A stretch of 64,000 nucleotides of DNA from Planctomycetota bacterium (GTDB lineage Bacteria > Planctomycetota > UBA1135 > UBA2386). Shown here piece after piece: positions 1 to 64,000 of this stretch (position 1 is its first letter; each line of letters opens with the position of its first letter). Made by a program: the position numbers and the translations under genes. Location: the NCBI GenBank assembly GCA_965223545.1, contig OZ245006.1, forward strand, positions 1,920,001 to 1,984,000, in the 5' to 3' direction. A model generated the notes under the pieces. The model saw nothing but the letters and a program-made list of their open reading frames with translations, was not told the origin of the DNA and ran no database searches.

Positions 1-1821
1 GGTTGGACGGGAGTCGTGACCTACAAGCGCGGCGCGGTCGAGCACCTGCCGCAGACCGAGATCGAGCTGCGCGCGGACAATGCCGGCATCTGGTTGCGCA
101 TGGGGAGCGGGGAGGCCGCGCCACAGCGACACTTCGCGCGCGCAGCCAGTTCGTTCCGCGAGATCGACATCGAGGTGGACACCGTCGAGGGCGTCGCCTC
201 GACCCTGGTCTACGACACCGGCACGCATCCGGTGCGGCCGGCGGCGTTGCCCACCGAACCGCTCGACCTCGCCGCGGTGTTCCGCCGCGCCGGCGTCGAC
301 GCGCAGGTGCGCAGCGGTGGCACGGTCCCGCTCGAAGCCGCCGGCCACAACGCGACCTGGAACGACGCCGAGCTGCACGACGCGATGCAGGTCTACTGGT
401 CGCGCCGCACCGACGCGCCCCAATGGGCGGTCTGGGCCCTGTTCGCCGCGCGCCACGATGCCGGCCGCGGTCAGTGCGGCGTGATGTTCGACGACATCGG
501 CGAAAACCACCGCCAGGGCATGGCGGTGTTCACCAAGAGCAACCTCGAGCGGCCGCCGCCAAGCGAAACCGACGGCGACGCTTGGCGGGCGCGGATGACC
601 TTCTTCACCCTGGTGCACGAGCTCGGCCACACCTTCAACCTGGCACACTCGTGGCAGAAGGCGCTGGAGACGCCGTGGATGCCGCTCCGCGACGAGGCCG
701 AGGCGCGCAGCTTCATGAACTACCCGCAGCGGGTGCGCGGCGGCGAGGCGGCGTTCTTCAACGATTTCGTCTACCGCTTCTCGGACACCGACCTGATGTT
801 CCTGCGCCACGCGCCCGAGCGCTTCGTGCAGATGGGCAACGCCGACTGGTTCGACGACCACGGCTTCCGGCTGGCGCACACCGACCCCGACTGCGGGCTC
901 GCGCTCGAGCTGCGGGTCCGGCCGGCGCGCACCGAGTTCGAGTTTCTCGAGCCGATCCTGCTCGAGCTCAAGCTGTGCAACACCGGCGACCGCGAGCAAC
1001 AGGTTCCTCTCGAGCCGCTGGCCGACACCGACGCGCTGACGGTCATCGTGCAGCGCGACGGGCGGCCGGCGCGGCAGTGGCTGCCGTTCGCCAGAACCTG
1101 CAGCGTCGACGCGACCCGCGCGCTGGGTCCGGGTGAGGCGGTCTACCGCTCGCTGCAAGTCTCGACGGGACGCAACGGCTGGGACCTCGCCGACCCGGGG
1201 CGCTACACGGTGCAGGTCGGGTTGCGCATCTGCGGCACCGACATCGTCTCCAACCCCCTGCCGCTGACCGTGGCACCACCGGGCGCCAAGCGCGAAGAAG
1301 TCCTGGCCCAGGACTACTTCTCCGACGACGTCGGCCGCGTGCTGGCCCTGGGCGGCAGCCGTCACTTCGAGCGCGCCAACGACGTGCTGCGCGCGGTCGC
1401 TGAGCGCTGCGCCAAGCGGCGAGTGTCGGTGCACGCGGCGGTGGCGACGGCGATGCCGCGCACACAGCGCTTCAAGCAGCTCGCCGTCGACGGCGACCGC
1501 CGGCGCCTCAGCGTGCTCCCCGTCGATGACGCGGCATGGGCGACGATGCAGAGCGCGCTGCTCCGCCGCGCGCGCACGGCGGTGCGCACGCTGGGACACA
1601 TCGCGTTCCACGCCCATGCCGCGCGCTGCAGCGAACGGCTCGAGGCGGCCGGCGACGCGAGCGGCGCGGCGCGGTTCTTGACCCAGCTGCACCGCACCTT
1701 GGCGCGCAGCGGCGCCGACCACGCCGGCAAGGCGAAGCGGGCCCGGCCAGGGCCAGCGCTGACGCGCGTGCTGAAGGACATTTGGCGGCGCATCCCCGCG
1801 GAGCTGCGACCGAAGAGCTGA
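1..1821 (+). CDS. Putative zinc metallopeptidase (metzincin-like), probably 5'-truncated by the window edge
   Basis: Frame is open from base 1. HELGHTFNLAH zinc-binding motif followed by a Met-turn-like SFMNYP. Confidence 0.65.
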   Translation, partial: GWTGVVTYKRGAVEHLPQTEIELRADNAGIWLRMGSGEAAPQRHFARAASSFREIDIEVDTVEGVASTLVYDTGTHPVRPAALPTEPLDLAAVFRRAGVDAQVRSGGTVPLEAAGHNATWNDAELHDAMQVYWSRRTDAPQWAVWALFAARHDAGRGQCGVMFDDIGENHRQGMAVFTKSNLERPPPSETDGDAWRARMTFFTLVHELGHTFNLAHSWQKALETPWMPLRDEAEARSFMNYPQRVRGGEAAFFNDFVYRFSDTDLMFLRHAPERFVQMGNADWFDDHGFRLAHTDPDCGLALELRVRPARTEFEFLEPILLELKLCNTGDREQQVPLEPLADTDALTVIVQRDGRPARQWLPFARTCSVDATRALGPGEAVYRSLQVSTGRNGWDLADPGRYTVQVGLRICGTDIVSNPLPLTVAPPGAKREEVLAQDYFSDDVGRVLALGGSRHFERANDVLRAVAERCAKRRVSVHAAVATAMPRTQRFKQLAVDGDRRRLSVLPVDDAAWATMQSALLRRARTAVRTLGHIAFHAHAARCSERLEAAGDASGAARFLTQLHRTLARSGADHAGKAKRARPGPALTRVLKDIWRRIPAELRPKS

Positions 1822-1857
1822 CACCGCGATTTCCTTGAAGTCCGCCCGGCGGGGGCG

Positions 1858-4836
1858 GTGTCCTCTACACAGCCCCAGCGACCGCCGCCGATTCCCGTGA
1901 CTTCCCCACATGCCGAACGACTGGCAGAGCACGCCGCCTTCGTGCAACGACTGGCACGGCAGCTCGTCGCCGACCCGGACCTGGCCGACGACGTCGCGCA
2001 GGAGACGCTGACCGCGGCCCTCGAACGGGCGCCCTCCGACCGCGCGGCACTGCCAGCGTGGCTCGGCGTGATCGCGCGCCACCGCGCCAGCAACGCCCGC
2101 CGCGCCGCCGCCCGCCGCGCGCGGCACGAGCGCGCCGCGGCGAAGCCCGAGGGCGACGCCGCCGCGACCGACGTGTTCGATCGACTCGAGGTGCAGCAGA
2201 CGCTGCTCGCGCAAGTGCGCGCGCTGCGCGAGCCCTACCGCACCGCGATCTGGCTGCGCTATTTCGACGACCTACCGCCGCGCGCGATCGCGCGCCGCCT
2301 CGGCCTTCCCGTCAAGACAGTGAAGACCCACCTCTACCGCGGCCTCGACGCTCTGCGCCACAGCCTCGACCGCCGGTGCGGCGGCGACCGGAGCCGGTGG
2401 GTCGCGGCCCTGATTCCACTGCACCAGAACGCGCTGGCCGCGGTCAGCATCCCCGGCGGAGCATTGCTCGTGAAGAAGACCCTCATCGTGGCCGCGGCAG
2501 CGGCCATCGCCCTCACCGGCTGGCTGACCCTCGGCGGCGGTGAGCCCCAGACCATCCCAGCCTCCCCGGGCACGGTGACCCCCGCGCAGGGAGCGGCGCG
2601 GACTCGGGACGCGACTTCCGAAGCGATCGCGTCCGCCGCGCCGCACCGCTCGGCGGCGGTGCCCACCGCCGCGCGCACCGGCAGCCTGCGCGTGCGGCTG
2701 CGGTGGACCGGCACGCAGGGCCCGGCCGCCGACGTCGGCGTCACCGCGTACGGCAGCGCGGACCACGGGTCGCGCCGCGCCCGCCGCGCGACGCGCACCG
2801 ACGCGCGCGGCGTCGCGGTGTTCGCCGCGATGCCCGCCGGTGACCTGACGCTGTGGTTGGACCGCGGCCATCGCTTCGGCGGCCTCGAGGTGGTGGCCGG
2901 CGAAGACCGCGAGATCGAGCTCGAAGTCCCGGCGGGCACCACCATCGCGGGGCGCGCCACGGCGCCCGACGGCAGCCCGGTGCCGGGTGCCGAGATTTGG
3001 GCACACCGCCACCACCCGGGCTTCTACGCCTCCGGTGTGATCGCGCGCACCGCCGCCGACGGTAGCTTCACCGTCGAGGGGGTGGAGGCGCGCACCGAGA
3101 TCGGCGCCTGGGCGCCCGGCTTCACTCCGTCGGTGCTGGTCGAGCCCAGCGCGCTGCCCGAGGACGCGCGGGGCCGGCGCCAGGTCGACCTCCGCCTCGG
3201 TGAAACGGGCGGCCGCGTCGCCGGCCGAGTTCTCGACGCCGACCGCCGGCCGGTTGCCGGCGCGGTGGTGAAGATCGGCTCCCGCGGCGGACACATCGTC
3301 GATCTCGACGACGGTCTGCGGGCCACGGCCACGCGGCCCATGCTGTTGACGACGGATGCCGCCGGCGCGTTCGCGACGTCTGGCGACCTGCCGCTCGGCT
3401 CCCATCCGGTGGCGGCAATGGCGCCGGAATCGCCGATTTGGTCGGGCGACATCATCGTTCGCGCAAACGCAACCGCCGACCTGGAGATCGTGCTGCGACG
3501 TCCAGTGCGGATCACCGGCAGAGTGCTCGACCTCGAGGGCGCTCCGGTTGCCGACGCCAAGGTCGTCGCCGCCGTCGAAGTCGGAGGCGGTTGGTACTTC
3601 GAGACCTTCCCGCCAGCCACGGCGAAGAGTGATACCACCGGGCACTACGTCCTCGAGCTGGTCGCCCCGGGCGACATCGAGCTCAACGCGTCCGTCGCCC
3701 GCAAGCCGAGCCTGGGCAAGGCACAGACCCGGCTGCAGGCCACCGACGGCGCGTCGATCACCCTCGACCTAGTGCTCGATCCCGGCGCCACGATCGATGG
3801 CACCGTGTTCGATCGCGAAGGCGACCCGCTCGGCGGCTGGAGAGTGCACACGGCAAACGACGGCCGCGTCTATCCGCGTCAGGCAGAGACCGCCGCCGAC
3901 GGCACCTTCCGCCTGGCCAATCTCGAGCCCGATCACGCCTACATCGTCCGGGTCAGTGCACCGGGTGATCCGCCGGTGCCGGCACGCGCCGAACGGCGGG
4001 GCGTGCGGCCGTCGGCCACGGCTCTCCAGTTCGTCATCGAAGATGCGTCCGTGCCCGACGCCGGCGTGCGCGGCCAGTTGGTCGGCAGCGAAGGCCGCCC
4101 ACCGGCCAACGTGCAGCTCACCTACTATCCCGAGGGGAGCAACATGGGCGGCTTTCTCACCGTCGACCCCGAAGACGGAACGTTCGAGAAGACCTCGCTG
4201 CGTCCCGGGACGTATCGGCTGCGCGCGCTGCGCGGTGGGCAGATGGTGTACGAGAGCCCACCGCTCGAGCTCAGCTCCGGCGAAGTAACCGACGCCGGCA
4301 CTCTGCGGCTGGCGACGGGCGGTCGCGTCGAGCTGTCGGTGACCGGCATCGACGACGCGCAGCGGAGTGCGTTGTCGCTGCGCATGGATCGACCGGGTCA
4401 CGGCACCGAGACACTCGATCTGCGCGACGCAGTGTTCGTCTCACGCGAGCTCTTGCCCGGGACGTGGAGTCTGCGCGCGGGCGGCGAGCGCTGGTGCGTG
4501 TCGCCGGCAGAGATCGAAGTGCCCGCGGGACGGACCGCGAGCATCTCGGTCACCGCGCACGCCGCGCGCGAGGTGCGGGTCGAGTGCACGCTGCCGGGCG
4601 CCGGCTGGCGCACGCTGCACTACGAGGTGCGGGATGACGAGCAGACGCTCTTCCGTCGCGGCACGCATCGGGAATCCGCGCAAGCGGAGCCCGAGCACGC
4701 ACAGGTGCTGTACGGACTGGCGCTGCCGGACGGGACCTTCACGCTGCGCGCTTGGACCGACGCGGGGCTGCAGGGAGAGCTGCGGTTGACGGTCGGCGGC
4801 ACCGCGCCACCGCGGCACCGCCTCGTCCTTCGCTGA
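1858..4836 (+). CDS. ECF-type sigma-70 factor fused via a TM segment to carboxypeptidase-regulatory-like (beta-sandwich) repeats
   Basis: Sigma region 2 (LADDVAQET, WLGVIARH) and region 4 (LREPYRTAIWLRYF...IARRLGLPVKTVKTHLYRG), hydrophobic stretch TLIVAAAAAIALTGWL, repeated G-x-V-x-D-x-x-G-x-P-V-x-G-A motifs. Start codon uncertain. Confidence 0.85.
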   Translation: MSSTQPQRPPPIPVTSPHAERLAEHAAFVQRLARQLVADPDLADDVAQETLTAALERAPSDRAALPAWLGVIARHRASNARRAAARRARHERAAAKPEGDAAATDVFDRLEVQQTLLAQVRALREPYRTAIWLRYFDDLPPRAIARRLGLPVKTVKTHLYRGLDALRHSLDRRCGGDRSRWVAALIPLHQNALAAVSIPGGALLVKKTLIVAAAAAIALTGWLTLGGGEPQTIPASPGTVTPAQGAARTRDATSEAIASAAPHRSAAVPTAARTGSLRVRLRWTGTQGPAADVGVTAYGSADHGSRRARRATRTDARGVAVFAAMPAGDLTLWLDRGHRFGGLEVVAGEDREIELEVPAGTTIAGRATAPDGSPVPGAEIWAHRHHPGFYASGVIARTAADGSFTVEGVEARTEIGAWAPGFTPSVLVEPSALPEDARGRRQVDLRLGETGGRVAGRVLDADRRPVAGAVVKIGSRGGHIVDLDDGLRATATRPMLLTTDAAGAFATSGDLPLGSHPVAAMAPESPIWSGDIIVRANATADLEIVLRRPVRITGRVLDLEGAPVADAKVVAAVEVGGGWYFETFPPATAKSDTTGHYVLELVAPGDIELNASVARKPSLGKAQTRLQATDGASITLDLVLDPGATIDGTVFDREGDPLGGWRVHTANDGRVYPRQAETAADGTFRLANLEPDHAYIVRVSAPGDPPVPARAERRGVRPSATALQFVIEDASVPDAGVRGQLVGSEGRPPANVQLTYYPEGSNMGGFLTVDPEDGTFEKTSLRPGTYRLRALRGGQMVYESPPLELSSGEVTDAGTLRLATGGRVELSVTGIDDAQRSALSLRMDRPGHGTETLDLRDAVFVSRELLPGTWSLRAGGERWCVSPAEIEVPAGRTASISVTAHAAREVRVECTLPGAGWRTLHYEVRDDEQTLFRRGTHRESAQAEPEHAQVLYGLALPDGTFTLRAWTDAGLQGELRLTVGGTAPPRHRLVLR

Positions 4837-4889
4837 GCGCCCCCCGCAGGCAGTTGTGCAGCGGCCGCTCCGGTGCTGCAATCCACCCT

Positions 4890-7712
4890 GTGGACCAGCG
4901 CGACGCCGAGACTCTGTCCGCGGGCGGTGACAGCCTCGACGACCTCGCCGCGGAGTGCGTCGCGCTGTACGAACAAGGCGGCGACACCGCCGTCGACGCC
5001 TTCTGCGAGCTCCATCCGGCGCACGCGAGCGAGATCCGCCAGCGCATGGCCACTCTGCGCGACCTCGGTCTGCTGGACATCGCCCGCGCCGAGACCGCGT
5101 TCCCCGAACGGTTTGGCGACTTTCGCCTACTCGAGCAGCTCGGTGGCGGTGGCATGGGCGTGGTCTACCGCGCCGAGCAGATGTCGCTCGGCCGCACGGT
5201 CGCCCTGAAGCTGGTGCGCCCGGACCGGCTGTTCTTCGAGGGTGCGCGCGAACGCTTCCGCCGCGAGATCGAGACGGTTGCCCAGCTGCAGCATCCCGGC
5301 ATCGTGCCGGTGTACGGCGCCGGCGTCGCCGGCGACCTGCCCTACTTCGCGATGGAGCTGGTGCGGGGGTGCTCGCTGGACGAGGTCATCGTCGGCTGCG
5401 CGCGCCAACCGCGCCCCACCGCGCGTGATTTGTACGCCGCGGTGTGCGAGGCCAGCGGCGTCGAGTTGGCGGAGACTCCCGAGCTGTTCGCCGGCAGCTG
5501 GGAGGAATCTGCGCTGCGCATCGCGCGCGCGATCGGCGAGGCGCTGCAACACGCCCACGACCGCGGCGTGGTGCACCGCGACGTCAAGCCGTCCAACGTG
5601 ATGATCACGCCAGAGGGCCGGGTCATGCTGGTCGACTTCGGTCTGGCCAGCTCGACCACTTCGCGGCAGCTGACGCACAGCGGCGCCGTCCTCGGTTCAC
5701 CACACTACATGGCGCCGGAGCAGGCCCGCGGCGAGTCCGACAGCCTCGGCCCGCCGGTCGACGTCTATGCGCTCGGCGTGACGCTCTACGAGCTGTTGAC
5801 TCGGCGCCGCGCGTTTACCGGTGGCACCACCGCCCGCGTGCTGACCGCGATCGAACGCGGCGACGTCCGGCCGCCCCGCATCCACGACCCGACGCTCTCG
5901 TGGGAGGCGCAGACGATCTGCCTGACGGCGATGGACATCGAGCCGGACCGCCGCTACCCGACCGCGGGCGCGATGGCGGCCGACCTCGCGGCTGCGCTGG
6001 CGCACCGACCCATCTCCGCCCGTCCGGCGAGCCGCGCGCGCCGGCTGCGGCGCTGGTGTCAACGGCACCCGGCCCGCGCGGTCGGCGCCGCGCTGGGCTC
6101 GTTCGTGCTCGTCGTCGGCCCGACCACGTTCGCGATCCAACAGCTGGTGGCCAACCGGCGCATCGGCACCGAGGCACGTATCGCGGACGCCAACCTGGTC
6201 ACCGCGCTGCGCGCGGTCGACGCCATGCTGACGCGGGTCGGCGCCAGCGAGCTGCGGCACGTGCCCCAGCTGACGCCAGTGCGCCAGCAGCTGCTGCAGG
6301 ACGCGACGACGCTGTTCGCCGAGCTCGAGGGGCGCGGCCGCGCCGGCGACGACGTCGCCCGGGGGGCCTGCGGAGCGCAGCTCAAGCTGGCGATGCTGCA
6401 GAGCGAGCTGGGCAACTACGACGACGCCGAAGCGGCGTTCGACCGTCTGCAGCCGACGATGGAGCGGCTGGCCACATCAGAGAAACAGGCCGACGTGCTG
6501 CGGCTTGCCGATCTGATGCATCAGCGCGGCATCCTCGCGCGGCACCGTTCGCGGCTCGAAGACGCCGAACGCGCGCAACAGCGCGCCGACGCACTGCTGG
6601 CAACCCTACCGACGAGCGCCGAGGCAGTCACTGCCGCCCGCATCAAGGTCGGTGCCGAGCGCGCCCACATCGCCACGCTGCGCGGCGACGTCGCTGCCGC
6701 CGAAGCCACCCTCGACGACGCCGCCCAGCACGGCGCCACGGCAGCGGCTTGGACCGAGCAGCCGGCAGTCGCCGCCGCACTGGCGAGAGTGTGGAATCGC
6801 CGCGGCGACCTGATGCTCGATCGCGAACGTTATCCCGAGGCCATCGACGCCTACGAACGCGGCGCCGCGATCATCCGCGCGCTGCTGGCCGCTACTCCCG
6901 ACAGTCGCGACCTCCGGACGCTGCTCGCCTCGCAGCTGCACAACCTCGCCATCGCCGCGCGCGAAGCCGGCGATCCGGAAACGGCGCTCGAGCACATTCG
7001 CCAATCCCACGCCGAACGGCGACAGCTGGTGCGCGAGTTCCCGGCCGGTCCCGACTACCGCTACGAGCTCGCCAAGATCTCGATCGTGCTCGCCAACACC
7101 CTGCGCGACAGTGGCGACCTCGACGGCATGCACGCGCACTACAGCGAGGCGGCGCTGATCGCCGAGGAGCTCGCCGCGGTGTATCCCGGCAACCCCAACT
7201 ACATCGCCACGCGCGGCTTCGCGCGACAGGGGTTGGGGTTTGTCGCCGCCATGCGCGGCGACTTCGCCACCGCCGCCGACGCGCTGCAGGGATCTGCCGA
7301 TGACCTGGCCGAGACCGCGGGTCGGCACGGCCCGGATTCGGTCCAACACCGTGGGCGCGCGATGAGCTTCTACGGCTTGATGCTCGCGCTGAAGGACCTT
7401 CGAGCGCCGAACGCCAACGAGCGGGGCGCGGCCGCGGCGGACGCCGCCATCGCGCACGGCCTGGCGCGCTGGCCGGACTTCGAGCTTGCGGTGAGCTTGC
7501 TCCGACGGGCAGCCGCGGCCGCCATGGACGACGAGTCTCTCACTCCTTCCGATCGCACGGCGCGCCGCAACGATTACACGGCACGCGCGGCGGCGGCACT
7601 GCGCGCCGCCGCCGACGCCGGCCACCACGACGCGGTGCTGCGCGCGCTCGACGACGCGTCGTTCTCGGCGGCGCCGTACCGCGCGCTGAAGAGCGAGCTG
7701 GAGGGGCGCTGA
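4890..7712 (+). CDS. Hanks-type Ser/Thr protein kinase with C-terminal TPR region
   Basis: LGGGGMGVVY, VALK, HRDVKPSN, DFG, YMAPEQ motifs, a hydrophobic segment, then helical repeats. GTG at 4890 chosen to avoid overlap with the upstream gene. Confidence 0.9.
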   Translation: MDQRDAETLSAGGDSLDDLAAECVALYEQGGDTAVDAFCELHPAHASEIRQRMATLRDLGLLDIARAETAFPERFGDFRLLEQLGGGGMGVVYRAEQMSLGRTVALKLVRPDRLFFEGARERFRREIETVAQLQHPGIVPVYGAGVAGDLPYFAMELVRGCSLDEVIVGCARQPRPTARDLYAAVCEASGVELAETPELFAGSWEESALRIARAIGEALQHAHDRGVVHRDVKPSNVMITPEGRVMLVDFGLASSTTSRQLTHSGAVLGSPHYMAPEQARGESDSLGPPVDVYALGVTLYELLTRRRAFTGGTTARVLTAIERGDVRPPRIHDPTLSWEAQTICLTAMDIEPDRRYPTAGAMAADLAAALAHRPISARPASRARRLRRWCQRHPARAVGAALGSFVLVVGPTTFAIQQLVANRRIGTEARIADANLVTALRAVDAMLTRVGASELRHVPQLTPVRQQLLQDATTLFAELEGRGRAGDDVARGACGAQLKLAMLQSELGNYDDAEAAFDRLQPTMERLATSEKQADVLRLADLMHQRGILARHRSRLEDAERAQQRADALLATLPTSAEAVTAARIKVGAERAHIATLRGDVAAAEATLDDAAQHGATAAAWTEQPAVAAALARVWNRRGDLMLDRERYPEAIDAYERGAAIIRALLAATPDSRDLRTLLASQLHNLAIAAREAGDPETALEHIRQSHAERRQLVREFPAGPDYRYELAKISIVLANTLRDSGDLDGMHAHYSEAALIAEELAAVYPGNPNYIATRGFARQGLGFVAAMRGDFATAADALQGSADDLAETAGRHGPDSVQHRGRAMSFYGLMLALKDLRAPNANERGAAAADAAIAHGLARWPDFELAVSLLRRAAAAAMDDESLTPSDRTARRNDYTARAAAALRAAADAGHHDAVLRALDDASFSAAPYRALKSELEGR
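7482..7598 (+). repeat. Kinase 3' segment, copy A of a diverged inverted repeat (partner 18745-18861)
   Basis: Manual alignment: 94/117 nt and 32/39 aa identical to the reverse complement of 18745-18861. Confidence 0.9.
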
Positions 7713-8087
7713 GACAGTTCACCGGCTCTGCTCACCGCTGCCGAACACGGCGAGCGCCGCGGTGAGAAGCCAGCTCTCGAAGCCGCCGAGGTCCTGATCT
7801 CGGATCCCGGCGTTGGTCAAGGTGGCGATCCGGCGCGCAGGCGCTGCCCGTACGGAAGCCGCGTCGCCATCGACGTCACCGCCGTGGGCGATCATACGCG
7901 CACCGACGTCCTCCGTGTCAACGACGGAACACCGAGCCCGTACGCCCAGTCCGTCGTTCTCGTGAACCGGTAGAACGGAGTCTGCATCAGGCGGTCTGCG
8001 TAGTCCGCCGCGGACCACAGGCTCCGTGTCCTCGCCCATCAGGCCACGCCGAACCGTCGCTAGCCACACCCATATGCCCCCCCCTAG

Positions 8088-9133
8088 GCGTCGCCAGGTC
8101 TTGAACTCGCTGAGCTGGTTGATCGTGGTCTCGACTCGGAGCACGCTGCCGGCCTTGTCGTACATCTTGACCGAGTTTGCCTTGGCGGAGCGCTTGACGC
8201 GCACTCCCTCGATCCGGCGCTTGTAGTCCGTGGTTGCCTCGCCGCGGTAGCTGACCGATGGCGACTTGGCGAGGAACCGCAGGACGTCGGGGCTGTGGAA
8301 GTCGGTGACGGCGTGCCGAACCAGCGACGGATAGCACCGGGCCAAGGTCGCCGCGTCGGCGAACATGACGTCGGTGGCCCACTCGGCCTGGTGAACGGTC
8401 CAGTAGAAGTCCGCTCGCGCGGCGTTGGCGACTGCGGCCAGTGCGGGGTTCGCGCGGTGGACCAGATTGCCGAGCACCGCGCTCCAGTCGAGGCGGAGCA
8501 TTCGGCCCATGATCTCCTGGACACGCTCGGGGCTGGCGAAGGACGGAAAGCAGTTGTCGGCGCGGGTGTGGACGAGTCGTTCGCGCGCGAGCTGACGACC
8601 GAGCCACTCGCGGCCGTTGATGCAGATCTGGACCGTGTACGGCATCCAGGTCTGGACACGGACGCAACAGAGGCCAAGCTCGCGATCGAGGAAGTAGTGG
8701 TAGTGGTGCAGACACTTCGTGACGCGCCGCCGTACTGCCGTACTTGCTGCGGATGCTTGTGCTCGCGGGAGCGGCGCACCTGCCAGCTCGAGCATGGTTC
8801 GACGATGGAGAGCAGGCAGATCGCTCCGGAGCGGATCGGGCGCTCGGCCAAGATCTTCTTGGCGACGTCCTCCTTCCGGATCCGGCTGGACTCGAGCTAG
8901 CGGGCCGGAAGCTGCAGCCGCTCGGCGACGGACGTTGCGCCAGCGCGGATCATGCCGGTCACGGACTCGACGAACTTGCCGAAGTCCTTGAGCAGCACGC
9001 CTTGCGAAGACAAGAACGACCGGACGCCGCTCTCGTGGCAGAGTGGCAGCAGGTGGCCCCGGAAGACAAGGCGGTCGAAACCACGCAGGATGCCGGTGAT
9101 CTTCGCGGCGTGACGGTGTACGAAACGTTGCAC
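8088..9133 (-). pseudogene. Decayed mobile-element protein, Rep/transposase-like (FDRLVFRG...KMYDK...LRVETTIN family)
   Basis: GTG at 9133 after GAGGAG. In-frame TAG at 8897-8899, frameshift from an 8-bp tandem duplication (8729-8744), C-terminus lost near 8088. Pieces rejoin into one coherent reading frame. Confidence 0.7.
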
Positions 9134-9455
9134 AACTTCCGCTCCTCGACCTCGGCTGTTGTGTTGACAACTTCGGTCGTACCGAGGACCGGGGCCGTAT
9201 TCACGCTTCAAGCGTCCGGCAGCCATCGCCGTGATCGTGTGCTCGCCGCTCTCCCGCGGTCAGCCCGACGCCATCGCCCACCGCGGCGTTCCCAGTTGTG
9301 TTGCGGGCGTCAGCCCGCGATAGGTGACAGAAGAAGACCTGGGGTAGCCCAGCACCGCCTGAACATCGCAAGACGCCATTCCCCGGTCATCGGCGCGCGC
9401 GAGCGTGCACCATTTCCGCCGTGACGCAATCGTCAGCGCCGCCGGCTACGTCGGC

Positions 9456-9484
9456 TTGACGGTGCGGGGGACCTTCGCTATTAA
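9456..9484 (+). promoter_or_regulatory. Candidate sigma70-type promoter for the radical SAM operon
   Basis: TTGACG (9456-9461), 17-bp spacer, TATTAA (9479-9484), just upstream of GTG 9492. The -10 is imperfect. Confidence 0.35.
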
Positions 9485-9491
9485 GGGAAGA

Positions 9492-10766
9492 GTGGAGTAC
9501 CAGAATCACGCGTTCCTCCAGCACAGTCCGTCGACGGGAGTACGGCAGCCGAAGAAGGGCGTCCAGGCAAAGGATGTCGACTTGCGTTCGATTCCGCCTG
9601 TCCCGGTGACCAACTTGGATATCGATATAACCGAGGGGTGCAACCTCGCCTGCTCATATTGTTTCAAAGGCGAGTTGGAGGGCAATCACATGTCCCTCGA
9701 AACGCTCAAGCAATGCTACGACTGGCTATCGGCAGCCTCTAGAGGTGCAGAGCAAATCAACTTCAACTTCATGGGTGGCGAGCCCACCATGAGGTGGAAG
9801 GAGATTCGAGCGTTTGTGCCCTGGGCTCGCCGTCGTTCGTTGGCGGAGGGCAAGCTGGCGACGTTTAGCATGACCTCGAACCTGACGTTGTGGACCGACG
9901 AGATACGGGACTTTGTTGACAAGTATGGGTTCGGTATCCTTATGTCGATTGACGGGTGCCCCGACGTTCAGGATGCTCAGCGGCCGGCCAAGAACGGCCG
10001 CCCCATGTCGGAGACGGTCGAGCGCTGGGCCAAGTCGTTGTTGAGGACGCGCCAACGGTCGACAGCGCGGATGACCTTGTCGCCACACTACGTAGGCCGA
10101 TTCAGAGAGAGCGTAGCATACTTAGTAGAAATTGGCTTTTCGGAGGTCACCGTCGGGACGGCGGACTACGGGTCATGGTCCATGTTGGACCTAGCGACTT
10201 TTCGAGAGCAGTTGGCCGGAATCGTGGAGGACATCGGCCAGTCGTATACAGGCGCAAAGCCCTTTCAGATGACGGTTCTGAAATACCTGGTTGACCATGT
10301 AGTTCGGCACCGAAGAGAAGGGAAGCCGGAGCGTATTGAGCGGCGAGATAGCCCATGTGGTGCCGGGAAGGGGTATCTGATGGTCGACCACACTGGCGAC
10401 ATCTGGCCCTGCCACCGCTTCGATGGTGCTGACCAGGATGTAGGGGCTGAGGGGTCCATGCGAATGGGCAACATCTACCAGCCCGGGTTTCATACGAGTC
10501 TACAGCAGGCGTTCTTGGAGTTTGACCACTCCAAGAAGAGGAAAGAGTCGTGTGATACATGTCCGGTCGACCCGGTCTGTGGCGGATTCTGCCCCGCGGC
10601 GAATCTCCAAGACTCAGGCAACATCTACACGCCGCATGACGGTTACTGCGTGCTATCGCAGGGCTTCTACCGGGCAGCTGACCATCTCTACTCCCTAGCA
10701 GCGGGCGGTGGGTTCTTGGACAGATTGTTGAAGGATTGCGAGGGGACAGACAGCGATGGACGCTAG
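9492..10766 (+). CDS. Radical SAM/SPASM domain peptide or protein maturase
   Basis: CNLACSYC, GGEP, SIDG; SPASM cysteines CGAG...WPCHRF...CDTCPVDPVCGGFC...YC. GTG 9492 follows a purine-rich AAGGGAAGA. Confidence 0.95.
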   Translation: MEYQNHAFLQHSPSTGVRQPKKGVQAKDVDLRSIPPVPVTNLDIDITEGCNLACSYCFKGELEGNHMSLETLKQCYDWLSAASRGAEQINFNFMGGEPTMRWKEIRAFVPWARRRSLAEGKLATFSMTSNLTLWTDEIRDFVDKYGFGILMSIDGCPDVQDAQRPAKNGRPMSETVERWAKSLLRTRQRSTARMTLSPHYVGRFRESVAYLVEIGFSEVTVGTADYGSWSMLDLATFREQLAGIVEDIGQSYTGAKPFQMTVLKYLVDHVVRHRREGKPERIERRDSPCGAGKGYLMVDHTGDIWPCHRFDGADQDVGAEGSMRMGNIYQPGFHTSLQQAFLEFDHSKKRKESCDTCPVDPVCGGFCPAANLQDSGNIYTPHDGYCVLSQGFYRAADHLYSLAAGGGFLDRLLKDCEGTDSDGR

Positions 10767-11679
10767 CGCAGCGGAGCGGGAGTTGCGTGGCCCTTACGGC
10801 GTGCTCACCCAGGAACGCGATGGGCTAGTGGTTCGAAGGCGGCCGCGGCCCGTGCTACCGAAGACTTGGGTCGGTGTGGTCGACGCGTCCGGTTCCGACG
10901 CGGTCCAACTCGCGAAGGAGTGGGAGTCGCGCGCGTTACGACCGATGTCTAGCGTTGCGTTAGAGGTGACTTGTCATGACAAGCAGGACCTCGAGAGGTT
11001 GCCCGAACTCTTGCAAGGGGTCGCGGGGGTCGTGGTGTCAGTCCCGGCGATTTGGTTGGTTGAGCCATCAGCTGAAGAGTGGCAGTTCGCGGAATCGGTG
11101 CAACGGCTGCGAATAGTGGATGAGGGCCTGGAAGGCAACGACCTACTGAGAGCCGGGGAACGCTACGCGGGCCTGGAGGCTGAGGGCTTGCTGGTGGAGG
11201 TAGAATTGCGCCATGATTACCCCTCGGATTTGCTCAGCCGCGTAGAGTTCTGGTCGACTGCGGGGAGAGCCAGCCCCGTGCATCTGAGTGCAGTCGGAGA
11301 TGGCGGTATGAGCCAGGATGACCGTGTCGAAGAGTATTTGAGGGCTGGTGCACTCTTGGGGAACGCCGTCTTGCGGAGTGAGCCGTTCAGGAGCATACTG
11401 GCTCCGATGTTGGAGGAGCGGGAGTATCTGCATGCGGCTCCAGCGTCGGCAGCGCGCTGGACGCTCCGCAGGGAGCGCTGTCCAGCCTGTCCGTGGCGGG
11501 CGTTCTGTCTCGTCACACGGGTTGGACCAATGTTGGTGGACCAAGATGTCGCGATGGAGTGTGCTTTGCGGAAGGCCGTCTTGGCGTCCTGCTTGACCGC
11601 GCGCGCCGCCGAAGGCGAACGAGAACGCAGCGCCAGTGCAAGGAGTTCAGAGAAATGGCGAGACTACTTGCTGGTCTAG
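10756..11679 (+). CDS. Hypothetical protein with partial SPASM-like Cys cluster (possible degenerate rSAM partner)
   Basis: Overlaps the rSAM stop by 11 nt. C-terminal CPACPWRAFC-x17-C; no CxxxCxxC motif. Confidence 0.65.
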   Translation: MDASAAERELRGPYGVLTQERDGLVVRRRPRPVLPKTWVGVVDASGSDAVQLAKEWESRALRPMSSVALEVTCHDKQDLERLPELLQGVAGVVVSVPAIWLVEPSAEEWQFAESVQRLRIVDEGLEGNDLLRAGERYAGLEAEGLLVEVELRHDYPSDLLSRVEFWSTAGRASPVHLSAVGDGGMSQDDRVEEYLRAGALLGNAVLRSEPFRSILAPMLEEREYLHAAPASAARWTLRRERCPACPWRAFCLVTRVGPMLVDQDVAMECALRKAVLASCLTARAAEGERERSASARSSEKWRDYLLV

Positions 11680-12893
11680 CCCTGCTGGTTGCTGGTCTAG
11701 CCCTGCTGGCAGTCATTTGGCTCGCTGCAGAGGCGTCGACCGGGCTGAGGCCCCCTGACGGTGGCCCGGCCAACAAGTCGGACAGTGTGCTCGTCCGTGA
11801 TTCGGAGCGAGTGACATCGAGGTTGCGCATCGAAGCACCAGCGCCCACGCTGAGTGTGCTCGCTCAAGATGGTCGCTTGGTAGAGGGGGCGGAGGTCGTG
11901 GTCGCAGGAGCGCGCGGCCAGGAGGTGAAGGGGAGGCGGTACGTTATTGGAGCGGAGGTCGGCGATACTGCACCCGTTGACATAGTTGCTCGAGGCTTTT
12001 GGCCTTGGAGTCGGGAGCTGCGTATCGAGCAGGAGAACACTGTCCGCTTGACACCAAGGAACTGGTTAGAGCTGTGTGTGGTCGATGCTGTTTCGACGGT
12101 CCCTGTGCCTACGTTTGAAGTGCTACCGACAGATGTTGTTGTGAAGCAAGAACACCCACAGGTCGGTTGCGTGTGGTTGCGTGCGAGTGGTCGCGGCGGG
12201 TTTGCGGTGGGCGTCGCCGCACCAGGATACCCATTCCAGGAGGTCTGGGTCAAGGGCCACAACAGGAGAGCGGTGGTGGAGCTCCTGGCATCCTGTTCGT
12301 TGGCTGGGGTTGTGCGAAGCCGGGATGGCGCTCCGTTGAGCGGTGTTGAGGTGGTGGACCCTAGGCTTGGACTGCGCGGCGAACCACTGGGAGTAACAGC
12401 CGAGGACGGCAGCTTCTCTGTCGAAGTCGCGCCAGTGGATGGCGCTGTGAACCTGCAGCTGCGGAAAGAGGGCTGTGTGCGGTTGGAGTTTCGGCGCCGC
12501 GGCGCTCCGGGTGGGAGGCAATGGTGTGGCGAGGTGGAGGTCCCCGAGGCCGCAATAGTGTTTGGTGTGGTGACGGGCGCGGACGGTCATCCTGTCGTGG
12601 GCGCGGGAATCGTTGTTGCACAAGGTTCCTTGATTAGGAGCGGTGTGCGCGGGCTGACAACACACGAGAAAAGGTGTCGTAAGCGGCTCCCGCGGGGCTG
12701 GCGCGTCGTCAGAGACGTTGAGCGACTTTTGGCCGTTACAAGCAAGGACGGCAGTTACCGGGTCGACGGAGTCGTGCCCGGGACGGTGCGGCAGAGGGTC
12801 TGGGTGACCGCTGGCGACAAAACTGTTGGAAAGACGATACCGGAAGTTGCCACTGGCGGCGCACGGTATCAGTGTGACATTTCGTTGCGGTAG
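11655..12893 (+). CDS. Membrane-anchored carboxypeptidase-regulatory-like domain protein
   Basis: ATG 11655 after AAGGAG. N-terminal TM helix; GVVRSRDGAPLSGVEV, GVVTGADGHPVVGA and TSKDGSYRVDGV motifs. Confidence 0.75.
   Translation: MARLLAGLALLVAGLALLAVIWLAAEASTGLRPPDGGPANKSDSVLVRDSERVTSRLRIEAPAPTLSVLAQDGRLVEGAEVVVAGARGQEVKGRRYVIGAEVGDTAPVDIVARGFWPWSRELRIEQENTVRLTPRNWLELCVVDAVSTVPVPTFEVLPTDVVVKQEHPQVGCVWLRASGRGGFAVGVAAPGYPFQEVWVKGHNRRAVVELLASCSLAGVVRSRDGAPLSGVEVVDPRLGLRGEPLGVTAEDGSFSVEVAPVDGAVNLQLRKEGCVRLEFRRRGAPGGRQWCGEVEVPEAAIVFGVVTGADGHPVVGAGIVVAQGSLIRSGVRGLTTHEKRCRKRLPRGWRVVRDVERLLAVTSKDGSYRVDGVVPGTVRQRVWVTAGDKTVGKTIPEVATGGARYQCDISLR
11668..11709 (+). repeat. Perfect 21-bp tandem duplication in the TM-coding segment
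   Basis: ttgctggtctagccctgctgg x2, in frame (LAGLALL/VAGLALL). Confidence 0.95.
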
Positions 12894-12906
12894 AGGAGTC
12901 TGGCAG

Positions 12907-13590
12907 ATGAATCAGGAAGAACTGGTCGAGGCTGTGACCGAACTGGTAACCCGCCGAACGGCGATGCGGACGGCAGTCATGGGGCTGGCCGCAGTGTTGG
13001 GGCGGGCGGCGAGTGCTGCCGTTCCGACGTCGTCATCCACATTCTCTACAGAATGCACGGGGGCCAACACGTGTAGCGCCACACAGCCCAACGAATGCGT
13101 GAGCGGCGAGAACAACACTTGCTCAGGTGTCAACACCTGCACCAGCTATAACACCTGTGAAGGTGCTGGGACGACGAACGACTGCTCGAGCGACAACACG
13201 TGCACCAACAGCAACTGGTGCGACCTAGGAGCTAGCAACAACTGCGAGGTTCAGACTTCGGGCAATTCGTGTTCGACGACCGGGGACGTTGGCTCGTCCA
13301 ACACCTGCACTCCTGTTCAGGCGCAGAACAACTGCACGCCTGGAATTGGCGACGATACAGGTAACGGGTGCACGGGAGCAATGAGCAACAAGTGCTCCGC
13401 TGGCTCGAGCAACAACTGCCAGAGCATAGGTTCCGGTCGGAACGAGTGTTCCGGGGGCTCGGAATCGAACACGTGTGTTGGTATCGGTGCGAACAACAAT
13501 TGTGAGTCAGCGTCGACCAATACATGTGGGACCGGTGGCTCGCAGATGAACACTTGCTTGAAAAGCGCGTCGAACACCGTTGGGCCGTAA
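12907..13590 (+). CDS. Twin-arginine signal, Cys/Asn/Ser/Thr/Gly-rich N-x-C repeat protein; putative rSAM substrate
   Basis: GAGGAG 8 nt before ATG 12907. TRRTAM + hydrophobic region + ASA cleavage-like site. 21 Cys, 20 of them in N-x-C. Confidence 0.85.
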   Translation: MNQEELVEAVTELVTRRTAMRTAVMGLAAVLGRAASAAVPTSSSTFSTECTGANTCSATQPNECVSGENNTCSGVNTCTSYNTCEGAGTTNDCSSDNTCTNSNWCDLGASNNCEVQTSGNSCSTTGDVGSSNTCTPVQAQNNCTPGIGDDTGNGCTGAMSNKCSAGSSNNCQSIGSGRNECSGGSESNTCVGIGANNNCESASTNTCGTGGSQMNTCLKSASNTVGP

Positions 13591-13609
13591 GGTCATGCAA
13601 ACCTTCTGC

Positions 13610-14170
13610 TAGTGGGGCTGGTCAGAAATTCGCATCATAGATATCCAGCTACTTGGCAGCGATGTCGTCGCAGTAACGCTGGAGAGATCGCAGGATCTGG
13701 TCTGCTGTCTTGGACCATACGTACGGGGAGGGATCGTCGTTGTGCTCATCGAGGAAGCTGCGGATGTCTTGTTCGAGGGCACGGGTCGAGCGGTGCACGC
13801 CTCGCTTGAGCTTTCGGCGAGAGAGCAGTGAGAAGAAGCTCTCCGCCACGTTCAACCAAGAAGACTTGGTTGGCGTGAAGTGAAGTTGGAATCGAGGGTG
13901 CCGCAGCAACCAACGTTTCACATCGGCAGTCTTGTGTCTTGTGTGTCGCGTAGTTGTCCAAGATGACGTGGATGTCCAGGTGCGCGGGCACGTTGCTGTC
14001 AATTTCGTCGAGGAAGCGAATGAACTCCTTAGCCCGGTGCTTCCTGAAGCACTTCCCGATCACGCGGCCCGTCGCCACGTCGAGTGCTGCGAACAGAGTC
14101 GTCGTACCATGTCGGATGTAGCGGTCGGTTTGCCGAGCATTGACTGTGGGTCGCATCGGCAAGAGCGGCT
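13610..14170 (-). pseudogene. IS630-family transposase remnant (C-terminal part), interrupted by IS66
   Basis: YIRHGTTTLFAALDVATG, ILDNYATHK, HFTPTKSSWLN motifs. 7-bp duplication frameshift at 13929-13942; CTAG at 13609-13612 as likely end. DRAQPL continues at about 16663-16680 beyond the IS66. Confidence 0.9.
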
Positions 14171-14291
14171 GTAACTGTTCCGGCACGCACGTTCTTCGCG
14201 CCGCGCCGAACCGGCGCATGAACAGAGATTTCCGCCACCGGGTGTCGGCACCGGCGCCGGCCACGACGGTGACCGTCCGTAGCTGGCTGGG

Positions 14292-15914
14292 CTACGAGCC
14301 CACGAACAACTGACGCACGATGTTGTCGATCGCGTTGTCGGCTTTGGCGATCTGGGCACGCCGTTGCCGTCCCAGCATCCAGCCACGCGGAGTCAGCTGA
14401 CCGACCTGGGAGGCAGGAGTGGTCGAGATCGCGTGAAGCACATCCCGCAGGTAGAGCAGCGGGCTGATGCCATGCTCTCGACACGACTGGACGAGACTCA
14501 AGAGGATGAGTGAAGCTTGGGTGCCGTCCTCGGATCCGAAGAAGAGCCAGTTCTTCTTGCCGATCACGACTGCACGCAGAGCACGCTCGCAACCGTTGTT
14601 CGAGATCTCGCGGATGCGGCCATCGGTCAGGAAGCGCTCGAGAGCAGGCCACTGGTTGAGCCCGTAGCGAACTCCCTCCATGAGCGGCCCCTTCGGGAGG
14701 CTCGGCTGGTCGATGTGCATCTGCTCGAGCCAAGCCTTGAGCGCGTTCGCAATCGGGCGAGAGTCGCGCTGACGGACCTCGACCAGCTCGTCATCCGTGA
14801 AGGGTCGACCATCTTTGCCCTTCTTGGCGACGCTCTCGATCGCGAACAGCTTGCCGATCCAGCCCAGAGCCTTCTCCGTGGTCGAGTCGCCGAGCTTCCG
14901 CGCATTCACGAAGTAGCGACGAAGGTGTGCCCAGCATCCGATGCGCGCGATGCTGGTTGGATCGAGATCGCTGTAGCAGTCATGGCCATCGCACTGCAAC
15001 CGACCACCGCGGTCGCCCAAGACCTCTTTGGGGCTGCCGCGATTGCGTGAGTCCGTAGCGGTGTAGAAAACCCCGGCGTGTTGATCGCGCCACGCCCACA
15101 CGTGGATCTTTTTCTGTCCGGGGTTTCGGCCGTTGCGCTGGTTGCCGTAGGTGTCGTCCACCTGCAGGACGGAGGTGTCGAGGCTCTCGAGAACTTGCTC
15201 GACATGGGCATCGAACACGGGCTTCAGGAGCTCGGCACAGCGCATCGCCGAAGTGCATAGGACGCTACGCGACAGGCTGAGCCCCTCGGCTGCGTACTTC
15301 TTCTCCAACCGCGCGTACGGCATGTGGTTGGCAAAGCGGTCGAAGATGATCTGCGCAAGGAAGCCGGGGCCGAGGATGCTTTTGTCGAGGACTCGGGTGG
15401 GGCCCGCGGCGACGACGACGTAGCCCTGACAGGTCGCGCAGGAGTACTTCTTCCTCACGATCTGGTGGACGAACGAGAGCTCGATGCGCTCGAGCTCCTG
15501 CGAGACCTCTTCGCCGAACTCCCGACGGCCGTTGCCGCAGCAAGGGCACAGCAGGTCCTCGCCCTCGATCGTGAATACGGAGCGTTGCCGCGGAAGATGC
15601 TCTGGGAAGTCCTTGCGTCGCTTGGTGCGCTTGCGCTTGTGCTCGGGGACGGTGATCTCTTCGGCCTCTTCTTCGGCCGCCTTGGCGTCGGCTCCCGCTT
15701 CCTCTACAGCCTCTTGCGCGAACGGCAGCAGCTGTCGCGGGTCGATGTAGCGGCTCTTCTCCGAGCGGCGACCGAACAGCATGCGCTGAAGGTCGGACAT
15801 CTGCGACTTCAGCGACGAGATCTGCGTGAGCAGATCCGGGATCAAGGCACGTAGCTGCGCCTCATCCAGTGCGTCGACGTTGACCGTTTGCTTGCGACCG
15901 CCCATCGCGACCAT
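14292..15914 (-). CDS. tnpC: IS66 DDE transposase TnpC
   Basis: LFGRRSEK, CPCC/CATC zinc finger, CWAHLRRYF, ISNNGCERALR. Confidence 0.95.
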   Translation of the reverse strand: MVAMGGRKQTVNVDALDEAQLRALIPDLLTQISSLKSQMSDLQRMLFGRRSEKSRYIDPRQLLPFAQEAVEEAGADAKAAEEEAEEITVPEHKRKRTKRRKDFPEHLPRQRSVFTIEGEDLLCPCCGNGRREFGEEVSQELERIELSFVHQIVRKKYSCATCQGYVVVAAGPTRVLDKSILGPGFLAQIIFDRFANHMPYARLEKKYAAEGLSLSRSVLCTSAMRCAELLKPVFDAHVEQVLESLDTSVLQVDDTYGNQRNGRNPGQKKIHVWAWRDQHAGVFYTATDSRNRGSPKEVLGDRGGRLQCDGHDCYSDLDPTSIARIGCWAHLRRYFVNARKLGDSTTEKALGWIGKLFAIESVAKKGKDGRPFTDDELVEVRQRDSRPIANALKAWLEQMHIDQPSLPKGPLMEGVRYGLNQWPALERFLTDGRIREISNNGCERALRAVVIGKKNWLFFGSEDGTQASLILLSLVQSCREHGISPLLYLRDVLHAISTTPASQVGQLTPRGWMLGRQRRAQIAKADNAIDNIVRQLFVGS

Positions 15915-16275
15915 TGATACGAACAGAGCGCGAGTAATGCCGACGAAACTTGGCGGATTTCAGATCAATCCCTTCGAGCAACATCACGAGCTGTGCGCGC
16001 TCGACTTCGACATGTGTGGCGTCGCCGCTCTTGGGACGCCAACTGTCAAACGTGCCGCGCTCGAGTCGCTTCATCGAGATCCAGAAACCGTTGCGATCCC
16101 AGAACAAGATCTTCACGCGATCGCGACGCCGGTTGAAGAACGCGAAGACGTCGCCATCGAACGGATCCCGATGAAAGCTGTGCTGGACGATCGCGCTCAG
16201 CCCGTCGAACGACTTCCTCATGTCGGTTGGCTCGTTGGCGACGTACACGCGCACGCCCGCTGGGAAGGCCAGCAT
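15862..16275 (-). CDS. tnpB: IS66 accessory protein TnpB
   Basis: TDMRKSFDGL, FFNRRRDRVKILFWDRNGF, KRLERGTF. Confidence 0.95.
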   Translation of the reverse strand: MLAFPAGVRVYVANEPTDMRKSFDGLSAIVQHSFHRDPFDGDVFAFFNRRRDRVKILFWDRNGFWISMKRLERGTFDSWRPKSGDATHVEVERAQLVMLLEGIDLKSAKFRRHYSRSVRINGRDGRSQANGQRRRTG

Positions 16276-16613
16276 CAGTCGGCCACAGAGTCCAGCAAGC
16301 GGTACGCGATGTCTTGAGCAATCGCGCCCTCGAACTCCGCGACGACGCCCGCCGGGAACCTGAGCCGCACAAGGCTCGAGCTCTCGCCCTCGTCGTTACT
16401 CGTCCGGCCCCGACCATCGCGATCGACGACTCGGACCTCCGCGAACCCAGTGCTCTCCTCCGATCGCAACCGATGCGACCACCAACTCAGCGTCCCGATC
16501 GGGATACCGAACCGCTCCGAGAGCGCACGCAGCGAAAACCCTTCCTGCTCGCGGAGCGCGAGAACCTGCCGGATCTCACGGCGACGACTTGCTCGCTTCG
16601 ACATGGCCGCCAT
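16275..16613 (-). CDS. tnpA: IS66 accessory protein TnpA (HTH)
   Basis: HTH-like SLRALSERFGIPIGTLSWW; position upstream of tnpB inside the IRs. Confidence 0.85.
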   Translation of the reverse strand: MAAMSKRASRRREIRQVLALREQEGFSLRALSERFGIPIGTLSWWSHRLRSEESTGFAEVRVVDRDGRGRTSNDEGESSSLVRLRFPAGVVAEFEGAIAQDIAYRLLDSVAD

Positions 16614-16785
16614 CGTGGCGAACGACTCGAGCGTTTGCAGACGTGGTTGCCGGAACAGTTACGAGCGGCTGCGCTCGATCCCGCACCAACGGCCTTCTAG
16701 GCCCAGAACCAGAGTTCGTGTCACCAGCGTAAGCGTCCGGTGAAGGCATCTCGAAAGCCGCTGGCGGATCGGCAGGATGCGGCGG

Positions 16786-17121
16786 ATGACGAAGAGAATC
16801 CCCGTGTGGGCTCGAGCGGAGATGCGCGAGCTGCTTCAAGAGCTGGACACCTCAGGCGTGACGTTCGCCGAGTTCGCGCGCCGGCGTGGTGTCAACGCAA
16901 ACCGCATCTACTGGGCGAGGCGGCAAGCCCGAGCTGCGGCGGCGCCGACCTCCGCGCAGGCGATGTCGGACTTCGGGGAGCTGGTGGTCGCCGCAGACCC
17001 GTCTCCGCGACGAGCAGCGGCCATTGAGTTTCGGGTGCCGTCGGGCGCGGTTGTCGATGTGCAGCGCGACTTCGACGAAGCGACGCTCCGACGGCTGCTC
17101 GGAGTCCTGCTGTCATGCTGA
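16786..17121 (+). CDS. tnpA: IS66 TnpA
   Basis: SGVTFAEFARRRGVNANRIYW HTH; DEATLRRLL C-terminus; overlaps tnpB start. Confidence 0.85.
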   Translation: MTKRIPVWARAEMRELLQELDTSGVTFAEFARRRGVNANRIYWARRQARAAAAPTSAQAMSDFGELVVAADPSPRRAAAIEFRVPSGAVVDVQRDFDEATLRRLLGVLLSC

Positions 17122-17477
17122 GCTTTCCGCCCTCGCCGCTAGTCAAGATCTTCGTTTGCCGGAAGCCGGTGGACATGAGGAAGAGCTTCAGCGGTCTGTC
17201 GGGTGCGGTCATCGACGTGGTCGACCACGACCCGCAATCTGGTCACCTCTTCCTCTTCTTCAACAAGCGCCGGACCATGATGAAGGCACTGGTGTGGGAG
17301 CCGTCTGGTTACTGGGTGCTGGCGAAGCGACTTACGAGCGGCCGCTTTCAGGTCTTCGATCGCTCGGCTGAGAACAGCAGCCGATTCGAGATTGCGAGTA
17401 GCGATCTCGCGCTCTTGTTGGACGGCATCGACCTCCGTGGCGCGCGCCGCAGAGAAGTTCGCGATCAGGTGCTGTAA
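17115..17477 (+). CDS. tnpB: IS66 TnpB
   Basis: VDMRKSFSGL, FLFFNKRR, LLLDGIDL. Confidence 0.93.
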   Translation: MLSFPPSPLVKIFVCRKPVDMRKSFSGLSGAVIDVVDHDPQSGHLFLFFNKRRTMMKALVWEPSGYWVLAKRLTSGRFQVFDRSAENSSRFEIASSDLALLLDGIDLRGARRREVRDQVL

Positions 17478-17525
17478 CGACTGGCCGCGACTTGATCCGT
17501 CTCCGGTTTGTGTTAATCAGAGGGA

Positions 17526-18200
17526 GTGACGCCGCTCACGGACCTCGACGAAGCCAACTCGACGATCGTCAAGCTGCGCGCCGAGATCGAGCGCCTTCGC
17601 GAGCAGCTCGAACTGATGAAGCAGCGCACGTTCGGACGGCGCCGCGAGCACATCGATCCGAACCAACTGCTGCTGTTCGAGGCCGGCGTCGCGCAGCTCG
17701 AAGAGCTGCAGAAGCAGGCGCAGGAAGCGGAGCAGTCGAGCGAACTCGCGAAGCCTGACCCGAAGAAGAAGCGGAAGCGCGGTCACGGTCGCGGTCAGTT
17801 CGCCGAGCACCTGGATCGGCATGTCGTCGAGGTCGACGTGCCGGAAGCGGAGCGCTGCTGCCCCGAGTGCGGCGAGGCCATGCACTGCATCGGAACTGAC
17901 GTCACCGAGCGTGGCCACATCATCCCAGCGCGGTTGGTCGTGAAGCGCTACGTGCGCAACAAGTACGCGTGCCCGCACGGGCACAGGATGAAGATGGCGT
18001 CGATGCCTGCCGGCGTCGTCGAGAAGGCGAAGTACGAGCCCTCCGTCTACGCGCATCTCGTCACAGCGAAGTACGGCGACCACCTGCCGCTGAACCGCCT
18101 GCAGGGGATCTTCCGCCGCTTCGGGGCGCACGTCCCGAAGTAGACCATGTGGGACATGCTGGCGCGCTTCGACGAGATCGCGGCGCGTCCGATCCTGGCC
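17526..18200 (+). pseudogene. tnpC: Truncated IS66 TnpC (coiled coil and zinc finger only)
   Basis: FGRRREH, CCPEC, KYGDHLPLNRL, then TAG at 18141-18143; catalytic domain missing before the right IR. Confidence 0.9.
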
Positions 18201-18409
18201 GGCCAGTCCTGCTGAAACGCGTCGGCGGTCGCTTTTCAACCGCTGGCCGCCATGGCGTCACCGGACGCTTACTCACCAGCCGCCATCTGGCGATTGCTTG
18301 AGCTGAGATAGGGAGGCCGCGCCAGCGGCGACGACTGCAGCGATGAGGCGACGTCCGGCAGTCGTGACCCGGTAGCGATGCGTGCCCCGAACCTTGTCGA
18401 TGACGCCGT

Positions 18410-18750
18410 GAGCACAGAGCAGACGCTGCAGTCGAGTGACCCGTGCGCTGATGCAGGAGGTTGGCGACTTCCGCGGGCGTCAGCTGTAGCCGCTGGGCCT
18501 CGTCGAGAATGCGCGCGATGAACGACGCGCATGCGGGATCCGTGCCGGCGCCGGTCTGCCTGCGCAGCGCGACCGTACCGCGCGCGCCCCGGACCGCGAC
18601 CAGCCCGAGCTCGGCGTAGGCGCGGCGGATGGTGTGGAAGTTGACACCCCAGCGCTGCGCGGCATCCCGCGCCGACGGCAGCCTCTCGCCCTGCACCAGC
18701 TGGCCGGTGGCGAGCTGATAACGGATCGCTTCGACGATCTGGTCCGCCAC
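18410..18750 (-). pseudogene. GntR-family regulator, N-terminal HTH half
   Basis: QIVEAIRYQLATGQLVQGERLPSARDAAQRWGVNFHTIRRAYAEL; no native start, joined in frame to a kinase fragment. Confidence 0.8.
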
Positions 18751-18861
18751 TGCCGTGCGTGTTGTGTAGTCGTCGCGGCGCGCCGCGCGGTCTGACGGCG
18801 TGAGGGACTCGTCTGCCATCGCGCCGGCCGCCGCCCGTCGGAGCAGGCTCACCGCCAGCTC
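18745..18861 (-). repeat. Fragment of a paralogous kinase 3' end, copy B of the inverted repeat
   Basis: ELAVSLLRRAAAGAMADESLTPSDRAARRDDYT versus ELAVSLLRRAAAAAMDDESLTPSDRTARRNDYT in the 4890-7712 kinase. Confidence 0.9.
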
Positions 18862-18900
18862 AACCGCCCGAGCGCTGCAACGAACGCCGCCGATGGAGGC

Positions 18901-19499
18901 GTCGCCGTGGTCGAGTGCAATCCAACCCAGGCGCTGCGCTGGCGGTCCAGGTCGCCGATTCGCTCGCGGTCGCGGCGCACCCCTATTGCCTGGGCGACGG
19001 TGAACAGCCGCCCGGCCCCGTCCTGGCGACGTATTTCCACTACGCCGAGATCGCACGCCGATGGCGCCACCGCCTGGCGTCCATCCACTTTGCATCCATC
19101 CGGCCGGACCACCGACTGGGCGAGCGGCTGCTCTCGCGACTCCCGCGCAGAGGGATCGCGCAAGTGACCCTACTGGAGTACGAACGCAGTATGGCCGACA
19201 ACATGGCCGAAGACGTGGCGCGGTTGCTGCCCGAGGCGCGCTGTCAGATCGTGCCGAAGGCGACCAAGCGACCGATCACGAGCCTGCGACGGCTGGCACC
19301 GAACACGCCGGTGCTCGTCGCCCCGCGGGTCTGGAACGACCTGCCCTCACCCTGGCGGGACGATCCGCGGGTGCTCGAGGTACGCTACACCTTCGACGCC
19401 GACGAGCTGGCGGCGATCGCGCACCATCTGCGCTGGCGCCGGCGGGGCGCACGCCAAGTCGCGCGAAGGGACACGTCAGCGGTCTGCCTGCGCGGCTGA
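18901..19499 (+). pseudogene. Probable C-terminal effector half of the GntR regulator, frameshifted
   Basis: VVECNPTQA, frameshift near 18935, then LAVQVA...ATYFHYAE; resembles C-terminal domains of long GntR proteins (from memory). No own start. Confidence 0.55.
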
Positions 19500-19552
19500 A
19501 GCCGCCGACCGCAACCGACCAATCCTGCCGAGGTTCGCCGTAGAATCGCGCC

Positions 19553-20677
19553 ATGTCCGCGAGCGCCCCGTCCCCCCGCATCATTGGCGCAGTCAGCCTG
19601 TTGGTGGCCACCACCGCCGGTGACGTCCACGCCCAGACCATCGCGCTGTCCGGTCTCGATCCCGTCGCCTTGTGCGCGGGAGAAGAACGCGCCGGTGACC
19701 CCGCGCTGACGGCCGCCCACGGCCGGCTGCGCTACCAGTTCGCGGACGCGGCGAGCCAAGCCCGGTTCCTCGCCGACCCATCACGCTACGCGATCCAGTG
19801 GAACGGTGCGTGTGCGCGCATGGGACCACTCAGCGGCCGCGGCGATCCCGAGCGCTGGTCGGTGTACGACGGCAAGATCTGGGTGTTCGCCTCCGATGCC
19901 TGCCGCGCGGGCTTCGCGCGAGCACCACACGGCTACACGGCGACTGCACCTGCACTGCCGAAGATCGACGACGCGGCACACCAGCGAGGCCTGGCCCTGT
20001 TCGCGCTGGCGGTCGAAGCACACGGCGGCGAGGCCGCCGACGCGGCGGCGGCGGTGCGATTCACGCGGTCGCGGGAGCAGCAGGGCTGGCAACACGAGCT
20101 CATGCTGTTGTGCACGCCGACCGGAGCGACGCGGCGCACCTCGCGCTGGGATCCGCCGGCGACCGGCGAACAGCGCGGGTTCTCGACCACGTGGATCACA
20201 CCGCCGGGCGAAGGCTCGGCCGGCACTGCGTTCACCACTGAGGAAGCAGACGTGTTCGATCTCTGCGCCGCCGAAGAGCACGATGCACGCCGCCACGCCC
20301 TGCGTGAGCTACTGCCGTTGCTATGGGCACGGCACCAGCCAGCGTTCCGCTGCCGCCACCGTGGCGCGAGCACGCTGGCAGACCTGCCGGTCGAGGACCT
20401 GGAGGTCTTCGTCTTCGGCATGGCCACGACCCTGCACCTGGCCCGCGACACGCACCGGGTCGAAGGCATCTCGTGGCGGGGCCGCCTGAACGACGGCCGC
20501 ACGCGCGCGGTGCGCGAACGGTTCGGCGGCTGGACCGAGGTCGACGGCGTCCTGATGCCCCTGGCACGGACTGCGCTGGCGCCGGCGGCGGACGGCGCAC
20601 CCGCCGCCGAGGAATGGGACCAGGCCGCGCTGGTGGCGGAGATCCCACAAGGCGCCTTCGAACGCCCGGAGGGTTGA
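19553..20677 (+). CDS. Exported YHS-domain protein
   Basis: Signal peptide ending VHA; ALSGLDPVA, YQFADAASQARFLADPSRY, GACA, YDGKIWVF. Confidence 0.75.
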   Translation: MSASAPSPRIIGAVSLLVATTAGDVHAQTIALSGLDPVALCAGEERAGDPALTAAHGRLRYQFADAASQARFLADPSRYAIQWNGACARMGPLSGRGDPERWSVYDGKIWVFASDACRAGFARAPHGYTATAPALPKIDDAAHQRGLALFALAVEAHGGEAADAAAAVRFTRSREQQGWQHELMLLCTPTGATRRTSRWDPPATGEQRGFSTTWITPPGEGSAGTAFTTEEADVFDLCAAEEHDARRHALRELLPLLWARHQPAFRCRHRGASTLADLPVEDLEVFVFGMATTLHLARDTHRVEGISWRGRLNDGRTRAVRERFGGWTEVDGVLMPLARTALAPAADGAPAAEEWDQAALVAEIPQGAFERPEG

Positions 20678-20750
20678 GGCCGCCACCCACTGCTCCAACC
20701 GCGACCGAGGTTGCTCCGTGGACGCAGCCGACCTACGCTGTCCGCCGCCG

Positions 20751-21149
20751 ATGCACCTCGCGCCGCGCCCTTCGACCGCCGACCGCCAACGCCGCCGCAC
20801 CGCTGTGCTGGCAGCGCTGTACTGCGTGGTTGCGGTCCTGGCCGACGCGCACCTGCTCTGGCACGACCACCACGCCGCGCACCACGGCGGCCCTCCCACT
20901 CCGGCCGTCGCCTCGGCGGCCTGCGATGGTCACTGCGACCATCCCGGCCACCACCACCACGCATCGTTCGACGAGGGAGCCTGCCTGCTCTGCAAGAGCT
21001 TGGGCCAGCGCGACGATGTGCTGCTCCCGCCACGCTCCGGCGCGCCGGCGATCGTGGTTTGCGGCGAGGTCGACGCCGCCCAGTGTGGCCCGCGGTGTCC
21101 AGAACGCAGCGGCCCCGGCCGCGCCCGGGGACCACCCCTGTTCGTGTGA
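20751..21149 (+). CDS. DUF2946-like His/Cys-rich protein with C-terminal RGPP
   Basis: Hydrophobic N-terminal helix, His clusters, CLLC, ends RARGPPLFV; first gene before the metal uptake operon. Start could be 20718. Confidence 0.7.
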   Translation: MHLAPRPSTADRQRRRTAVLAALYCVVAVLADAHLLWHDHHAAHHGGPPTPAVASAACDGHCDHPGHHHHASFDEGACLLCKSLGQRDDVLLPPRSGAPAIVVCGEVDAAQCGPRCPERSGPGRARGPPLFV

Positions 21150-21218
21150 GCTCGAGACCGTGGAGACCGCGCGCGGTGCGCGGTTTCCGACCGAATTACA
21201 CACGAACAGGAGAACCCG

Positions 21219-22391
21219 ATGTACCCCATTTCCCGTGGGGCGTTGTGGGCGTGTGCCGCGTGCACCGCTCTGCTCGCCCCGATTCCTTGCCAGTCACCCG
21301 CCGAGGAAGCGCCGGACGGCGCGCTCGGCCAAGGCAACGCGTTCAATCCACAGATCACCGTCTTCGCCGACGTACTCGGTAGCCTGTCCAGCGACAGCGC
21401 TGACGAGACCACCAACCGGTTCAGTCTGCGCGAGGTCGAGGTCGACCTGCGCGCCGCGGTCGCGCCCTGGGCCGACGGCGTGCTGATCCTCGCCTTGCAC
21501 GAAGAGATCGAGGACGACGGCGGCTCGACCGAGATCGGGCACCACATCGAGATCGAAGAGGGCTATCTCGACTTCTTCGATCTCGGCTACGACCTCGCCG
21601 GTCGCGTCGGCGTGCTGCGCAATCACTTCGGCCGGCACAACCAGCTGCACACGCACGACACGCCTCAGGTCACGCGACCACTGGCGCACAGCGCGTTCTT
21701 CGGCCACGAGGGCTTGATCACCACCGGCGTCGAAGCCCGCTGGCACGTGCCCAACCCGTGGGATGACTTCGTCGAGCTGCGCGCGGCCGTAATCAACGCC
21801 GACGGTGGAGAAGAGGCGCCACTGCTCGGCGGGCCCGATGCCGACAACCCCGCGCTGGTCGTCCGCGGCAAATGGTTCGACACGCTGGGCGACGACTGGG
21901 ACGTCGAGCTGGGCGGTTCGTATCTGTACTCCGCGACCAGCGACCGCGGCGGCTTCGACGCCCACGTCGCCGGCGCCGATGCCACGTTTACTTGGCGCTC
22001 GCCGCAGGCACCCGACTCGCGCAGCCTCTTGCTGCAGGGCGAAGCCCTGTGGGCGCGCAACGACATCGACGACGGAGGCACCGGCTTCCGCAACCGCAGC
22101 GCCGGCTACTACGCCTTCGCCCAGCTGCAGCTGGCCCGCGACTGGTACGTCGGCGTGCGCGGGGACCGCACCGAGTTTCCGAACGACGAGGACCGCGGCC
22201 CGGTCGACCGGGATCTGGGGCTGTCGAGCTACGTCAGCTGGTACCCCACCGAGTTCGTGCGGCTTCGCCTCGAGTACCAACACCTCGAGCAGGAAACCGC
22301 GGGCTTCGACAGCGATGTCGACCGGCTGTTCCTCAATCTCACCTTCACCTTCGGCGCTCATCCGCCGCATCCCTACTGGGTCAACCGATGA
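21219..22391 (+). CDS. Outer-membrane beta-barrel protein associated with metal (Zn) uptake
   Basis: Signal peptide; FNPQITV, EVEVDLRAAV, FGRHNQLHTH, RLRLEYQH, C-terminal GAHPPHPY; ATGA-coupled to the binding protein gene. Confidence 0.75.
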   Translation: MYPISRGALWACAACTALLAPIPCQSPAEEAPDGALGQGNAFNPQITVFADVLGSLSSDSADETTNRFSLREVEVDLRAAVAPWADGVLILALHEEIEDDGGSTEIGHHIEIEEGYLDFFDLGYDLAGRVGVLRNHFGRHNQLHTHDTPQVTRPLAHSAFFGHEGLITTGVEARWHVPNPWDDFVELRAAVINADGGEEAPLLGGPDADNPALVVRGKWFDTLGDDWDVELGGSYLYSATSDRGGFDAHVAGADATFTWRSPQAPDSRSLLLQGEALWARNDIDDGGTGFRNRSAGYYAFAQLQLARDWYVGVRGDRTEFPNDEDRGPVDRDLGLSSYVSWYPTEFVRLRLEYQHLEQETAGFDSDVDRLFLNLTFTFGAHPPHPYWVNR

Positions 22392-23320
22392 AAGCACTCG
22401 CCCTTGCACTCTCTTGTGGCGGCGCGCTCGCCGCACTCGCTCCCGCCCAGCTGCGGGTGGTGACCAGTACGCCCACCCTGGCCGACCTCGTCCGCCAGAT
22501 CGGTGGCCCGCACGTGACGGTGCAGTCCATCTTGCGCGGGCCTGAAAACCCGCACCACGTTGCCGCCAAGCCGAGCTTCGTGATGATGCTCAAGCGCGCC
22601 GACCTCCTGGTGCACACCGGACTCGACGCCGAGCCCTGGATCCCGATGCTGATCAAGAGCGCGCGGCGAGCGCACTTGCGACCCGGCGGCAAGGGACACA
22701 TCAACGCGGCGCGCGGCGTGGAGCTGCTCGAGGTCCCGGCCGCCGCCGAGCTCACCCGCGCCGCCGGCGACTTGCACGTGCACGGCAACCCGCACTACCT
22801 GCTCGACGCGCGCAACGGCGTGCGCGTGAGCCACACGATCGCCGCCGCGCTGACCGCCGCGGAACCCGCGCACGCCGCCGACTTCGAGCAGAGCCGGCAG
22901 CAGCTCGAGGAGCGGTTGCTGGCGCTCGACGCACGCCTGGCCGAGCAGATGTCACCGCACCGCGGAGCCCCACTGGCGACCTACCACCGCACGTGGAGCT
23001 ACCTGATGGCGCGCTACGGCCTGGAGAAGGTCGCCGAGGTCGAGCCTCAACCCGGCATCTCACCGTGGCCGCGCCACCTGATGGAGTGCGTGACGGCAAT
23101 GCGCGCGGCCGACGCCCGGCTGGTCGTGGTGGAGACCTACAGCAGCCGAGAGGACGCCGAGTTCGTCGCCGAGCGCGCCGGCGGGCGCGCGCTGACGCTG
23201 GCGCACGAGGTCGGCGCCCTGCCGGACGTCGATTCGTACGAGCAGCTGCTCGAGCACAACGCCACCGCCCTCGCCACCGCCCTGGCAGCAACCGACAAGG
23301 CCAACGCCGGCGGCCACTGA
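22388..23320 (+). CDS. Metal ABC transporter substrate-binding protein (ZnuA/TroA family)
   Basis: Signal peptide; NPHH, GNPHYLLD, YHRTWSYL, EPQPGISP. Confidence 0.9.
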   Translation: MKALALALSCGGALAALAPAQLRVVTSTPTLADLVRQIGGPHVTVQSILRGPENPHHVAAKPSFVMMLKRADLLVHTGLDAEPWIPMLIKSARRAHLRPGGKGHINAARGVELLEVPAAAELTRAAGDLHVHGNPHYLLDARNGVRVSHTIAAALTAAEPAHAADFEQSRQQLEERLLALDARLAEQMSPHRGAPLATYHRTWSYLMARYGLEKVAEVEPQPGISPWPRHLMECVTAMRAADARLVVVETYSSREDAEFVAERAGGRALTLAHEVGALPDVDSYEQLLEHNATALATALAATDKANAGGH

Positions 23321-23321
23321 C

Positions 23322-24128
23322 GTGCTGGAGCTGCTGCTCGCGCCGTTGGTGGCCTGCGTCGTGCTCGCCGGCATCCACTGCTACCTCGGCCTGCACGTGC
23401 TGATGCGCGGCGTGGTGTTCGTCGATCTGGCGCTGGCGCAGATCGCGGCGCTCGGCGTCGCGGTCGGCGCCGTCGCCGGCGCGCTGCCGCACACGGCCAG
23501 CAGCTATCTCTGGTCGGCCGGCTTCTCCACGCTGGGCGCGGCGCTGTTCGCGTGGTGGCGCTTCGACCACCGGCGCGTACCGCAGGAGGCTGTGATCGGC
23601 ATCATCTACGCCGTCAGCGCCGCGGTGACCGTGCTGATCCTGTCGCACAGCGCCATCGACAAGGAGGAGATCGACCACATGCTGCTCGGCCGGTTGCTGT
23701 TCGTCGACTGGCCGGAGATCGGCGCGGCGGCTCTGGTCTACGCCGCGGTGGCCGGGATCCACGCGCTGTGCCGGCGGCCGTTCTTCGCGATCTCGCGCGG
23801 CGAGACGGTGCGCCGGACAGCGCTGTGGGACTTCGTGTTCTACGCCACGTTCGGCATCGTCGTGTCGAGCTCGGTGCAGCTCGCCGGCGTGCTGGCGGTG
23901 TTCAGCTTCTTGATCGTGCCCGCGGCCTGCGCCGCGCTGTTCTGCGACACCACCACGACCCGTTTGTTCGTCGCCTGGGGCTTCGCCCTGCTGGCGAGCG
24001 CCACCGGTCTGTGCGCCAGCGCGTGGCTCGACTGGCCCGTCGGGGCGGCGGTGGTGACCGCGTTCGGCGCCGTGTTCGCTGTCTGCGCCCTGGCCGCCCG
24101 CCGTTATCCACAGTTTCCACACTGCTGA
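23322..24128 (+). CDS. Metal ABC transporter permease (ZnuB-like)
   Basis: [41 protein letters not shown]; multiple TM helices. Confidence 0.9.
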
Positions 24129-24210
24129 GAGGCCGCGGGCCGGCAAACCCGGCGCTGAACCGCGTGCCCTGGACGGCTATGGTCTGCAGGCTGGGATCAC
24201 ACATCGACGC

Positions 24211-26211
24211 ATGAGCAACACCAGCCCCGAGACTCTGAAGCGCACCGCCGACACCCTCCGCGGCCTGGCGATGGACGCCGTGCAGCGCGCCAACAGCGGG
24301 CACCCCGGCATGCCGATGGGCACCGCCGATCTCGCCGCAGTGCTGTGGTTGGAGCACCTGCGCTTCCTACCGGACGACCCGGAATGGGCCGGCCGCGACC
24401 GCTTCGTTCTATCCGCGGGGCACGGCTCGATGCTGCTCTACGGCTTGCTGCACCTCGCCGGCTACGACTTGCCGATGGCCGAGCTCGAGCGCTTTCGGCA
24501 GCTGCACAGCAAGACTCCCGGTCATCCCGAGTTCGGCGAGACCCCAGGAGTCGAGACCACGACCGGCCCGCTCGGCCAGGGCTTCGCCACCGGCGTCGGC
24601 ATGGCGTTGGCGGCGCGGATGGAGGCGGCGCGCTTCCGCTGCCCGGAGCTGTGCACGCGCGTGTTCGGCATCGTCTCGGACGGCGACCTGATGGAGGGCA
24701 TCAGCGCCGAGGCGGCGTCGCTCGCGGGACACCTCGGGCTGGCCAACCTGGTCTACCTGTACGACGACAACCGCATCACCATCGATGGCGAAACCGACCT
24801 GACGTTCAGCGAGGACGTCGAGCAGCGGTTCGCCGCGCAGCGATGGCACGTGCTGCGCTGTGAAGGCCACGACTTCGACGCGGTGCGGCGCACACTCGAC
24901 GCCGCGGTCGGCGAGGCCGAACGCCCCACGCTGGTCATCTGTCGCACGCACATCGCCAAGGGCAGCCCCAACAAGGTCGACACGTCGGCGTCGCACGGCG
25001 CGCCGCTCGGCGACGAGGAAATCGCGCTGACCAAGCGCGCGTTGGGCCTGCCCGAGGAGGCGTTTCACGTGCCGCCGGAGGTGCGCGCGGCGTTCGCAGC
25101 GCGGGCCGAAGCCAACCGCCGGGCGCGCGCGCAGTGGGAGGACGCCGTCGCCCGTTGGCGCAGCGCAAACGCGACCCTGGCAACCGCGCATCAGAGCTAC
25201 CGCGCGCGACGGACGCCGGCCGATCTGGCCGACCAGCTGCGCACCGCGATCGGCGACGACACGGCCGCCACCCGTGTCTTGTCCGGCGTGGCGCTGCAGA
25301 CGGCGGCGCGTCTGGTGCCCTCGGTGGTCGGCGGGTCGGCGGATCTCGAGGGGAGCTGCAACACCCGCCTCAAGGACTCCCCGGCGGTGCGCCGTGACGA
25401 CCTCAGCGGCCGCAACATCCACTTCGGCATCCGCGAGCACGCGATGGCCGCGATCTGCAACGGCATGGCGCTGCAGGGCGGCGCGCTGCCGCTGTGCAGC
25501 ACTTTCCTGACGTTCTCGGACTACATGCGGCCGAGCATCCGCCTCGCCGCGCTGATGCGTCTGCCGACCGCGTTCGTCTTCACCCACGACAGCCTGCTGC
25601 TGGGCGAGGACGGCCCGACCCACCAGCCGGTCGAGCACCTCGCGGCGCTGCGCCTGATCCCGGGCCTGCACGTGTTCCGCCCGGCGGACGGCTTCGAGGT
25701 CGCCGCGGCGTGGACGCACGCGCTGGAGCGCCGCGACGGCCCGGTGGCGCTGGCGCTCACCCGGCAGAAGGTGCCCGCGCTGGCACGCGACCGCGATCTG
25801 ACCGTGCGCGACGTGCTGCGCGGCGGATACACCCTGCGCGCCGCCGCCGATCCGCAGGCCGTGTTGATCGCCACCGGCGCCGAAGTCGCCCTGGCCCTGG
25901 CGGCCGCCGAAGAGCTGGACCAGCGCGGCATCAACGCGCGCGTGGTCAGCATGCCCTGCGTCGAGCTGTTCCGCCTGCAATCGGACGACTACCGCGCGGC
26001 CGTGCTGCCGCCGGGCACGGCGACGTTCGCCGTCGAGATGGGCCGCCGCGAGGGCTGGTGCGAGTTCACCGGCCGGCTCGAACACGTGATCGGGGTCGAC
26101 GGTTTCGGCGCGAGCGCGCCCGCCGCCGACCTGGCAGAGCATTTCGGCTTCACGGCGCCGCGCGTGGCCGAGCACGTCGAGGGTGTGCTCGCCCGGGTGC
26201 CGGCGGGCTGA
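24211..26211 (+). CDS. tkt: Transketolase
   Basis: [41 protein letters not shown]. Confidence 0.98.
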
Positions 26212-26230
26212 GCCCGAGGAGCCGCGACCC

Positions 26231-26509
26231 GTGCCCGGCCAGGCCCCGCCCCCCGGCGCGCCCGAGACCCCCGGCGCACCCGACGAGGAAGATCCCCGGA
26301 TCTGCTTCTGCATGAAGGTCTCGCGCAGCACCCTGGTCGCCGCGATCCGCGCCGGCGCGACCACCGTGGAGGCGCTCCGCGACCGCACCCGGGCGGCGTC
26401 GGGCTGTGGGACCTGCCGCATCGACCTGCTGCTCCTGCTCGCCGAGCACGCCGACCGCGGCCCGACCACGACCGGCCCCGGGCCGGCCGGCACGGCGCCC
26501 CGCAGCTGA
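26231..26509 (+). CDS. BFD-like (2Fe-2S)-binding protein
   Basis: ICFCMKVS...AASGCGTC; start uncertain. Confidence 0.8.
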   Translation: MPGQAPPPGAPETPGAPDEEDPRICFCMKVSRSTLVAAIRAGATTVEALRDRTRAASGCGTCRIDLLLLLAEHADRGPTTTGPGPAGTAPRS

Positions 26510-26746
26510 GGAATCCCCCGTAGCCCAGCGCGCCGAGCACCGCGTCCGACATGCCGATCCCAGTGGATTTTCGGAAGGTCGGCGGCGACCACCGGTCGAC
26601 GGGAATAATCTCACGCAGAGGGGCGTCTACGCCGGGCCGTGTGCGGATCCACCGTGGTCCCGCGGGCCCCCGTCAGGGGCGCCCAGCGGTGACGCGCTTT
26701 TTCGCCGGCGCCTCCTCCCGACACACCACGCGGACTGACTCGAACG

Positions 26747-28753
26747 ATGACCTCTTCGAAAGCCATCCTGATCCTGCTGATCCTCGGCGCCGCCGCTGCC
26801 GGCGTCTTCACGCTGGTCTCCGGCGATGGCGGTGAGCCCAACTTCCCCGCCACGGGGCAGACCCAGGTCGCGCGCGCGACCGACCCCGAGGCGACCTCCC
26901 TGCAGTCGACCGAGCCCCAGCCCGTCGAGGCGCGCCCCGCCCAAACCCCGACCCGGACCGAAGTCCCCGCGGCGCCAGCCGGCCGGGACCACCCGCAGGG
27001 CGTGATGGGCCAGGTGCTGACCCCGCAGGGCGCGCCCGCCGTCGGCACCAAGATCTTCCTGATGGAGGCGTCGACGACGGACTTGTTCCAGCAGCTTCGC
27101 CTGGCGCACAAGGGCATCCGGATCCCGCCGCTGGCCAGCACCGAAGCCGACGAGACCGGCGCGTTCCGCCTGGGTGTGCAGCGGGTCGACGCGACCAAGC
27201 GCTACGAGGTCCGCATCGTCAGCGACGACTTCGTCGACCACAACGTCCCGCCGGTGGCGATCCTCGAGAACCAGTGGTACGACCTGAAGCGGATCACGCT
27301 GGCGCGCGGCGCGACGCTGTGGGGCCGGGTCACGATCGAGGGCAGCGGCGGCGTGCCGGTGCCGGATGCCATCGTCCTGGTCAAGCCCAACAACTACTTC
27401 CCCAGCGTCAACCCGACGCCGGGCCGCGAAGAGGGCATCGAGATCCCCGTCGACCACACCGGTGGCTTCCGCATCGCCAACGCACCGTCCGGCGTGGTCA
27501 ACATCGCCGCCGTCGCACCCGGCTACGCCCGCATCGAGCGGCAGTCGGTCACCATCGACGAGCACGTCGAGAACCAGGTGATGTTCGAGCTGCCGGCCGG
27601 CGTGACGCTCAGTGGGCTCGTCACCGACGTCGACGGCCTGCCGGTCAAGGGAGCCCGGCTGGAGGCCACCGCGATGAGCGCCAAGTCGCCGACCACCGGC
27701 CGCACGCACAGCGAGCCCGACGGCAGCTTCGAGGTCGTCGGCCTGACCGACGGCCCCTACATGCTGACCGCGGTCGCCCCCGGTTTCGTGCGCGCGCAGA
27801 TCAAGCCGGTGCAGGCGCCCGACGCGTCGGTGCAGGTCGTGCTCGAGCGCCAGGGCGAGGCCGGCGTGCGCGCCTACGACAAGAACAACCGCTTGATGCG
27901 GTCGTTCAACGTCACCATCAAGACCTACACCGAGAACCAGGAGCTGTACGGCAACACCGACATCCCGACCCAGACGGCCAAGCCCGACGGCAGCGGAATC
28001 GCCACCATCACGGGGCTCGACCCGGGCAGCTACGTGTTCCAGGTCGAGGCGCGTGGCCACTGCAAGACGTTCTCCGAGCCGTTCACGATCGCCATGGGAC
28101 AGCCCAAGCCGATCGTCGACGTGCGCCTCACCGAGGGCGGCGTCATCGAAGGTGCGGTCACCGACGTCCGCGGCCAGCCGGTGGCAAACGTCAGAGTGCG
28201 CACGCTGCCCAACCACTTCGAAGAGAACCCGTTCACCACGATGTTCAAGGGGATCATTCCCTACAAGATCACGCAGCAGTCGGTGAACACCGATGCGCAG
28301 GGCCGCTATCGGTTGGCGCTGCTGACGCCGGGACAGTACCAGCTCAAGTTCGAGCACCCGCGCTACTACGAGGTGTTCTCCAAGAACCACGAGGTCGCCG
28401 ACGGCAGCGTGACGTCGGTGCCGGCGCAGTCGCTCGAGACCGGGACGCTGCTGCACGGAACGGTGCGCGTCAACGGCGAGCCCGGCAGCCAGGTGAAGAT
28501 CACCATCAGCTCGCTGCCCGACACCGAGGGCGGCGCCGCGCCGCGCATGTTCAGCTGCGATGCGATGACCGACAACGATGGCAAGTTCGCCATGCCCAAG
28601 CGCATTCCGCCCGGCCGCTATCAGGTGATGGCGGCGCGGCAGATGCTGAGCAACCCGCTGCTGACCATCGCCGACTTCCACAAGACCAAGCAAGAGATCA
28701 CCCTGCCGCGCGGCAAGGAGAAGCACTTCCTCACCTTCTCGATCACCGAGTGA
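26747..28753 (+). CDS. Membrane-anchored carboxypeptidase-regulatory-like repeat protein
   Basis: N-terminal TM; repeated GLVTDVDGLPVKGA / GAVTDVRGQPVANV / TDAQGRYRL; strong host-like codon bias. Confidence 0.85.
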   Translation: MTSSKAILILLILGAAAAGVFTLVSGDGGEPNFPATGQTQVARATDPEATSLQSTEPQPVEARPAQTPTRTEVPAAPAGRDHPQGVMGQVLTPQGAPAVGTKIFLMEASTTDLFQQLRLAHKGIRIPPLASTEADETGAFRLGVQRVDATKRYEVRIVSDDFVDHNVPPVAILENQWYDLKRITLARGATLWGRVTIEGSGGVPVPDAIVLVKPNNYFPSVNPTPGREEGIEIPVDHTGGFRIANAPSGVVNIAAVAPGYARIERQSVTIDEHVENQVMFELPAGVTLSGLVTDVDGLPVKGARLEATAMSAKSPTTGRTHSEPDGSFEVVGLTDGPYMLTAVAPGFVRAQIKPVQAPDASVQVVLERQGEAGVRAYDKNNRLMRSFNVTIKTYTENQELYGNTDIPTQTAKPDGSGIATITGLDPGSYVFQVEARGHCKTFSEPFTIAMGQPKPIVDVRLTEGGVIEGAVTDVRGQPVANVRVRTLPNHFEENPFTTMFKGIIPYKITQQSVNTDAQGRYRLALLTPGQYQLKFEHPRYYEVFSKNHEVADGSVTSVPAQSLETGTLLHGTVRVNGEPGSQVKITISSLPDTEGGAAPRMFSCDAMTDNDGKFAMPKRIPPGRYQVMAARQMLSNPLLTIADFHKTKQEITLPRGKEKHFLTFSITE

Positions 28754-28858
28754 GGCCAATCGGTACGGCGTGACGCTCACGCGACGGTGAGCGCCGCCTC
28801 CCGCCGGTTTTTGCGCTTGGGCCGTGTGCACCGCGCCACTGGCGCGATGATGATGCGC

Positions 28859-29971
28859 ATGAGCACGCGCCCGAGCTACTGGGACTACATCCGCGTCGAG
28901 GAGCTGCTGTCGCTGCAGGGGGGGCTCGGCGACGACGACCGGCAGCTCAGCAACGACGAGGTGCGCTTCATCACCATCCACCAGATCGACGAGCTGTGGA
29001 TGAAGCTGGCGCTGCGCGAGCTCGAGGCCGCCCGCGACGTGTTCCGGGCAGATCGCGTGCCGGAGACGGAGCTCTCCAAGGTCACCGCCGGCCTGCGCCG
29101 CGCGGTGCTGATCTTCGACCTGGCGGCGCGGCACTTCCAGCTGATGGAGACCATGCGGACGCAGGACTACCTGCGCTTTCGCGACAAGCTGTCGCCGGCG
29201 AGCGGCTTCCAGTCGGCGCAGTTCCGCGAGCTGGAGATCCTGATCGGCCTCGATGAGAAGGACCGACTGCCGTTCGGCAACGAGGCGGCGTTCACCGACG
29301 CGATGCGCGGCGCCGGCGGCGAGATGACCCCGGCGCTGCAGCGCGTGCAGCGCCGGCAGGCGGACCGCCCCACCCTCAAAGAGGCGGTCTACGCCTGGCT
29401 GTACCGCACACCGATCGACGGCTCGTCACCGGCCGACGCCGGCGACGAGGCCGTCGTCGAAGCGTTCATCGAGAAGTTCCTGCAGTGCCACGCAGCCGCG
29501 CTGCAGCGGCAGCAGGAGACCTCGGCCGGCGCGCAGGCGTTGACCGAGGCGGACCAGAAGCGGTTGCGCGAGCGCTACCGCGCCGAGCAGGACAGCGCGC
29601 GGCGCTACCTCGAGGCGCGCGAGGCCGAGGGCGAAACGCGCCGCACCCTGCGCCGCTTGCGCGCCGCAATCCTGTTCATCGACACCAACCGCGACCTACC
29701 GCTGCTCTCCTGGCCCGGCGAGATCGTCGACGGCCTCATCGAGCTCGAGCAGGCATTGCTGGTGTTTCGCCAGCGGCACGCCCGCATGGTCGAGCGCGTC
29801 ATCGGCCGCCGGGTGGGCACGGGCGGCTCCGACGGCGTCGCCTACCTCGACCGCACCGCGCTCGAGTACCGCGTGTTCACCGAGGTCTGGGCGGCGCGCA
29901 CCCTGCTGCTCGCGCCCGAGCACGCGCCGGCGCTGCGCGACGCCGCGTTCTACGACCTGCGGCAGGGGTGA
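28859..29971 (+). CDS. kynA: Tryptophan 2,3-dioxygenase family protein
   Basis: YWDYIRVEELLSLQ, FITIHQIDELW, ASGFQSAQFR, VERVIGRRVGTGGS. Confidence 0.9.
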   Translation: MSTRPSYWDYIRVEELLSLQGGLGDDDRQLSNDEVRFITIHQIDELWMKLALRELEAARDVFRADRVPETELSKVTAGLRRAVLIFDLAARHFQLMETMRTQDYLRFRDKLSPASGFQSAQFRELEILIGLDEKDRLPFGNEAAFTDAMRGAGGEMTPALQRVQRRQADRPTLKEAVYAWLYRTPIDGSSPADAGDEAVVEAFIEKFLQCHAAALQRQQETSAGAQALTEADQKRLRERYRAEQDSARRYLEAREAEGETRRTLRRLRAAILFIDTNRDLPLLSWPGEIVDGLIELEQALLVFRQRHARMVERVIGRRVGTGGSDGVAYLDRTALEYRVFTEVWAARTLLLAPEHAPALRDAAFYDLRQG

Positions 29972-30053
29972 GCGCCATGAAGCCCCCCTGCCATGGGCCG
30001 TTGGCCCCTGCTCGCATTCAAGTCGTGCCGGGCGGGCTCCCGATACAACGTGA

Positions 30054-31076
30054 GTGAGCGGATCCCCCTTCTCCGACCCCCGCTACGCAGAGCTGGGCTG
30101 CAACCACCACCCGGGCCCGGCCTCGGTCGCGGCCCACCTCGCCGCAGTGCACGACCACTTGGGCACCGCTTCCGGCGACGCGACGCGGTGCTTGTGCGCC
30201 GCCAGCGATGACCTCGCGTTGGTCCAGGTCGACCGCAACGGGCTGCCCATGTGCCTCGTCTTGTGCCGAGCATGCGGGATCATCCGTCAGAACCCACAGC
30301 CCAGCTCCGACACCTTGGCGTGGTTCTACACCCGCCACTACCGCGCGATCTACGGCCCGCACGTCGCGGCCGACTCGCTGTACGACGCCTACGCTTGGAA
30401 GGGCCAGCTGGCGGCGCGCGTGCTGGGCGAAGCGGGGGTCGAGCTGGCCGATCGCACGCTGCTCGATGTCGGCTGCGGCGGTGGGTGGGCGCTGCGAGCC
30501 GTGCGTGCTGAGGGCTGCACGAAGATCGGCTACGACTTCGACGAGGAGTTCCTGGCGATGGGGCGCAGTCACCGGCTCGACCTACGTCGCGGAGACGCCG
30601 CGCAAGCGCGCGCCGACGGCGTGGAAGCCGATGTGCTCATCGCGGCACACGTCCTCGAGCACGCCAAAGACCCCGTCGGTTGGCTTGCGGATCTACGGCC
30701 GTTGGCACGCGCTGGCGGCCACCTCTACGTCGAGGTCCCCCACTTCCGCCGGGTGCGCGCGACCTTGGAGTGCGACAGCCGGCGCTATTGGCAACTCGCG
30801 CACCTCTGGGACTTCCAGCGCGCACACGTGGAAGCGATGGCGCGCCGCGCTGGATGGCGCCCGATCCACAGCACCGAAGACGACCAGAGCGTCGAGGTGG
30901 TCTGCGAGCTCGCGGAGCCCGAACCGGAAACGCCGATGCCCGCCATGGGGACGGTGGTCGAGGATCTTCTTCGGCACTGCGAGGCCATGCGCACGAGCAT
31001 GGTCTATCGAGCCAGGCGGGCTGCGTACCACCGCGCCCGTCGCATCAAGCGTGCGCTGCTCGGTCCACGGCGCTGA
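30054..31076 (+). CDS. Class I SAM-dependent methyltransferase with N-terminal Cys pairs
   Basis: CLC, CRACG, LLDVGCGGG, HVLEH, YVEVP. Confidence 0.85.
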   Translation: MSGSPFSDPRYAELGCNHHPGPASVAAHLAAVHDHLGTASGDATRCLCAASDDLALVQVDRNGLPMCLVLCRACGIIRQNPQPSSDTLAWFYTRHYRAIYGPHVAADSLYDAYAWKGQLAARVLGEAGVELADRTLLDVGCGGGWALRAVRAEGCTKIGYDFDEEFLAMGRSHRLDLRRGDAAQARADGVEADVLIAAHVLEHAKDPVGWLADLRPLARAGGHLYVEVPHFRRVRATLECDSRRYWQLAHLWDFQRAHVEAMARRAGWRPIHSTEDDQSVEVVCELAEPEPETPMPAMGTVVEDLLRHCEAMRTSMVYRARRAAYHRARRIKRALLGPRR

Positions 31077-31109
31077 GCGCACACTGGAGACGGCCGCGCA
31101 CTGGTTCCA

Positions 31110-32108
31110 CTACTCCGCCAGCAAGCGCCCGACCTCGGCGACGTCGCCGCGCGAGCCGATGAACAGCGGTGTGCGCTCGTGCAGCTGACTCGGCATCAGG
31201 TCGAGAATCGGCGTGCGGCCGTCGGTGGCATCGCCGCCCGCTTGGCGGGCGACCAACGCCAGCGGCGCGCACTCGTACAACAGACGTAGCTTGCCCTGCG
31301 GCTTCTCGACCTCGCCGGGGTACATGTAGATGCCGCCCTTGATCATGGTGCGGTGGAAGTCCGAGACCAGCGCGCCGATGTAGCGCGCCGAGCGCTTGCC
31401 GCACTCGGCCTCGCCGCAGCGGAACCGGCGCACCATCTCCACCGTCTTGTCGTCCCACTTGCTCTGGTTGGACTCGTTGACGGCGTACGTGCCGCTGCCG
31501 TCGGGGATCTTCATGTCGGGATGGGTCAAGAAGAACGCGCCGATCGAGCGGTCGAGGGTGAAGCCGTTGACCGGGCCGTCCGCCATGGCGTAGACGAACA
31601 TCGTGCTCGGCCCGTAGAGGATGTAGCCGGCGGCGACCTGGTCCGCTCCCTTCTGCAGGAACTCCTCGGTGGCGACGCGATCGCCGGAGCCGGGCCGGCG
31701 GTGGATGCTGAAGATCGTGCCCATGCCGCCGTCGACGTCGACGTTGCTCGAGCCGTCGAGGGGATCGTGCAGCAGCAGGTACTTGCCCGGCTTCTGACCC
31801 TCGAAGTGATGGATGTCGTCCATCTCCTCCGACGCCATGCAGCTGACGCTCTCGACGTTGCGGAAGACCTCGATGAAGACGTCGTTGCTGATCACGTCCA
31901 GCGCGCGCACCTCCTCGTCCTGCACGTTGCGGTCGCCGGTGAAACCCAGCTTGCCGACGAAGCCCGCGCGCATGATCTCGCTCGCGATGATGCGGCCGGC
32001 CAGGGTGACGCGGTTGAGAATCGACGACAACTCGCCGGTCGCACCGGGAGAACCGGCCTGGTCGCGGAGAATCTGGTCGGAGAGGGTGACGCGGCTCGTT
32101 TGGGTCAT
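31110..32108 (-). CDS. fbp: Class 1 fructose-1,6-bisphosphatase
   Basis: ASEE, DPLDGSSN, RYIGALVSDFHR, KLRLLYE. Confidence 0.97.
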   Translation of the reverse strand: MTQTSRVTLSDQILRDQAGSPGATGELSSILNRVTLAGRIIASEIMRAGFVGKLGFTGDRNVQDEEVRALDVISNDVFIEVFRNVESVSCMASEEMDDIHHFEGQKPGKYLLLHDPLDGSSNVDVDGGMGTIFSIHRRPGSGDRVATEEFLQKGADQVAAGYILYGPSTMFVYAMADGPVNGFTLDRSIGAFFLTHPDMKIPDGSGTYAVNESNQSKWDDKTVEMVRRFRCGEAECGKRSARYIGALVSDFHRTMIKGGIYMYPGEVEKPQGKLRLLYECAPLALVARQAGGDATDGRTPILDLMPSQLHERTPLFIGSRGDVAEVGRLLAE

Positions 32109-34009
32109 GGCACGGCTTTGACGACGAAAGTGGCCAGCGGTGGCCCACCGGGATCCGAGCGGACAATGTAGCGCCCCGCGGCTGGAGTAGGAACCGCGAC
32201 GAACAGCCAGACACCGGGCTCGGCACGCAGCAGCGGGCGGCGGTCACCATCGTGTTCGACCGACAGCACGGCACCCGGCGCGCCACACCACTGCACGTAG
32301 CGGAAGCGCGCGTCCGCGGACCGCTCGAGCAACGCGAAGTCGCCCGGCCGCGGCGCGGCCGGCGGCTCGCCGCGGCCGACGCGCCAGTAGAGCACCACCG
32401 CATCGGTCGCCGACCGGCCGGCGTCGACGCCGGGAACGTCGAAGCGGGCGAGCGCGCGCAGCGCCCGGCCGGCGTCGAAGTCGGCGGAGAACCAGCGCCC
32501 GCTGGCGTGACTCTGGGGCGCTTCGGCACTGGTTTGCTGGAACTGCACCGGATGGTCGAGGACGAACCGCACGCCGCGCCGGTCGAGGTAGTCGTCGAGC
32601 GCGCCGGCGCGCAGCGCGGCGAACGCCTCGGCGTTGACCACGCCGTCCAAGTTGACGACCGGCCCGGGCCGGTACCACGCGGCCAACCCCGCGTTGAACA
32701 CGCCGATCGGGACCTCGGCGGGGACCACGCGGTCGACCAGCTGTGCGGCCATCTTCATCTCGTGCTGCCACGGACGCTGTTCGGGCAGCGCGCGCGCTTG
32801 TGCGGCAGCCAGCAACGCGGCGGCGACGGCGGCGGGCCAGAGCCAAGGCGGCCGCCGCGCCGCCGCCAATCCCAGCGCCGCGCACAGAGGCACGCCCAGC
32901 GGCGCGAAGTAGTACGGCCGCGGGTAGTGGCGCCAAACGTGGTGGCAGAGCATCAGCGCGATGGCTCCTGCGAACAGCGCCAACGCGATCCGCGCCTCGC
33001 GCGCAGGCGCGCTCGCGACCGAGCCCGACGCCGTCGAGGCCGCCGGCGACAGCGCCAGAAACAACGCCGCAACCGCCGGCACCTCGAGATCGCGCGCCCC
33101 GGCCACGGCAGCCAGCGCAACCGCGACCGCCGGCCACCACCGGCGGCGCGCTGGCACCCACCGCCACGACACGGCCCACGTCCACACCGCTGCCAGCACC
33201 ACCGACACCAGCGTCCACGGCCCACCCAACGCGCACGGCCGCAGCCACCACCACAGCCGCGCACCGCGCTCGGCGAGACCGGGGTCGGTGGCGGCGAAGT
33301 GCTGCTCGAACAACCACGGGATCGGCTGCGCGCTGTCGGGGACCGCGCGACCGGTGAGCAGCACACAGACCAGCGCCACCGCGACGCCAGCGACCGCGGC
33401 CGGCATCAGCGCCCGCGCAACGCCACCGCCCGACCGCGCCGCAATGCCGAGGAACGGCAGCAGGAGCAAGAGATCCGTGCGCACCAGCCCGGCGAGCGTG
33501 CCGACGATCGCCAATGACACTCCGCCGCGCCGCGCCGCCCACCACAGCGCCAACACCGCGAGCCCGGCGAGCGCGGTCTCCTGCCCGTTCTGCGCCTCAC
33601 TCAGCAGGAACGGATTGCCCGCGTACAACAGCGCCGCCGCGACCGCGACCGCGCCGTGCGCGCGCAGCAAGACACCGATTCCGACCGCGGTCGACACGTG
33701 TAGCACGAGGCCCAGACCATGCGCAGCCACTGGCAGGACGCCGGCGCCCCAGCCCGCTGCGACCACGGCGAGCAGCGCCGACCAGCCGAGCTGCACACCG
33801 TGCGTCGCCACCCCGGGCACGACGCACGGCCCGGTGCCGGCGGCGACGCTGCGCGCCCAGGCGAACTCGTAGTAGGCATCGTCGCGAAAACGCGTCACCT
33901 CGGGCATGGCGCCGAAGTCGAGCCGCAGCACGACCGCCACCGCCGCCGCCGCCGCGATCACGACCAGCGCCGCGACCTCGTACCCACGCGCCGGCCCCGC
34001 CGCGTTCAC
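32105..34009 (-). CDS. Polytopic membrane protein, GT-C glycosyltransferase-like
   Basis: DDAYY after first TM, NGQET, many TM helices, GVFNAG...NLDGVVN; GTGA overlap with upstream gene. Confidence 0.7.
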   Translation of the reverse strand: MNAAGPARGYEVAALVVIAAAAAVAVVLRLDFGAMPEVTRFRDDAYYEFAWARSVAAGTGPCVVPGVATHGVQLGWSALLAVVAAGWGAGVLPVAAHGLGLVLHVSTAVGIGVLLRAHGAVAVAAALLYAGNPFLLSEAQNGQETALAGLAVLALWWAARRGGVSLAIVGTLAGLVRTDLLLLLPFLGIAARSGGGVARALMPAAVAGVAVALVCVLLTGRAVPDSAQPIPWLFEQHFAATDPGLAERGARLWWWLRPCALGGPWTLVSVVLAAVWTWAVSWRWVPARRRWWPAVAVALAAVAGARDLEVPAVAALFLALSPAASTASGSVASAPAREARIALALFAGAIALMLCHHVWRHYPRPYYFAPLGVPLCAALGLAAARRPPWLWPAAVAAALLAAAQARALPEQRPWQHEMKMAAQLVDRVVPAEVPIGVFNAGLAAWYRPGPVVNLDGVVNAEAFAALRAGALDDYLDRRGVRFVLDHPVQFQQTSAEAPQSHASGRWFSADFDAGRALRALARFDVPGVDAGRSATDAVVLYWRVGRGEPPAAPRPGDFALLERSADARFRYVQWCGAPGAVLSVEHDGDRRPLLRAEPGVWLFVAVPTPAAGRYIVRSDPGGPPLATFVVKAVP

Positions 34010-34821
34010 GGCTTGCCGGCGAGGAACGCCCGCACGGAGTCGCCGCACGGTCCGTCCGGCAACAGCGGCAGGGCGTCGTGCCCGGCGCCCGGCGCGACGA
34101 CCAGCGGCGCGTCGAGAGCGGCGGCCACGCGGCGGCCGTGCTCGAGCGGCACGACGCGGTCGGCGTCGCCGTGCAACACCAGCGCGGGACAAGACACCGC
34201 CGCCGCCGCGGCCAGGTTGTCGAACGGATGGCGCAGCAGCCACCGCACCGGCAGCCACGGGAAGTGGTGCGCACCGGCCTCGGCGACGCTGGTCGGCGGC
34301 GCCAGCAGCACCAGGCGGTCGGCGCCGCGCGCCGCGGTGTGCACCGCCAAGAACGTGCCCAGCGAGCTGCCGCCGACCACCAGCGGCAACTGCTGCTCCT
34401 CCGCCCGCGCGCGCGCAAAGGTGTGCGCCACTTCGGCGGCCTCGCGCAGCGCGTCGTACGAAGCGCGCCCGTCGCTGTCACCGTAGCCGGGATACTCGGC
34501 GACGATGGTCTGCAGGTCGTAGAGGGCGAGCTCGGCGGACCAACCAATGCCGCTGCGCAGGTCCTCGCCGTTGCCGAGGAAGTAGAGCATGACGCCGCGC
34601 GCCGGCCCCTTCGGCGCCGCGCGCGCGATGCGGAACCGCTCACCGCCCGGGCGCTGCAGCCACTCGACCACCGCCCCCTGCACGGACGGCAGTGCCGCGC
34701 CCCGCCCCCTGCCGGCACCGGGAAACACCAGCGCCTCCTGCTTGACCCAGACCAGGCCGACCATCAGCGCGTAGCAGGCGGCGACAGCCGAGACGACGAT
34801 CCAAACCATGCGCCACCGCAT
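34006..34821 (-). CDS. Alpha/beta hydrolase with N-terminal anchor
   Basis: YFLGNGE, EYPGYG, GSSLG, LHGDAD, GAGHD. Confidence 0.9.
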   Translation of the reverse strand: MRWRMVWIVVSAVAACYALMVGLVWVKQEALVFPGAGRGRGAALPSVQGAVVEWLQRPGGERFRIARAAPKGPARGVMLYFLGNGEDLRSGIGWSAELALYDLQTIVAEYPGYGDSDGRASYDALREAAEVAHTFARARAEEQQLPLVVGGSSLGTFLAVHTAARGADRLVLLAPPTSVAEAGAHHFPWLPVRWLLRHPFDNLAAAAAVSCPALVLHGDADRVVPLEHGRRVAAALDAPLVVAPGAGHDALPLLPDGPCGDSVRAFLAGKP

Positions 34822-35639
34822 CACGGCGTAGACGCCGTGGCGCGACAAAACCCGTCGAGCAAGTCGGCGAATCGCCGCGCCGCGCGCGCCCCCTCGGCAA
34901 TCACTTCGTCGTGGCTGAGCGGACGCTCGCCGATGCCCGCCGCCAAGTTGCTGATCAAGGAGATGCCGGCGAGCTCGACCCCCATCGCGGCGACCGCGCT
35001 CGCCTCGAGCACCGTGCTCATGCCCACCGCGTGCGCGCCCATCGCCGCCAGCATGCGCACCTCCGCCGGCGTCTCGTAGGCCGGGCCGAGGTTGCCGGCG
35101 TAGACGCCTTCGACCAAGTCGGCGTCCAGCCCGCGCAGCACAGCGCGCAGCGCCGGCGAGTAGACCGCGGTCTGGTCGGGGAAGCGCGGACCCAGCGCGG
35201 GCTCGGCGTCGCCCAGCAGCGCCGACTGCCCGGTCAGGTTGAGATGGTCGACGATCAGCATCAAGTCACCGGGCGAGAACGAGGGATCGATGCCGCCGGC
35301 CGCGTTGGTGATCACCATGCGGCCCACCCCGAGCCGGGCCAGCGTGCGCAGCGGCCGCGCCACCTCGGCCGGCGACCAACCCTCGTACAGATGCACCCGG
35401 CCGCTGAGGCAGGCGACCCGCAGCGTGCCCAGCCGCCCCACCGTGAGGCTGCCGCCGTGCCCCTCGACGCGCGGCACGGGCCAGTGCGGCACCTCGCCGA
35501 ACGGCACTTCGAGCGGATCGCTCAACCGCTCGGCAAAGCCGCGCAGGCCGCTGCCCAGCACCAGACCCAGGTCGGCGCCGTCGATCCCCCGGGCGCGGAG
35601 CGCCGCCACCGCTTCGTCCAGTCGTCGACTCTCAGCCAC
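34821..35639 (-). CDS. punA: Purine-nucleoside phosphorylase (trimeric type)
   Basis: LVLGSGL, GRVHLYEG, TNAAGG, GPAYETPAE, VGMSTVLE. Confidence 0.93.
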   Translation of the reverse strand: MAESRRLDEAVAALRARGIDGADLGLVLGSGLRGFAERLSDPLEVPFGEVPHWPVPRVEGHGGSLTVGRLGTLRVACLSGRVHLYEGWSPAEVARPLRTLARLGVGRMVITNAAGGIDPSFSPGDLMLIVDHLNLTGQSALLGDAEPALGPRFPDQTAVYSPALRAVLRGLDADLVEGVYAGNLGPAYETPAEVRMLAAMGAHAVGMSTVLEASAVAAMGVELAGISLISNLAAGIGERPLSHDEVIAEGARAARRFADLLDGFCRATASTP

Positions 35640-37650
35640 GCATCACTCCTGCCATGCACGCGGTGACGCACGTCGCCACCGCCCCCGCCAACATCGACCG
35701 CACCGCCAAGGCGGCGATGTCGGCGCGGCGGCTCTCGGCCATCGCACTCAACCCGCCGATCTGGATCGCGACGCTGCCCAAGTTGGCGAAACCACACAGG
35801 GCGAACGAGGCGATCAGCATCGTGCGCTCCGACACGGCCCCCGCCGCATCCATCGCGCCGAGCTGTTGGAAGGCGACCAGCTCGGTCAGCGCGATCTTGG
35901 TGCCGAGCAGCTCGGCGAGCAACCGGATCTCGCCCGCCGCCACGCCCATCACCGCGGCCACCGGGCTGAACAGCCATCCCAGCAGCACGCCCACCGACAA
36001 CCCCTCGACGCCGACCCAGGCACCAACGCCGGCCAACATCCAGTCGAGGACCGACACCAGGCCGAGAAAGGCGATCAGCATCGCCGCGACGTTGAGCGCC
36101 AGCCGGAGCCCGTCGAGCGCGCCACTGGCCGCCGCCTCGACGACGTTGTTGGCGCGGTCGCCCGTGCCGCGCACCACGCGCCCCATGGTCTCGCTGGTCT
36201 CGGTCTCCGGCCACAGGATCTTCGACACGACCAAGCCGGCCGGCACCGCCATGACGCTGGCCACCATCATGTGGCCGGGGTCGATGCCGAAGGCCACGTA
36301 CAGCGCGAAGACCCCCCCCGCGATCGTCGCGTAGCCGCCGGTCATCACGGCGTGCAGCTCGCTCATCGTCATCCGCGCCAGGTACGGGCGCACCATCAGC
36401 GGCGCCTCGGTCTGCCCGACGAAGATGTTGCCGCAGGCCGACAGCGACTCGGCGCCCGACGTGCCGAGCAGCCGCGCCATCACCACCGCCATCGCCGACA
36501 CCAACCGCTGCATGATGCCGAGGTGGTAGAGCACCGCCATGAACGAGGAGAAGAAGATCAGGGTCGGCACCACCTGCGTGGCGAACACGAACGCGAACCC
36601 GGGACGCCCGGGCAGCGCCATCCAGGTCGTGCCGTCGTCCAAGGCCAACACGCCGGGGTCGGTCAGGTTGGCGTCGGCGACGATCGGACCGGGCGCCGCG
36701 CTCCACGCGACGCCGTCCTCGCTGCGCGCCGAGAATCCCGCCCCGATGAAGAGCAGGCCCTGCTTGTCCGCCAACAGCGTGCCGCGCCAATCACCGCTGC
36801 CGCGCAGCTCGACCGGCGGTCGCAGCGCGAACGCGAGTCCGTCGGACGACGTGGCGTGGTGGGCGCGGTCGCGAGCTCCGCGCACCGGCGCCAGCAAGTG
36901 CCAGGTGTCGCCGAGCCGAGCCACGGCCGGAGCCGCCAACACCGCGCCCGGCACGCGCAGCCGCTCGCCGGACTCCAGAACACATTGCCCGCCGGGACGC
37001 CAGCGCGCCGACAGCAGCACGGCCTCGCCGGCGCGGTCGCGGTGCGCGGCGAAGTAGAGCCGCAGCGCATCGCCATCGCGCACCAGGCACGGGTCGAACA
37101 CGGTGCGCACGTCGGCGGGCAAGCCTTCGATGACGAGCGGCACCGGCTCTGACCAGCTGCCGTCGGCGGCGCGCTCCGCCGCCGCCAGGCCGGCGAGCGA
37201 TGCGGGCAGCGCCGGATCGCCCCACTCGAACACCGCCCGCGGGACACCGTCGGCGGCGACCGCGAAGGTCGGCGCCGACGCGCCGCTCGCGAGCAAACCC
37301 CGCGCCTCGAAGCGAACGCCGTCGTCCGCTTCGTACAGATGCAGATCCCGCGTCGAGGTCTGGCGCCCGAGGTCGCCGAACACGAACTCGGTGCCGCGCG
37401 CCGACAGGTCCAAGAACCCCTTCACCCCGCGGCCGAGCGATTGCAGCCATTGGTTGCCGGTGTCCCAGTACAGGAACGCGCCGCCGAGGACGACCTGCAG
37501 CAACACGCCGGCGCCGACCAGCCGCCACGAGATCGCCCGACGGTCGCGTGAGGCGAGCACGCACGCGCCGAGCAGCACGCCCACGCCGAGCAGGGACCAC
37601 AGCTGCAGCATCGGCGCTGCATCGGACACCATCGCGGCGGGCGATTCCAC
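35632..37650 (-). CDS. NupC/CNT nucleoside transporter with a ~255-aa inserted soluble domain
   Basis: GTEFVFG, PTLIFFSS, NIFVGQTEAP, GYATIAG, FALCGFAN; insert at about 36601-37365. Confidence 0.9.
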   Translation of the reverse strand: MESPAAMVSDAAPMLQLWSLLGVGVLLGACVLASRDRRAISWRLVGAGVLLQVVLGGAFLYWDTGNQWLQSLGRGVKGFLDLSARGTEFVFGDLGRQTSTRDLHLYEADDGVRFEARGLLASGASAPTFAVAADGVPRAVFEWGDPALPASLAGLAAAERAADGSWSEPVPLVIEGLPADVRTVFDPCLVRDGDALRLYFAAHRDRAGEAVLLSARWRPGGQCVLESGERLRVPGAVLAAPAVARLGDTWHLLAPVRGARDRAHHATSSDGLAFALRPPVELRGSGDWRGTLLADKQGLLFIGAGFSARSEDGVAWSAAPGPIVADANLTDPGVLALDDGTTWMALPGRPGFAFVFATQVVPTLIFFSSFMAVLYHLGIMQRLVSAMAVVMARLLGTSGAESLSACGNIFVGQTEAPLMVRPYLARMTMSELHAVMTGGYATIAGGVFALYVAFGIDPGHMMVASVMAVPAGLVVSKILWPETETSETMGRVVRGTGDRANNVVEAAASGALDGLRLALNVAAMLIAFLGLVSVLDWMLAGVGAWVGVEGLSVGVLLGWLFSPVAAVMGVAAGEIRLLAELLGTKIALTELVAFQQLGAMDAAGAVSERTMLIASFALCGFANLGSVAIQIGGLSAMAESRRADIAALAVRSMLAGAVATCVTACMAGVMRG

Positions 37651-37671
37651 CGGCCGCGGCCGGCCGCGCCG

Positions 37672-38136
37672 TCAGGCGGCGCCGAGCTCGTCGTCCCAGC
37701 GCAGGTCGCGCTCGGCGACCTGCTCCAGGATCTCCACGCGCAACCCCTCGAGCCTGAGCCCGAGGCGGTCCAGCACCTCGGCGGCAACGCCATCATCCTG
37801 CGCGGCGACGCCGAGCAAGAGATGCCCGGCCTCGGTCTCGGCATGCCCCAGCCCGAGCGCCTCTTGGCGCGCCATGTGGACCGCCTCGCGCGCGTCGCGC
37901 GTCCATGGCAAGTGGTCCTCGAAGCCAAGCCGGCCGTCGCGCGACAATCGCGAGCGCAGCGCATCCTCGACATCGACCCAGGTGACACCCGAGCGCGCCA
38001 AGACATCGCGCACGCCGGCGTCCTCGAGCAGCGCCAGCAGCAAGTGCTCGGACGCCACCGCGGGGTGGCGCAACCGCCACGCCCAGGTCAGGGCGCGCGA
38101 CAACACTCCGCCGCTCGAGGTGTCCAGCTGGATCAT
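37672..38136 (-). CDS. Stand-alone Clp N-terminal (repeat) domain protein
   Basis: Two repeats: SEHLLLALL and AGHLLLGV, with AAEVLDRLGL. Confidence 0.85.
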   Translation of the reverse strand: MIQLDTSSGGVLSRALTWAWRLRHPAVASEHLLLALLEDAGVRDVLARSGVTWVDVEDALRSRLSRDGRLGFEDHLPWTRDAREAVHMARQEALGLGHAETEAGHLLLGVAAQDDGVAAEVLDRLGLRLEGLRVEILEQVAERDLRWDDELGAA

Positions 38137-38359
38137 CGACGCCGAGTCGGCGGAGCCCCCCGAGGCCACGTGGCGGCCCCATCGTCTGCCCAATCGTCCG
38201 CGGTTCATCTGAAGAGAGGTCGGTAGAAACCGGTTGTTGCTGTCAGCCGTACTGGCGGCCAGCGGGTTTTGGTGTGTGGGGCTCCGGACTTCGACGTTCG
38301 CAGCCGGGGCCGAGGATCCCAACTTGTGCGGGAAGGAGAAGTGGTGCAAAACTCGCTCG

Positions 38360-39181
38360 ATGACAACGGGCTCTTCGGACGCGGATTTCGCGGCGCCGCT
38401 CCCCGGCACGGCGGAGCGCATTCTGGATGACGGGTCACCGGAGGTCCTGATCCGTGAAGAGCCGCTCTCGATCGAGGTCGGTGGCGAGAGCGTGCTGACC
38501 ATGCGAACCCCCGGCGCCGACGAGGAGCTGGCGACAGGATTCCTGATGACCGAGGACGTTATCCAGTCTCCCGCCGACATCGAGCACGCCGATTGGCAGG
38601 CCGGCGACCCGGCCGCTCTGCGCGCCGACACCATCCGGCTGCGGTTGCGCTCCGCCGCCACCGCGCCGCGCGGCCGGTTGACGCGCACGCACGAGATCCG
38701 CCCGTCCTGTGGTCTGTGCGGCTTCGCCAACCCCGAGGAGCTGCTCGAAGATCTGCCGGCGCTGCTGCCGGCGGCGCCGCGGCTGACCGCCGCCGCCGCC
38801 AGCGCGCTGGTCGCGCGCCTGCCGGCCGTGCAGCCGCACTTCGCCGCCACCGGCGCCTCTCACTCGGCCGCGGTGTTCGCCGCCGACGGCACGCTCTGGG
38901 GCAGCGGTGAGGACGTCGGCCGACACAATGCCCTCGACAAGGCGATCGGTGCGGCAGCGCGCGCCCAGCACGAGCTGGCGCGGGGCATCGCGGTCCTCTC
39001 CGGCCGCGCCGGCTTCGACCTCGTGCTCAAGTGTCTGCGCGTGCGGATCGGCGTGGTGTTGTCGGTGTCGGCGGCCTCGGCGCAGAGCTTCGATTTGTGC
39101 CGCGCCGCGGGCGCGACGCTGGCCGGTTTCGTGCGCGAGGGGCGGATGCGGGTCTATCTGGACGGCGGCCGCCTCGACTGA
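38360..39181 (+). CDS. fdhD: Formate dehydrogenase accessory sulfurtransferase
   Basis: [28 protein letters not shown]. Confidence 0.95.
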
Positions 39182-39210
39182 GGAGGCCGCCGCGCTACCA
39201 TGCGCGGCCC

Positions 39211-40437
39211 GTGTTGACGCCGACCCGCCGCCGTTCGACCCCCGTCGCCATCCGCACCGTGACCGTCGGCGGCGGCCATCCCGTCGCGGTCCAGTCGATG
39301 ACCAACACGGACACGGCCGACGCCGAGGCGACCGCGCGCCAAGTCGCGGAGCTCTACCGCGCGGGCTCCGAGCTGGTGCGCATCACGGTGAACAACCGCG
39401 CCGCCGCGGCGGCGGTACCGGAAGTGCGGCGGCGGCTCGAGGACGAGGGGCTGGACGTGCCGCTGATCGGTGACTTCCACTACAACGGCCACGTGCTGCT
39501 GCGCGAGGAGCCCGCCTGCGCGGCGACCCTCGACAAGTATCGCATCAACCCCGGCAACGTCGGCCGCGGCGCCAAGCACGACGCCAACTTCGCGACCATG
39601 ATCCAGGTCGCGAAAGACCACGACCGTCCGGTGCGCATCGGCGTCAACGCCGGCTCGCTCGACCAGGAGCTGCTGTCGGCGCTGATGGAGGAGAACGCCC
39701 GGCGCCCGAACCCACAGCCCGCCGAGCAGGTGACGCTGGAGGCGATCGTGCAGAGCGCAGTGCGCTCGGCCGAGGCAGCCGAGGCGCTCGGTCTGCCGCG
39801 GGAACGGATCGTGATCAGCGCGAAGATCAGCCGCGTGCAAGAGCTCAACTGGGTCTACCGCGAGCTCGCGCGCCGTACCGACCACGCGCTCCACCTCGGT
39901 CTGACCGAGGCGGGCATGGGCATGAAGGGACTGATGGCGTCGGCGGCCGGTCTGGCGTTGCTCCTGCAAGAGGGCATCGGCGACACCATCCGCGTCTCGC
40001 TGACGCCCGAGCCCGGCGCGTCGCGCAGCGTCGAGGTGCGCGCCGCACAGACTCTGCTACAGGTGATGGGCATCCGCCCGTTCATGCCGCAGGTCACCGC
40101 GTGCCCGGGCTGCGGCCGCACCACGAGCGACGCATTCCAAGTGCTGTCGCGCGACGTCGAGCGCTTTTTGGCCGAGCGCATGCCGGAATGGCGCGCGCGC
40201 TACCCCGCCGCCGTCGGCCTGCAGGTGGCCGTGATGGGCTGCGTGGTCAACGGCCCAGGTGAGAGCAAGGCCGCGCACATCGGCATCAGCCTGCCCGGCA
40301 CCGGGGAAGCGCCGCGGGCACCGGTCTACGTCGACGGCGAGCACGCGTGCACCCTCGAGGGTCCCGAGCTGAGCCGCGACTTCATGCGCATGATCGAGGA
40401 CTACGTGCGCGGAATGGGCGATCCGGCGGCGTCCTGA
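39211..40437 (+). CDS. ispG: HMBPP synthase
   Basis: [39 protein letters not shown]. Confidence 0.97.
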
Positions 40438-40571
40438 CGGGCGGCGACGCCCCCATTCACCGCGGGGCTGGAAAAACACCTGTCGCCACTGGTAGCCTGT
40501 TTCTGGGTGCGGTCCGGTCCCGGGTGGCCTACAGACCCGTTCCCAGCACGGTCGCTGACCTCGGATCGACC

Positions 40572-41261
40572 ATGAGCAACCTATTGTCGATGACGGACTC
40601 CATGCCTTTGCACGCCGGTGTCGCGACGATCCACGTGGTCGATGACGAGCCGAGCATTTGCCGCCTGTTCGAGCGCATCTGCGCTCAGATGGGACTGCGC
40701 GTTCAGACCTACTCCGGCGCCGAGGCGTTTCTCGAAAACTACGACCCCGAGACCCCGGGCTGCCTGATCCTCGACGTGCAGCTGCCGCAGATGAGCGGCC
40801 TCGAGCTGCTCGAGCGGATCTCCGAGCTGCAGTGGCGCATTCCGATCGTCATCATCAGCGGCAAGGCCGAGGTGTCGACCGCGGTGCGCGCGTTCAAGCT
40901 CGGCACCATCGACTTCCTGGAGAAGCCGTTCACCAAGGACGAGATCGCCGCGGTGGTGACCAACGCGGTGCAGATCGATCTGCAGCAGCGCCGCGAGAAC
41001 GCGCAGCTCAGCGAGATCGCCCGCCGCGTCAACAAGCTGACCCCGCGCGAGCGCCAGGTCATGGACCTCGTCGTCGAGGGGAAGTCGAACCGCGTCATTG
41101 CCGACGAGCTCGGCGTCAGCCCCAAGACCATCGAAGTGCACCGCGCCAACGTGATGCAGAAGATGGAGGCGGGGTCGCTGGCCGGCTTGGTCCGCATGGT
41201 GATCGCCAACCGGCAGGGCAGCGCCGAGCCGGTGCGTCCGCCCGAGTCGACCGACAGCTGA
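40572..41261 (+). CDS. FixJ-like response regulator (REC plus LuxR HTH)
   Basis: VVDD, ILDVQLP, FLEKP, LTPRERQV...TIEVHRANVMQK. Confidence 0.93.
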   Translation: MSNLLSMTDSMPLHAGVATIHVVDDEPSICRLFERICAQMGLRVQTYSGAEAFLENYDPETPGCLILDVQLPQMSGLELLERISELQWRIPIVIISGKAEVSTAVRAFKLGTIDFLEKPFTKDEIAAVVTNAVQIDLQQRRENAQLSEIARRVNKLTPRERQVMDLVVEGKSNRVIADELGVSPKTIEVHRANVMQKMEAGSLAGLVRMVIANRQGSAEPVRPPESTDS

Positions 41262-41269
41262 GCCCGCCG

Positions 41270-42580
41270 TCAGGCGTGGCGGCCGAGGATCAGTGACCGC
41301 GGCAGTGGCGGCGCCTCGGTCACGGTGAAGGCCGACGCCAACCGGCCGGCGGCGGCGGCGGCCGCGGCCTCGCTGGCGGCGTGCAGCTCGGCGAGCGGAG
41401 CACCGCGCGCCACGCGGTCGCCGACCACCGCGCGCAGCACGACCCCGACGCGGGGATCGATCGCGTCGCTGGGCTGCGTGCGCCCCCCACCGAGATCGCG
41501 CACGCACAGACCGACGACGAGCGGGTCGACGTCGCCGACGAAGCCGTCTGCCCCCGCCTCGACGCAGCGCACCACAGGCGCGGGGTGCAGCCGATCCGGG
41601 CGGTCCAAGAAGCCGGGATCGCCGCCCTGCAACTGGACGTTGCGCTCGAGGCAAGCGCGCACCGCGCCGCTGCCGAGCAAGTCGTCGAGCCGCGCCCCGG
41701 CCGCCGCGACATCGGCGTCGACGCCGCCCAGCACCAGCATCTCCGCGGCCAGGGCGCGGGTCACGGCGAGCAGATCGGGCGGGCCGTCGCCGGCCAGGCA
41801 GGCGGCGACCTCGCGCACCTCGAGCGCGTTGCCGGCGGCTCGACCGAGCGGCGCATCCATGTCGGTGAGGAGAGCGACGACCTCGATTCCGGCGGCGCGT
41901 CCCGTCTCGACCAGACTGCGCATCAGCGCTTCGGCCGCCGCGCGTTCGCGCATGAACGCCGCGCGGCCGCACTTGACGTCCATCACCAACGCTTCGATGC
42001 CCGCCGCCAACTTCTTGGCCAGGATCGAGGCAGTGATCAACGGCACGCTCTCGACCGTGCCGGACACGTCGCGCGCGGCGTACATGCGCGCGTCGGCCGG
42101 CGCGATCTCACCGCTCGGCGCCGCCATCGCGTAGCCACAGGCGGCGACGGTGGTGCGGATCTCGTCGATCGACAGAGCGGTGCGGTAGCCCGGGATCGCG
42201 GCGAGCTTGTCGAGCGTGCCGCCGGTGTGGCCGAGGCCGCGGCCGGACACCATCGGCACGGGCACTCCCGCCGCGGCGACCCACGGCGCCAACAGCAGAC
42301 TGACCTTGTCGCCGACGCCACCGGTCGAGTGCTTGTCGACGACCTTCGCGGCGAGGCCGGTGTGCTCGATGCACCGGCCCGAATCGCGCATCGCGCGGGT
42401 CAGTGCCGAAGTCTCCGCCACGCTCATGCCACGGCAGCACACTGCCATCAGCCAAGCGCCGAGCTGCACGTCGCCCAGACTGCCGTCGACGACACCGCCG
42501 ACGAGGTCGCGAATCCGCGCCTCGTCGAGCTCGCCGCCGTCGCGCTTGATCGCGATCAGCTCGGCCGGGTGATGCTGCAT
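41270..42580 (-). CDS. deoA: Thymidine/pyrimidine-nucleoside phosphorylase
   Basis: DKHSTGGVGDK, SGRGLGHTGGTLDKL, SILAKKLA. Confidence 0.93.
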   Translation of the reverse strand: MQHHPAELIAIKRDGGELDEARIRDLVGGVVDGSLGDVQLGAWLMAVCCRGMSVAETSALTRAMRDSGRCIEHTGLAAKVVDKHSTGGVGDKVSLLLAPWVAAAGVPVPMVSGRGLGHTGGTLDKLAAIPGYRTALSIDEIRTTVAACGYAMAAPSGEIAPADARMYAARDVSGTVESVPLITASILAKKLAAGIEALVMDVKCGRAAFMRERAAAEALMRSLVETGRAAGIEVVALLTDMDAPLGRAAGNALEVREVAACLAGDGPPDLLAVTRALAAEMLVLGGVDADVAAAGARLDDLLGSGAVRACLERNVQLQGGDPGFLDRPDRLHPAPVVRCVEAGADGFVGDVDPLVVGLCVRDLGGGRTQPSDAIDPRVGVVLRAVVGDRVARGAPLAELHAASEAAAAAAAGRLASAFTVTEAPPLPRSLILGRHA

Positions 42581-42587
42581 CGCCCCC

Positions 42588-43436
42588 TCACGGCGCGACC
42601 GGATGCCAGAACGTCTTCACCTCGACAAAGGGCTCCAGCCACACCAGGCCGGCCGGCGCCGCATACCAGGCCTCACCCTCGAGATCCGCCCAGCGCACCC
42701 GCTTGACGTTGTCGGCGGCGGCCTCGGCCACCGCCGGCTGCGGCGCGCCGGCCGCCAGCACGCCGTCGACATCGCGGTGACTCGCCAGCTGTGGCAGCAG
42801 CTCCGCGCGCTCGCCGGCGAGCAGATTGACCGCCCCGGCCGGCACGTCGCTGACCGCCAACAGCTCGCCCAAGGCGAGCCCGGCCAGCGGCGCGGACTCG
42901 CTGACCAGCACGACCGCGGTGTTGCCGCCGGCCATCACTGGCAGCAGCAATGCCAGCAATCCGAGCAACCCCGGCTGCTCCGGTGCGGCGATGCCGACGA
43001 CGCCCGCCGCCTCGACCGTACTGAAGTTGAAGAACGGTCCGCCGACCGAGTTCTGCGAGCCGAGCAAGCTCTGCAGCTTGTCCGGCACACCGGCCCACCA
43101 GACCACCAGATCGACCGATGCGTCGACCTCGCGGCAGGCCGCGGTGGCGTCGACGCCAGCGGCGGCGAGCTCCTCCACCAACGAGGCGCGCCGCACTTCC
43201 ATCACCTCGGCCAGCCGATACAGAATCTGACCGCGCAGCAGCGGCGTGGCACCGGCCCACCGCGGCGCCGCCCCACGGGCGGCGACGACGGCGTCGCGGA
43301 GATCCTTGCGACTGCCGCGCGCGACATTGACGCCGGGTGCGGCGTCGGGACGGTAGCTGCGGCCGGACTCGCTGCGCGGAAACCCACCGCCGACGAACAG
43401 CTTGTAGGTCTTGCGGACTCGGGGACGGTCGGTCAT
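42588..43436 (-). CDS. Short aldehyde dehydrogenase-family protein (282 aa)
   Basis: KTYKLFVGGGFPRSESGR, SRKDLRDAV, EVKTFWHP; lacks the catalytic Cys domain. Confidence 0.9.
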   Translation of the reverse strand: MTDRPRVRKTYKLFVGGGFPRSESGRSYRPDAAPGVNVARGSRKDLRDAVVAARGAAPRWAGATPLLRGQILYRLAEVMEVRRASLVEELAAAGVDATAACREVDASVDLVVWWAGVPDKLQSLLGSQNSVGGPFFNFSTVEAAGVVGIAAPEQPGLLGLLALLLPVMAGGNTAVVLVSESAPLAGLALGELLAVSDVPAGAVNLLAGERAELLPQLASHRDVDGVLAAGAPQPAVAEAAADNVKRVRWADLEGEAWYAAPAGLVWLEPFVEVKTFWHPVAP

Positions 43437-43509
43437 GGCATCGGGCTCGCGTCGCCGCGGCGGCTCGATGCTAAGGGTCGGCCCGCGCGCGCGCCATCCA
43501 CGCTGCGGA

Positions 43510-45036
<1,527 letters not shown>

Positions 45037-45042
45037 CGCAAA

Positions 45043-45951
45043 TCAGTCCCGGCTGAAGTCGTCACCGCGCTGGTAGACGCCGGTTTCGAGGCGGACCCAC
45101 TGCATCAGCAGGTCGTTGAGCAGAGTGCTCGCGCCAAAGCGGAACCGGCTCGGGTCGAGCCAGTCGTCCCCCAAGGTTTCGTTCACCAACACCAGATAGC
45201 GCAACGCCTGCTTGGCGGTGCGGATGCCGCCGGCGGCCTTGACCCCGACCGCGCGACCGGTCTCCAGGTAGTGGTCGCGCGCACACTCGAGCATCAGCAG
45301 CACGACCGGCATCGTCGACGCCGGCGCCACCTTGCCGGTGCTGGTCTTGAGGAAGTCGGCGCCCGCGAGCAGAGCGATGCGGCACGCCCGGCGCACGTTG
45401 TCGTAGGTGGCGAGCTCGCCGGTCTCGAGGATGACCTTGAGGTGCGCCGGCCCACAGGCCTCCTTGATGCGGCAGATCTCGTCGAACACCTGGCCGTAGC
45501 GCCCGGCGTGGAACGCCCCGCGATCGATGACCATGTCGATCTCACCAGCACCGTCGTCGACCGCGCGCTGGGTCTCGTCGAGCTTGACCTGCAGCGCGGT
45601 GCGGCCGGAGGGAAAGCCGGTGGCCACCGACGCGACCGCGACCCCGCTGCCGGCGAGGGCCCCCTTGGCGACCGCGACCAGGTCGGGGTAGACGCACACC
45701 GCGGCCACCGCCGGCACGGCGTGCCCCGGCAGCGGATGCATCGCCTTGTGGCACAGCGCGCGCACCTTGCCCGGCGAGTCACGGCCTTCGAGCGTGGTCA
45801 GATCGGTCATCGCGATCGCCATCGCCAGCCCGTCGCGCTTGGCTTCGCGCTTGATCGAGCGCGTCGCCAACTCGGCGGCGCGCGTCTCGAGCGCGACCGC
45901 GTCGACCGGCGACACGCGGAGATCGGCAGCGGCGAGGGACTTGGCGGTCAA
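45043..45951 (-). CDS. deoC: Deoxyribose-phosphate aldolase
   Basis: DLTTL, EIDMVI, LKVILETGEL, FLKTSTGK, KAAGGIR. Confidence 0.96.
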   Translation of the reverse strand: MTAKSLAAADLRVSPVDAVALETRAAELATRSIKREAKRDGLAMAIAMTDLTTLEGRDSPGKVRALCHKAMHPLPGHAVPAVAAVCVYPDLVAVAKGALAGSGVAVASVATGFPSGRTALQVKLDETQRAVDDGAGEIDMVIDRGAFHAGRYGQVFDEICRIKEACGPAHLKVILETGELATYDNVRRACRIALLAGADFLKTSTGKVAPASTMPVVLLMLECARDHYLETGRAVGVKAAGGIRTAKQALRYLVLVNETLGDDWLDPSRFRFGASTLLNDLLMQWVRLETGVYQRGDDFSRD

Positions 45952-46083
45952 ATCGGACTCCGGCGCGGGACGCGCCTGGCCGCCATGCTACCGTTCCCGC
46001 CGAGAGCGCGTCCACGCCACAGTCGAGCGCCTTGGCAGCAACCGGCCCGCCGGCGATGCTGACCGTCCCCACCGCCGCCTGCG

Positions 46084-47442
46084 ATGCCCACCGAGCCCGC
46101 CTTCGTCGACGCCGCCCGCTCGCCCCAGGTCGCCGCTGCGCTGCGCGCGCTCGGCAACGACGACGGCCACTTGCGCATCGACGGGGTCGACGCCACCGCA
46201 CTGGTCGAACGCTTCGGAGCACCACTCTACGCGTTCTCGGCCGGCGTGCTGCGCCAGCGGCTCGCCTCGGTGCAAGCGGCGCTCGGTCCGCGCGTGACGG
46301 TGCTCTTCGCGCTCAAGGCCAACCCCAATGCCGCCGTCGCCGCAGTGCTGCGCGCGGGCGGCGCCGGCGCCGAGGTCGCGTCCGCGGGTGAGATCGCCAT
46401 CGCGATGCACGCCGGGTTCGATGGCGCGGCCGTGCAGTTCGCCGGACCGGGCAAGAACGCGGCCGATCTCGCCTACGCGCGGCACGCCGGCGTCGGCTGC
46501 CTCAACCTCGAGTCGGAGGCGGAGTACGAGGCGGTGCTCGCCGACGCGCGCCAGCACGGGACGCGGCCCGGGGTCGCGCTGCGCGTCAACCCGCGCGCGG
46601 CGGTCGCCGGCGCGCGCCTGCAGATGGGCGGTGGGGCGAAGAAGTTCGGCGTCGACGCCGATGACGTCGGCGCGCTCCTGCAGCGCATCCACCACGACGG
46701 CGTCTGCACCCTGCACGGCTTGCACGTCTACGCCGGCACGCAGTGCTTCGACGCGGCCGCGTGGGCCGACGCCGCCGCCGCGCTGATCACCGCGGCGAAC
46801 GAGCTCGAGCAAGCGACCGGCGTCGATCTCCCAGCGCTCAACTTCGGCGGCGGCTTCGCGGTGCCGGTGTTCGCCACCGACAACCCGTTCGATCTGGACG
46901 CCGCGGGCGCGCGGTTGCGGGCGGCCATCGCCGCCGACCGCGACTCCCGCCGCTACGCGGTCGAGCTCGGTCGCTACCTGGTCGCGCCCGCCGGTGTCTA
47001 CCTGACCCGGGTGCTCTACTGCAAGGAGTCGGGCGGCGCGCGCTACGCCATCGTCGACGGCGGCATGCACCACCACGCCGCCGCCGCCGGCATCGGCGCC
47101 GTCGTGCCGCGCCCGTTTCCGGTGTGGGCCGCGCGCCCCGACGGCACGCCCCTCACTGGCGGTGACGGGCCACCCACGACGATCGCCGGACCGCTCTGCA
47201 CGCCGATCGATACCTTTGCCACCACGTCCCTCCCGCTGCGCGCGGGAGACCTGGTGGCGGTGCTCGTCTCGGGCGCTTACGGGCTGACGTTCAGCAACAC
47301 CATGTTTCTCAGTCACCCGACGCCGGCCGAAGTCTTGGTCGCCGACGGCGACGCCCATGTCGTGCGCGCTGCTGGGCGGCCGGAGGACGCGCTGCGCAAC
47401 CAGCATCTACCCCCCGAAGACGCGGCCGGCGCGGAGCGGTAG
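46084..47442 (+). CDS. PLP-dependent decarboxylase, diaminopimelate decarboxylase/BtrK-like
   Basis: FALKANP, EVASAGE, AGPGK, KKFG, GGGF, ELGRYLV, GPLCTPID. Confidence 0.9.
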   Translation: MPTEPAFVDAARSPQVAAALRALGNDDGHLRIDGVDATALVERFGAPLYAFSAGVLRQRLASVQAALGPRVTVLFALKANPNAAVAAVLRAGGAGAEVASAGEIAIAMHAGFDGAAVQFAGPGKNAADLAYARHAGVGCLNLESEAEYEAVLADARQHGTRPGVALRVNPRAAVAGARLQMGGGAKKFGVDADDVGALLQRIHHDGVCTLHGLHVYAGTQCFDAAAWADAAAALITAANELEQATGVDLPALNFGGGFAVPVFATDNPFDLDAAGARLRAAIAADRDSRRYAVELGRYLVAPAGVYLTRVLYCKESGGARYAIVDGGMHHHAAAAGIGAVVPRPFPVWAARPDGTPLTGGDGPPTTIAGPLCTPIDTFATTSLPLRAGDLVAVLVSGAYGLTFSNTMFLSHPTPAEVLVADGDAHVVRAAGRPEDALRNQHLPPEDAAGAER

Positions 47443-47455
47443 GCCAGGGCGCAAC

Positions 47456-48910
47456 ATGCTCGACCGCCTCGCCTCCCTCGCCCGCCAACACGGCGATCGG
47501 ACCGCGATCAGCGCCGAGCAAGGCACCTTGACGTTCGCCGCGCTGCACGCCGAAGCGACGGCGTTCGCCGAGTGGCTGCGGCGGGCCGACCGCCGGCTGG
47601 TGGTCGTCGCCGCGCTGCCCAGCGGGCCGGCGCTGACCGCCGCACAGATCGGCGCGTGGGCCGCCGGCGCGGTGTTCGCCCCGATCCCACCGCGCTGCAC
47701 CGAGGGCGAAGCCGCCGCCTACCTGACCGCTCTGCCCGCCGACGTGCTTCTGGTCGAGGACGCCGGACGTGCGTCAGCGTTCCACCCGGCATCCCGCACA
47801 CGTCCCCAGTCGTGGGACGACTGGCGCTCGGCCGCCAAACCGCCGACCGCACCAGCCGCCGCGCCGCCCGGCGATGGCGACGTGCGCATGGTGCAGTTCA
47901 CCTCGGGCTCGACCGGCCAGCCGGCCGGCATCGCGCTGACCTCCACCGCGCTGCGCGCCAACCTCGAGCGCTCGCGCCCGGCGTTGGCGGGGCGTGCCAA
48001 CAACGCCTGGTGCCCGACGCCACAGTTCCACGCGATGGGCAACGCCGCGATCCTCGAGCTGCTCGACGCCGGCATCGGAGTGCATAACACCAACGCGTTC
48101 GTACCGGCCGCTCATCTGCAACGGCTGAGCGAGCACGCCTGCGAGATGCTGGTCGCGCCGCCCAGCTACGCGGCGATGATGCTGCGGCTCGGCGTGCTGG
48201 CCCGCGCGCGCAGCCTGCGCGAGATCGTGCTCGGCAGTGCCGCCGTCGACCGCGCGCTGCTCGAGCGACTGCGCGCGACCCTGCCGGACACCGCGCTCGA
48301 GCTTCGCTACGGCCTGAGCGAGGCCGTCGGCGCCCTCGCCCGCGGCCACCACCCGGCCGGCACGCCACTGCCCGCCGCCGGCGCGGTGGGCACCCTGATC
48401 GCCGGGGCGACGCTCGCATCGCCCCTCCCGCCGCCGTCCGCGCCGGCGGAGGAGCTCGTCGTCCGCACCCCGACCGCCGGCTGCGCCCGGCTCGTCGACG
48501 GCGACCTCGAGCCGCTACTCGATGCCGATGGCGCTCTGCACACGGGCGACCTCGCCTGCGCCGACGAGGACGGCGTCTTGCTGCTGCGCGGCCGCGGGTC
48601 GACCTTCTTGAAGGTGCACGGCCACCGCGTCGGGCCCGCCGAGATCGAGGCGGTGCTGCGCGCTGCCCCCGAGATCCACGAAGCAGTGGTCGTCGGTCTA
48701 CCCGACCCGGTGGGCGGCCAGCTGCCGGTGGCGTGCGTCGAGCCCGTCCCCGGCGCGGCACCGGAGACGTCGGCGCTGGCGCACTGGTGTGCGGAACACC
48801 TGTCCGCGCACAAGCGGCCGAAGCGCTTCGTGTGCTTCGCTCGGCTACCGCGCACCGCGAGCGGCAAGCCCGATCGCACCGCGATCGTGGCCGCCGTGCA
48901 GCGGGGCTGA
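47456..48910 (+). CDS. AMP-binding (adenylate-forming) ligase
   Basis: FTSGSTG, YGLSE, TGD, EIEAVL, LPRTASGK. Confidence 0.92.
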   Translation: MLDRLASLARQHGDRTAISAEQGTLTFAALHAEATAFAEWLRRADRRLVVVAALPSGPALTAAQIGAWAAGAVFAPIPPRCTEGEAAAYLTALPADVLLVEDAGRASAFHPASRTRPQSWDDWRSAAKPPTAPAAAPPGDGDVRMVQFTSGSTGQPAGIALTSTALRANLERSRPALAGRANNAWCPTPQFHAMGNAAILELLDAGIGVHNTNAFVPAAHLQRLSEHACEMLVAPPSYAAMMLRLGVLARARSLREIVLGSAAVDRALLERLRATLPDTALELRYGLSEAVGALARGHHPAGTPLPAAGAVGTLIAGATLASPLPPPSAPAEELVVRTPTAGCARLVDGDLEPLLDADGALHTGDLACADEDGVLLLRGRGSTFLKVHGHRVGPAEIEAVLRAAPEIHEAVVVGLPDPVGGQLPVACVEPVPGAAPETSALAHWCAEHLSAHKRPKRFVCFARLPRTASGKPDRTAIVAAVQRG

Positions 48911-49130
48911 CCGCGGCCGGTGGCCGCCGGCCGGCCGCCAAGGCTGGCTCGGAACGAGACGCTTTGCGCCGGGTTTCGCCGCACGCGCACGGCTCATATC
49001 GAGCCTCTCCACAGTCGCGCCGCTCAAGGGCGCCGCCGACTGCCCCGAAATTCGGCGTGAGCCCAGACCGAGACAGCCGCCGCGCACGTGCGGCCTCGGC
49101 TCGAGGCAACAGGGGAGCACGGAGAGAACA

Positions 49131-51302
49131 ATGACGCATCGAGTCCACGGTCCTACCGGGAGTCGTCCCGGCGCCGCGATCTGGGGTCTGCTGGCCCTGG
49201 CCGCCGCTGCGCCGGCCGCGGGGGCGGCCACAGCCACAAGCGGTCATCCTGCGCGGCCGTCGGCGGCAACCGCCGGCGGCGGCTTCAGCACACAAGTGCG
49301 GTTCGCCAACAACACCGCGCACCGCCGCATCGAGTGGGGTCAGGCGACGGTGCCGTTTCCGCAGGGCGCGTTCTTTCCGGGCGACAACTTCGGCGTCGCC
49401 GGCCTGCCATCGGAGCTGATCCCGTTCGGCGCGTCGTGGCCGGACGGGAGCATTCGATTCGCGCAGCTCGCCGTGCCGCTCGACCTGGCACCCGGCGCCG
49501 AGACCCTGGTCGACGTGACCCAGCTGGCGCCAACGCCGTACTCGTTCCAGTACTCCTCGTGGGTACAGGCGGGTCTTCCGGCGTTCAAAGTCAAGGTCGT
49601 CGTCGTGCTGCCCGGCGGCAAGCTGAGCGTCGTCGAGCCGGCGCTCGTGCGCATGGAGCACGACACCGACATCCGCAAGACGCACTACTTCCGCGGCCGC
49701 GTGCCGCAGACCGACCTGGTGTGCGACCTCTGGTACACGATCTTCTCCGGCCAAGACCACATGCCGTTCGAGCTGCGCCTGACCGCCAGCAGCACGGCGA
49801 GCCCCCTGTTCTCCCAGGCGATCGAGTCGGCGCACCTGTGGGTCGAAGGCGCCGCCGCGCACGTGCGCGCCGCGCGCCGCCGCGGCGCCGGCTACGGCGT
49901 GCTCTCCGCCAAGGGCCCCAACGTCGTCCACCTGCTCGGGCCGAGCACGCTCTGGGACGGACAGGGCCAGGAGTGGTGCGGCGACTTCCTGTTCTACTAT
50001 CCCAACGGCACCGCCAACGGCGGCCGCTCCGACACGCTGATGTCGACGATCCGTTCGTCGTTCTTCGGCGTCAGCACCGACTGGGGCAACAGTGGGGCGT
50101 ACGGTCCGTTCGGCCACGTCCCGCTGCCACCGCCGTGGATCAAAGACGGCGGCCGCGCCGCGGCGATCGCCGCCCGACAGAGCTTCGAACAGTGGCTCGA
50201 GCAGGACGGCAGCCCCTGGGACAACTGGCCTCTCGGCCTCAACAAGTTTCCGGGACAGACCGGCTACCAGCCCGACTTCGGCTCGACCCAGGTGGCGGAC
50301 ATCTTCGCCTCCGGCATGCCGGACCGGATCGAGGAGGCCCGGCTCAACGCCAGTGAAGAGGCGCTGCGGCCGGTGCACCACCGCGAGGCCGACGGCACCA
50401 TGGTGCGCGCCGCCAACCACCCGACCTGGGTCACCTGGGACGGCCGCACGCACTACCACCCGCAGGTCAGCCCCGACCGCCTGGGCAAGCCGACGCCGGA
50501 GCCGCAGCTCAAGGCCAACGGCTGGGTCGGCCGCGACGTGCAGCACTGGTCGACGCTGATCCTGTCGAATGCCTACCTGCTGACGATGAGTCCATCGCTG
50601 CGCTACGAGCTCGACAACGACGCCGAGCTCTACATCGCCGGCCATACGCTGCCGAGCGCGCGCAAGACCGCGACCAACGCGCCGGGTGCCGCCCGCGGCG
50701 TCGGGCGGACGCTGCTGTGCATGGCGTGGAACTACCTGCTCACCGCCAACGACGGCCTGAAGTACCACGTCGCCGAACGCGTGCGCCAATCGATCGTGCC
50801 GGCGGCCATCGGGCTGCAGGTCAGCGGACCGGTCAAGCCGTTGGTGCTGACCCCGCCCGACCCACGACAGCTGATGCGCGACCACTGGCGCCCGTGGGAG
50901 GAGTCGCAGGCCGCGATGGGCCTCGAGGCCGCCAGCCGCGTGATGCAGGTGCAGGAGGCGCACGACCTGGCCAAGATGCTGGCCTACACCTTGATCCAGT
51001 ACGGCTGGAAGGTGCTGCCCAACGACACCGTCATCGGCACCGGGCTGGGCTGGAAGAGCAACGGCGCGCCGCTGACCACGGCCGAGATGAACGACCCGAC
51101 CTGGGCGCTGTGGTCGTACGGTACCGGCTTCAACGAGTGGGCCATCCCGTCGGTCAAGCTGGCGATCCGCTACGGCAAGATGTACGGCGATTCCGCCATC
51201 GTCAACCGCGCGATGACCGTGCTGCAAACGGTGTGGAACCAGCGGCAGGCACCGAGCAACGGCGGCTGGGACGCCTATACCGACTGGGACGCGGTGCGCT
51301 GA
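49131..51302 (+). CDS. Large secreted hypothetical protein (N-terminus resembles YetA/rhamnogalacturonan-lyase-like N domain)
   Basis: ATG after GGAGAG; signal-like hydrophobic stretch; VPFPQG...WPDGSIRF; strong coding bias. Confidence 0.75.
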   Translation: MTHRVHGPTGSRPGAAIWGLLALAAAAPAAGAATATSGHPARPSAATAGGGFSTQVRFANNTAHRRIEWGQATVPFPQGAFFPGDNFGVAGLPSELIPFGASWPDGSIRFAQLAVPLDLAPGAETLVDVTQLAPTPYSFQYSSWVQAGLPAFKVKVVVVLPGGKLSVVEPALVRMEHDTDIRKTHYFRGRVPQTDLVCDLWYTIFSGQDHMPFELRLTASSTASPLFSQAIESAHLWVEGAAAHVRAARRRGAGYGVLSAKGPNVVHLLGPSTLWDGQGQEWCGDFLFYYPNGTANGGRSDTLMSTIRSSFFGVSTDWGNSGAYGPFGHVPLPPPWIKDGGRAAAIAARQSFEQWLEQDGSPWDNWPLGLNKFPGQTGYQPDFGSTQVADIFASGMPDRIEEARLNASEEALRPVHHREADGTMVRAANHPTWVTWDGRTHYHPQVSPDRLGKPTPEPQLKANGWVGRDVQHWSTLILSNAYLLTMSPSLRYELDNDAELYIAGHTLPSARKTATNAPGAARGVGRTLLCMAWNYLLTANDGLKYHVAERVRQSIVPAAIGLQVSGPVKPLVLTPPDPRQLMRDHWRPWEESQAAMGLEAASRVMQVQEAHDLAKMLAYTLIQYGWKVLPNDTVIGTGLGWKSNGAPLTTAEMNDPTWALWSYGTGFNEWAIPSVKLAIRYGKMYGDSAIVNRAMTVLQTVWNQRQAPSNGGWDAYTDWDAVR

Positions 51303-52607
51303 TCAGGGCACGATCACGTGCACCGAGACGCCGTCGGAGGCAGCCAACCGACCGCTGCCTTCGACATGGAAGGTCTGCCCGAACACGGACCTCCCGGCGA
51401 GGGCGGCCACGTTCGGAATCGGCAGCGGTATCGCGACCGTCGCCCCCGGGGCGAACGGCAACGCGACCACCGCCGGCCCCGGCTCGAGCAGGATCTCGAC
51501 CCCCGCGACCATCAGCGAACCCGGCCGAGGACCGAGGAACAGCGCGGAGGCGATCGCGGTGCCAGGGGCCGAGGTCGCGGTGACCGAGAACGAGTTGTTG
51601 CCGAGGCTCGGGATGCCGCCGGCGTTGGGGTGCACGGCCCACGAGTAGGCGTTGGCTCCCGCTGACGCGTCGCCGTAGCGCTCGATCGACGGCACCAAGT
51701 CCAGCCCGAACACCGAAGATCGCGGAAGAGTCTGGTACGTGCCCAGAGTACGCAGGGCGCCGCTTTCCACGTAGTGCAACGCCCAACCCGATGCGCTCGA
51801 TGACGTGAGAAAGAGGTTGTCGGTCTCGGGCTCGACCGACAACCCGGTCACGATGGGGGGAGTGCCGGAGATCGGAGTGAGGACTCCGGTCTGCGTGTTC
51901 ATGCGACCAACGCCGCTGGTCACACCGGTGGTCGCGACCACGAGGTCACCGCCAGAATCCACCACCAGATCGGAGATCGCGTTCGGGGTCGTCCCGACGA
52001 TCTGCGGACTCCAACCCGCCAGCGGCGTGCGGTACACAGTTCCACTGTTGCCGATGTTCTGACCGAGGTACACCTCGCTCCCGTCCGGCGCGAAGCAAAG
52101 CGCATCGAATACGCCCGCCGTCGGCGGCACAGTCATCAGACAGCTCAGCGACTGCGTTTGCAGATCGAGAACGCCGAGCTGGACACAGGTGACCGGGGAG
52201 CCGCCGATCCCGTCCGCCAAGAAGACCACGCGTCCGTCGGGGTGCTCGGCCAGCCGTCGCACGCCACCTCCCAAGACCGAGAGCGCGAAACCCAGATACC
52301 ACGAGCGGGTGTCCGAGACCGTGCTGCCGGACAACGTCAGCGCATACAGCCGAATCGGGCTCCCGCTCGGGTAGGCCACCATGCCGGCCACAACCGCGCC
52401 GCTGGAATGCACGATCACATCGCTCACGCCTTGGGCGAGTTCGTTCGGCACCCCTGCCAGCGGCAGCAGCGACCCCGGCGTGCGTGAGGAGGAAAGAAAG
52501 AACCCGTTGGGTCGGGACGCCGTCACGACCCAACCCGCGGGTGCCTGCGCGGCGACCACCGAAACGAGCAAGAACACCGGCGCGATGGCCGCGAATGACG
52601 CGTTCAT
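51303..52607 (-). CDS. Secreted beta-propeller-like protein with C-terminal beta domain
   Basis: Signal peptide ending AAQ; repeats such as FAPDGSEVYL and VVDSGGDLVV. Confidence 0.75.
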   Translation of the reverse strand: MNASFAAIAPVFLLVSVVAAQAPAGWVVTASRPNGFFLSSSRTPGSLLPLAGVPNELAQGVSDVIVHSSGAVVAGMVAYPSGSPIRLYALTLSGSTVSDTRSWYLGFALSVLGGGVRRLAEHPDGRVVFLADGIGGSPVTCVQLGVLDLQTQSLSCLMTVPPTAGVFDALCFAPDGSEVYLGQNIGNSGTVYRTPLAGWSPQIVGTTPNAISDLVVDSGGDLVVATTGVTSGVGRMNTQTGVLTPISGTPPIVTGLSVEPETDNLFLTSSSASGWALHYVESGALRTLGTYQTLPRSSVFGLDLVPSIERYGDASAGANAYSWAVHPNAGGIPSLGNNSFSVTATSAPGTAIASALFLGPRPGSLMVAGVEILLEPGPAVVALPFAPGATVAIPLPIPNVAALAGRSVFGQTFHVEGSGRLAASDGVSVHVIVP

Positions 52608-52716
52608 GGAACCTCAACCCCAAGCCACGGAAGACCGAGACCCCGATGATAGCACGGAACCGACACGACGGGACGCTGGGCCCGCCCACGCGACCGCGCT
52701 ACCCTCTTCCGCCCCA

Positions 52717-54129
52717 ATGAGCCGCAAGAACGAGTCCTCCTCCCCCGATTCGCTCGCCTCCGTCGAGGCGCTCACCGCCGCGGCGCAGCAGATCGTCGCC
52801 CAGGTCATCCTCGAGCAGACGGGTCGCAGCGTCACAATCGGGCCCGCTGAAGCGGTCGACGCCCACCTCGAGGAGCTGCAGGTGCCGGCCCTGGCGATGG
52901 CGCTGCAGGAGCGCTTCGGCGTGACCTTCGACAGCGCCGAGCTCGATACGCGCACCCTCCGCACCCCTCAGGCCATCGCAGAGCTGGTGGCGCGCCACCA
53001 ATCCGCGCGGCGCCCCGCGGCAGGTGACCGGGCCCAGCACACCGTCGTCGTCCTCGGCGCCGGCAAGATCGGAAGGATGGTGGCGCACTTCCTCGGCGCA
53101 TCCGGCGACTACCGCACACGCCTCGGCGACGCCGACGGCAACACCGCGCGGCAAGTCGCCGACCGCACTCCGGCGGCGCGTCCGCACACCGTCGACTTCA
53201 CCGACAAGAAGGCCCTCGACGACATCCTCGACGGCGCCACCGCGGTGATCTCCTGCGCACCGTTTCACTGCAACCCGCTCATCGCCGAGCGCGCCCGCCA
53301 CCACCGGGCGCACTACCTCGATCTCACCGAGGACGTCGCGGTCACCGAGCAGGTCGTCTCCCTCGCGGCCGACGCCGAGTGCGCCTTCATCCCCCAGTGT
53401 GGGCTGGCGCCGGGCTTCATCACCATCGTCGCCAACCACCTGATCCAGCCGATGAGCGACCTCACCGACCTGTGCATGCGGGTCGGCGCGCTGCCGCGGT
53501 TTCCCAACAACCGCCTGAAGTACAACCTGACGTGGAGCACCGAGGGCCTGATCAACGAGTACTGCAATCCGTGCGAGGTGATCCTCGACGGCAAGCTGCG
53601 GCGCGTGCAACCGCTCGAGAACCTCGAACGACTGAGCATCGACGGCGTCGAGTACGAGGGCTTCAACACCTCCGGCGGTCTCGGCAGCCTGGCCCAATCG
53701 CTGCTCGGCAAAGTGCGCAACGTCAACTACAAGTCGCTGCGCTACCCCGGCCACAACCACTTGATCAAGTTCCTGCTCGACGACCTCGGCATGCGCGACC
53801 ACCGCGAGGCCCTGCGCGAGATCTTCGACCGCTCGCTGCCGACGACCTTCCACGACCAGATCGTGATCTACGTCAGCGCCACCGGCACCTACCGCGGCAG
53901 ACTGACCCAGAACACCTACGCCCGCACCGTCTACCACCAGCGCATCGACGGCGAGAACTGGAGCGGCATCCAGATCACCACGGCGGCCGGCGTCTGCGCC
54001 GTGCTCGACCTCCTGCTCGAGGGCGCGCTGCCCGACCGCGGCTTCGTGCGTCAGGAGCAGGTCGACTACGAGCGCTTCATCGCCAACCGCTTCGGCCGCT
54101 ACTACCAACCGACCCCCGCGCCGCACTGA
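52717..54129 (+). CDS. Saccharopine/lysine dehydrogenase family protein with N-terminal ACP-like domain
   Basis: VLGAGKIG, YLDLTED, CGLAPG, RVGALP, TWSTEGLINEY; ~105-aa N extension containing LQERFGVTFDSAEL...TPQAIAELV. Confidence 0.9.
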   Translation: MSRKNESSSPDSLASVEALTAAAQQIVAQVILEQTGRSVTIGPAEAVDAHLEELQVPALAMALQERFGVTFDSAELDTRTLRTPQAIAELVARHQSARRPAAGDRAQHTVVVLGAGKIGRMVAHFLGASGDYRTRLGDADGNTARQVADRTPAARPHTVDFTDKKALDDILDGATAVISCAPFHCNPLIAERARHHRAHYLDLTEDVAVTEQVVSLAADAECAFIPQCGLAPGFITIVANHLIQPMSDLTDLCMRVGALPRFPNNRLKYNLTWSTEGLINEYCNPCEVILDGKLRRVQPLENLERLSIDGVEYEGFNTSGGLGSLAQSLLGKVRNVNYKSLRYPGHNHLIKFLLDDLGMRDHREALREIFDRSLPTTFHDQIVIYVSATGTYRGRLTQNTYARTVYHQRIDGENWSGIQITTAAGVCAVLDLLLEGALPDRGFVRQEQVDYERFIANRFGRYYQPTPAPH

Positions 54130-54130
54130 A

Positions 54131-54159
54131 AGTACCGAGTCTGACTCGATTTTCTCGCT
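54131..54159 (+). repeat. 29-bp inverted repeat, left copy
   Basis: agtaccgagtctgactcgattttctcgct; 27/29 identical to reverse complement of 59970-59998, inner 21 bp perfect. Confidence 0.93.
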
Positions 54160-54251
54160 AGCGCGCGACGCCCAGCGGCACCCCGATACATTGGTGGGTG
54201 CGCGGTCGCGAGACCGCGCATCCCGGACGGAACCACCTCATGCGCGACACC

Positions 54252-55889
54252 ATGTCTTCCAGCTCATTATCCCGCCGTGACCCGGCCGCCACTCCACGGC
54301 GCAACCCACTGCCCGCGCTCCTGCTGCCCCTGCTGGCGATCGGCTGCAGCGACGACTCGCACTCGGCGACGACGACTCCCACCCCGCCCGCGCCGCCGCT
54401 CACCGCGGCGCAGCGGCGGGCGCTGATCTCGTTCGACACCGAAGCCGTGACCCCCGCGGTGCTCGCAGTTGGCGATCTCAACGGGGACGGGACGGCGGAT
54501 CTGGCAGTCGGTGATCCCGACGCGGTCGGTGGTCGCGGGCGCACGCGGGTGTTCGACGGGGCGACCGGCCGGCAGATCCACGACTGGTTCGCCGACGGGC
54601 TGAGCGGCGATCTCAACTTCGGCACGGCGATGGCGGCCGCGGACGTCGACGGGGACGGCGCGGCGGAGGTGTTCGTCACCGCGCCGAACGATGCCGGCGA
54701 ACCCGGACCCGGCGCGTTGTACGGGTTCCTCGGGCGCACTGGTGCGCGGGCGTTCCGCATCGCGGGCGCGCCGGCGCCCTTCCAGCTGGGCACCGACATC
54801 ACGACCCTCGGCGACGTCGATGGCGACGGCCGCGCGGAGCTCGCGATCGCGGAGCCCAACCCGAGCCCGGCCGGCGCGCAGTCCGGCCGAGTGCACGTGA
54901 TGAACGCCGCGGCGCAGGTGCTCTACAGCATCGCGGTCGTGCCGCAAGGCGCCGCGTTTGCCGGCCCCACTGCCCTGGCGGGCGGTCATGACGTGAATGG
55001 CGACAGCGCGCCCGACCTGCTGGTCGCCGCCGACGGTCCAGCGTCGGCGGTGTACTCCGGCGCCGATGGCGACCAGCTGTTCGCGCACGACGGCGGCGCC
55101 GGCAGCGCCGCGTTCGCCGGCGATCTCGACGACGACGGAGTCGTCGACTACGCCTTCGGCTACCCCGACGCCGGCAACGGCCGGGTCGACGTGTTCTCCG
55201 GCGCAACCGGCGATCGCATCCGCCAGCTCGGCGGGACCGCCTCGGGCGACGGCTTCGGTGACAGTCTCGCTCCGCTGGGCGACCACGACGGCGACGGCGT
55301 CGACGATCTGGCGATCGGCAGCCGGGGCGGCTACTCGGTGGTCGTGTCCGGCGCGACCGGCGACCCGATCCTCGAGCACCGCGCCGGCGGGGCGGGCATG
55401 GTGCACCGGGTGCGCTCGGCGGGCGATCTCGACGGCGACGGCACCGAGGATGTGGCGATCGCCGCCAACCGCCGCGTGCTCGTGCTCGCCGCGCGCGACC
55501 GCAGCCTGGCCGCCGACGTCCACCGCATCCCGACCAGCGGCGGCACTCAGGGGTTCGCGCTGGTGGCCGGCACGGCCCACGCCGAGCGCGGCTACGTGCT
55601 GCTCGGGTCAGCCTCGGGCACCGCGCCCGGGATCACCGCCGGCGGCGTGACCCTGCCGCTCAACTTCGATTCGTACACGGACTTCACGCTGTCCAACCCG
55701 AACACCGCGGTGCACCTCAACACCGCCGGCGTGCTCGATACGCACGGCCGCGCCGCGGCGGCCCTGGTGCTCCCGGAGATTCCGGCGGCCCTCAACGGTT
55801 TGTCGCTGCACCACGCCTACGTCGTGCTGACCCCGCGACAGCTGCACTTTGCCAGCAACGCGGTGCCGCTGCTGCTGACCGCGCCGTAG
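54252..55889 (+). CDS. FG-GAP repeat (integrin-alpha-like) lipoprotein
   Basis: Lipobox LAIGC; repeated GDLNGDGxxDLAVG-type motifs. Confidence 0.9.
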   Translation: MSSSSLSRRDPAATPRRNPLPALLLPLLAIGCSDDSHSATTTPTPPAPPLTAAQRRALISFDTEAVTPAVLAVGDLNGDGTADLAVGDPDAVGGRGRTRVFDGATGRQIHDWFADGLSGDLNFGTAMAAADVDGDGAAEVFVTAPNDAGEPGPGALYGFLGRTGARAFRIAGAPAPFQLGTDITTLGDVDGDGRAELAIAEPNPSPAGAQSGRVHVMNAAAQVLYSIAVVPQGAAFAGPTALAGGHDVNGDSAPDLLVAADGPASAVYSGADGDQLFAHDGGAGSAAFAGDLDDDGVVDYAFGYPDAGNGRVDVFSGATGDRIRQLGGTASGDGFGDSLAPLGDHDGDGVDDLAIGSRGGYSVVVSGATGDPILEHRAGGAGMVHRVRSAGDLDGDGTEDVAIAANRRVLVLAARDRSLAADVHRIPTSGGTQGFALVAGTAHAERGYVLLGSASGTAPGITAGGVTLPLNFDSYTDFTLSNPNTAVHLNTAGVLDTHGRAAAALVLPEIPAALNGLSLHHAYVVLTPRQLHFASNAVPLLLTAP

Positions 55890-55907
55890 TCGAGGACGCG
55901 GCGCGGA

Positions 55908-58235
55908 TCAGCGCAGCTGACAACGCAAGCCGTCGGTGAGCAACAACCCCAGTGGGTTGGCCGCCGGCGCGGCGTGCGCCCACTGTAGGTGGATGTCGCC
56001 GGCGACGGTCAGATGGATCAGGGTGACCAAAGCGTCGCCCATCGAGTCGGTCGTCGCCGGCAGAGCAACCATCACACCGGGATCGACGAGCAGCGTGCAT
56101 CCCGGCGCACCGGCGAACGCGAGCGGGAAGCCCGCCGCGCCGGCACTGACGAGCAACGCCGCCGGTGCATTGGCCGAAGCTGCCGTCAGCCGAACGCGGA
56201 AGAACTCGGTGCCGACGAGCGGCGTGCTGACCCGGCCGAAGCCGCCGCCGCAACCCACGCCGTAGGGGACGTTGACGGCAGCGGTGGGATACGTCCACAG
56301 CCGCCCCATGACCGGCGACGTCGTCTGGTTGGGTGTGTAGGTCAACAGGAACCGCGTGGTGGCGAAGTCGAACGCGATCGCCGGAGCGGCGGCGTCCGAA
56401 GACGAAGCACTCGACACGGTCTGCGTCTCGACCACCGCGCCGTCGAAGCCGACCCGCGCGGCGCCGATCGAATCCGACCGCCCGAGCAGCGAGCTGCGCC
56501 TCCGCCAAGCCACTGCCCAGTGAGCGGCATTGCTGTCGTAGACCGCGCGTGGCTCGTCCAGGGTCTCGACCACCGTCGGTCCCGTCGCCACCGGGGCGCT
56601 CCACTGCACGGTGGGTAGCAGCGACTGCGGCGCCCACATGAAGCGGGTCATGCTCAAGCCCGCGCCGCGCGTGGCCGTGTTGGCGCCCGATTGCAGGTAC
56701 GCCACCCCGTAGCGGGTATTGCCGCCATCCACTGACGGCTCGATCTTGCTGGCCTGCGCGCCGCCGGTGGGCACGATCAGCGCGGAGGGCCGCGCGCTGC
56801 CGTCGTTGAAGATCAACCGCGCCCGGATCGACCAGCCGGCCGGCAAGAAGGCGCGCTGCTGGTAGCAAACCATCCACGACAGCGGTGCCCCACTCGAGTT
56901 GGGCGACACACTCGGGTTGCCGCGGTCCACCTGGGCAGACACGGGGGCGACCGGCGTCGCGTCGAGCAGCTGCGGCGCACCGAACGTCTTGGCGTTGGCG
57001 TCGAGCAACACGCGGTAGAGCTCGGTCTCGTCGAGCACCGTGCCGAGCGTGCCGGCGTCCGATTCGTACACGAGGAGCGCGTACTGGTCATTGAACGAGC
57101 CGCCGATGTCGGGGCGCCGATCATCCCGGCCGGAGACGGTGACCGGCAGCACCATCGACGATCCGCTGCCGAACGTGGTGTCGCCGCCGTCGTGTAGCCA
57201 GACGCGCACCTGCGCATTCGGCTGCAACGCGGGACGGTCGTGCTCGTAGGCGATCGCCCACCGCCCGGTCGTCCCGCCACCCTTGACGAACGCCGCGCGC
57301 GGGCGGCCGGTCCGCGCCAGTGCGGAGACGTCGGCGAACACGAGCACCGGATTGGCGAGGTCTCGGTCGGTGAGCAGCACGTAGACGTCGCGATCCCCCG
57401 CCGAGGTCCGCACGGAGAACGCGACGAGGACTCGATGCACCGCGGGCCCCGGCGAAACCACCACATCCGTGTGCTCGACCAACGCGGCGAGCGCTACCGG
57501 TGAGGACAGCACTTGCGGACTGAGCAGCGGATCGACCGTGACGGGCCATCGTGCGCGCTCGAGCCAAGCTGCCGGGACGACCAGCCGGATCGAGTCGCCG
57601 TCGAGCACAGTGGCGACGTCGATGCGACGGCCGCCGGCGTCGATGGCGATCGCGCGCCCGTAGCGCACGACTTCCAGGCCGGAGCGGTCGACGAACCGAA
57701 GCGCCGCCGGCGCGCGCGCCGGAACCGCATCGCGCACGGGCGTCAGTGCACTGCGCCACTGGCCCGTGATCACGAGATCGCCGCGGCCCCGCGGCGGCTG
57801 CGCGACGACGAACGACTGCTCGACGCCCTCGGCGCGCACGTCGTAGCGTTCGGCGACGAGGCGCGACCGGTACTCCAGCCGCCAGTCGTCGTGCCACACG
57901 TCCACCGGCTCGCCGGCCGACAACAGGTCGACGTCGCCGAGGCGGACCGAGGTCGTGCGCCACTGCACGGGCGTCTCGGCCGGCGCGTCCGGGGCGAGGA
58001 CGGGGTAGAAGTGCGGCCCCCGAGCGAAGCGCACGCGATACCCGGGACCCGCCGCCCAGTGCTCGGCGCCGGCGCCGTGGATCGGCACTCGCCAATCGAA
58101 GCCGGCGATCGCGCGCGCGGGGCCGGTCGTCGCCGATTCACTCTGCGCCGGCAGGCCCAGAACGGAGAGTGCGCCGGCGACGACGGTGCAACAAAGCCGA
58201 AGCCGCGCGGAGGGGCGGCGGGAGGGAGTGCTCAT
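55908..58235 (-). CDS. Large secreted hypothetical protein
   Basis: Signal peptide ending LPAQ; ERYDVRAEGVEQSF, YGRAIAIDA, WPVTVDP; C-terminal beta domain. Confidence 0.8.
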   Translation of the reverse strand: MSTPSRRPSARLRLCCTVVAGALSVLGLPAQSESATTGPARAIAGFDWRVPIHGAGAEHWAAGPGYRVRFARGPHFYPVLAPDAPAETPVQWRTTSVRLGDVDLLSAGEPVDVWHDDWRLEYRSRLVAERYDVRAEGVEQSFVVAQPPRGRGDLVITGQWRSALTPVRDAVPARAPAALRFVDRSGLEVVRYGRAIAIDAGGRRIDVATVLDGDSIRLVVPAAWLERARWPVTVDPLLSPQVLSSPVALAALVEHTDVVVSPGPAVHRVLVAFSVRTSAGDRDVYVLLTDRDLANPVLVFADVSALARTGRPRAAFVKGGGTTGRWAIAYEHDRPALQPNAQVRVWLHDGGDTTFGSGSSMVLPVTVSGRDDRRPDIGGSFNDQYALLVYESDAGTLGTVLDETELYRVLLDANAKTFGAPQLLDATPVAPVSAQVDRGNPSVSPNSSGAPLSWMVCYQQRAFLPAGWSIRARLIFNDGSARPSALIVPTGGAQASKIEPSVDGGNTRYGVAYLQSGANTATRGAGLSMTRFMWAPQSLLPTVQWSAPVATGPTVVETLDEPRAVYDSNAAHWAVAWRRRSSLLGRSDSIGAARVGFDGAVVETQTVSSASSSDAAAPAIAFDFATTRFLLTYTPNQTTSPVMGRLWTYPTAAVNVPYGVGCGGGFGRVSTPLVGTEFFRVRLTAASANAPAALLVSAGAAGFPLAFAGAPGCTLLVDPGVMVALPATTDSMGDALVTLIHLTVAGDIHLQWAHAAPAANPLGLLLTDGLRCQLR

Positions 58236-58352
58236 GTTCCCCGCAGCGCCCCGCCGGCGCGGACCGAACCGGAGAAGGGCAAAAATAGCCAATCCTCGGC
58301 GAGCACCCCTTCGGCTCCAGCCAATGGCGCGGAGATCTCGATAACACGGGCA

Positions 58353-59945
58353 GTGTCCTCCCTCCTCACCCCGCCCCGGCCAGCAGTCTGGCCGCTCTGG
58401 CTCGGCGTCGCCGCGCTGCATGCCACAGGCGCGCTGTGGTACGTCACCGACGTATCGCCGGGCACCGCCGCGGCAAAGACCGGACTGCCCCTCGACGACG
58501 CTTGGATCCACCTCGTCTACGGCCGCAGCCTGGTGGAGCACGGCGGCCCCTACTACAACCCGGGGCAGCTCGAGGCCGGCTTCACCAGCCCGTTGTGGGC
58601 GATGCTGCTGGCGGTGGTCTACGGCGCGGCGCAGCTGACCGGCGTAGCCACGGCGACCGCGGTCAAGGCGTTGGGAGTCTCGGTCGGCACCACCGCGACG
58701 GCGGGCGCGGCGCTGCTGGCGTGGCGCGTCACCGGCCGGCGGCTGCCGGCCGCATTCGCGGCTCTGTTGGTCGGTGCCAGCCCCCAGATGCAGTTCGCGC
58801 AGATCTCCGGCATGGAGGTCAGCCTGGCGGCGAGCACGGGGCTGTGGACCATCTTCGCGCTGCACCGCGGCGCGCTGTGGTGGGCCGGGATCGGCGCCGC
58901 CGCCTGCTACTGGGCGCGGCCGGAGCTGCTCTTGCTGGTCGCCCTGGTGGTCGCTGGAGGGGTCGCGGTGCAGACGCCAGGTCGTCGCCGCGCAGCTGCG
59001 CTGCGCCTCGGCCTCCCGCCCGCGATCGCCGCCGGCGCCTGGGTCGGATTCTGTGTCGCGGCCCACGGCCGCCCCCTGCCCAACACGTTCTACGCCAAGT
59101 TCTCCGCCGAGACGCAGACCGCCGAGCTGCCGCGGATCGCCACCGCGGCCTGGGAGGCGGTCGCCGCCAACGGCAGCTGGGCGACCCCGGCGCTGCTGCT
59201 CGCAGCCGCGCTCGGCTTGCTCCAAAGGCGACCGCGGACCGCGACGATCCTGCTGCTGGTGACGCCGCCGCTGTGGATCCTCGGGCTCGCGCGCACGCGC
59301 GCACTACCGGCCGAATGGGCCGATTACTTCTGTTTCGCCCGCTATGCCCAACCAGTCGTTCCGATGCTGCTCGCCGCCGCGGCGATCGGGCTCGGCGCGC
59401 TGCTGCACGTCGCGCACCGCGCCGGCGCCGGCGCCCCGGTGCGCGGCCTGCTCGCCGCCGGGGTCGCGGCCGCCACTTTGCTGCCGTATCCCACCGCCTT
59501 GGTGGACTCGCGTGCGGACTACGCCTGGCACTGCCAGAACATGAACGAAGTGCAGGTCGCCTGCGGCCGCTGGGTGGCCGATCACGTGCCCCCCGGCGAG
59601 ACCGTGGTCATCAACGATGCCGGCGCGATCCGCTACTTCGGCGAACGCACCTGTCTCGACGTGCAGGGCCTCAACTGCGGTGCCCTGCTCGACGACATCG
59701 ACCGGCTGCTGGCGGTGCGCAGCACACCCGCCGCCATGGCCACGTTCATGCACGCCAACGGAGCCCGCCACCTGATCATCTTCCGCTCGTGGTTCCCGGA
59801 CTTGGTCGCGCACGACGAGTTCGAGCGCTACTTCGAACCAGTCGCGCACTTCACCAGCGAGCACTACGTCGTCTTCGGCGAAGCGTTCGGCCAGGACGAG
59901 AAAGTCGTCTTCCGCCTGCGCGATCCGGCTGCTCCCGCCAAATAG
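58353..59945 (+). CDS. Polytopic membrane GT-C glycosyltransferase-like protein
   Basis: LDDAWIH, YNPG, GFTSPLW, SGME, RPE, LPNTFYAK, DAGAIRYF, DVQGL. Confidence 0.8.
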   Translation: MSSLLTPPRPAVWPLWLGVAALHATGALWYVTDVSPGTAAAKTGLPLDDAWIHLVYGRSLVEHGGPYYNPGQLEAGFTSPLWAMLLAVVYGAAQLTGVATATAVKALGVSVGTTATAGAALLAWRVTGRRLPAAFAALLVGASPQMQFAQISGMEVSLAASTGLWTIFALHRGALWWAGIGAAACYWARPELLLLVALVVAGGVAVQTPGRRRAAALRLGLPPAIAAGAWVGFCVAAHGRPLPNTFYAKFSAETQTAELPRIATAAWEAVAANGSWATPALLLAAALGLLQRRPRTATILLLVTPPLWILGLARTRALPAEWADYFCFARYAQPVVPMLLAAAAIGLGALLHVAHRAGAGAPVRGLLAAGVAAATLLPYPTALVDSRADYAWHCQNMNEVQVACGRWVADHVPPGETVVINDAGAIRYFGERTCLDVQGLNCGALLDDIDRLLAVRSTPAAMATFMHANGARHLIIFRSWFPDLVAHDEFERYFEPVAHFTSEHYVVFGEAFGQDEKVVFRLRDPAAPAK

Positions 59946-59969
59946 CGCAGTCGGGGGGCGGGGCGGCGA

Positions 59970-59998
59970 AGCGAGAAAATCGAGTCAGACACCGTACT
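59970..59998 (-). repeat. 29-bp inverted repeat, right copy
   Basis: agcgagaaaatcgagtcagacaccgtact, inverted relative to 54131-54159. Confidence 0.93.
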
Positions 59999-60593
59999 AC
60001 CGCGGGAGCGGGAGGTGTTCGAGGGGCTGGTAGGCCGCGCCGGTTGGGGTGGGTGTGCTGGCCAGGAGCTCCAGCTCGTCGACGGGCTCTGGCTGGGTTT
60101 GCCAGTCGATCGCGGCGACCGCGTGTTCGGCGGTGGGCGCGCTCTTGCGCAACCGTGCCAGCGTGAGGTGTGGATGCAGCGGGCGTGGATCGATGGGGAC
60201 CCCGAAGTCGGTGGCGGTGGCGCGTATGGCGCCGGCCATCGCGTGCAGTGCCGGCAGGTCGCCGTGAAGGCCCACCCAGACGACGCGCGCGCGACCGCGG
60301 GCGGGGAATCTTCCGGGCGAGGCCAAGCCGAGATCGAGGGGCTGGAGCCGCAGCGATCGCAGCGCGTGCCGCAGCCCGGGCTGGGCGCCGGCGGCGACGG
60401 CGCCGAAGAAGGCGACCGTCACGTGCAGCTTGTCGAGCGGCAGCCAGGGTACGGCCGGGCAACGCGCGCGCAGCTGCCGCCGGCCGCGCTCTAGAACCAG
60501 GCGCGCCTTGGGTGTCGGACGAACGGCGACGAACCAGCGCGCGGCGGCGGCCGCGGGGCCGCCGCTGTCAGCCGGTCCACTCGATGGCGCCAC
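59997..60593 (-). CDS. thpR: RNA 2',3'-cyclic phosphodiesterase (2H family)
   Basis: Two HxT motifs (LHVTVAF, PHLTLAR), RVVWVG. Start uncertain. Confidence 0.88.
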   Translation of the reverse strand: MAPSSGPADSGGPAAAAARWFVAVRPTPKARLVLERGRRQLRARCPAVPWLPLDKLHVTVAFFGAVAAGAQPGLRHALRSLRLQPLDLGLASPGRFPARGRARVVWVGLHGDLPALHAMAGAIRATATDFGVPIDPRPLHPHLTLARLRKSAPTAEHAVAAIDWQTQPEPVDELELLASTPTPTGAAYQPLEHLPLPR

Positions 60594-61059
60594 CGGGCAG
60601 GAAGTAGAGGATCAGCATGCTGCCACCGGTGACCGCGGGCACGTGCTCGCTGCCCGGCGGGTATACCGCCCAACCGGGGTCGTTGCCGTCGAAGCGCGGA
60701 GTGCCCTCGTCGACGAACAACAGATCGATCTCGCCGTTGGGGTGGATGTGGCGCGGGCCCGGCGGTTCTCCCATCCAGACGGCGTCGACGCTGAAGCCCG
60801 CCGCATCCTTGGCCACGCGGCCGAAGCGCAGGCCACCGTTCTCCTTCGGCAGCAGCCACCCGGCGCGTGCGCCGGCAAACGCCGCCGCGCGTATACCGCG
60901 CACGAGGTCGCCGTCGATCGGCGCCAACCGCTCGATCTCGGCGCGCGCGCGCGCCGGGTCGCGCAGGTCGACGTCGGCCAAGCGTTCGGCGAGCGGTGCC
61001 ACCACCGCGGCGAAGTCGAGCATCTCTTGGCTGGGCATCGGTCGTGTCTCTCGGGTCAT
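60568..61059 (-). CDS. DUF4863 / PnbB-like cupin-type protein
   Basis: FGRV, FSVDAV, HIHPNGEID, YPPGSEH, LYFLPGGAIEW. Confidence 0.75.
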   Translation of the reverse strand: MTRETRPMPSQEMLDFAAVVAPLAERLADVDLRDPARARAEIERLAPIDGDLVRGIRAAAFAGARAGWLLPKENGGLRFGRVAKDAAGFSVDAVWMGEPPGPRHIHPNGEIDLLFVDEGTPRFDGNDPGWAVYPPGSEHVPAVTGGSMLILYFLPGGAIEWTG

Positions 61060-61604
61060 TTGGCCGCCGGCCGGAACACCTGCACCCGGTCGGGGTTGCC
61101 CTCCAGATAGGGGCCGCCGATCAGGTCGATGCAGTATGGGATCGCCGGCATGATCGCGTCCAGGCAGACGCGAATGGAGCCGGGCTTGCCGGGCAGGGTG
61201 ACCACCAGACTGCGCTCGATCACCGCCGCGGTCTGCCGCGAGAGGATCGCGGTCGGGACGCCGGCGTCCAGGGACGCGCGCCGCATTTGCTCGCCGAAGC
61301 CCGGCATCATCTTGTCGCACACATTCTCGATCGCTTCGGGCGTCACGTCGCGCGGCGCCGGTCCGGTCCCCCCCGTCGAACAGATCAGCGCGCAGCCTCG
61401 GTCGGCGTAGCCGCGGATCGCCGCGACGATCGCGTCCACCTCGTCGGCCACCACGGTGCGCGAGTACTCGCAGTCGGTGACGAGGTACTCGCGAAGCACC
61501 GCCTCGATCGCGGGCCCGGAGCGATCCTCGTAGTCGCCGCGACTGGCGCGGTCCGACACCGTGAGGATTCCGATCCGCGGCTTCTGCCCTTGCGCGTCGG
61601 CCAT
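61056..61604 (-). CDS. mog: Molybdopterin adenylyltransferase
   Basis: TVSDRASRG, TGGTGPAPRDVTPEA, AILSRQ, LPGKP. Confidence 0.95.
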   Translation of the reverse strand: MADAQGQKPRIGILTVSDRASRGDYEDRSGPAIEAVLREYLVTDCEYSRTVVADEVDAIVAAIRGYADRGCALICSTGGTGPAPRDVTPEAIENVCDKMMPGFGEQMRRASLDAGVPTAILSRQTAAVIERSLVVTLPGKPGSIRVCLDAIMPAIPYCIDLIGGPYLEGNPDRVQVFRPAAK

Positions 61605-61711
61605 GCGCGGATCATCGCGATCCGCGCCGGTGTTTGTAAAGCCCGCTGTCGACGGCCGCGGCCTTGCATGCGAGTCGGGCGTGGCTGACGATGCGGGTGG
61701 AACTCCAGCCC

Positions 61712-62494
61712 ATGAGCGCGACACCGACCCGGCCAGCATCTCCGCCCAAAGGCTATCTCTCCGGGGCGCCCCCTCGCTGGCCGCTGGCCGCGTGCGCGGT
61801 CGTCGCCATCACCGCCGGTGGAGCCTTCGGGCAGAACGACGGCGGCCGCGCCGATCGCACCGCAGCCCTCGAGGGCGACGTGGACCAGCTGCAGCGCGAT
61901 CAACAGCTGGTGATCGACGCGCTCGACCAGGTCACATCACGACTGGACGCGCTGTTGCGGCTGGCGCAGCCGACGCCGGAAGAGACGGCACGGCCGGCGC
62001 CGCAGCCGGTGACGCCGGCCGTCACCAAGCCGGCGGCCACGATCGCCGGCCTGCCGTGGTGGGGCTGGGGCCTGATCGGTTGGAACCTGCTGCTCAGCAT
62101 TGGCTGGCTCGCACGGGGCAGGCGCGGCACCGCGGCAACCGCCGGCGACGACACCGAGCGCGGTGACCCGGAGCGCGGCCTCGAGCACGCCGAGCTGGCC
62201 GCGTTCCACGAGGGACCGTTGGCGTCGCTGGCGGCTACCGCCGCACCCGCGGCGATTGCGGCGGCGGCACCGATCGCCGCGGCCGCTACCGCCGAGCCCG
62301 CGGAGGAAGAGCCCGCGGTGGAGACCACCGCAGCCGAGGCCGCACCCGATACGCCGGCAACGACGGCGACCCCCGAACCCGAAGCCGTCGCCGCCCTGTT
62401 CACCGACGATCTCAGCGACCTCGACCTCGACGACGAGCTGTTCCTGCTCGCCGACGAAGAGGCGCCGGTCGACTTCGACCCGCAGCGGAACTGA
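61712..62494 (+). CDS. Hypothetical membrane protein (coiled coil, TM, acidic tail)
   Basis: Signal-like segment, heptad-like region, WWGWGLIGWNLLLSIGWL, Asp/Glu-rich end; fills the gap between mog and sdhB. Confidence 0.6.
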   Translation: MSATPTRPASPPKGYLSGAPPRWPLAACAVVAITAGGAFGQNDGGRADRTAALEGDVDQLQRDQQLVIDALDQVTSRLDALLRLAQPTPEETARPAPQPVTPAVTKPAATIAGLPWWGWGLIGWNLLLSIGWLARGRRGTAATAGDDTERGDPERGLEHAELAAFHEGPLASLAATAAPAAIAAAAPIAAAATAEPAEEEPAVETTAAEAAPDTPATTATPEPEAVAALFTDDLSDLDLDDELFLLADEEAPVDFDPQRN

Positions 62495-62527
62495 GCGCCG
62501 GGCGCTTGAACGCGGGGCGGCGCGCGG

Positions 62528-63271
62528 TCAACCGCGCTTCTTGCCGCCGCCGAACAGACGCGCAATGGGGTCGAAGTAGCGATCCACGACCCGCTCTTTG
62601 AGCGGGATGATGCCGTTGTCGGTGATGCCGATGTGTTCCGGGCACACCTCGGTGCAGCAGCGCGTGATGTTGCAGTAGCCCGACCCGTACTCCTTGCGCA
62701 CCTCGGGGATGCGGTCGGCGGTGTCGAGCGGATGCATGTCGAGGCCAGCCAAACGGATCATGAACCGCGGCCCGACGAAAGCGGCGTGCTTGTTGTGATC
62801 GCGCAGCACGTGGCAGACGTCCTGGCACAAGAAGCACTCGATGCACTTGCGGAACTCCTGCACGCGGTCGACGTCCAGCTGGTGCATCCGGTGGTTGCCA
62901 TCGGCATCGCGCGCCCTTGGTTGGAACGGCTTGATCCGCTTGTTCTGCTCGAAGTTCCAAGACACGTCCGAGACCAAGTCCTTGATCACCGGAAACGCCT
63001 TCAGCGGCTGCACCGTGATGGTCTCGTCCGGCGAGAACGCGTTCATGCGCGTCATGCAGGAGAGCCGCGGCTTGCCGTTGATCTCCATGCTGCACGAGCC
63101 GCACTTGCCGGCCTTGCAGTTCCAGCGCACGGCCATGTCGCCCGCCTGCTCCGCCTGAATGCGGTGCAGCACGTCGAGCACGACCATGCCCGTCTCCACG
63201 TTGGTCTTGTAGTCCTGAAACTGGCCGCCCGACGCGTCGCCGCGCCAGACGCGAAAGTGTCGCTCAGCCAT
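62528..63271 (-). CDS. sdhB: Succinate dehydrogenase/fumarate reductase iron-sulfur subunit
   Basis: CKAGKCGSC, CIECFLCQDVC, CNITRCCTEVCP. Confidence 0.95.
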   Translation of the reverse strand: MAERHFRVWRGDASGGQFQDYKTNVETGMVVLDVLHRIQAEQAGDMAVRWNCKAGKCGSCSMEINGKPRLSCMTRMNAFSPDETITVQPLKAFPVIKDLVSDVSWNFEQNKRIKPFQPRARDADGNHRMHQLDVDRVQEFRKCIECFLCQDVCHVLRDHNKHAAFVGPRFMIRLAGLDMHPLDTADRIPEVRKEYGSGYCNITRCCTEVCPEHIGITDNGIIPLKERVVDRYFDPIARLFGGGKKRG

Positions 63272-64000
63272 TGCCGCTCTCCAGCTCCTCCAAGGAGGCG
63301 TGCGCGATCGCACCGAGGTCGTCCGGCGGCGCCGGCCGCTCCCACTTCTCGATCTCCATGCCGTCGGCACCCTTGCGAATGATGACGTTGTACTTCAGCC
63401 ACTCGTCGCGCTCACCCTCGTAGTCGAGACGCGTGTGCGCTCCTCGGCTCTCCTGCCGCATCAGCGCGGCCCGGGTGGTGGCTTCCGCCGAGACCAACAG
63501 GTTGCGCAGATCCAAGGCCTCGTGCCAACCCGGGTTGTACTGGCTCGTGGCGTGGGCCTTGACCACCGCGGCGTCTGCCTTGATCGGCTCGAGCTCGTCC
63601 AGGCCGGCGGCCAGGTCCTCCTCGGTGCGAACGATGCCGCAGCGCGCCTCCATGGTCTCCTGCAGCCGCTCGTGCACGACGTACGGGTTGGGACCCGACT
63701 CGCGGTTGAGGATGTCGGTCGCCTCGCGCATCGTCGCGCCGACCTGATCCTCGATGACCTCCGGTGTCGACGTCAGCCCACCGACGTACTCGGCGGCACC
63801 GACGCCGGCCAGCCGACCGAACACCAGCAGGTCGGACAGCGAGTTGCCGCCCAAGCGGTTGGCACCGTGCAGGCCGGCGGCGCACTCGCCGCAGGCGAAC
63901 AGGCCGGGCACGTTGGTCATCTGCGTGGTGGCGTCGACGCGGATGCCACCCATGTAGTAGTGCAGCGTCGGCCCGACCTCCATCGGCTGCGCGGTGATGT
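63264..64000 (-). CDS. sdhA: Succinate dehydrogenase/fumarate reductase flavoprotein subunit (3' part)
   Basis: HYYMGG, LHGANRLGGNSL, RQESRGAH; runs off the window. Confidence 0.95.
   Translation of the reverse strand, partial: ITAQPMEVGPTLHYYMGGIRVDATTQMTNVPGLFACGECAAGLHGANRLGGNSLSDLLVFGRLAGVGAAEYVGGLTSTPEVIEDQVGATMREATDILNRESGPNPYVVHERLQETMEARCGIVRTEEDLAAGLDELEPIKADAAVVKAHATSQYNPGWHEALDLRNLLVSAEATTRAALMRQESRGAHTRLDYEGERDEWLKYNVIIRKGADGMEIEKWERPAPPDDLGAIAHASLEELESGNG

Follow-up and report, generated by a model that had tools for sequence, protein, structure and literature searches.

The four-gene cassette at 9456..13590 on the forward strand of the analysed window (a stretch of 64,000 nt from a Planctomycetota bacterium, contig OZ245006.1) most likely belongs, as far as sequence can tell, to a system in which a small protein destined for export receives about 20 sulfur-carbon links between Cys and Asn from a radical SAM/SPASM enzyme and an inactive-looking copy of that enzyme. 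Its core consists of three genes, encoding the enzyme, a dead partner and the precursor. We hold it to be somewhat probable that this core makes an exported, multiply thioether-stapled protein by means of a two-part ranthisynthase, which would introduce ~20 Cys-S–Cβ-Asn links before transport by Tat. The bacterial family combining an RRE-less enzyme, a dead paralogue and a Cys...Asn precursor is apparently undescribed, and a literature search by titles and abstract openings found no description of it.

Genomic setting and conservation of the cassette

All four frames are open; at the first two junctions the genes overlap, by 11 and 25 nt respectively, and at the third they are separated by a gap of 13 nt. 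The preliminary description, made from the DNA letters, spoke of intact frames, which is accurate for the open frames and their junctions but not for ORF 10756, which is shortened in comparison with its family (by ~70 amino acids N-terminally and ~40 internally). Contigs from four runs, representing at most two samples of one study and possibly the source data, cover 8600-13814 or beyond with zero letter changes or gaps. The cassette is placed in an island with GC of 0.58-0.63 and GC3 of 0.64-0.71, as against 0.72-0.73 and 0.87-0.88 in two flanking genes. On the right side of the island Pfam matched DDE_3 and IS66 genes, and the insertion sequence debris at 13649..18272 comprises a DDE_3 fragment, an IS66 element with 22-nt inverted ends (14171-16662) and a partial second IS66 (16729-18272); the left-flank ORF gave no match in the Pfam search. 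The promoter and terminator scan of the locus yielded nothing usable, and no RNA holder was listed for it.

The neighbourhoods of enzyme homologs, the inspection of which had been proposed in the preliminary description, revealed an N-x-C repeat gene adjoining the enzyme gene in 18 of the 23 other (non-self) loci of the clade, with RR leaders on these ORFs. Of the five loci without an N-x-C ORF, three lie on contigs that measure 1.1-2.7 kb and two have broken enzyme genes; no such ORF was present in four QhpD-like control loci.

The third gene of the cassette (11655..12893, forward strand) encodes a membrane-anchored protein with a beta-sandwich domain of the CarboxypepD_reg type (PF13620, E 1e-9). 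It had been counted as part of a four-gene system, but this domain has at least 148 matches in the genome and ORF 11655 had a BLAST link in only one of 18 loci compared; it was therefore rejected as a core component and is considered accessory or a passenger.

The enzyme and its dead paralogue

The enzyme (9456..10766, forward strand; the start codon is ambiguous between 9405, 9456, 9462 and 9492) represents an unnamed, RRE-less, ranthisynthase-like clade. Its earlier assignment to the radical SAM/SPASM proteins was borne out by matches to the Pfam Radical_SAM and SPASM domains. In the CxxxCxxC motif for the SAM-binding cluster (9639..9662, forward strand) the first and third Cys occur in all 70 aligned members and the second in 69 of them, and among the seven Cys of the SPASM domain (10356..10649, forward strand) six occur in 70/70 members and one in 69/70. 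The second SPASM Cys is followed by His-Arg, both residues being present in all 70; a search for an eighth SPASM Cys found no conserved Cys within 25 residues upstream in these members. By analogy to CteB and CrpC, on which the AuxI/AuxII assignment is based, the enzyme would have an open, three-Cys AuxI site; so assigned, the ranthisynthase hallmark (CxxxCxxC plus a seven-Cys SPASM with three-Cys AuxI) is present. The catalytic-proximity residues are F-M-T-S-H-R in the enzyme and F-F-T-S-H-Q in CteB, four of six being the same by a plain identity count.

The enzyme falls under every NCBIfam equivalog cut-off. The best scores were obtained with PapB (NF047865; 212 bits, cut-off 340), QhpD (TIGR03906; 191 bits, cut-off 453) and SCIFF (150 bits, cut-off 425), and the Crp family (TIGR04463) gave 54 bits with a cut-off of 525. 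A member passing the PapB cut-off, P0111, lies outside the clade, and the clade is likewise separate from a locus passing the cut-off of QhpD. Over all 70 members the top five NCBIfam families were PapB, nif11, QhpD, SCIFF and a ScfB-related orphan family. The best PDB sequence match was CteB (E 2e-28), and in a quick tree containing family-assigned stand-ins only, with no characterised enzyme among its sequences, the enzyme and its relatives form their own clade (SH-aLRT 96). Grouping with sulfatase maturases next to sulfatases, a possibility raised previously, was not observed: NCBIfam, PDB and the tree place the enzyme with thioether-forming maturases, the anaerobic sulfatase maturase family (TIGR03942) scored 85 bits (cut-off 349), and no sulfatase motif (pattern from general knowledge) was found in ORFs >350 aa of the loci scanned. 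The same data bear on the explanation that the Cys residues are free, metal-binding or disulfide-bonded after export and the enzyme does other work, e.g. oxidising Cys or Asn. Metal binding has been proposed for CrpA (PMC13692751); nevertheless the nearest enzyme families all form thioethers, the trace of a sulfatase maturase is faint, and the number of Cys is odd in 13 of 23 precursors, which is evidence against plain disulfide pairing, so this explanation seems very unlikely. In-match TGA codons of second-tier radical SAM matches, considered as possible selenocysteine codons, turned out to be ordinary stops in the five loci checked.

ORF 10756 (10756..11679, forward strand) had been called a partial-SPASM protein, which is an incomplete designation, since profile, structure-model and motif evidence assigns it, as a truncated copy, to a family of full-length, RRE-bearing radical SAM/SPASM paralogues. 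The family (50 representatives) has the architecture RRE, barrel and four AuxII-type Cys; CxxxCxxC occurs in 0/46 and Cx2Cx5C in 44/46 members, and to judge by these motifs the partners are catalytically dead radical SAM paralogues. None of the 46 was assigned to a Pfam family and one matched HxsB, weakly. Compared with the enzyme by hhalign, the 46-row partner alignment gave 82% (E 1e-5) and a 13-row alignment just 0.8%. The model of the homologue P0125, in which RRE, partial barrel and SPASM are present, matched CteB in Foldseek (E 5.6e-5) and in VIA (Z 9.2, rmsd 4.5, 216 aligned); its residues 3-79 matched the lasso B1 RRE in VIA (Z 7.5, rmsd 3.0, 73 aligned), and in the Atlas it reached TM 0.70 across 419 residues to an rSAM cluster.

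A fused RRE was not found on the enzyme, in which only 8-90 poorly conserved residues precede CxxxCxxC and the alignment with CteB begins at CteB residue 100. The partner family probably supplies the RRE that the enzyme lacks: it would bind the leader of the precursor and hand the precursor over to the enzyme, the two proteins probably acting as a heterodimer. Complex prediction for a homologous enzyme-partner pair (G199) lends weak support to the pairing, with a score of 0.58 (0.13 in one of three runs) against 0.00 for the best control, contact agreement of at least 91% and partner pLDDT of at least 81; in the benchmark a score this high was reached by 116/157 solved and 2/215 mismatched pairs, yet of those reaching it only 18 solved pairs, along with both mismatches, did so at 0.60 or less. 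The partner HMM matched at E ≤ 0.002 in 13 of 23 loci, five of these being seeds and several matches weak. An unmatched ORF of ~400 aa replaces the partner in L013, L017, L018, L020 and L021, and no partner was seen in the 8-kb L015. The ~400-aa ORFs of L017, L018, L020 and L021 showed no link to the partner (hhalign 0.8%) and none to the enzyme either.

The partner in the window lacks ~70 N-terminal residues, i.e. most of the RRE, and ~40 in the SPASM region, and retains its four Cys, both deletions being in frame. With most of the RRE gone from the partner, the window cassette may be impaired, and a search of the genome for another RRE of this type gave nothing better than E 0.07. It is quite conceivable, if still the less probable state of affairs, that the family is real and the window copy is a decaying transferred cassette which no longer works fully, a situation compatible with the other readings. 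Its position in an IS-flanked, low-GC island and the broken cassettes elsewhere (L023, L075) agree with decay, whereas the four open, tightly coupled frames, the retention of all catalytic Cys and of those of the partner, and the in-frame deletions do not.

The Cys-Asn repeat and the leader of the precursor

ORF 12907 (12907..13590, forward strand) encodes a precursor of 227 aa in which an RR leader is followed by 21 Cys...Asn units. Its earlier description as an N-x-C repeat protein is correct in that 20 of the 21 Cys lie inside N-x-C; when the core was shuffled 100,000 times the motif occurred 3.2 times on average and never more than 11 times, and the ORF is the sole six-frame segment with >5 N-x-C in the 8.1-Mb genome. 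Pfam and NCBIfam searches assigned it to no family, a single-sequence search found nothing, Atlas matches were all <0.9, and a profile search found four further proteins. Across the family a precursor contains 13-37 Cys.

By its register, the repeat reads Cys→Asn(+6), with Asp as the main substitute; the Asn-before-Cys register (N-x-C) assumed previously fits the repeat ends and spacing variants worse. Asn occupies -2 of the first mature Cys in 0/23 precursors but -2 of later Cys in 417/474 cases. At the other end of the repeat, 16 of the 21 precursors that could be scored have Asn or Asp six residues beyond the last Cys. The precursors are kin rather than independent, so that binomial p-values overstate. 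In the window the orphan Asn223 (13573..13575, forward strand), six residues past the last Cys and with no Cys beyond, marks the Cys→Asn register. The commonest replacement of Asn at -2 is Asp (15/57). Long units without Asn/Asp at -2 have Asn at -4 in 18/27, and 16 of these keep the +6/+7 distance from the previous Cys. Within repeats the N→C distance is fixed at 2, whereas the C→N distance, if three odd short units are set aside, ranges between 3 and 11 (it is 6 in 157/324); by itself this favours N-x-C as the unit.

The preliminary description had envisaged NxxcB-like linkage, which here would mean three-residue rings from Cys back to Asn at -2. The nearly fixed N-x-C spacing and the precedents of short rings (Cys23-Asn20 in NxxcA and, in excerpts of PMC8326336, the three-residue Cys32-Thr34 ring reported for CteA) accord with this, but the first Cys and the last Asn would remain unpaired in almost every member and the N-x3-C units that keep C→N at 6-7 would be unexplained; we consider such rings decidedly unlikely. 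Moreover, Cys precedes the acceptor in CrpA (PMC13692751) and, according to excerpts, in the CX3D motifs of PapA (PMC10739248) and in CteA (PMC8326336). Asn as the acceptor, suggested earlier, is judged supported and remains the likely one. The His-Arg pair of PapB has been modelled, in excerpts of PMC10739248, on the acceptor carboxylate; Asn is neutral, which counts against it.

A structural role of Asn, as a ladder residue in a solenoid, would equally account for the terminal and spacing patterns. In that case the thioethers might go to a residue in the loop that separates Cys from Asn (Gly C-alpha or Ser/Thr), with Asn/Asp as ladder or turn residues as in curli-like repeats. The loops are rich in Gly, Ser and Thr, Asx fits turns as well as radicals, and the precursor model is a beta-solenoid of low confidence (pLDDT 62), which resembled most the curli protein CsgA (Z 11.8, rmsd 7.8, 171 aligned), followed by a beta-helical antifreeze protein (Z 10.2, rmsd 2.9, 159 aligned), although for repeat proteins Z under about 13 means little. 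A Foldseek search with the model gave no match at E ≤ 0.001. In period-8 units Asn is found at +6 in 95%, whereas the loop has no conserved position, the highest value being 40% (Gly at +2), and the active-site profile of the enzyme appears ranthisynthase-like; linkage to loop residues is therefore regarded as unlikely.

On the preferred reading, linkage to Asn, each Cys thiolate would coordinate the open AuxI iron and the 5'-deoxyadenosyl radical would abstract the beta-H from the Asn that follows, as a rule six residues further on, as family knowledge suggests. An S-Cbeta (ranthionine) bond would result, with a loss of 2 Da each; the Cys→Asn register implies up to 21 links in the window precursor, not 20, ending at Asn223. 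The stapled core would fold, possibly into a small beta-solenoid in which every turn holds one staple, leave the cytoplasm through Tat and lose its signal at AxA, its staples replacing the disulfides of other Cys-repeat proteins.

The leader (12907..13017, forward strand) has RR at residues 16-17 (T-R-R-T-A-M-R), a hydrophobic stretch and A-S-A-A with a putative cleavage site at A-S-A. The twin-arginine signal proposed earlier holds as to this RR/hydrophobic/AxA layout and the loose motif (pattern from general knowledge), but the consensus Phe is missing and neither TIGR01409 nor PF10518 was matched. RR is invariant in 14/14 aligned leaders; the loose Tat motif is found in 19/23 and RRxF in 12/23, the window copy having the loose form only, and TIGR01409 matched just 3/14 leaders, weakly (best E 0.027). 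Several leaders deviate (RREVG, RRLSL, RRTAM), 4/23 fail even the loose motif, and the HMM matches are weak; the leader might thus serve chiefly for recognition by the enzyme, or be a signal in decay, with no Tat export of the product. This appears rather improbable, as RRxF-hydrophobic-AxA recurs in distant members, often with the first Cys right behind AxA, no recurring peptidase or ABC exporter gene was found in the loci compared, and the genome has TatC (one match over cut-off, E 3.5e-61).

A more specific proposal, which we put forward tentatively and think less probable than its failure in some part, is a two-subunit ranthisynthase (RRE-less active enzyme plus dead, RRE-bearing paralogue) that reads a Tat signal as leader and joins Cys to Asn by 13-37 thioethers in tandem, each spanning one beta-solenoid turn. 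The outcome would be an exported structural or surface protein whose fold is locked by reduction-proof staples in place of disulfides. If it is true, no other protein class known to us would carry radical-made crosslinks at such a density.

Comparison with known thioether-forming systems

Few proteins with radical-made thioethers are known (QhpC, CrpA), and among the native acceptors described in the reviews consulted Asn occurs in NxxcA only. The preliminary description recognised no N-x-C, Tat-linked substrate class of protein size; a substrate of protein size as such has been published with CrpA (PMC13692751). Protein-sized substrates and the Asn acceptor are each known separately; their combination was not found in the literature searched, mostly papers outside subscription. 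The present system would unite them, with ~20 links per chain, and an enzyme closing many Cys-Asn rings of varied sizes would be a useful stapling tool.

PapB/PapA (freyrasin), the best-scoring family, is similar in its multiple Cys→Asx beta-thioethers with Cys first and in His-Arg after a SPASM Cys, but its acceptor is Asp in CX3D of a short peptide, whereas here Asn stands mostly at +6 among 13-37 Cys and an RR leader, a dead partner and an enzyme with no fused RRE, scoring below the family cut-off, are found. The QhpC product is exported. QhpD/QhpC shares a protein substrate, Cys→Asx/Glx thioethers and RRE-leader recognition (PMC13692751), but QhpC has three links to Asp/Glu, the clade is separate with a score below cut-off, and the QhpD-type L080 sequence carries its own RRE (domain call by eye). 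CteB/CteA (SCIFF; PDB 5WGG/5WHY) is the closest solved relative of the enzyme and of the partner model and has an open AuxI site; it differs in the fused RRE, a single Cys-Thr link in a 45-residue peptide and H-Q in place of H-R. NxxcB/NxxcA provides a radical SAM-made thioether from Cys-S to the Asn beta-carbon (excerpts of PMC9389541 and PMC8326336), but with one link, to an Asn three residues before Cys in a short streptococcal peptide; NxxcB is set apart by description, and its signature (Asn at -3, single ring) is absent here, Asn being at -2 for 261/297 and at -3 for 20/297 Cys of 14 precursors.

A comparable substrate is CrpA of Methanococcus voltae (PMC13692751), a protein-sized Cys-repeat protein of 28.8 kDa in which Cys precedes the acceptor and a beta-helix is predicted at low confidence; its CrpC also has a seven-Cys SPASM, but carries a fused RRE and acts on C-X-X-Q/D motifs, and the score to its family is only 54/525. 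A word search of the main text of that paper found no Tat, twin-arginine, signal peptide or Asn. Its supplement text has no 'planctomyc' or 'sumerlae' row and one Phycisphaerales row, which is unrelated.

If the proposed system exists, a Tat signal would serve at the same time as a RiPP leader, and a pseudo-enzyme would be the subunit that binds the leader in a radical SAM maturase. The probable dependence of the enzyme on a second protein is shared with HxsB/HxsC and PqqE/PqqD. In StsB/StsC a second protein, StsC, is likewise needed and the RRE acts in trans (PMC10288494), but in contrast to these paired or discrete-RRE systems, the RRE of the present family is situated on a full-length dead radical SAM/SPASM paralogue.

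The cassette, its island and its distribution

The cassette comprises four genes of the forward strand, encoding a radical SAM/SPASM enzyme (9456..10766), a partner protein designated ORF 10756 (10756..11679), ORF 11655 (11655..12893) and a repeat precursor (12907..13590); the frames are present as in the preliminary description, with overlaps of 11 and 25 nt followed by a 13-nt gap. Its GC content is below that of the surroundings, insertion sequences border it on the right side, and contigs from four runs, all belonging to one study and perhaps the source data themselves, reproduce the four genes with zero differences. An inverted repeat of 116 nt (7482-7597 and 18746-18861, 81% identity between copies) encloses the entire island, and its right copy duplicates the end of the Ser/Thr kinase gene described next within an ORF running on into a GntR domain. 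At 1858-7712 an ECF sigma factor with fused CarboxypepD_reg repeats is encoded ahead of a TPR-containing Ser/Thr kinase, and the homologous loci L009, L011, L012 and L013 likewise have sigma-like or kinase genes close to the cassette. The ORF at 7719-9170 (-) appears transposase-like by eye and has no Pfam match. A complete-looking IS66 with 22-nt inverted ends occupies 14171-16662, and contigs across its left end have a depth several-fold above that of the cassette, as for a multicopy element.

The named close homologues belong mostly to Planctomycetota, besides two of Sumerlaeota and one of an unclassified bacterium, which makes a planctomycete host likely. The clade is sparse: it was found in 6 of 401 genomes of a phylum sample and, at E < 1e-100, in 6 of 339 genomes of the class (window genome counted in both), and in 4 of 42 genomes of another class. 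The neighbourhood check proposed in the preliminary description bore out the gene linkage: an N-x-C repeat ORF adjoins the enzyme in 18 of the 23 clade loci other than the window's own (one locus has two), with none at four QhpD-like control loci. The five loci lacking it are three contigs of 1.1-2.7 kb, L023, where an integrase gene interrupts the enzyme gene, and L075, where the enzyme gene is truncated. Gene order differs between loci. The cassette is a real, conserved system without a name.

In L015 a gene for an NfuA-like Fe-S carrier (Fe-S_biosyn and NifU; 2196-2849, +) immediately follows the enzyme; the contig, 8 kb long, showed no partner gene. L017, L018 and L021 share two genes upstream of their precursors, one for a YfiO/TPR protein (domain scan in L017) and one for a protein of ~380 aa that looks secreted. 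Second-tier enzyme matches (L042-L065, L077-L080) occur in about 40 of the 339 genomes of the class, and L080 exceeds the QhpD cut-off; quinohemoprotein amine dehydrogenase maturases may thus be common there.

Placement of the enzyme and the partner

The enzyme consists of Radical_SAM and SPASM domains. Its best NCBIfam equivalogs (score/cut-off in bits) are PapB (212/340), QhpD (191/453), nif11 (181/519) and SCIFF (150/425), as against 85 bits for the sulfatase maturase model and 54 bits for TIGR04463, which sets it, as had been proposed, among thioether maturases rather than sulfatase maturases. These four families and a ScfB-related orphan family were matched by all 70 aligned homologues (E ≤ 1e-30); among solved structures CteB matches the enzyme best (E 2e-28). 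A quick tree of 60 rows, with SH-aLRT in place of bootstrap and with family-assigned rows among which no enzyme is characterised, places all 18 enzymes with an N-x-C neighbour in a single branch (SH-aLRT 96), together with 13 rows of unknown context and separate from the locus passing the QhpD cut-off and the protein passing that of PapB.

Between 69 and 70 of 70 members retain each Cys of the motif and seven Cys in SPASM. No eighth Cys is conserved, so the AuxI site should be open, like that of CteB and CrpC. Just 8-90 poorly conserved residues precede CxxxCxxC, so the enzyme has no fused leader-binding domain (RRE). At six catalytic-proximity positions, defined on CteB (PMC10288494), the enzyme reads F-M-T-S-H-R and CteB F-F-T-S-H-Q. 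The His-Arg pair, invariant in the clade, is modelled on a carboxylate in PapB (PMC10739248), which sits oddly with a presumed acceptor that here would be mostly neutral Asn.

The partner profile, seeded with seven neighbour proteins, retrieved 50 representatives, mostly of 430-490 aa, that belong to no Pfam family; NCBIfam gave a single weak match. CxxxCxxC occurs in none of 46, Cx2Cx5C in 44 and a fourth Cys in at least 90%; by analogy, we take the four Cys to be AuxII ligands. The partner and enzyme profiles align over 270 columns (82%, E 1e-5). The model of one homologue, P0125 (pLDDT 57), has CteB as top structural match, a lasso-peptide RRE is matched by residues 3-79 of the model (Z 7.5, rmsd 3.0, 73 aligned), and its Atlas model matches full-length radical SAM clusters (TM 0.70). 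Given the motif loss, the profile alignment and these matches, the partner is a dead paralogue whose RRE would stand in for the one absent from the enzyme. For the pair from another genome, G199, complex prediction gave weak support (0.58; runs 0.13, 0.58 and 0.58; best control 0.00). Of the reference pairs, 116 of 157 solved ones and 2 of 215 mismatched ones attain the mark, but those at ≤0.60 are just 18 of the solved pairs and both mismatches; contact agreement was ≥91% and partner pLDDT ≥81.

Of the 23 loci, 13 gave a partner match, five of these being profile seeds and five weak; five further loci carry an unmatched ORF of ~400 aa where it would stand. In L001 it appears as two adjacent ORFs (4487-5884, +), which may be a split gene or a frameshift. 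The preliminary description of ORF 10756 as a partial-SPASM protein with an intact frame holds for the frame; the protein itself is truncated and its kin are dead paralogues with an RRE. It aligns to the profile from model position 107 onward only; 143 residues lie ahead of a conserved Gly, as against 194-311 in 42 of 45 others, and it is ~40 residues short further along. No replacement RRE of partner type was found in the window genome, and this copy may be impaired.

The repeat unit of the precursor

The window's precursor (227 aa) has 21 Cys, 20 of them with Asn at -2; N-x-C averaged 3.2 and reached at most 11 in 100,000 shuffles, and no other segment of the window genome has more than five such motifs. 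The register was examined in a set of 23 precursors (that of the window, 18 found in the loci and 4 more added by a later profile search; 5'-cut L024 excluded) of 173-355 aa and 13-37 Cys, as counts rather than p-values because the relatives are not independent. Asn stands at -2 of 417 of 474 later Cys and of none of the 23 first mature Cys. At +6 after the last Cys, 12 of the 21 scorable precursors have Asn and another 4 have Asp (backgrounds 6.5% and 5.5%). Asp is the most frequent replacement of Asn at -2 (15/57). Both are missing there in 27 units of ≥8 residues; 18 of these have Asn at -4, and 16 of the 18 hold it at +6/+7 relative to the Cys before. This rule comes from the first 18 precursors; in the five later ones the first Cys lacks Asn throughout, and +6 is Asn/Asp in three of four scorable, the fourth having Asn at +5. 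These end, substitute and spacing patterns replace N-x-C, the unit originally proposed, by C-x5-N-x, with a partner Asx after every Cys.

Against this unit, N→C spacing is the steadier of the two: C→N equals 6 in 157 of 324 cases and mostly runs from 4 to 11 in the rest. A two-stranded solenoid, with N-x-C as strand and each Cys opposite the next Asn over a turn of variable length, would reconcile both, and a weak AlphaFold model of the precursor (pLDDT 62) has this form. Disulfide pairing is disfavoured by the odd Cys count in 13 of 23 precursors.

L072 encodes two tandem precursors (3877-6186, -) with 31 and 33 Cys, Asn often replaced by Asp and an N-x3-C run at the C-terminus. The L076 member (7026-8963, +) is divergent: its period is 5-6, and between precursor and partner it has a further protein with an RR leader of its own. 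Elsewhere in the window genome (C1:5504043-5504426, -) a small lipoprotein-like ORF has repeated H/N-A-C-K-G-x-N-x-C-R-G-x-G-G-C units and resembles bufferin/MNIO-type precursors.

Export, chemistry and known systems

All 14 aligned precursors share the leader RR. Among the 23, 12 have RRxF and 19 fit a looser twin-arginine pattern, with a hydrophobic stretch next in nearly every case, and in many AxA directly precedes the first Cys. TIGR01409 matches 3 of 14 weakly and the window's own not at all, and TatC was found in the window genome; the Tat export previously proposed is likely for the family. ORF 11655 has the single hydrophobic N-terminal stretch and CarboxypepD_reg beta-sandwich expected of it, a domain with at least 148 matches in the window genome, and BLAST ties it to only 1 of 18 loci. 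L023 also has a CarboxypepD_reg protein. Since unrelated proteins with hydrophobic N-terminal stretches fill its place elsewhere, an envelope partner may be usual though not fixed. No peptidase or ABC exporter gene recurs in the loci compared, so a stapled scaffold, in the periplasm or at the surface, seems likelier than a cleaved antibiotic, function being the least certain point.

By family knowledge (PMC9389541), Cys would be activated at AuxI and the radical would take a beta-H of Asn. Gene linkage, motifs, repeat register and the fold of the partner are observed, whereas the role of the partner, the direction of the rings, export and the fold of the product are inferences. Judged from sequence, thioether formation of some kind is quite probable; Cys→Asn(+6) thioethers, partner and Tat export all together are slightly better than an even prospect.

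No published description of this enzyme/partner/precursor family was found in the literature searched, whose coverage was partial. A protein-sized substrate alone is not new, since CrpA, a Cys-repeat protein of 28.8 kDa, is already ranthionine-crosslinked (PMC13692751); if the thioether reading is true, the N-x-C cassette is a variant of ranthionine chemistry acting on proteins.
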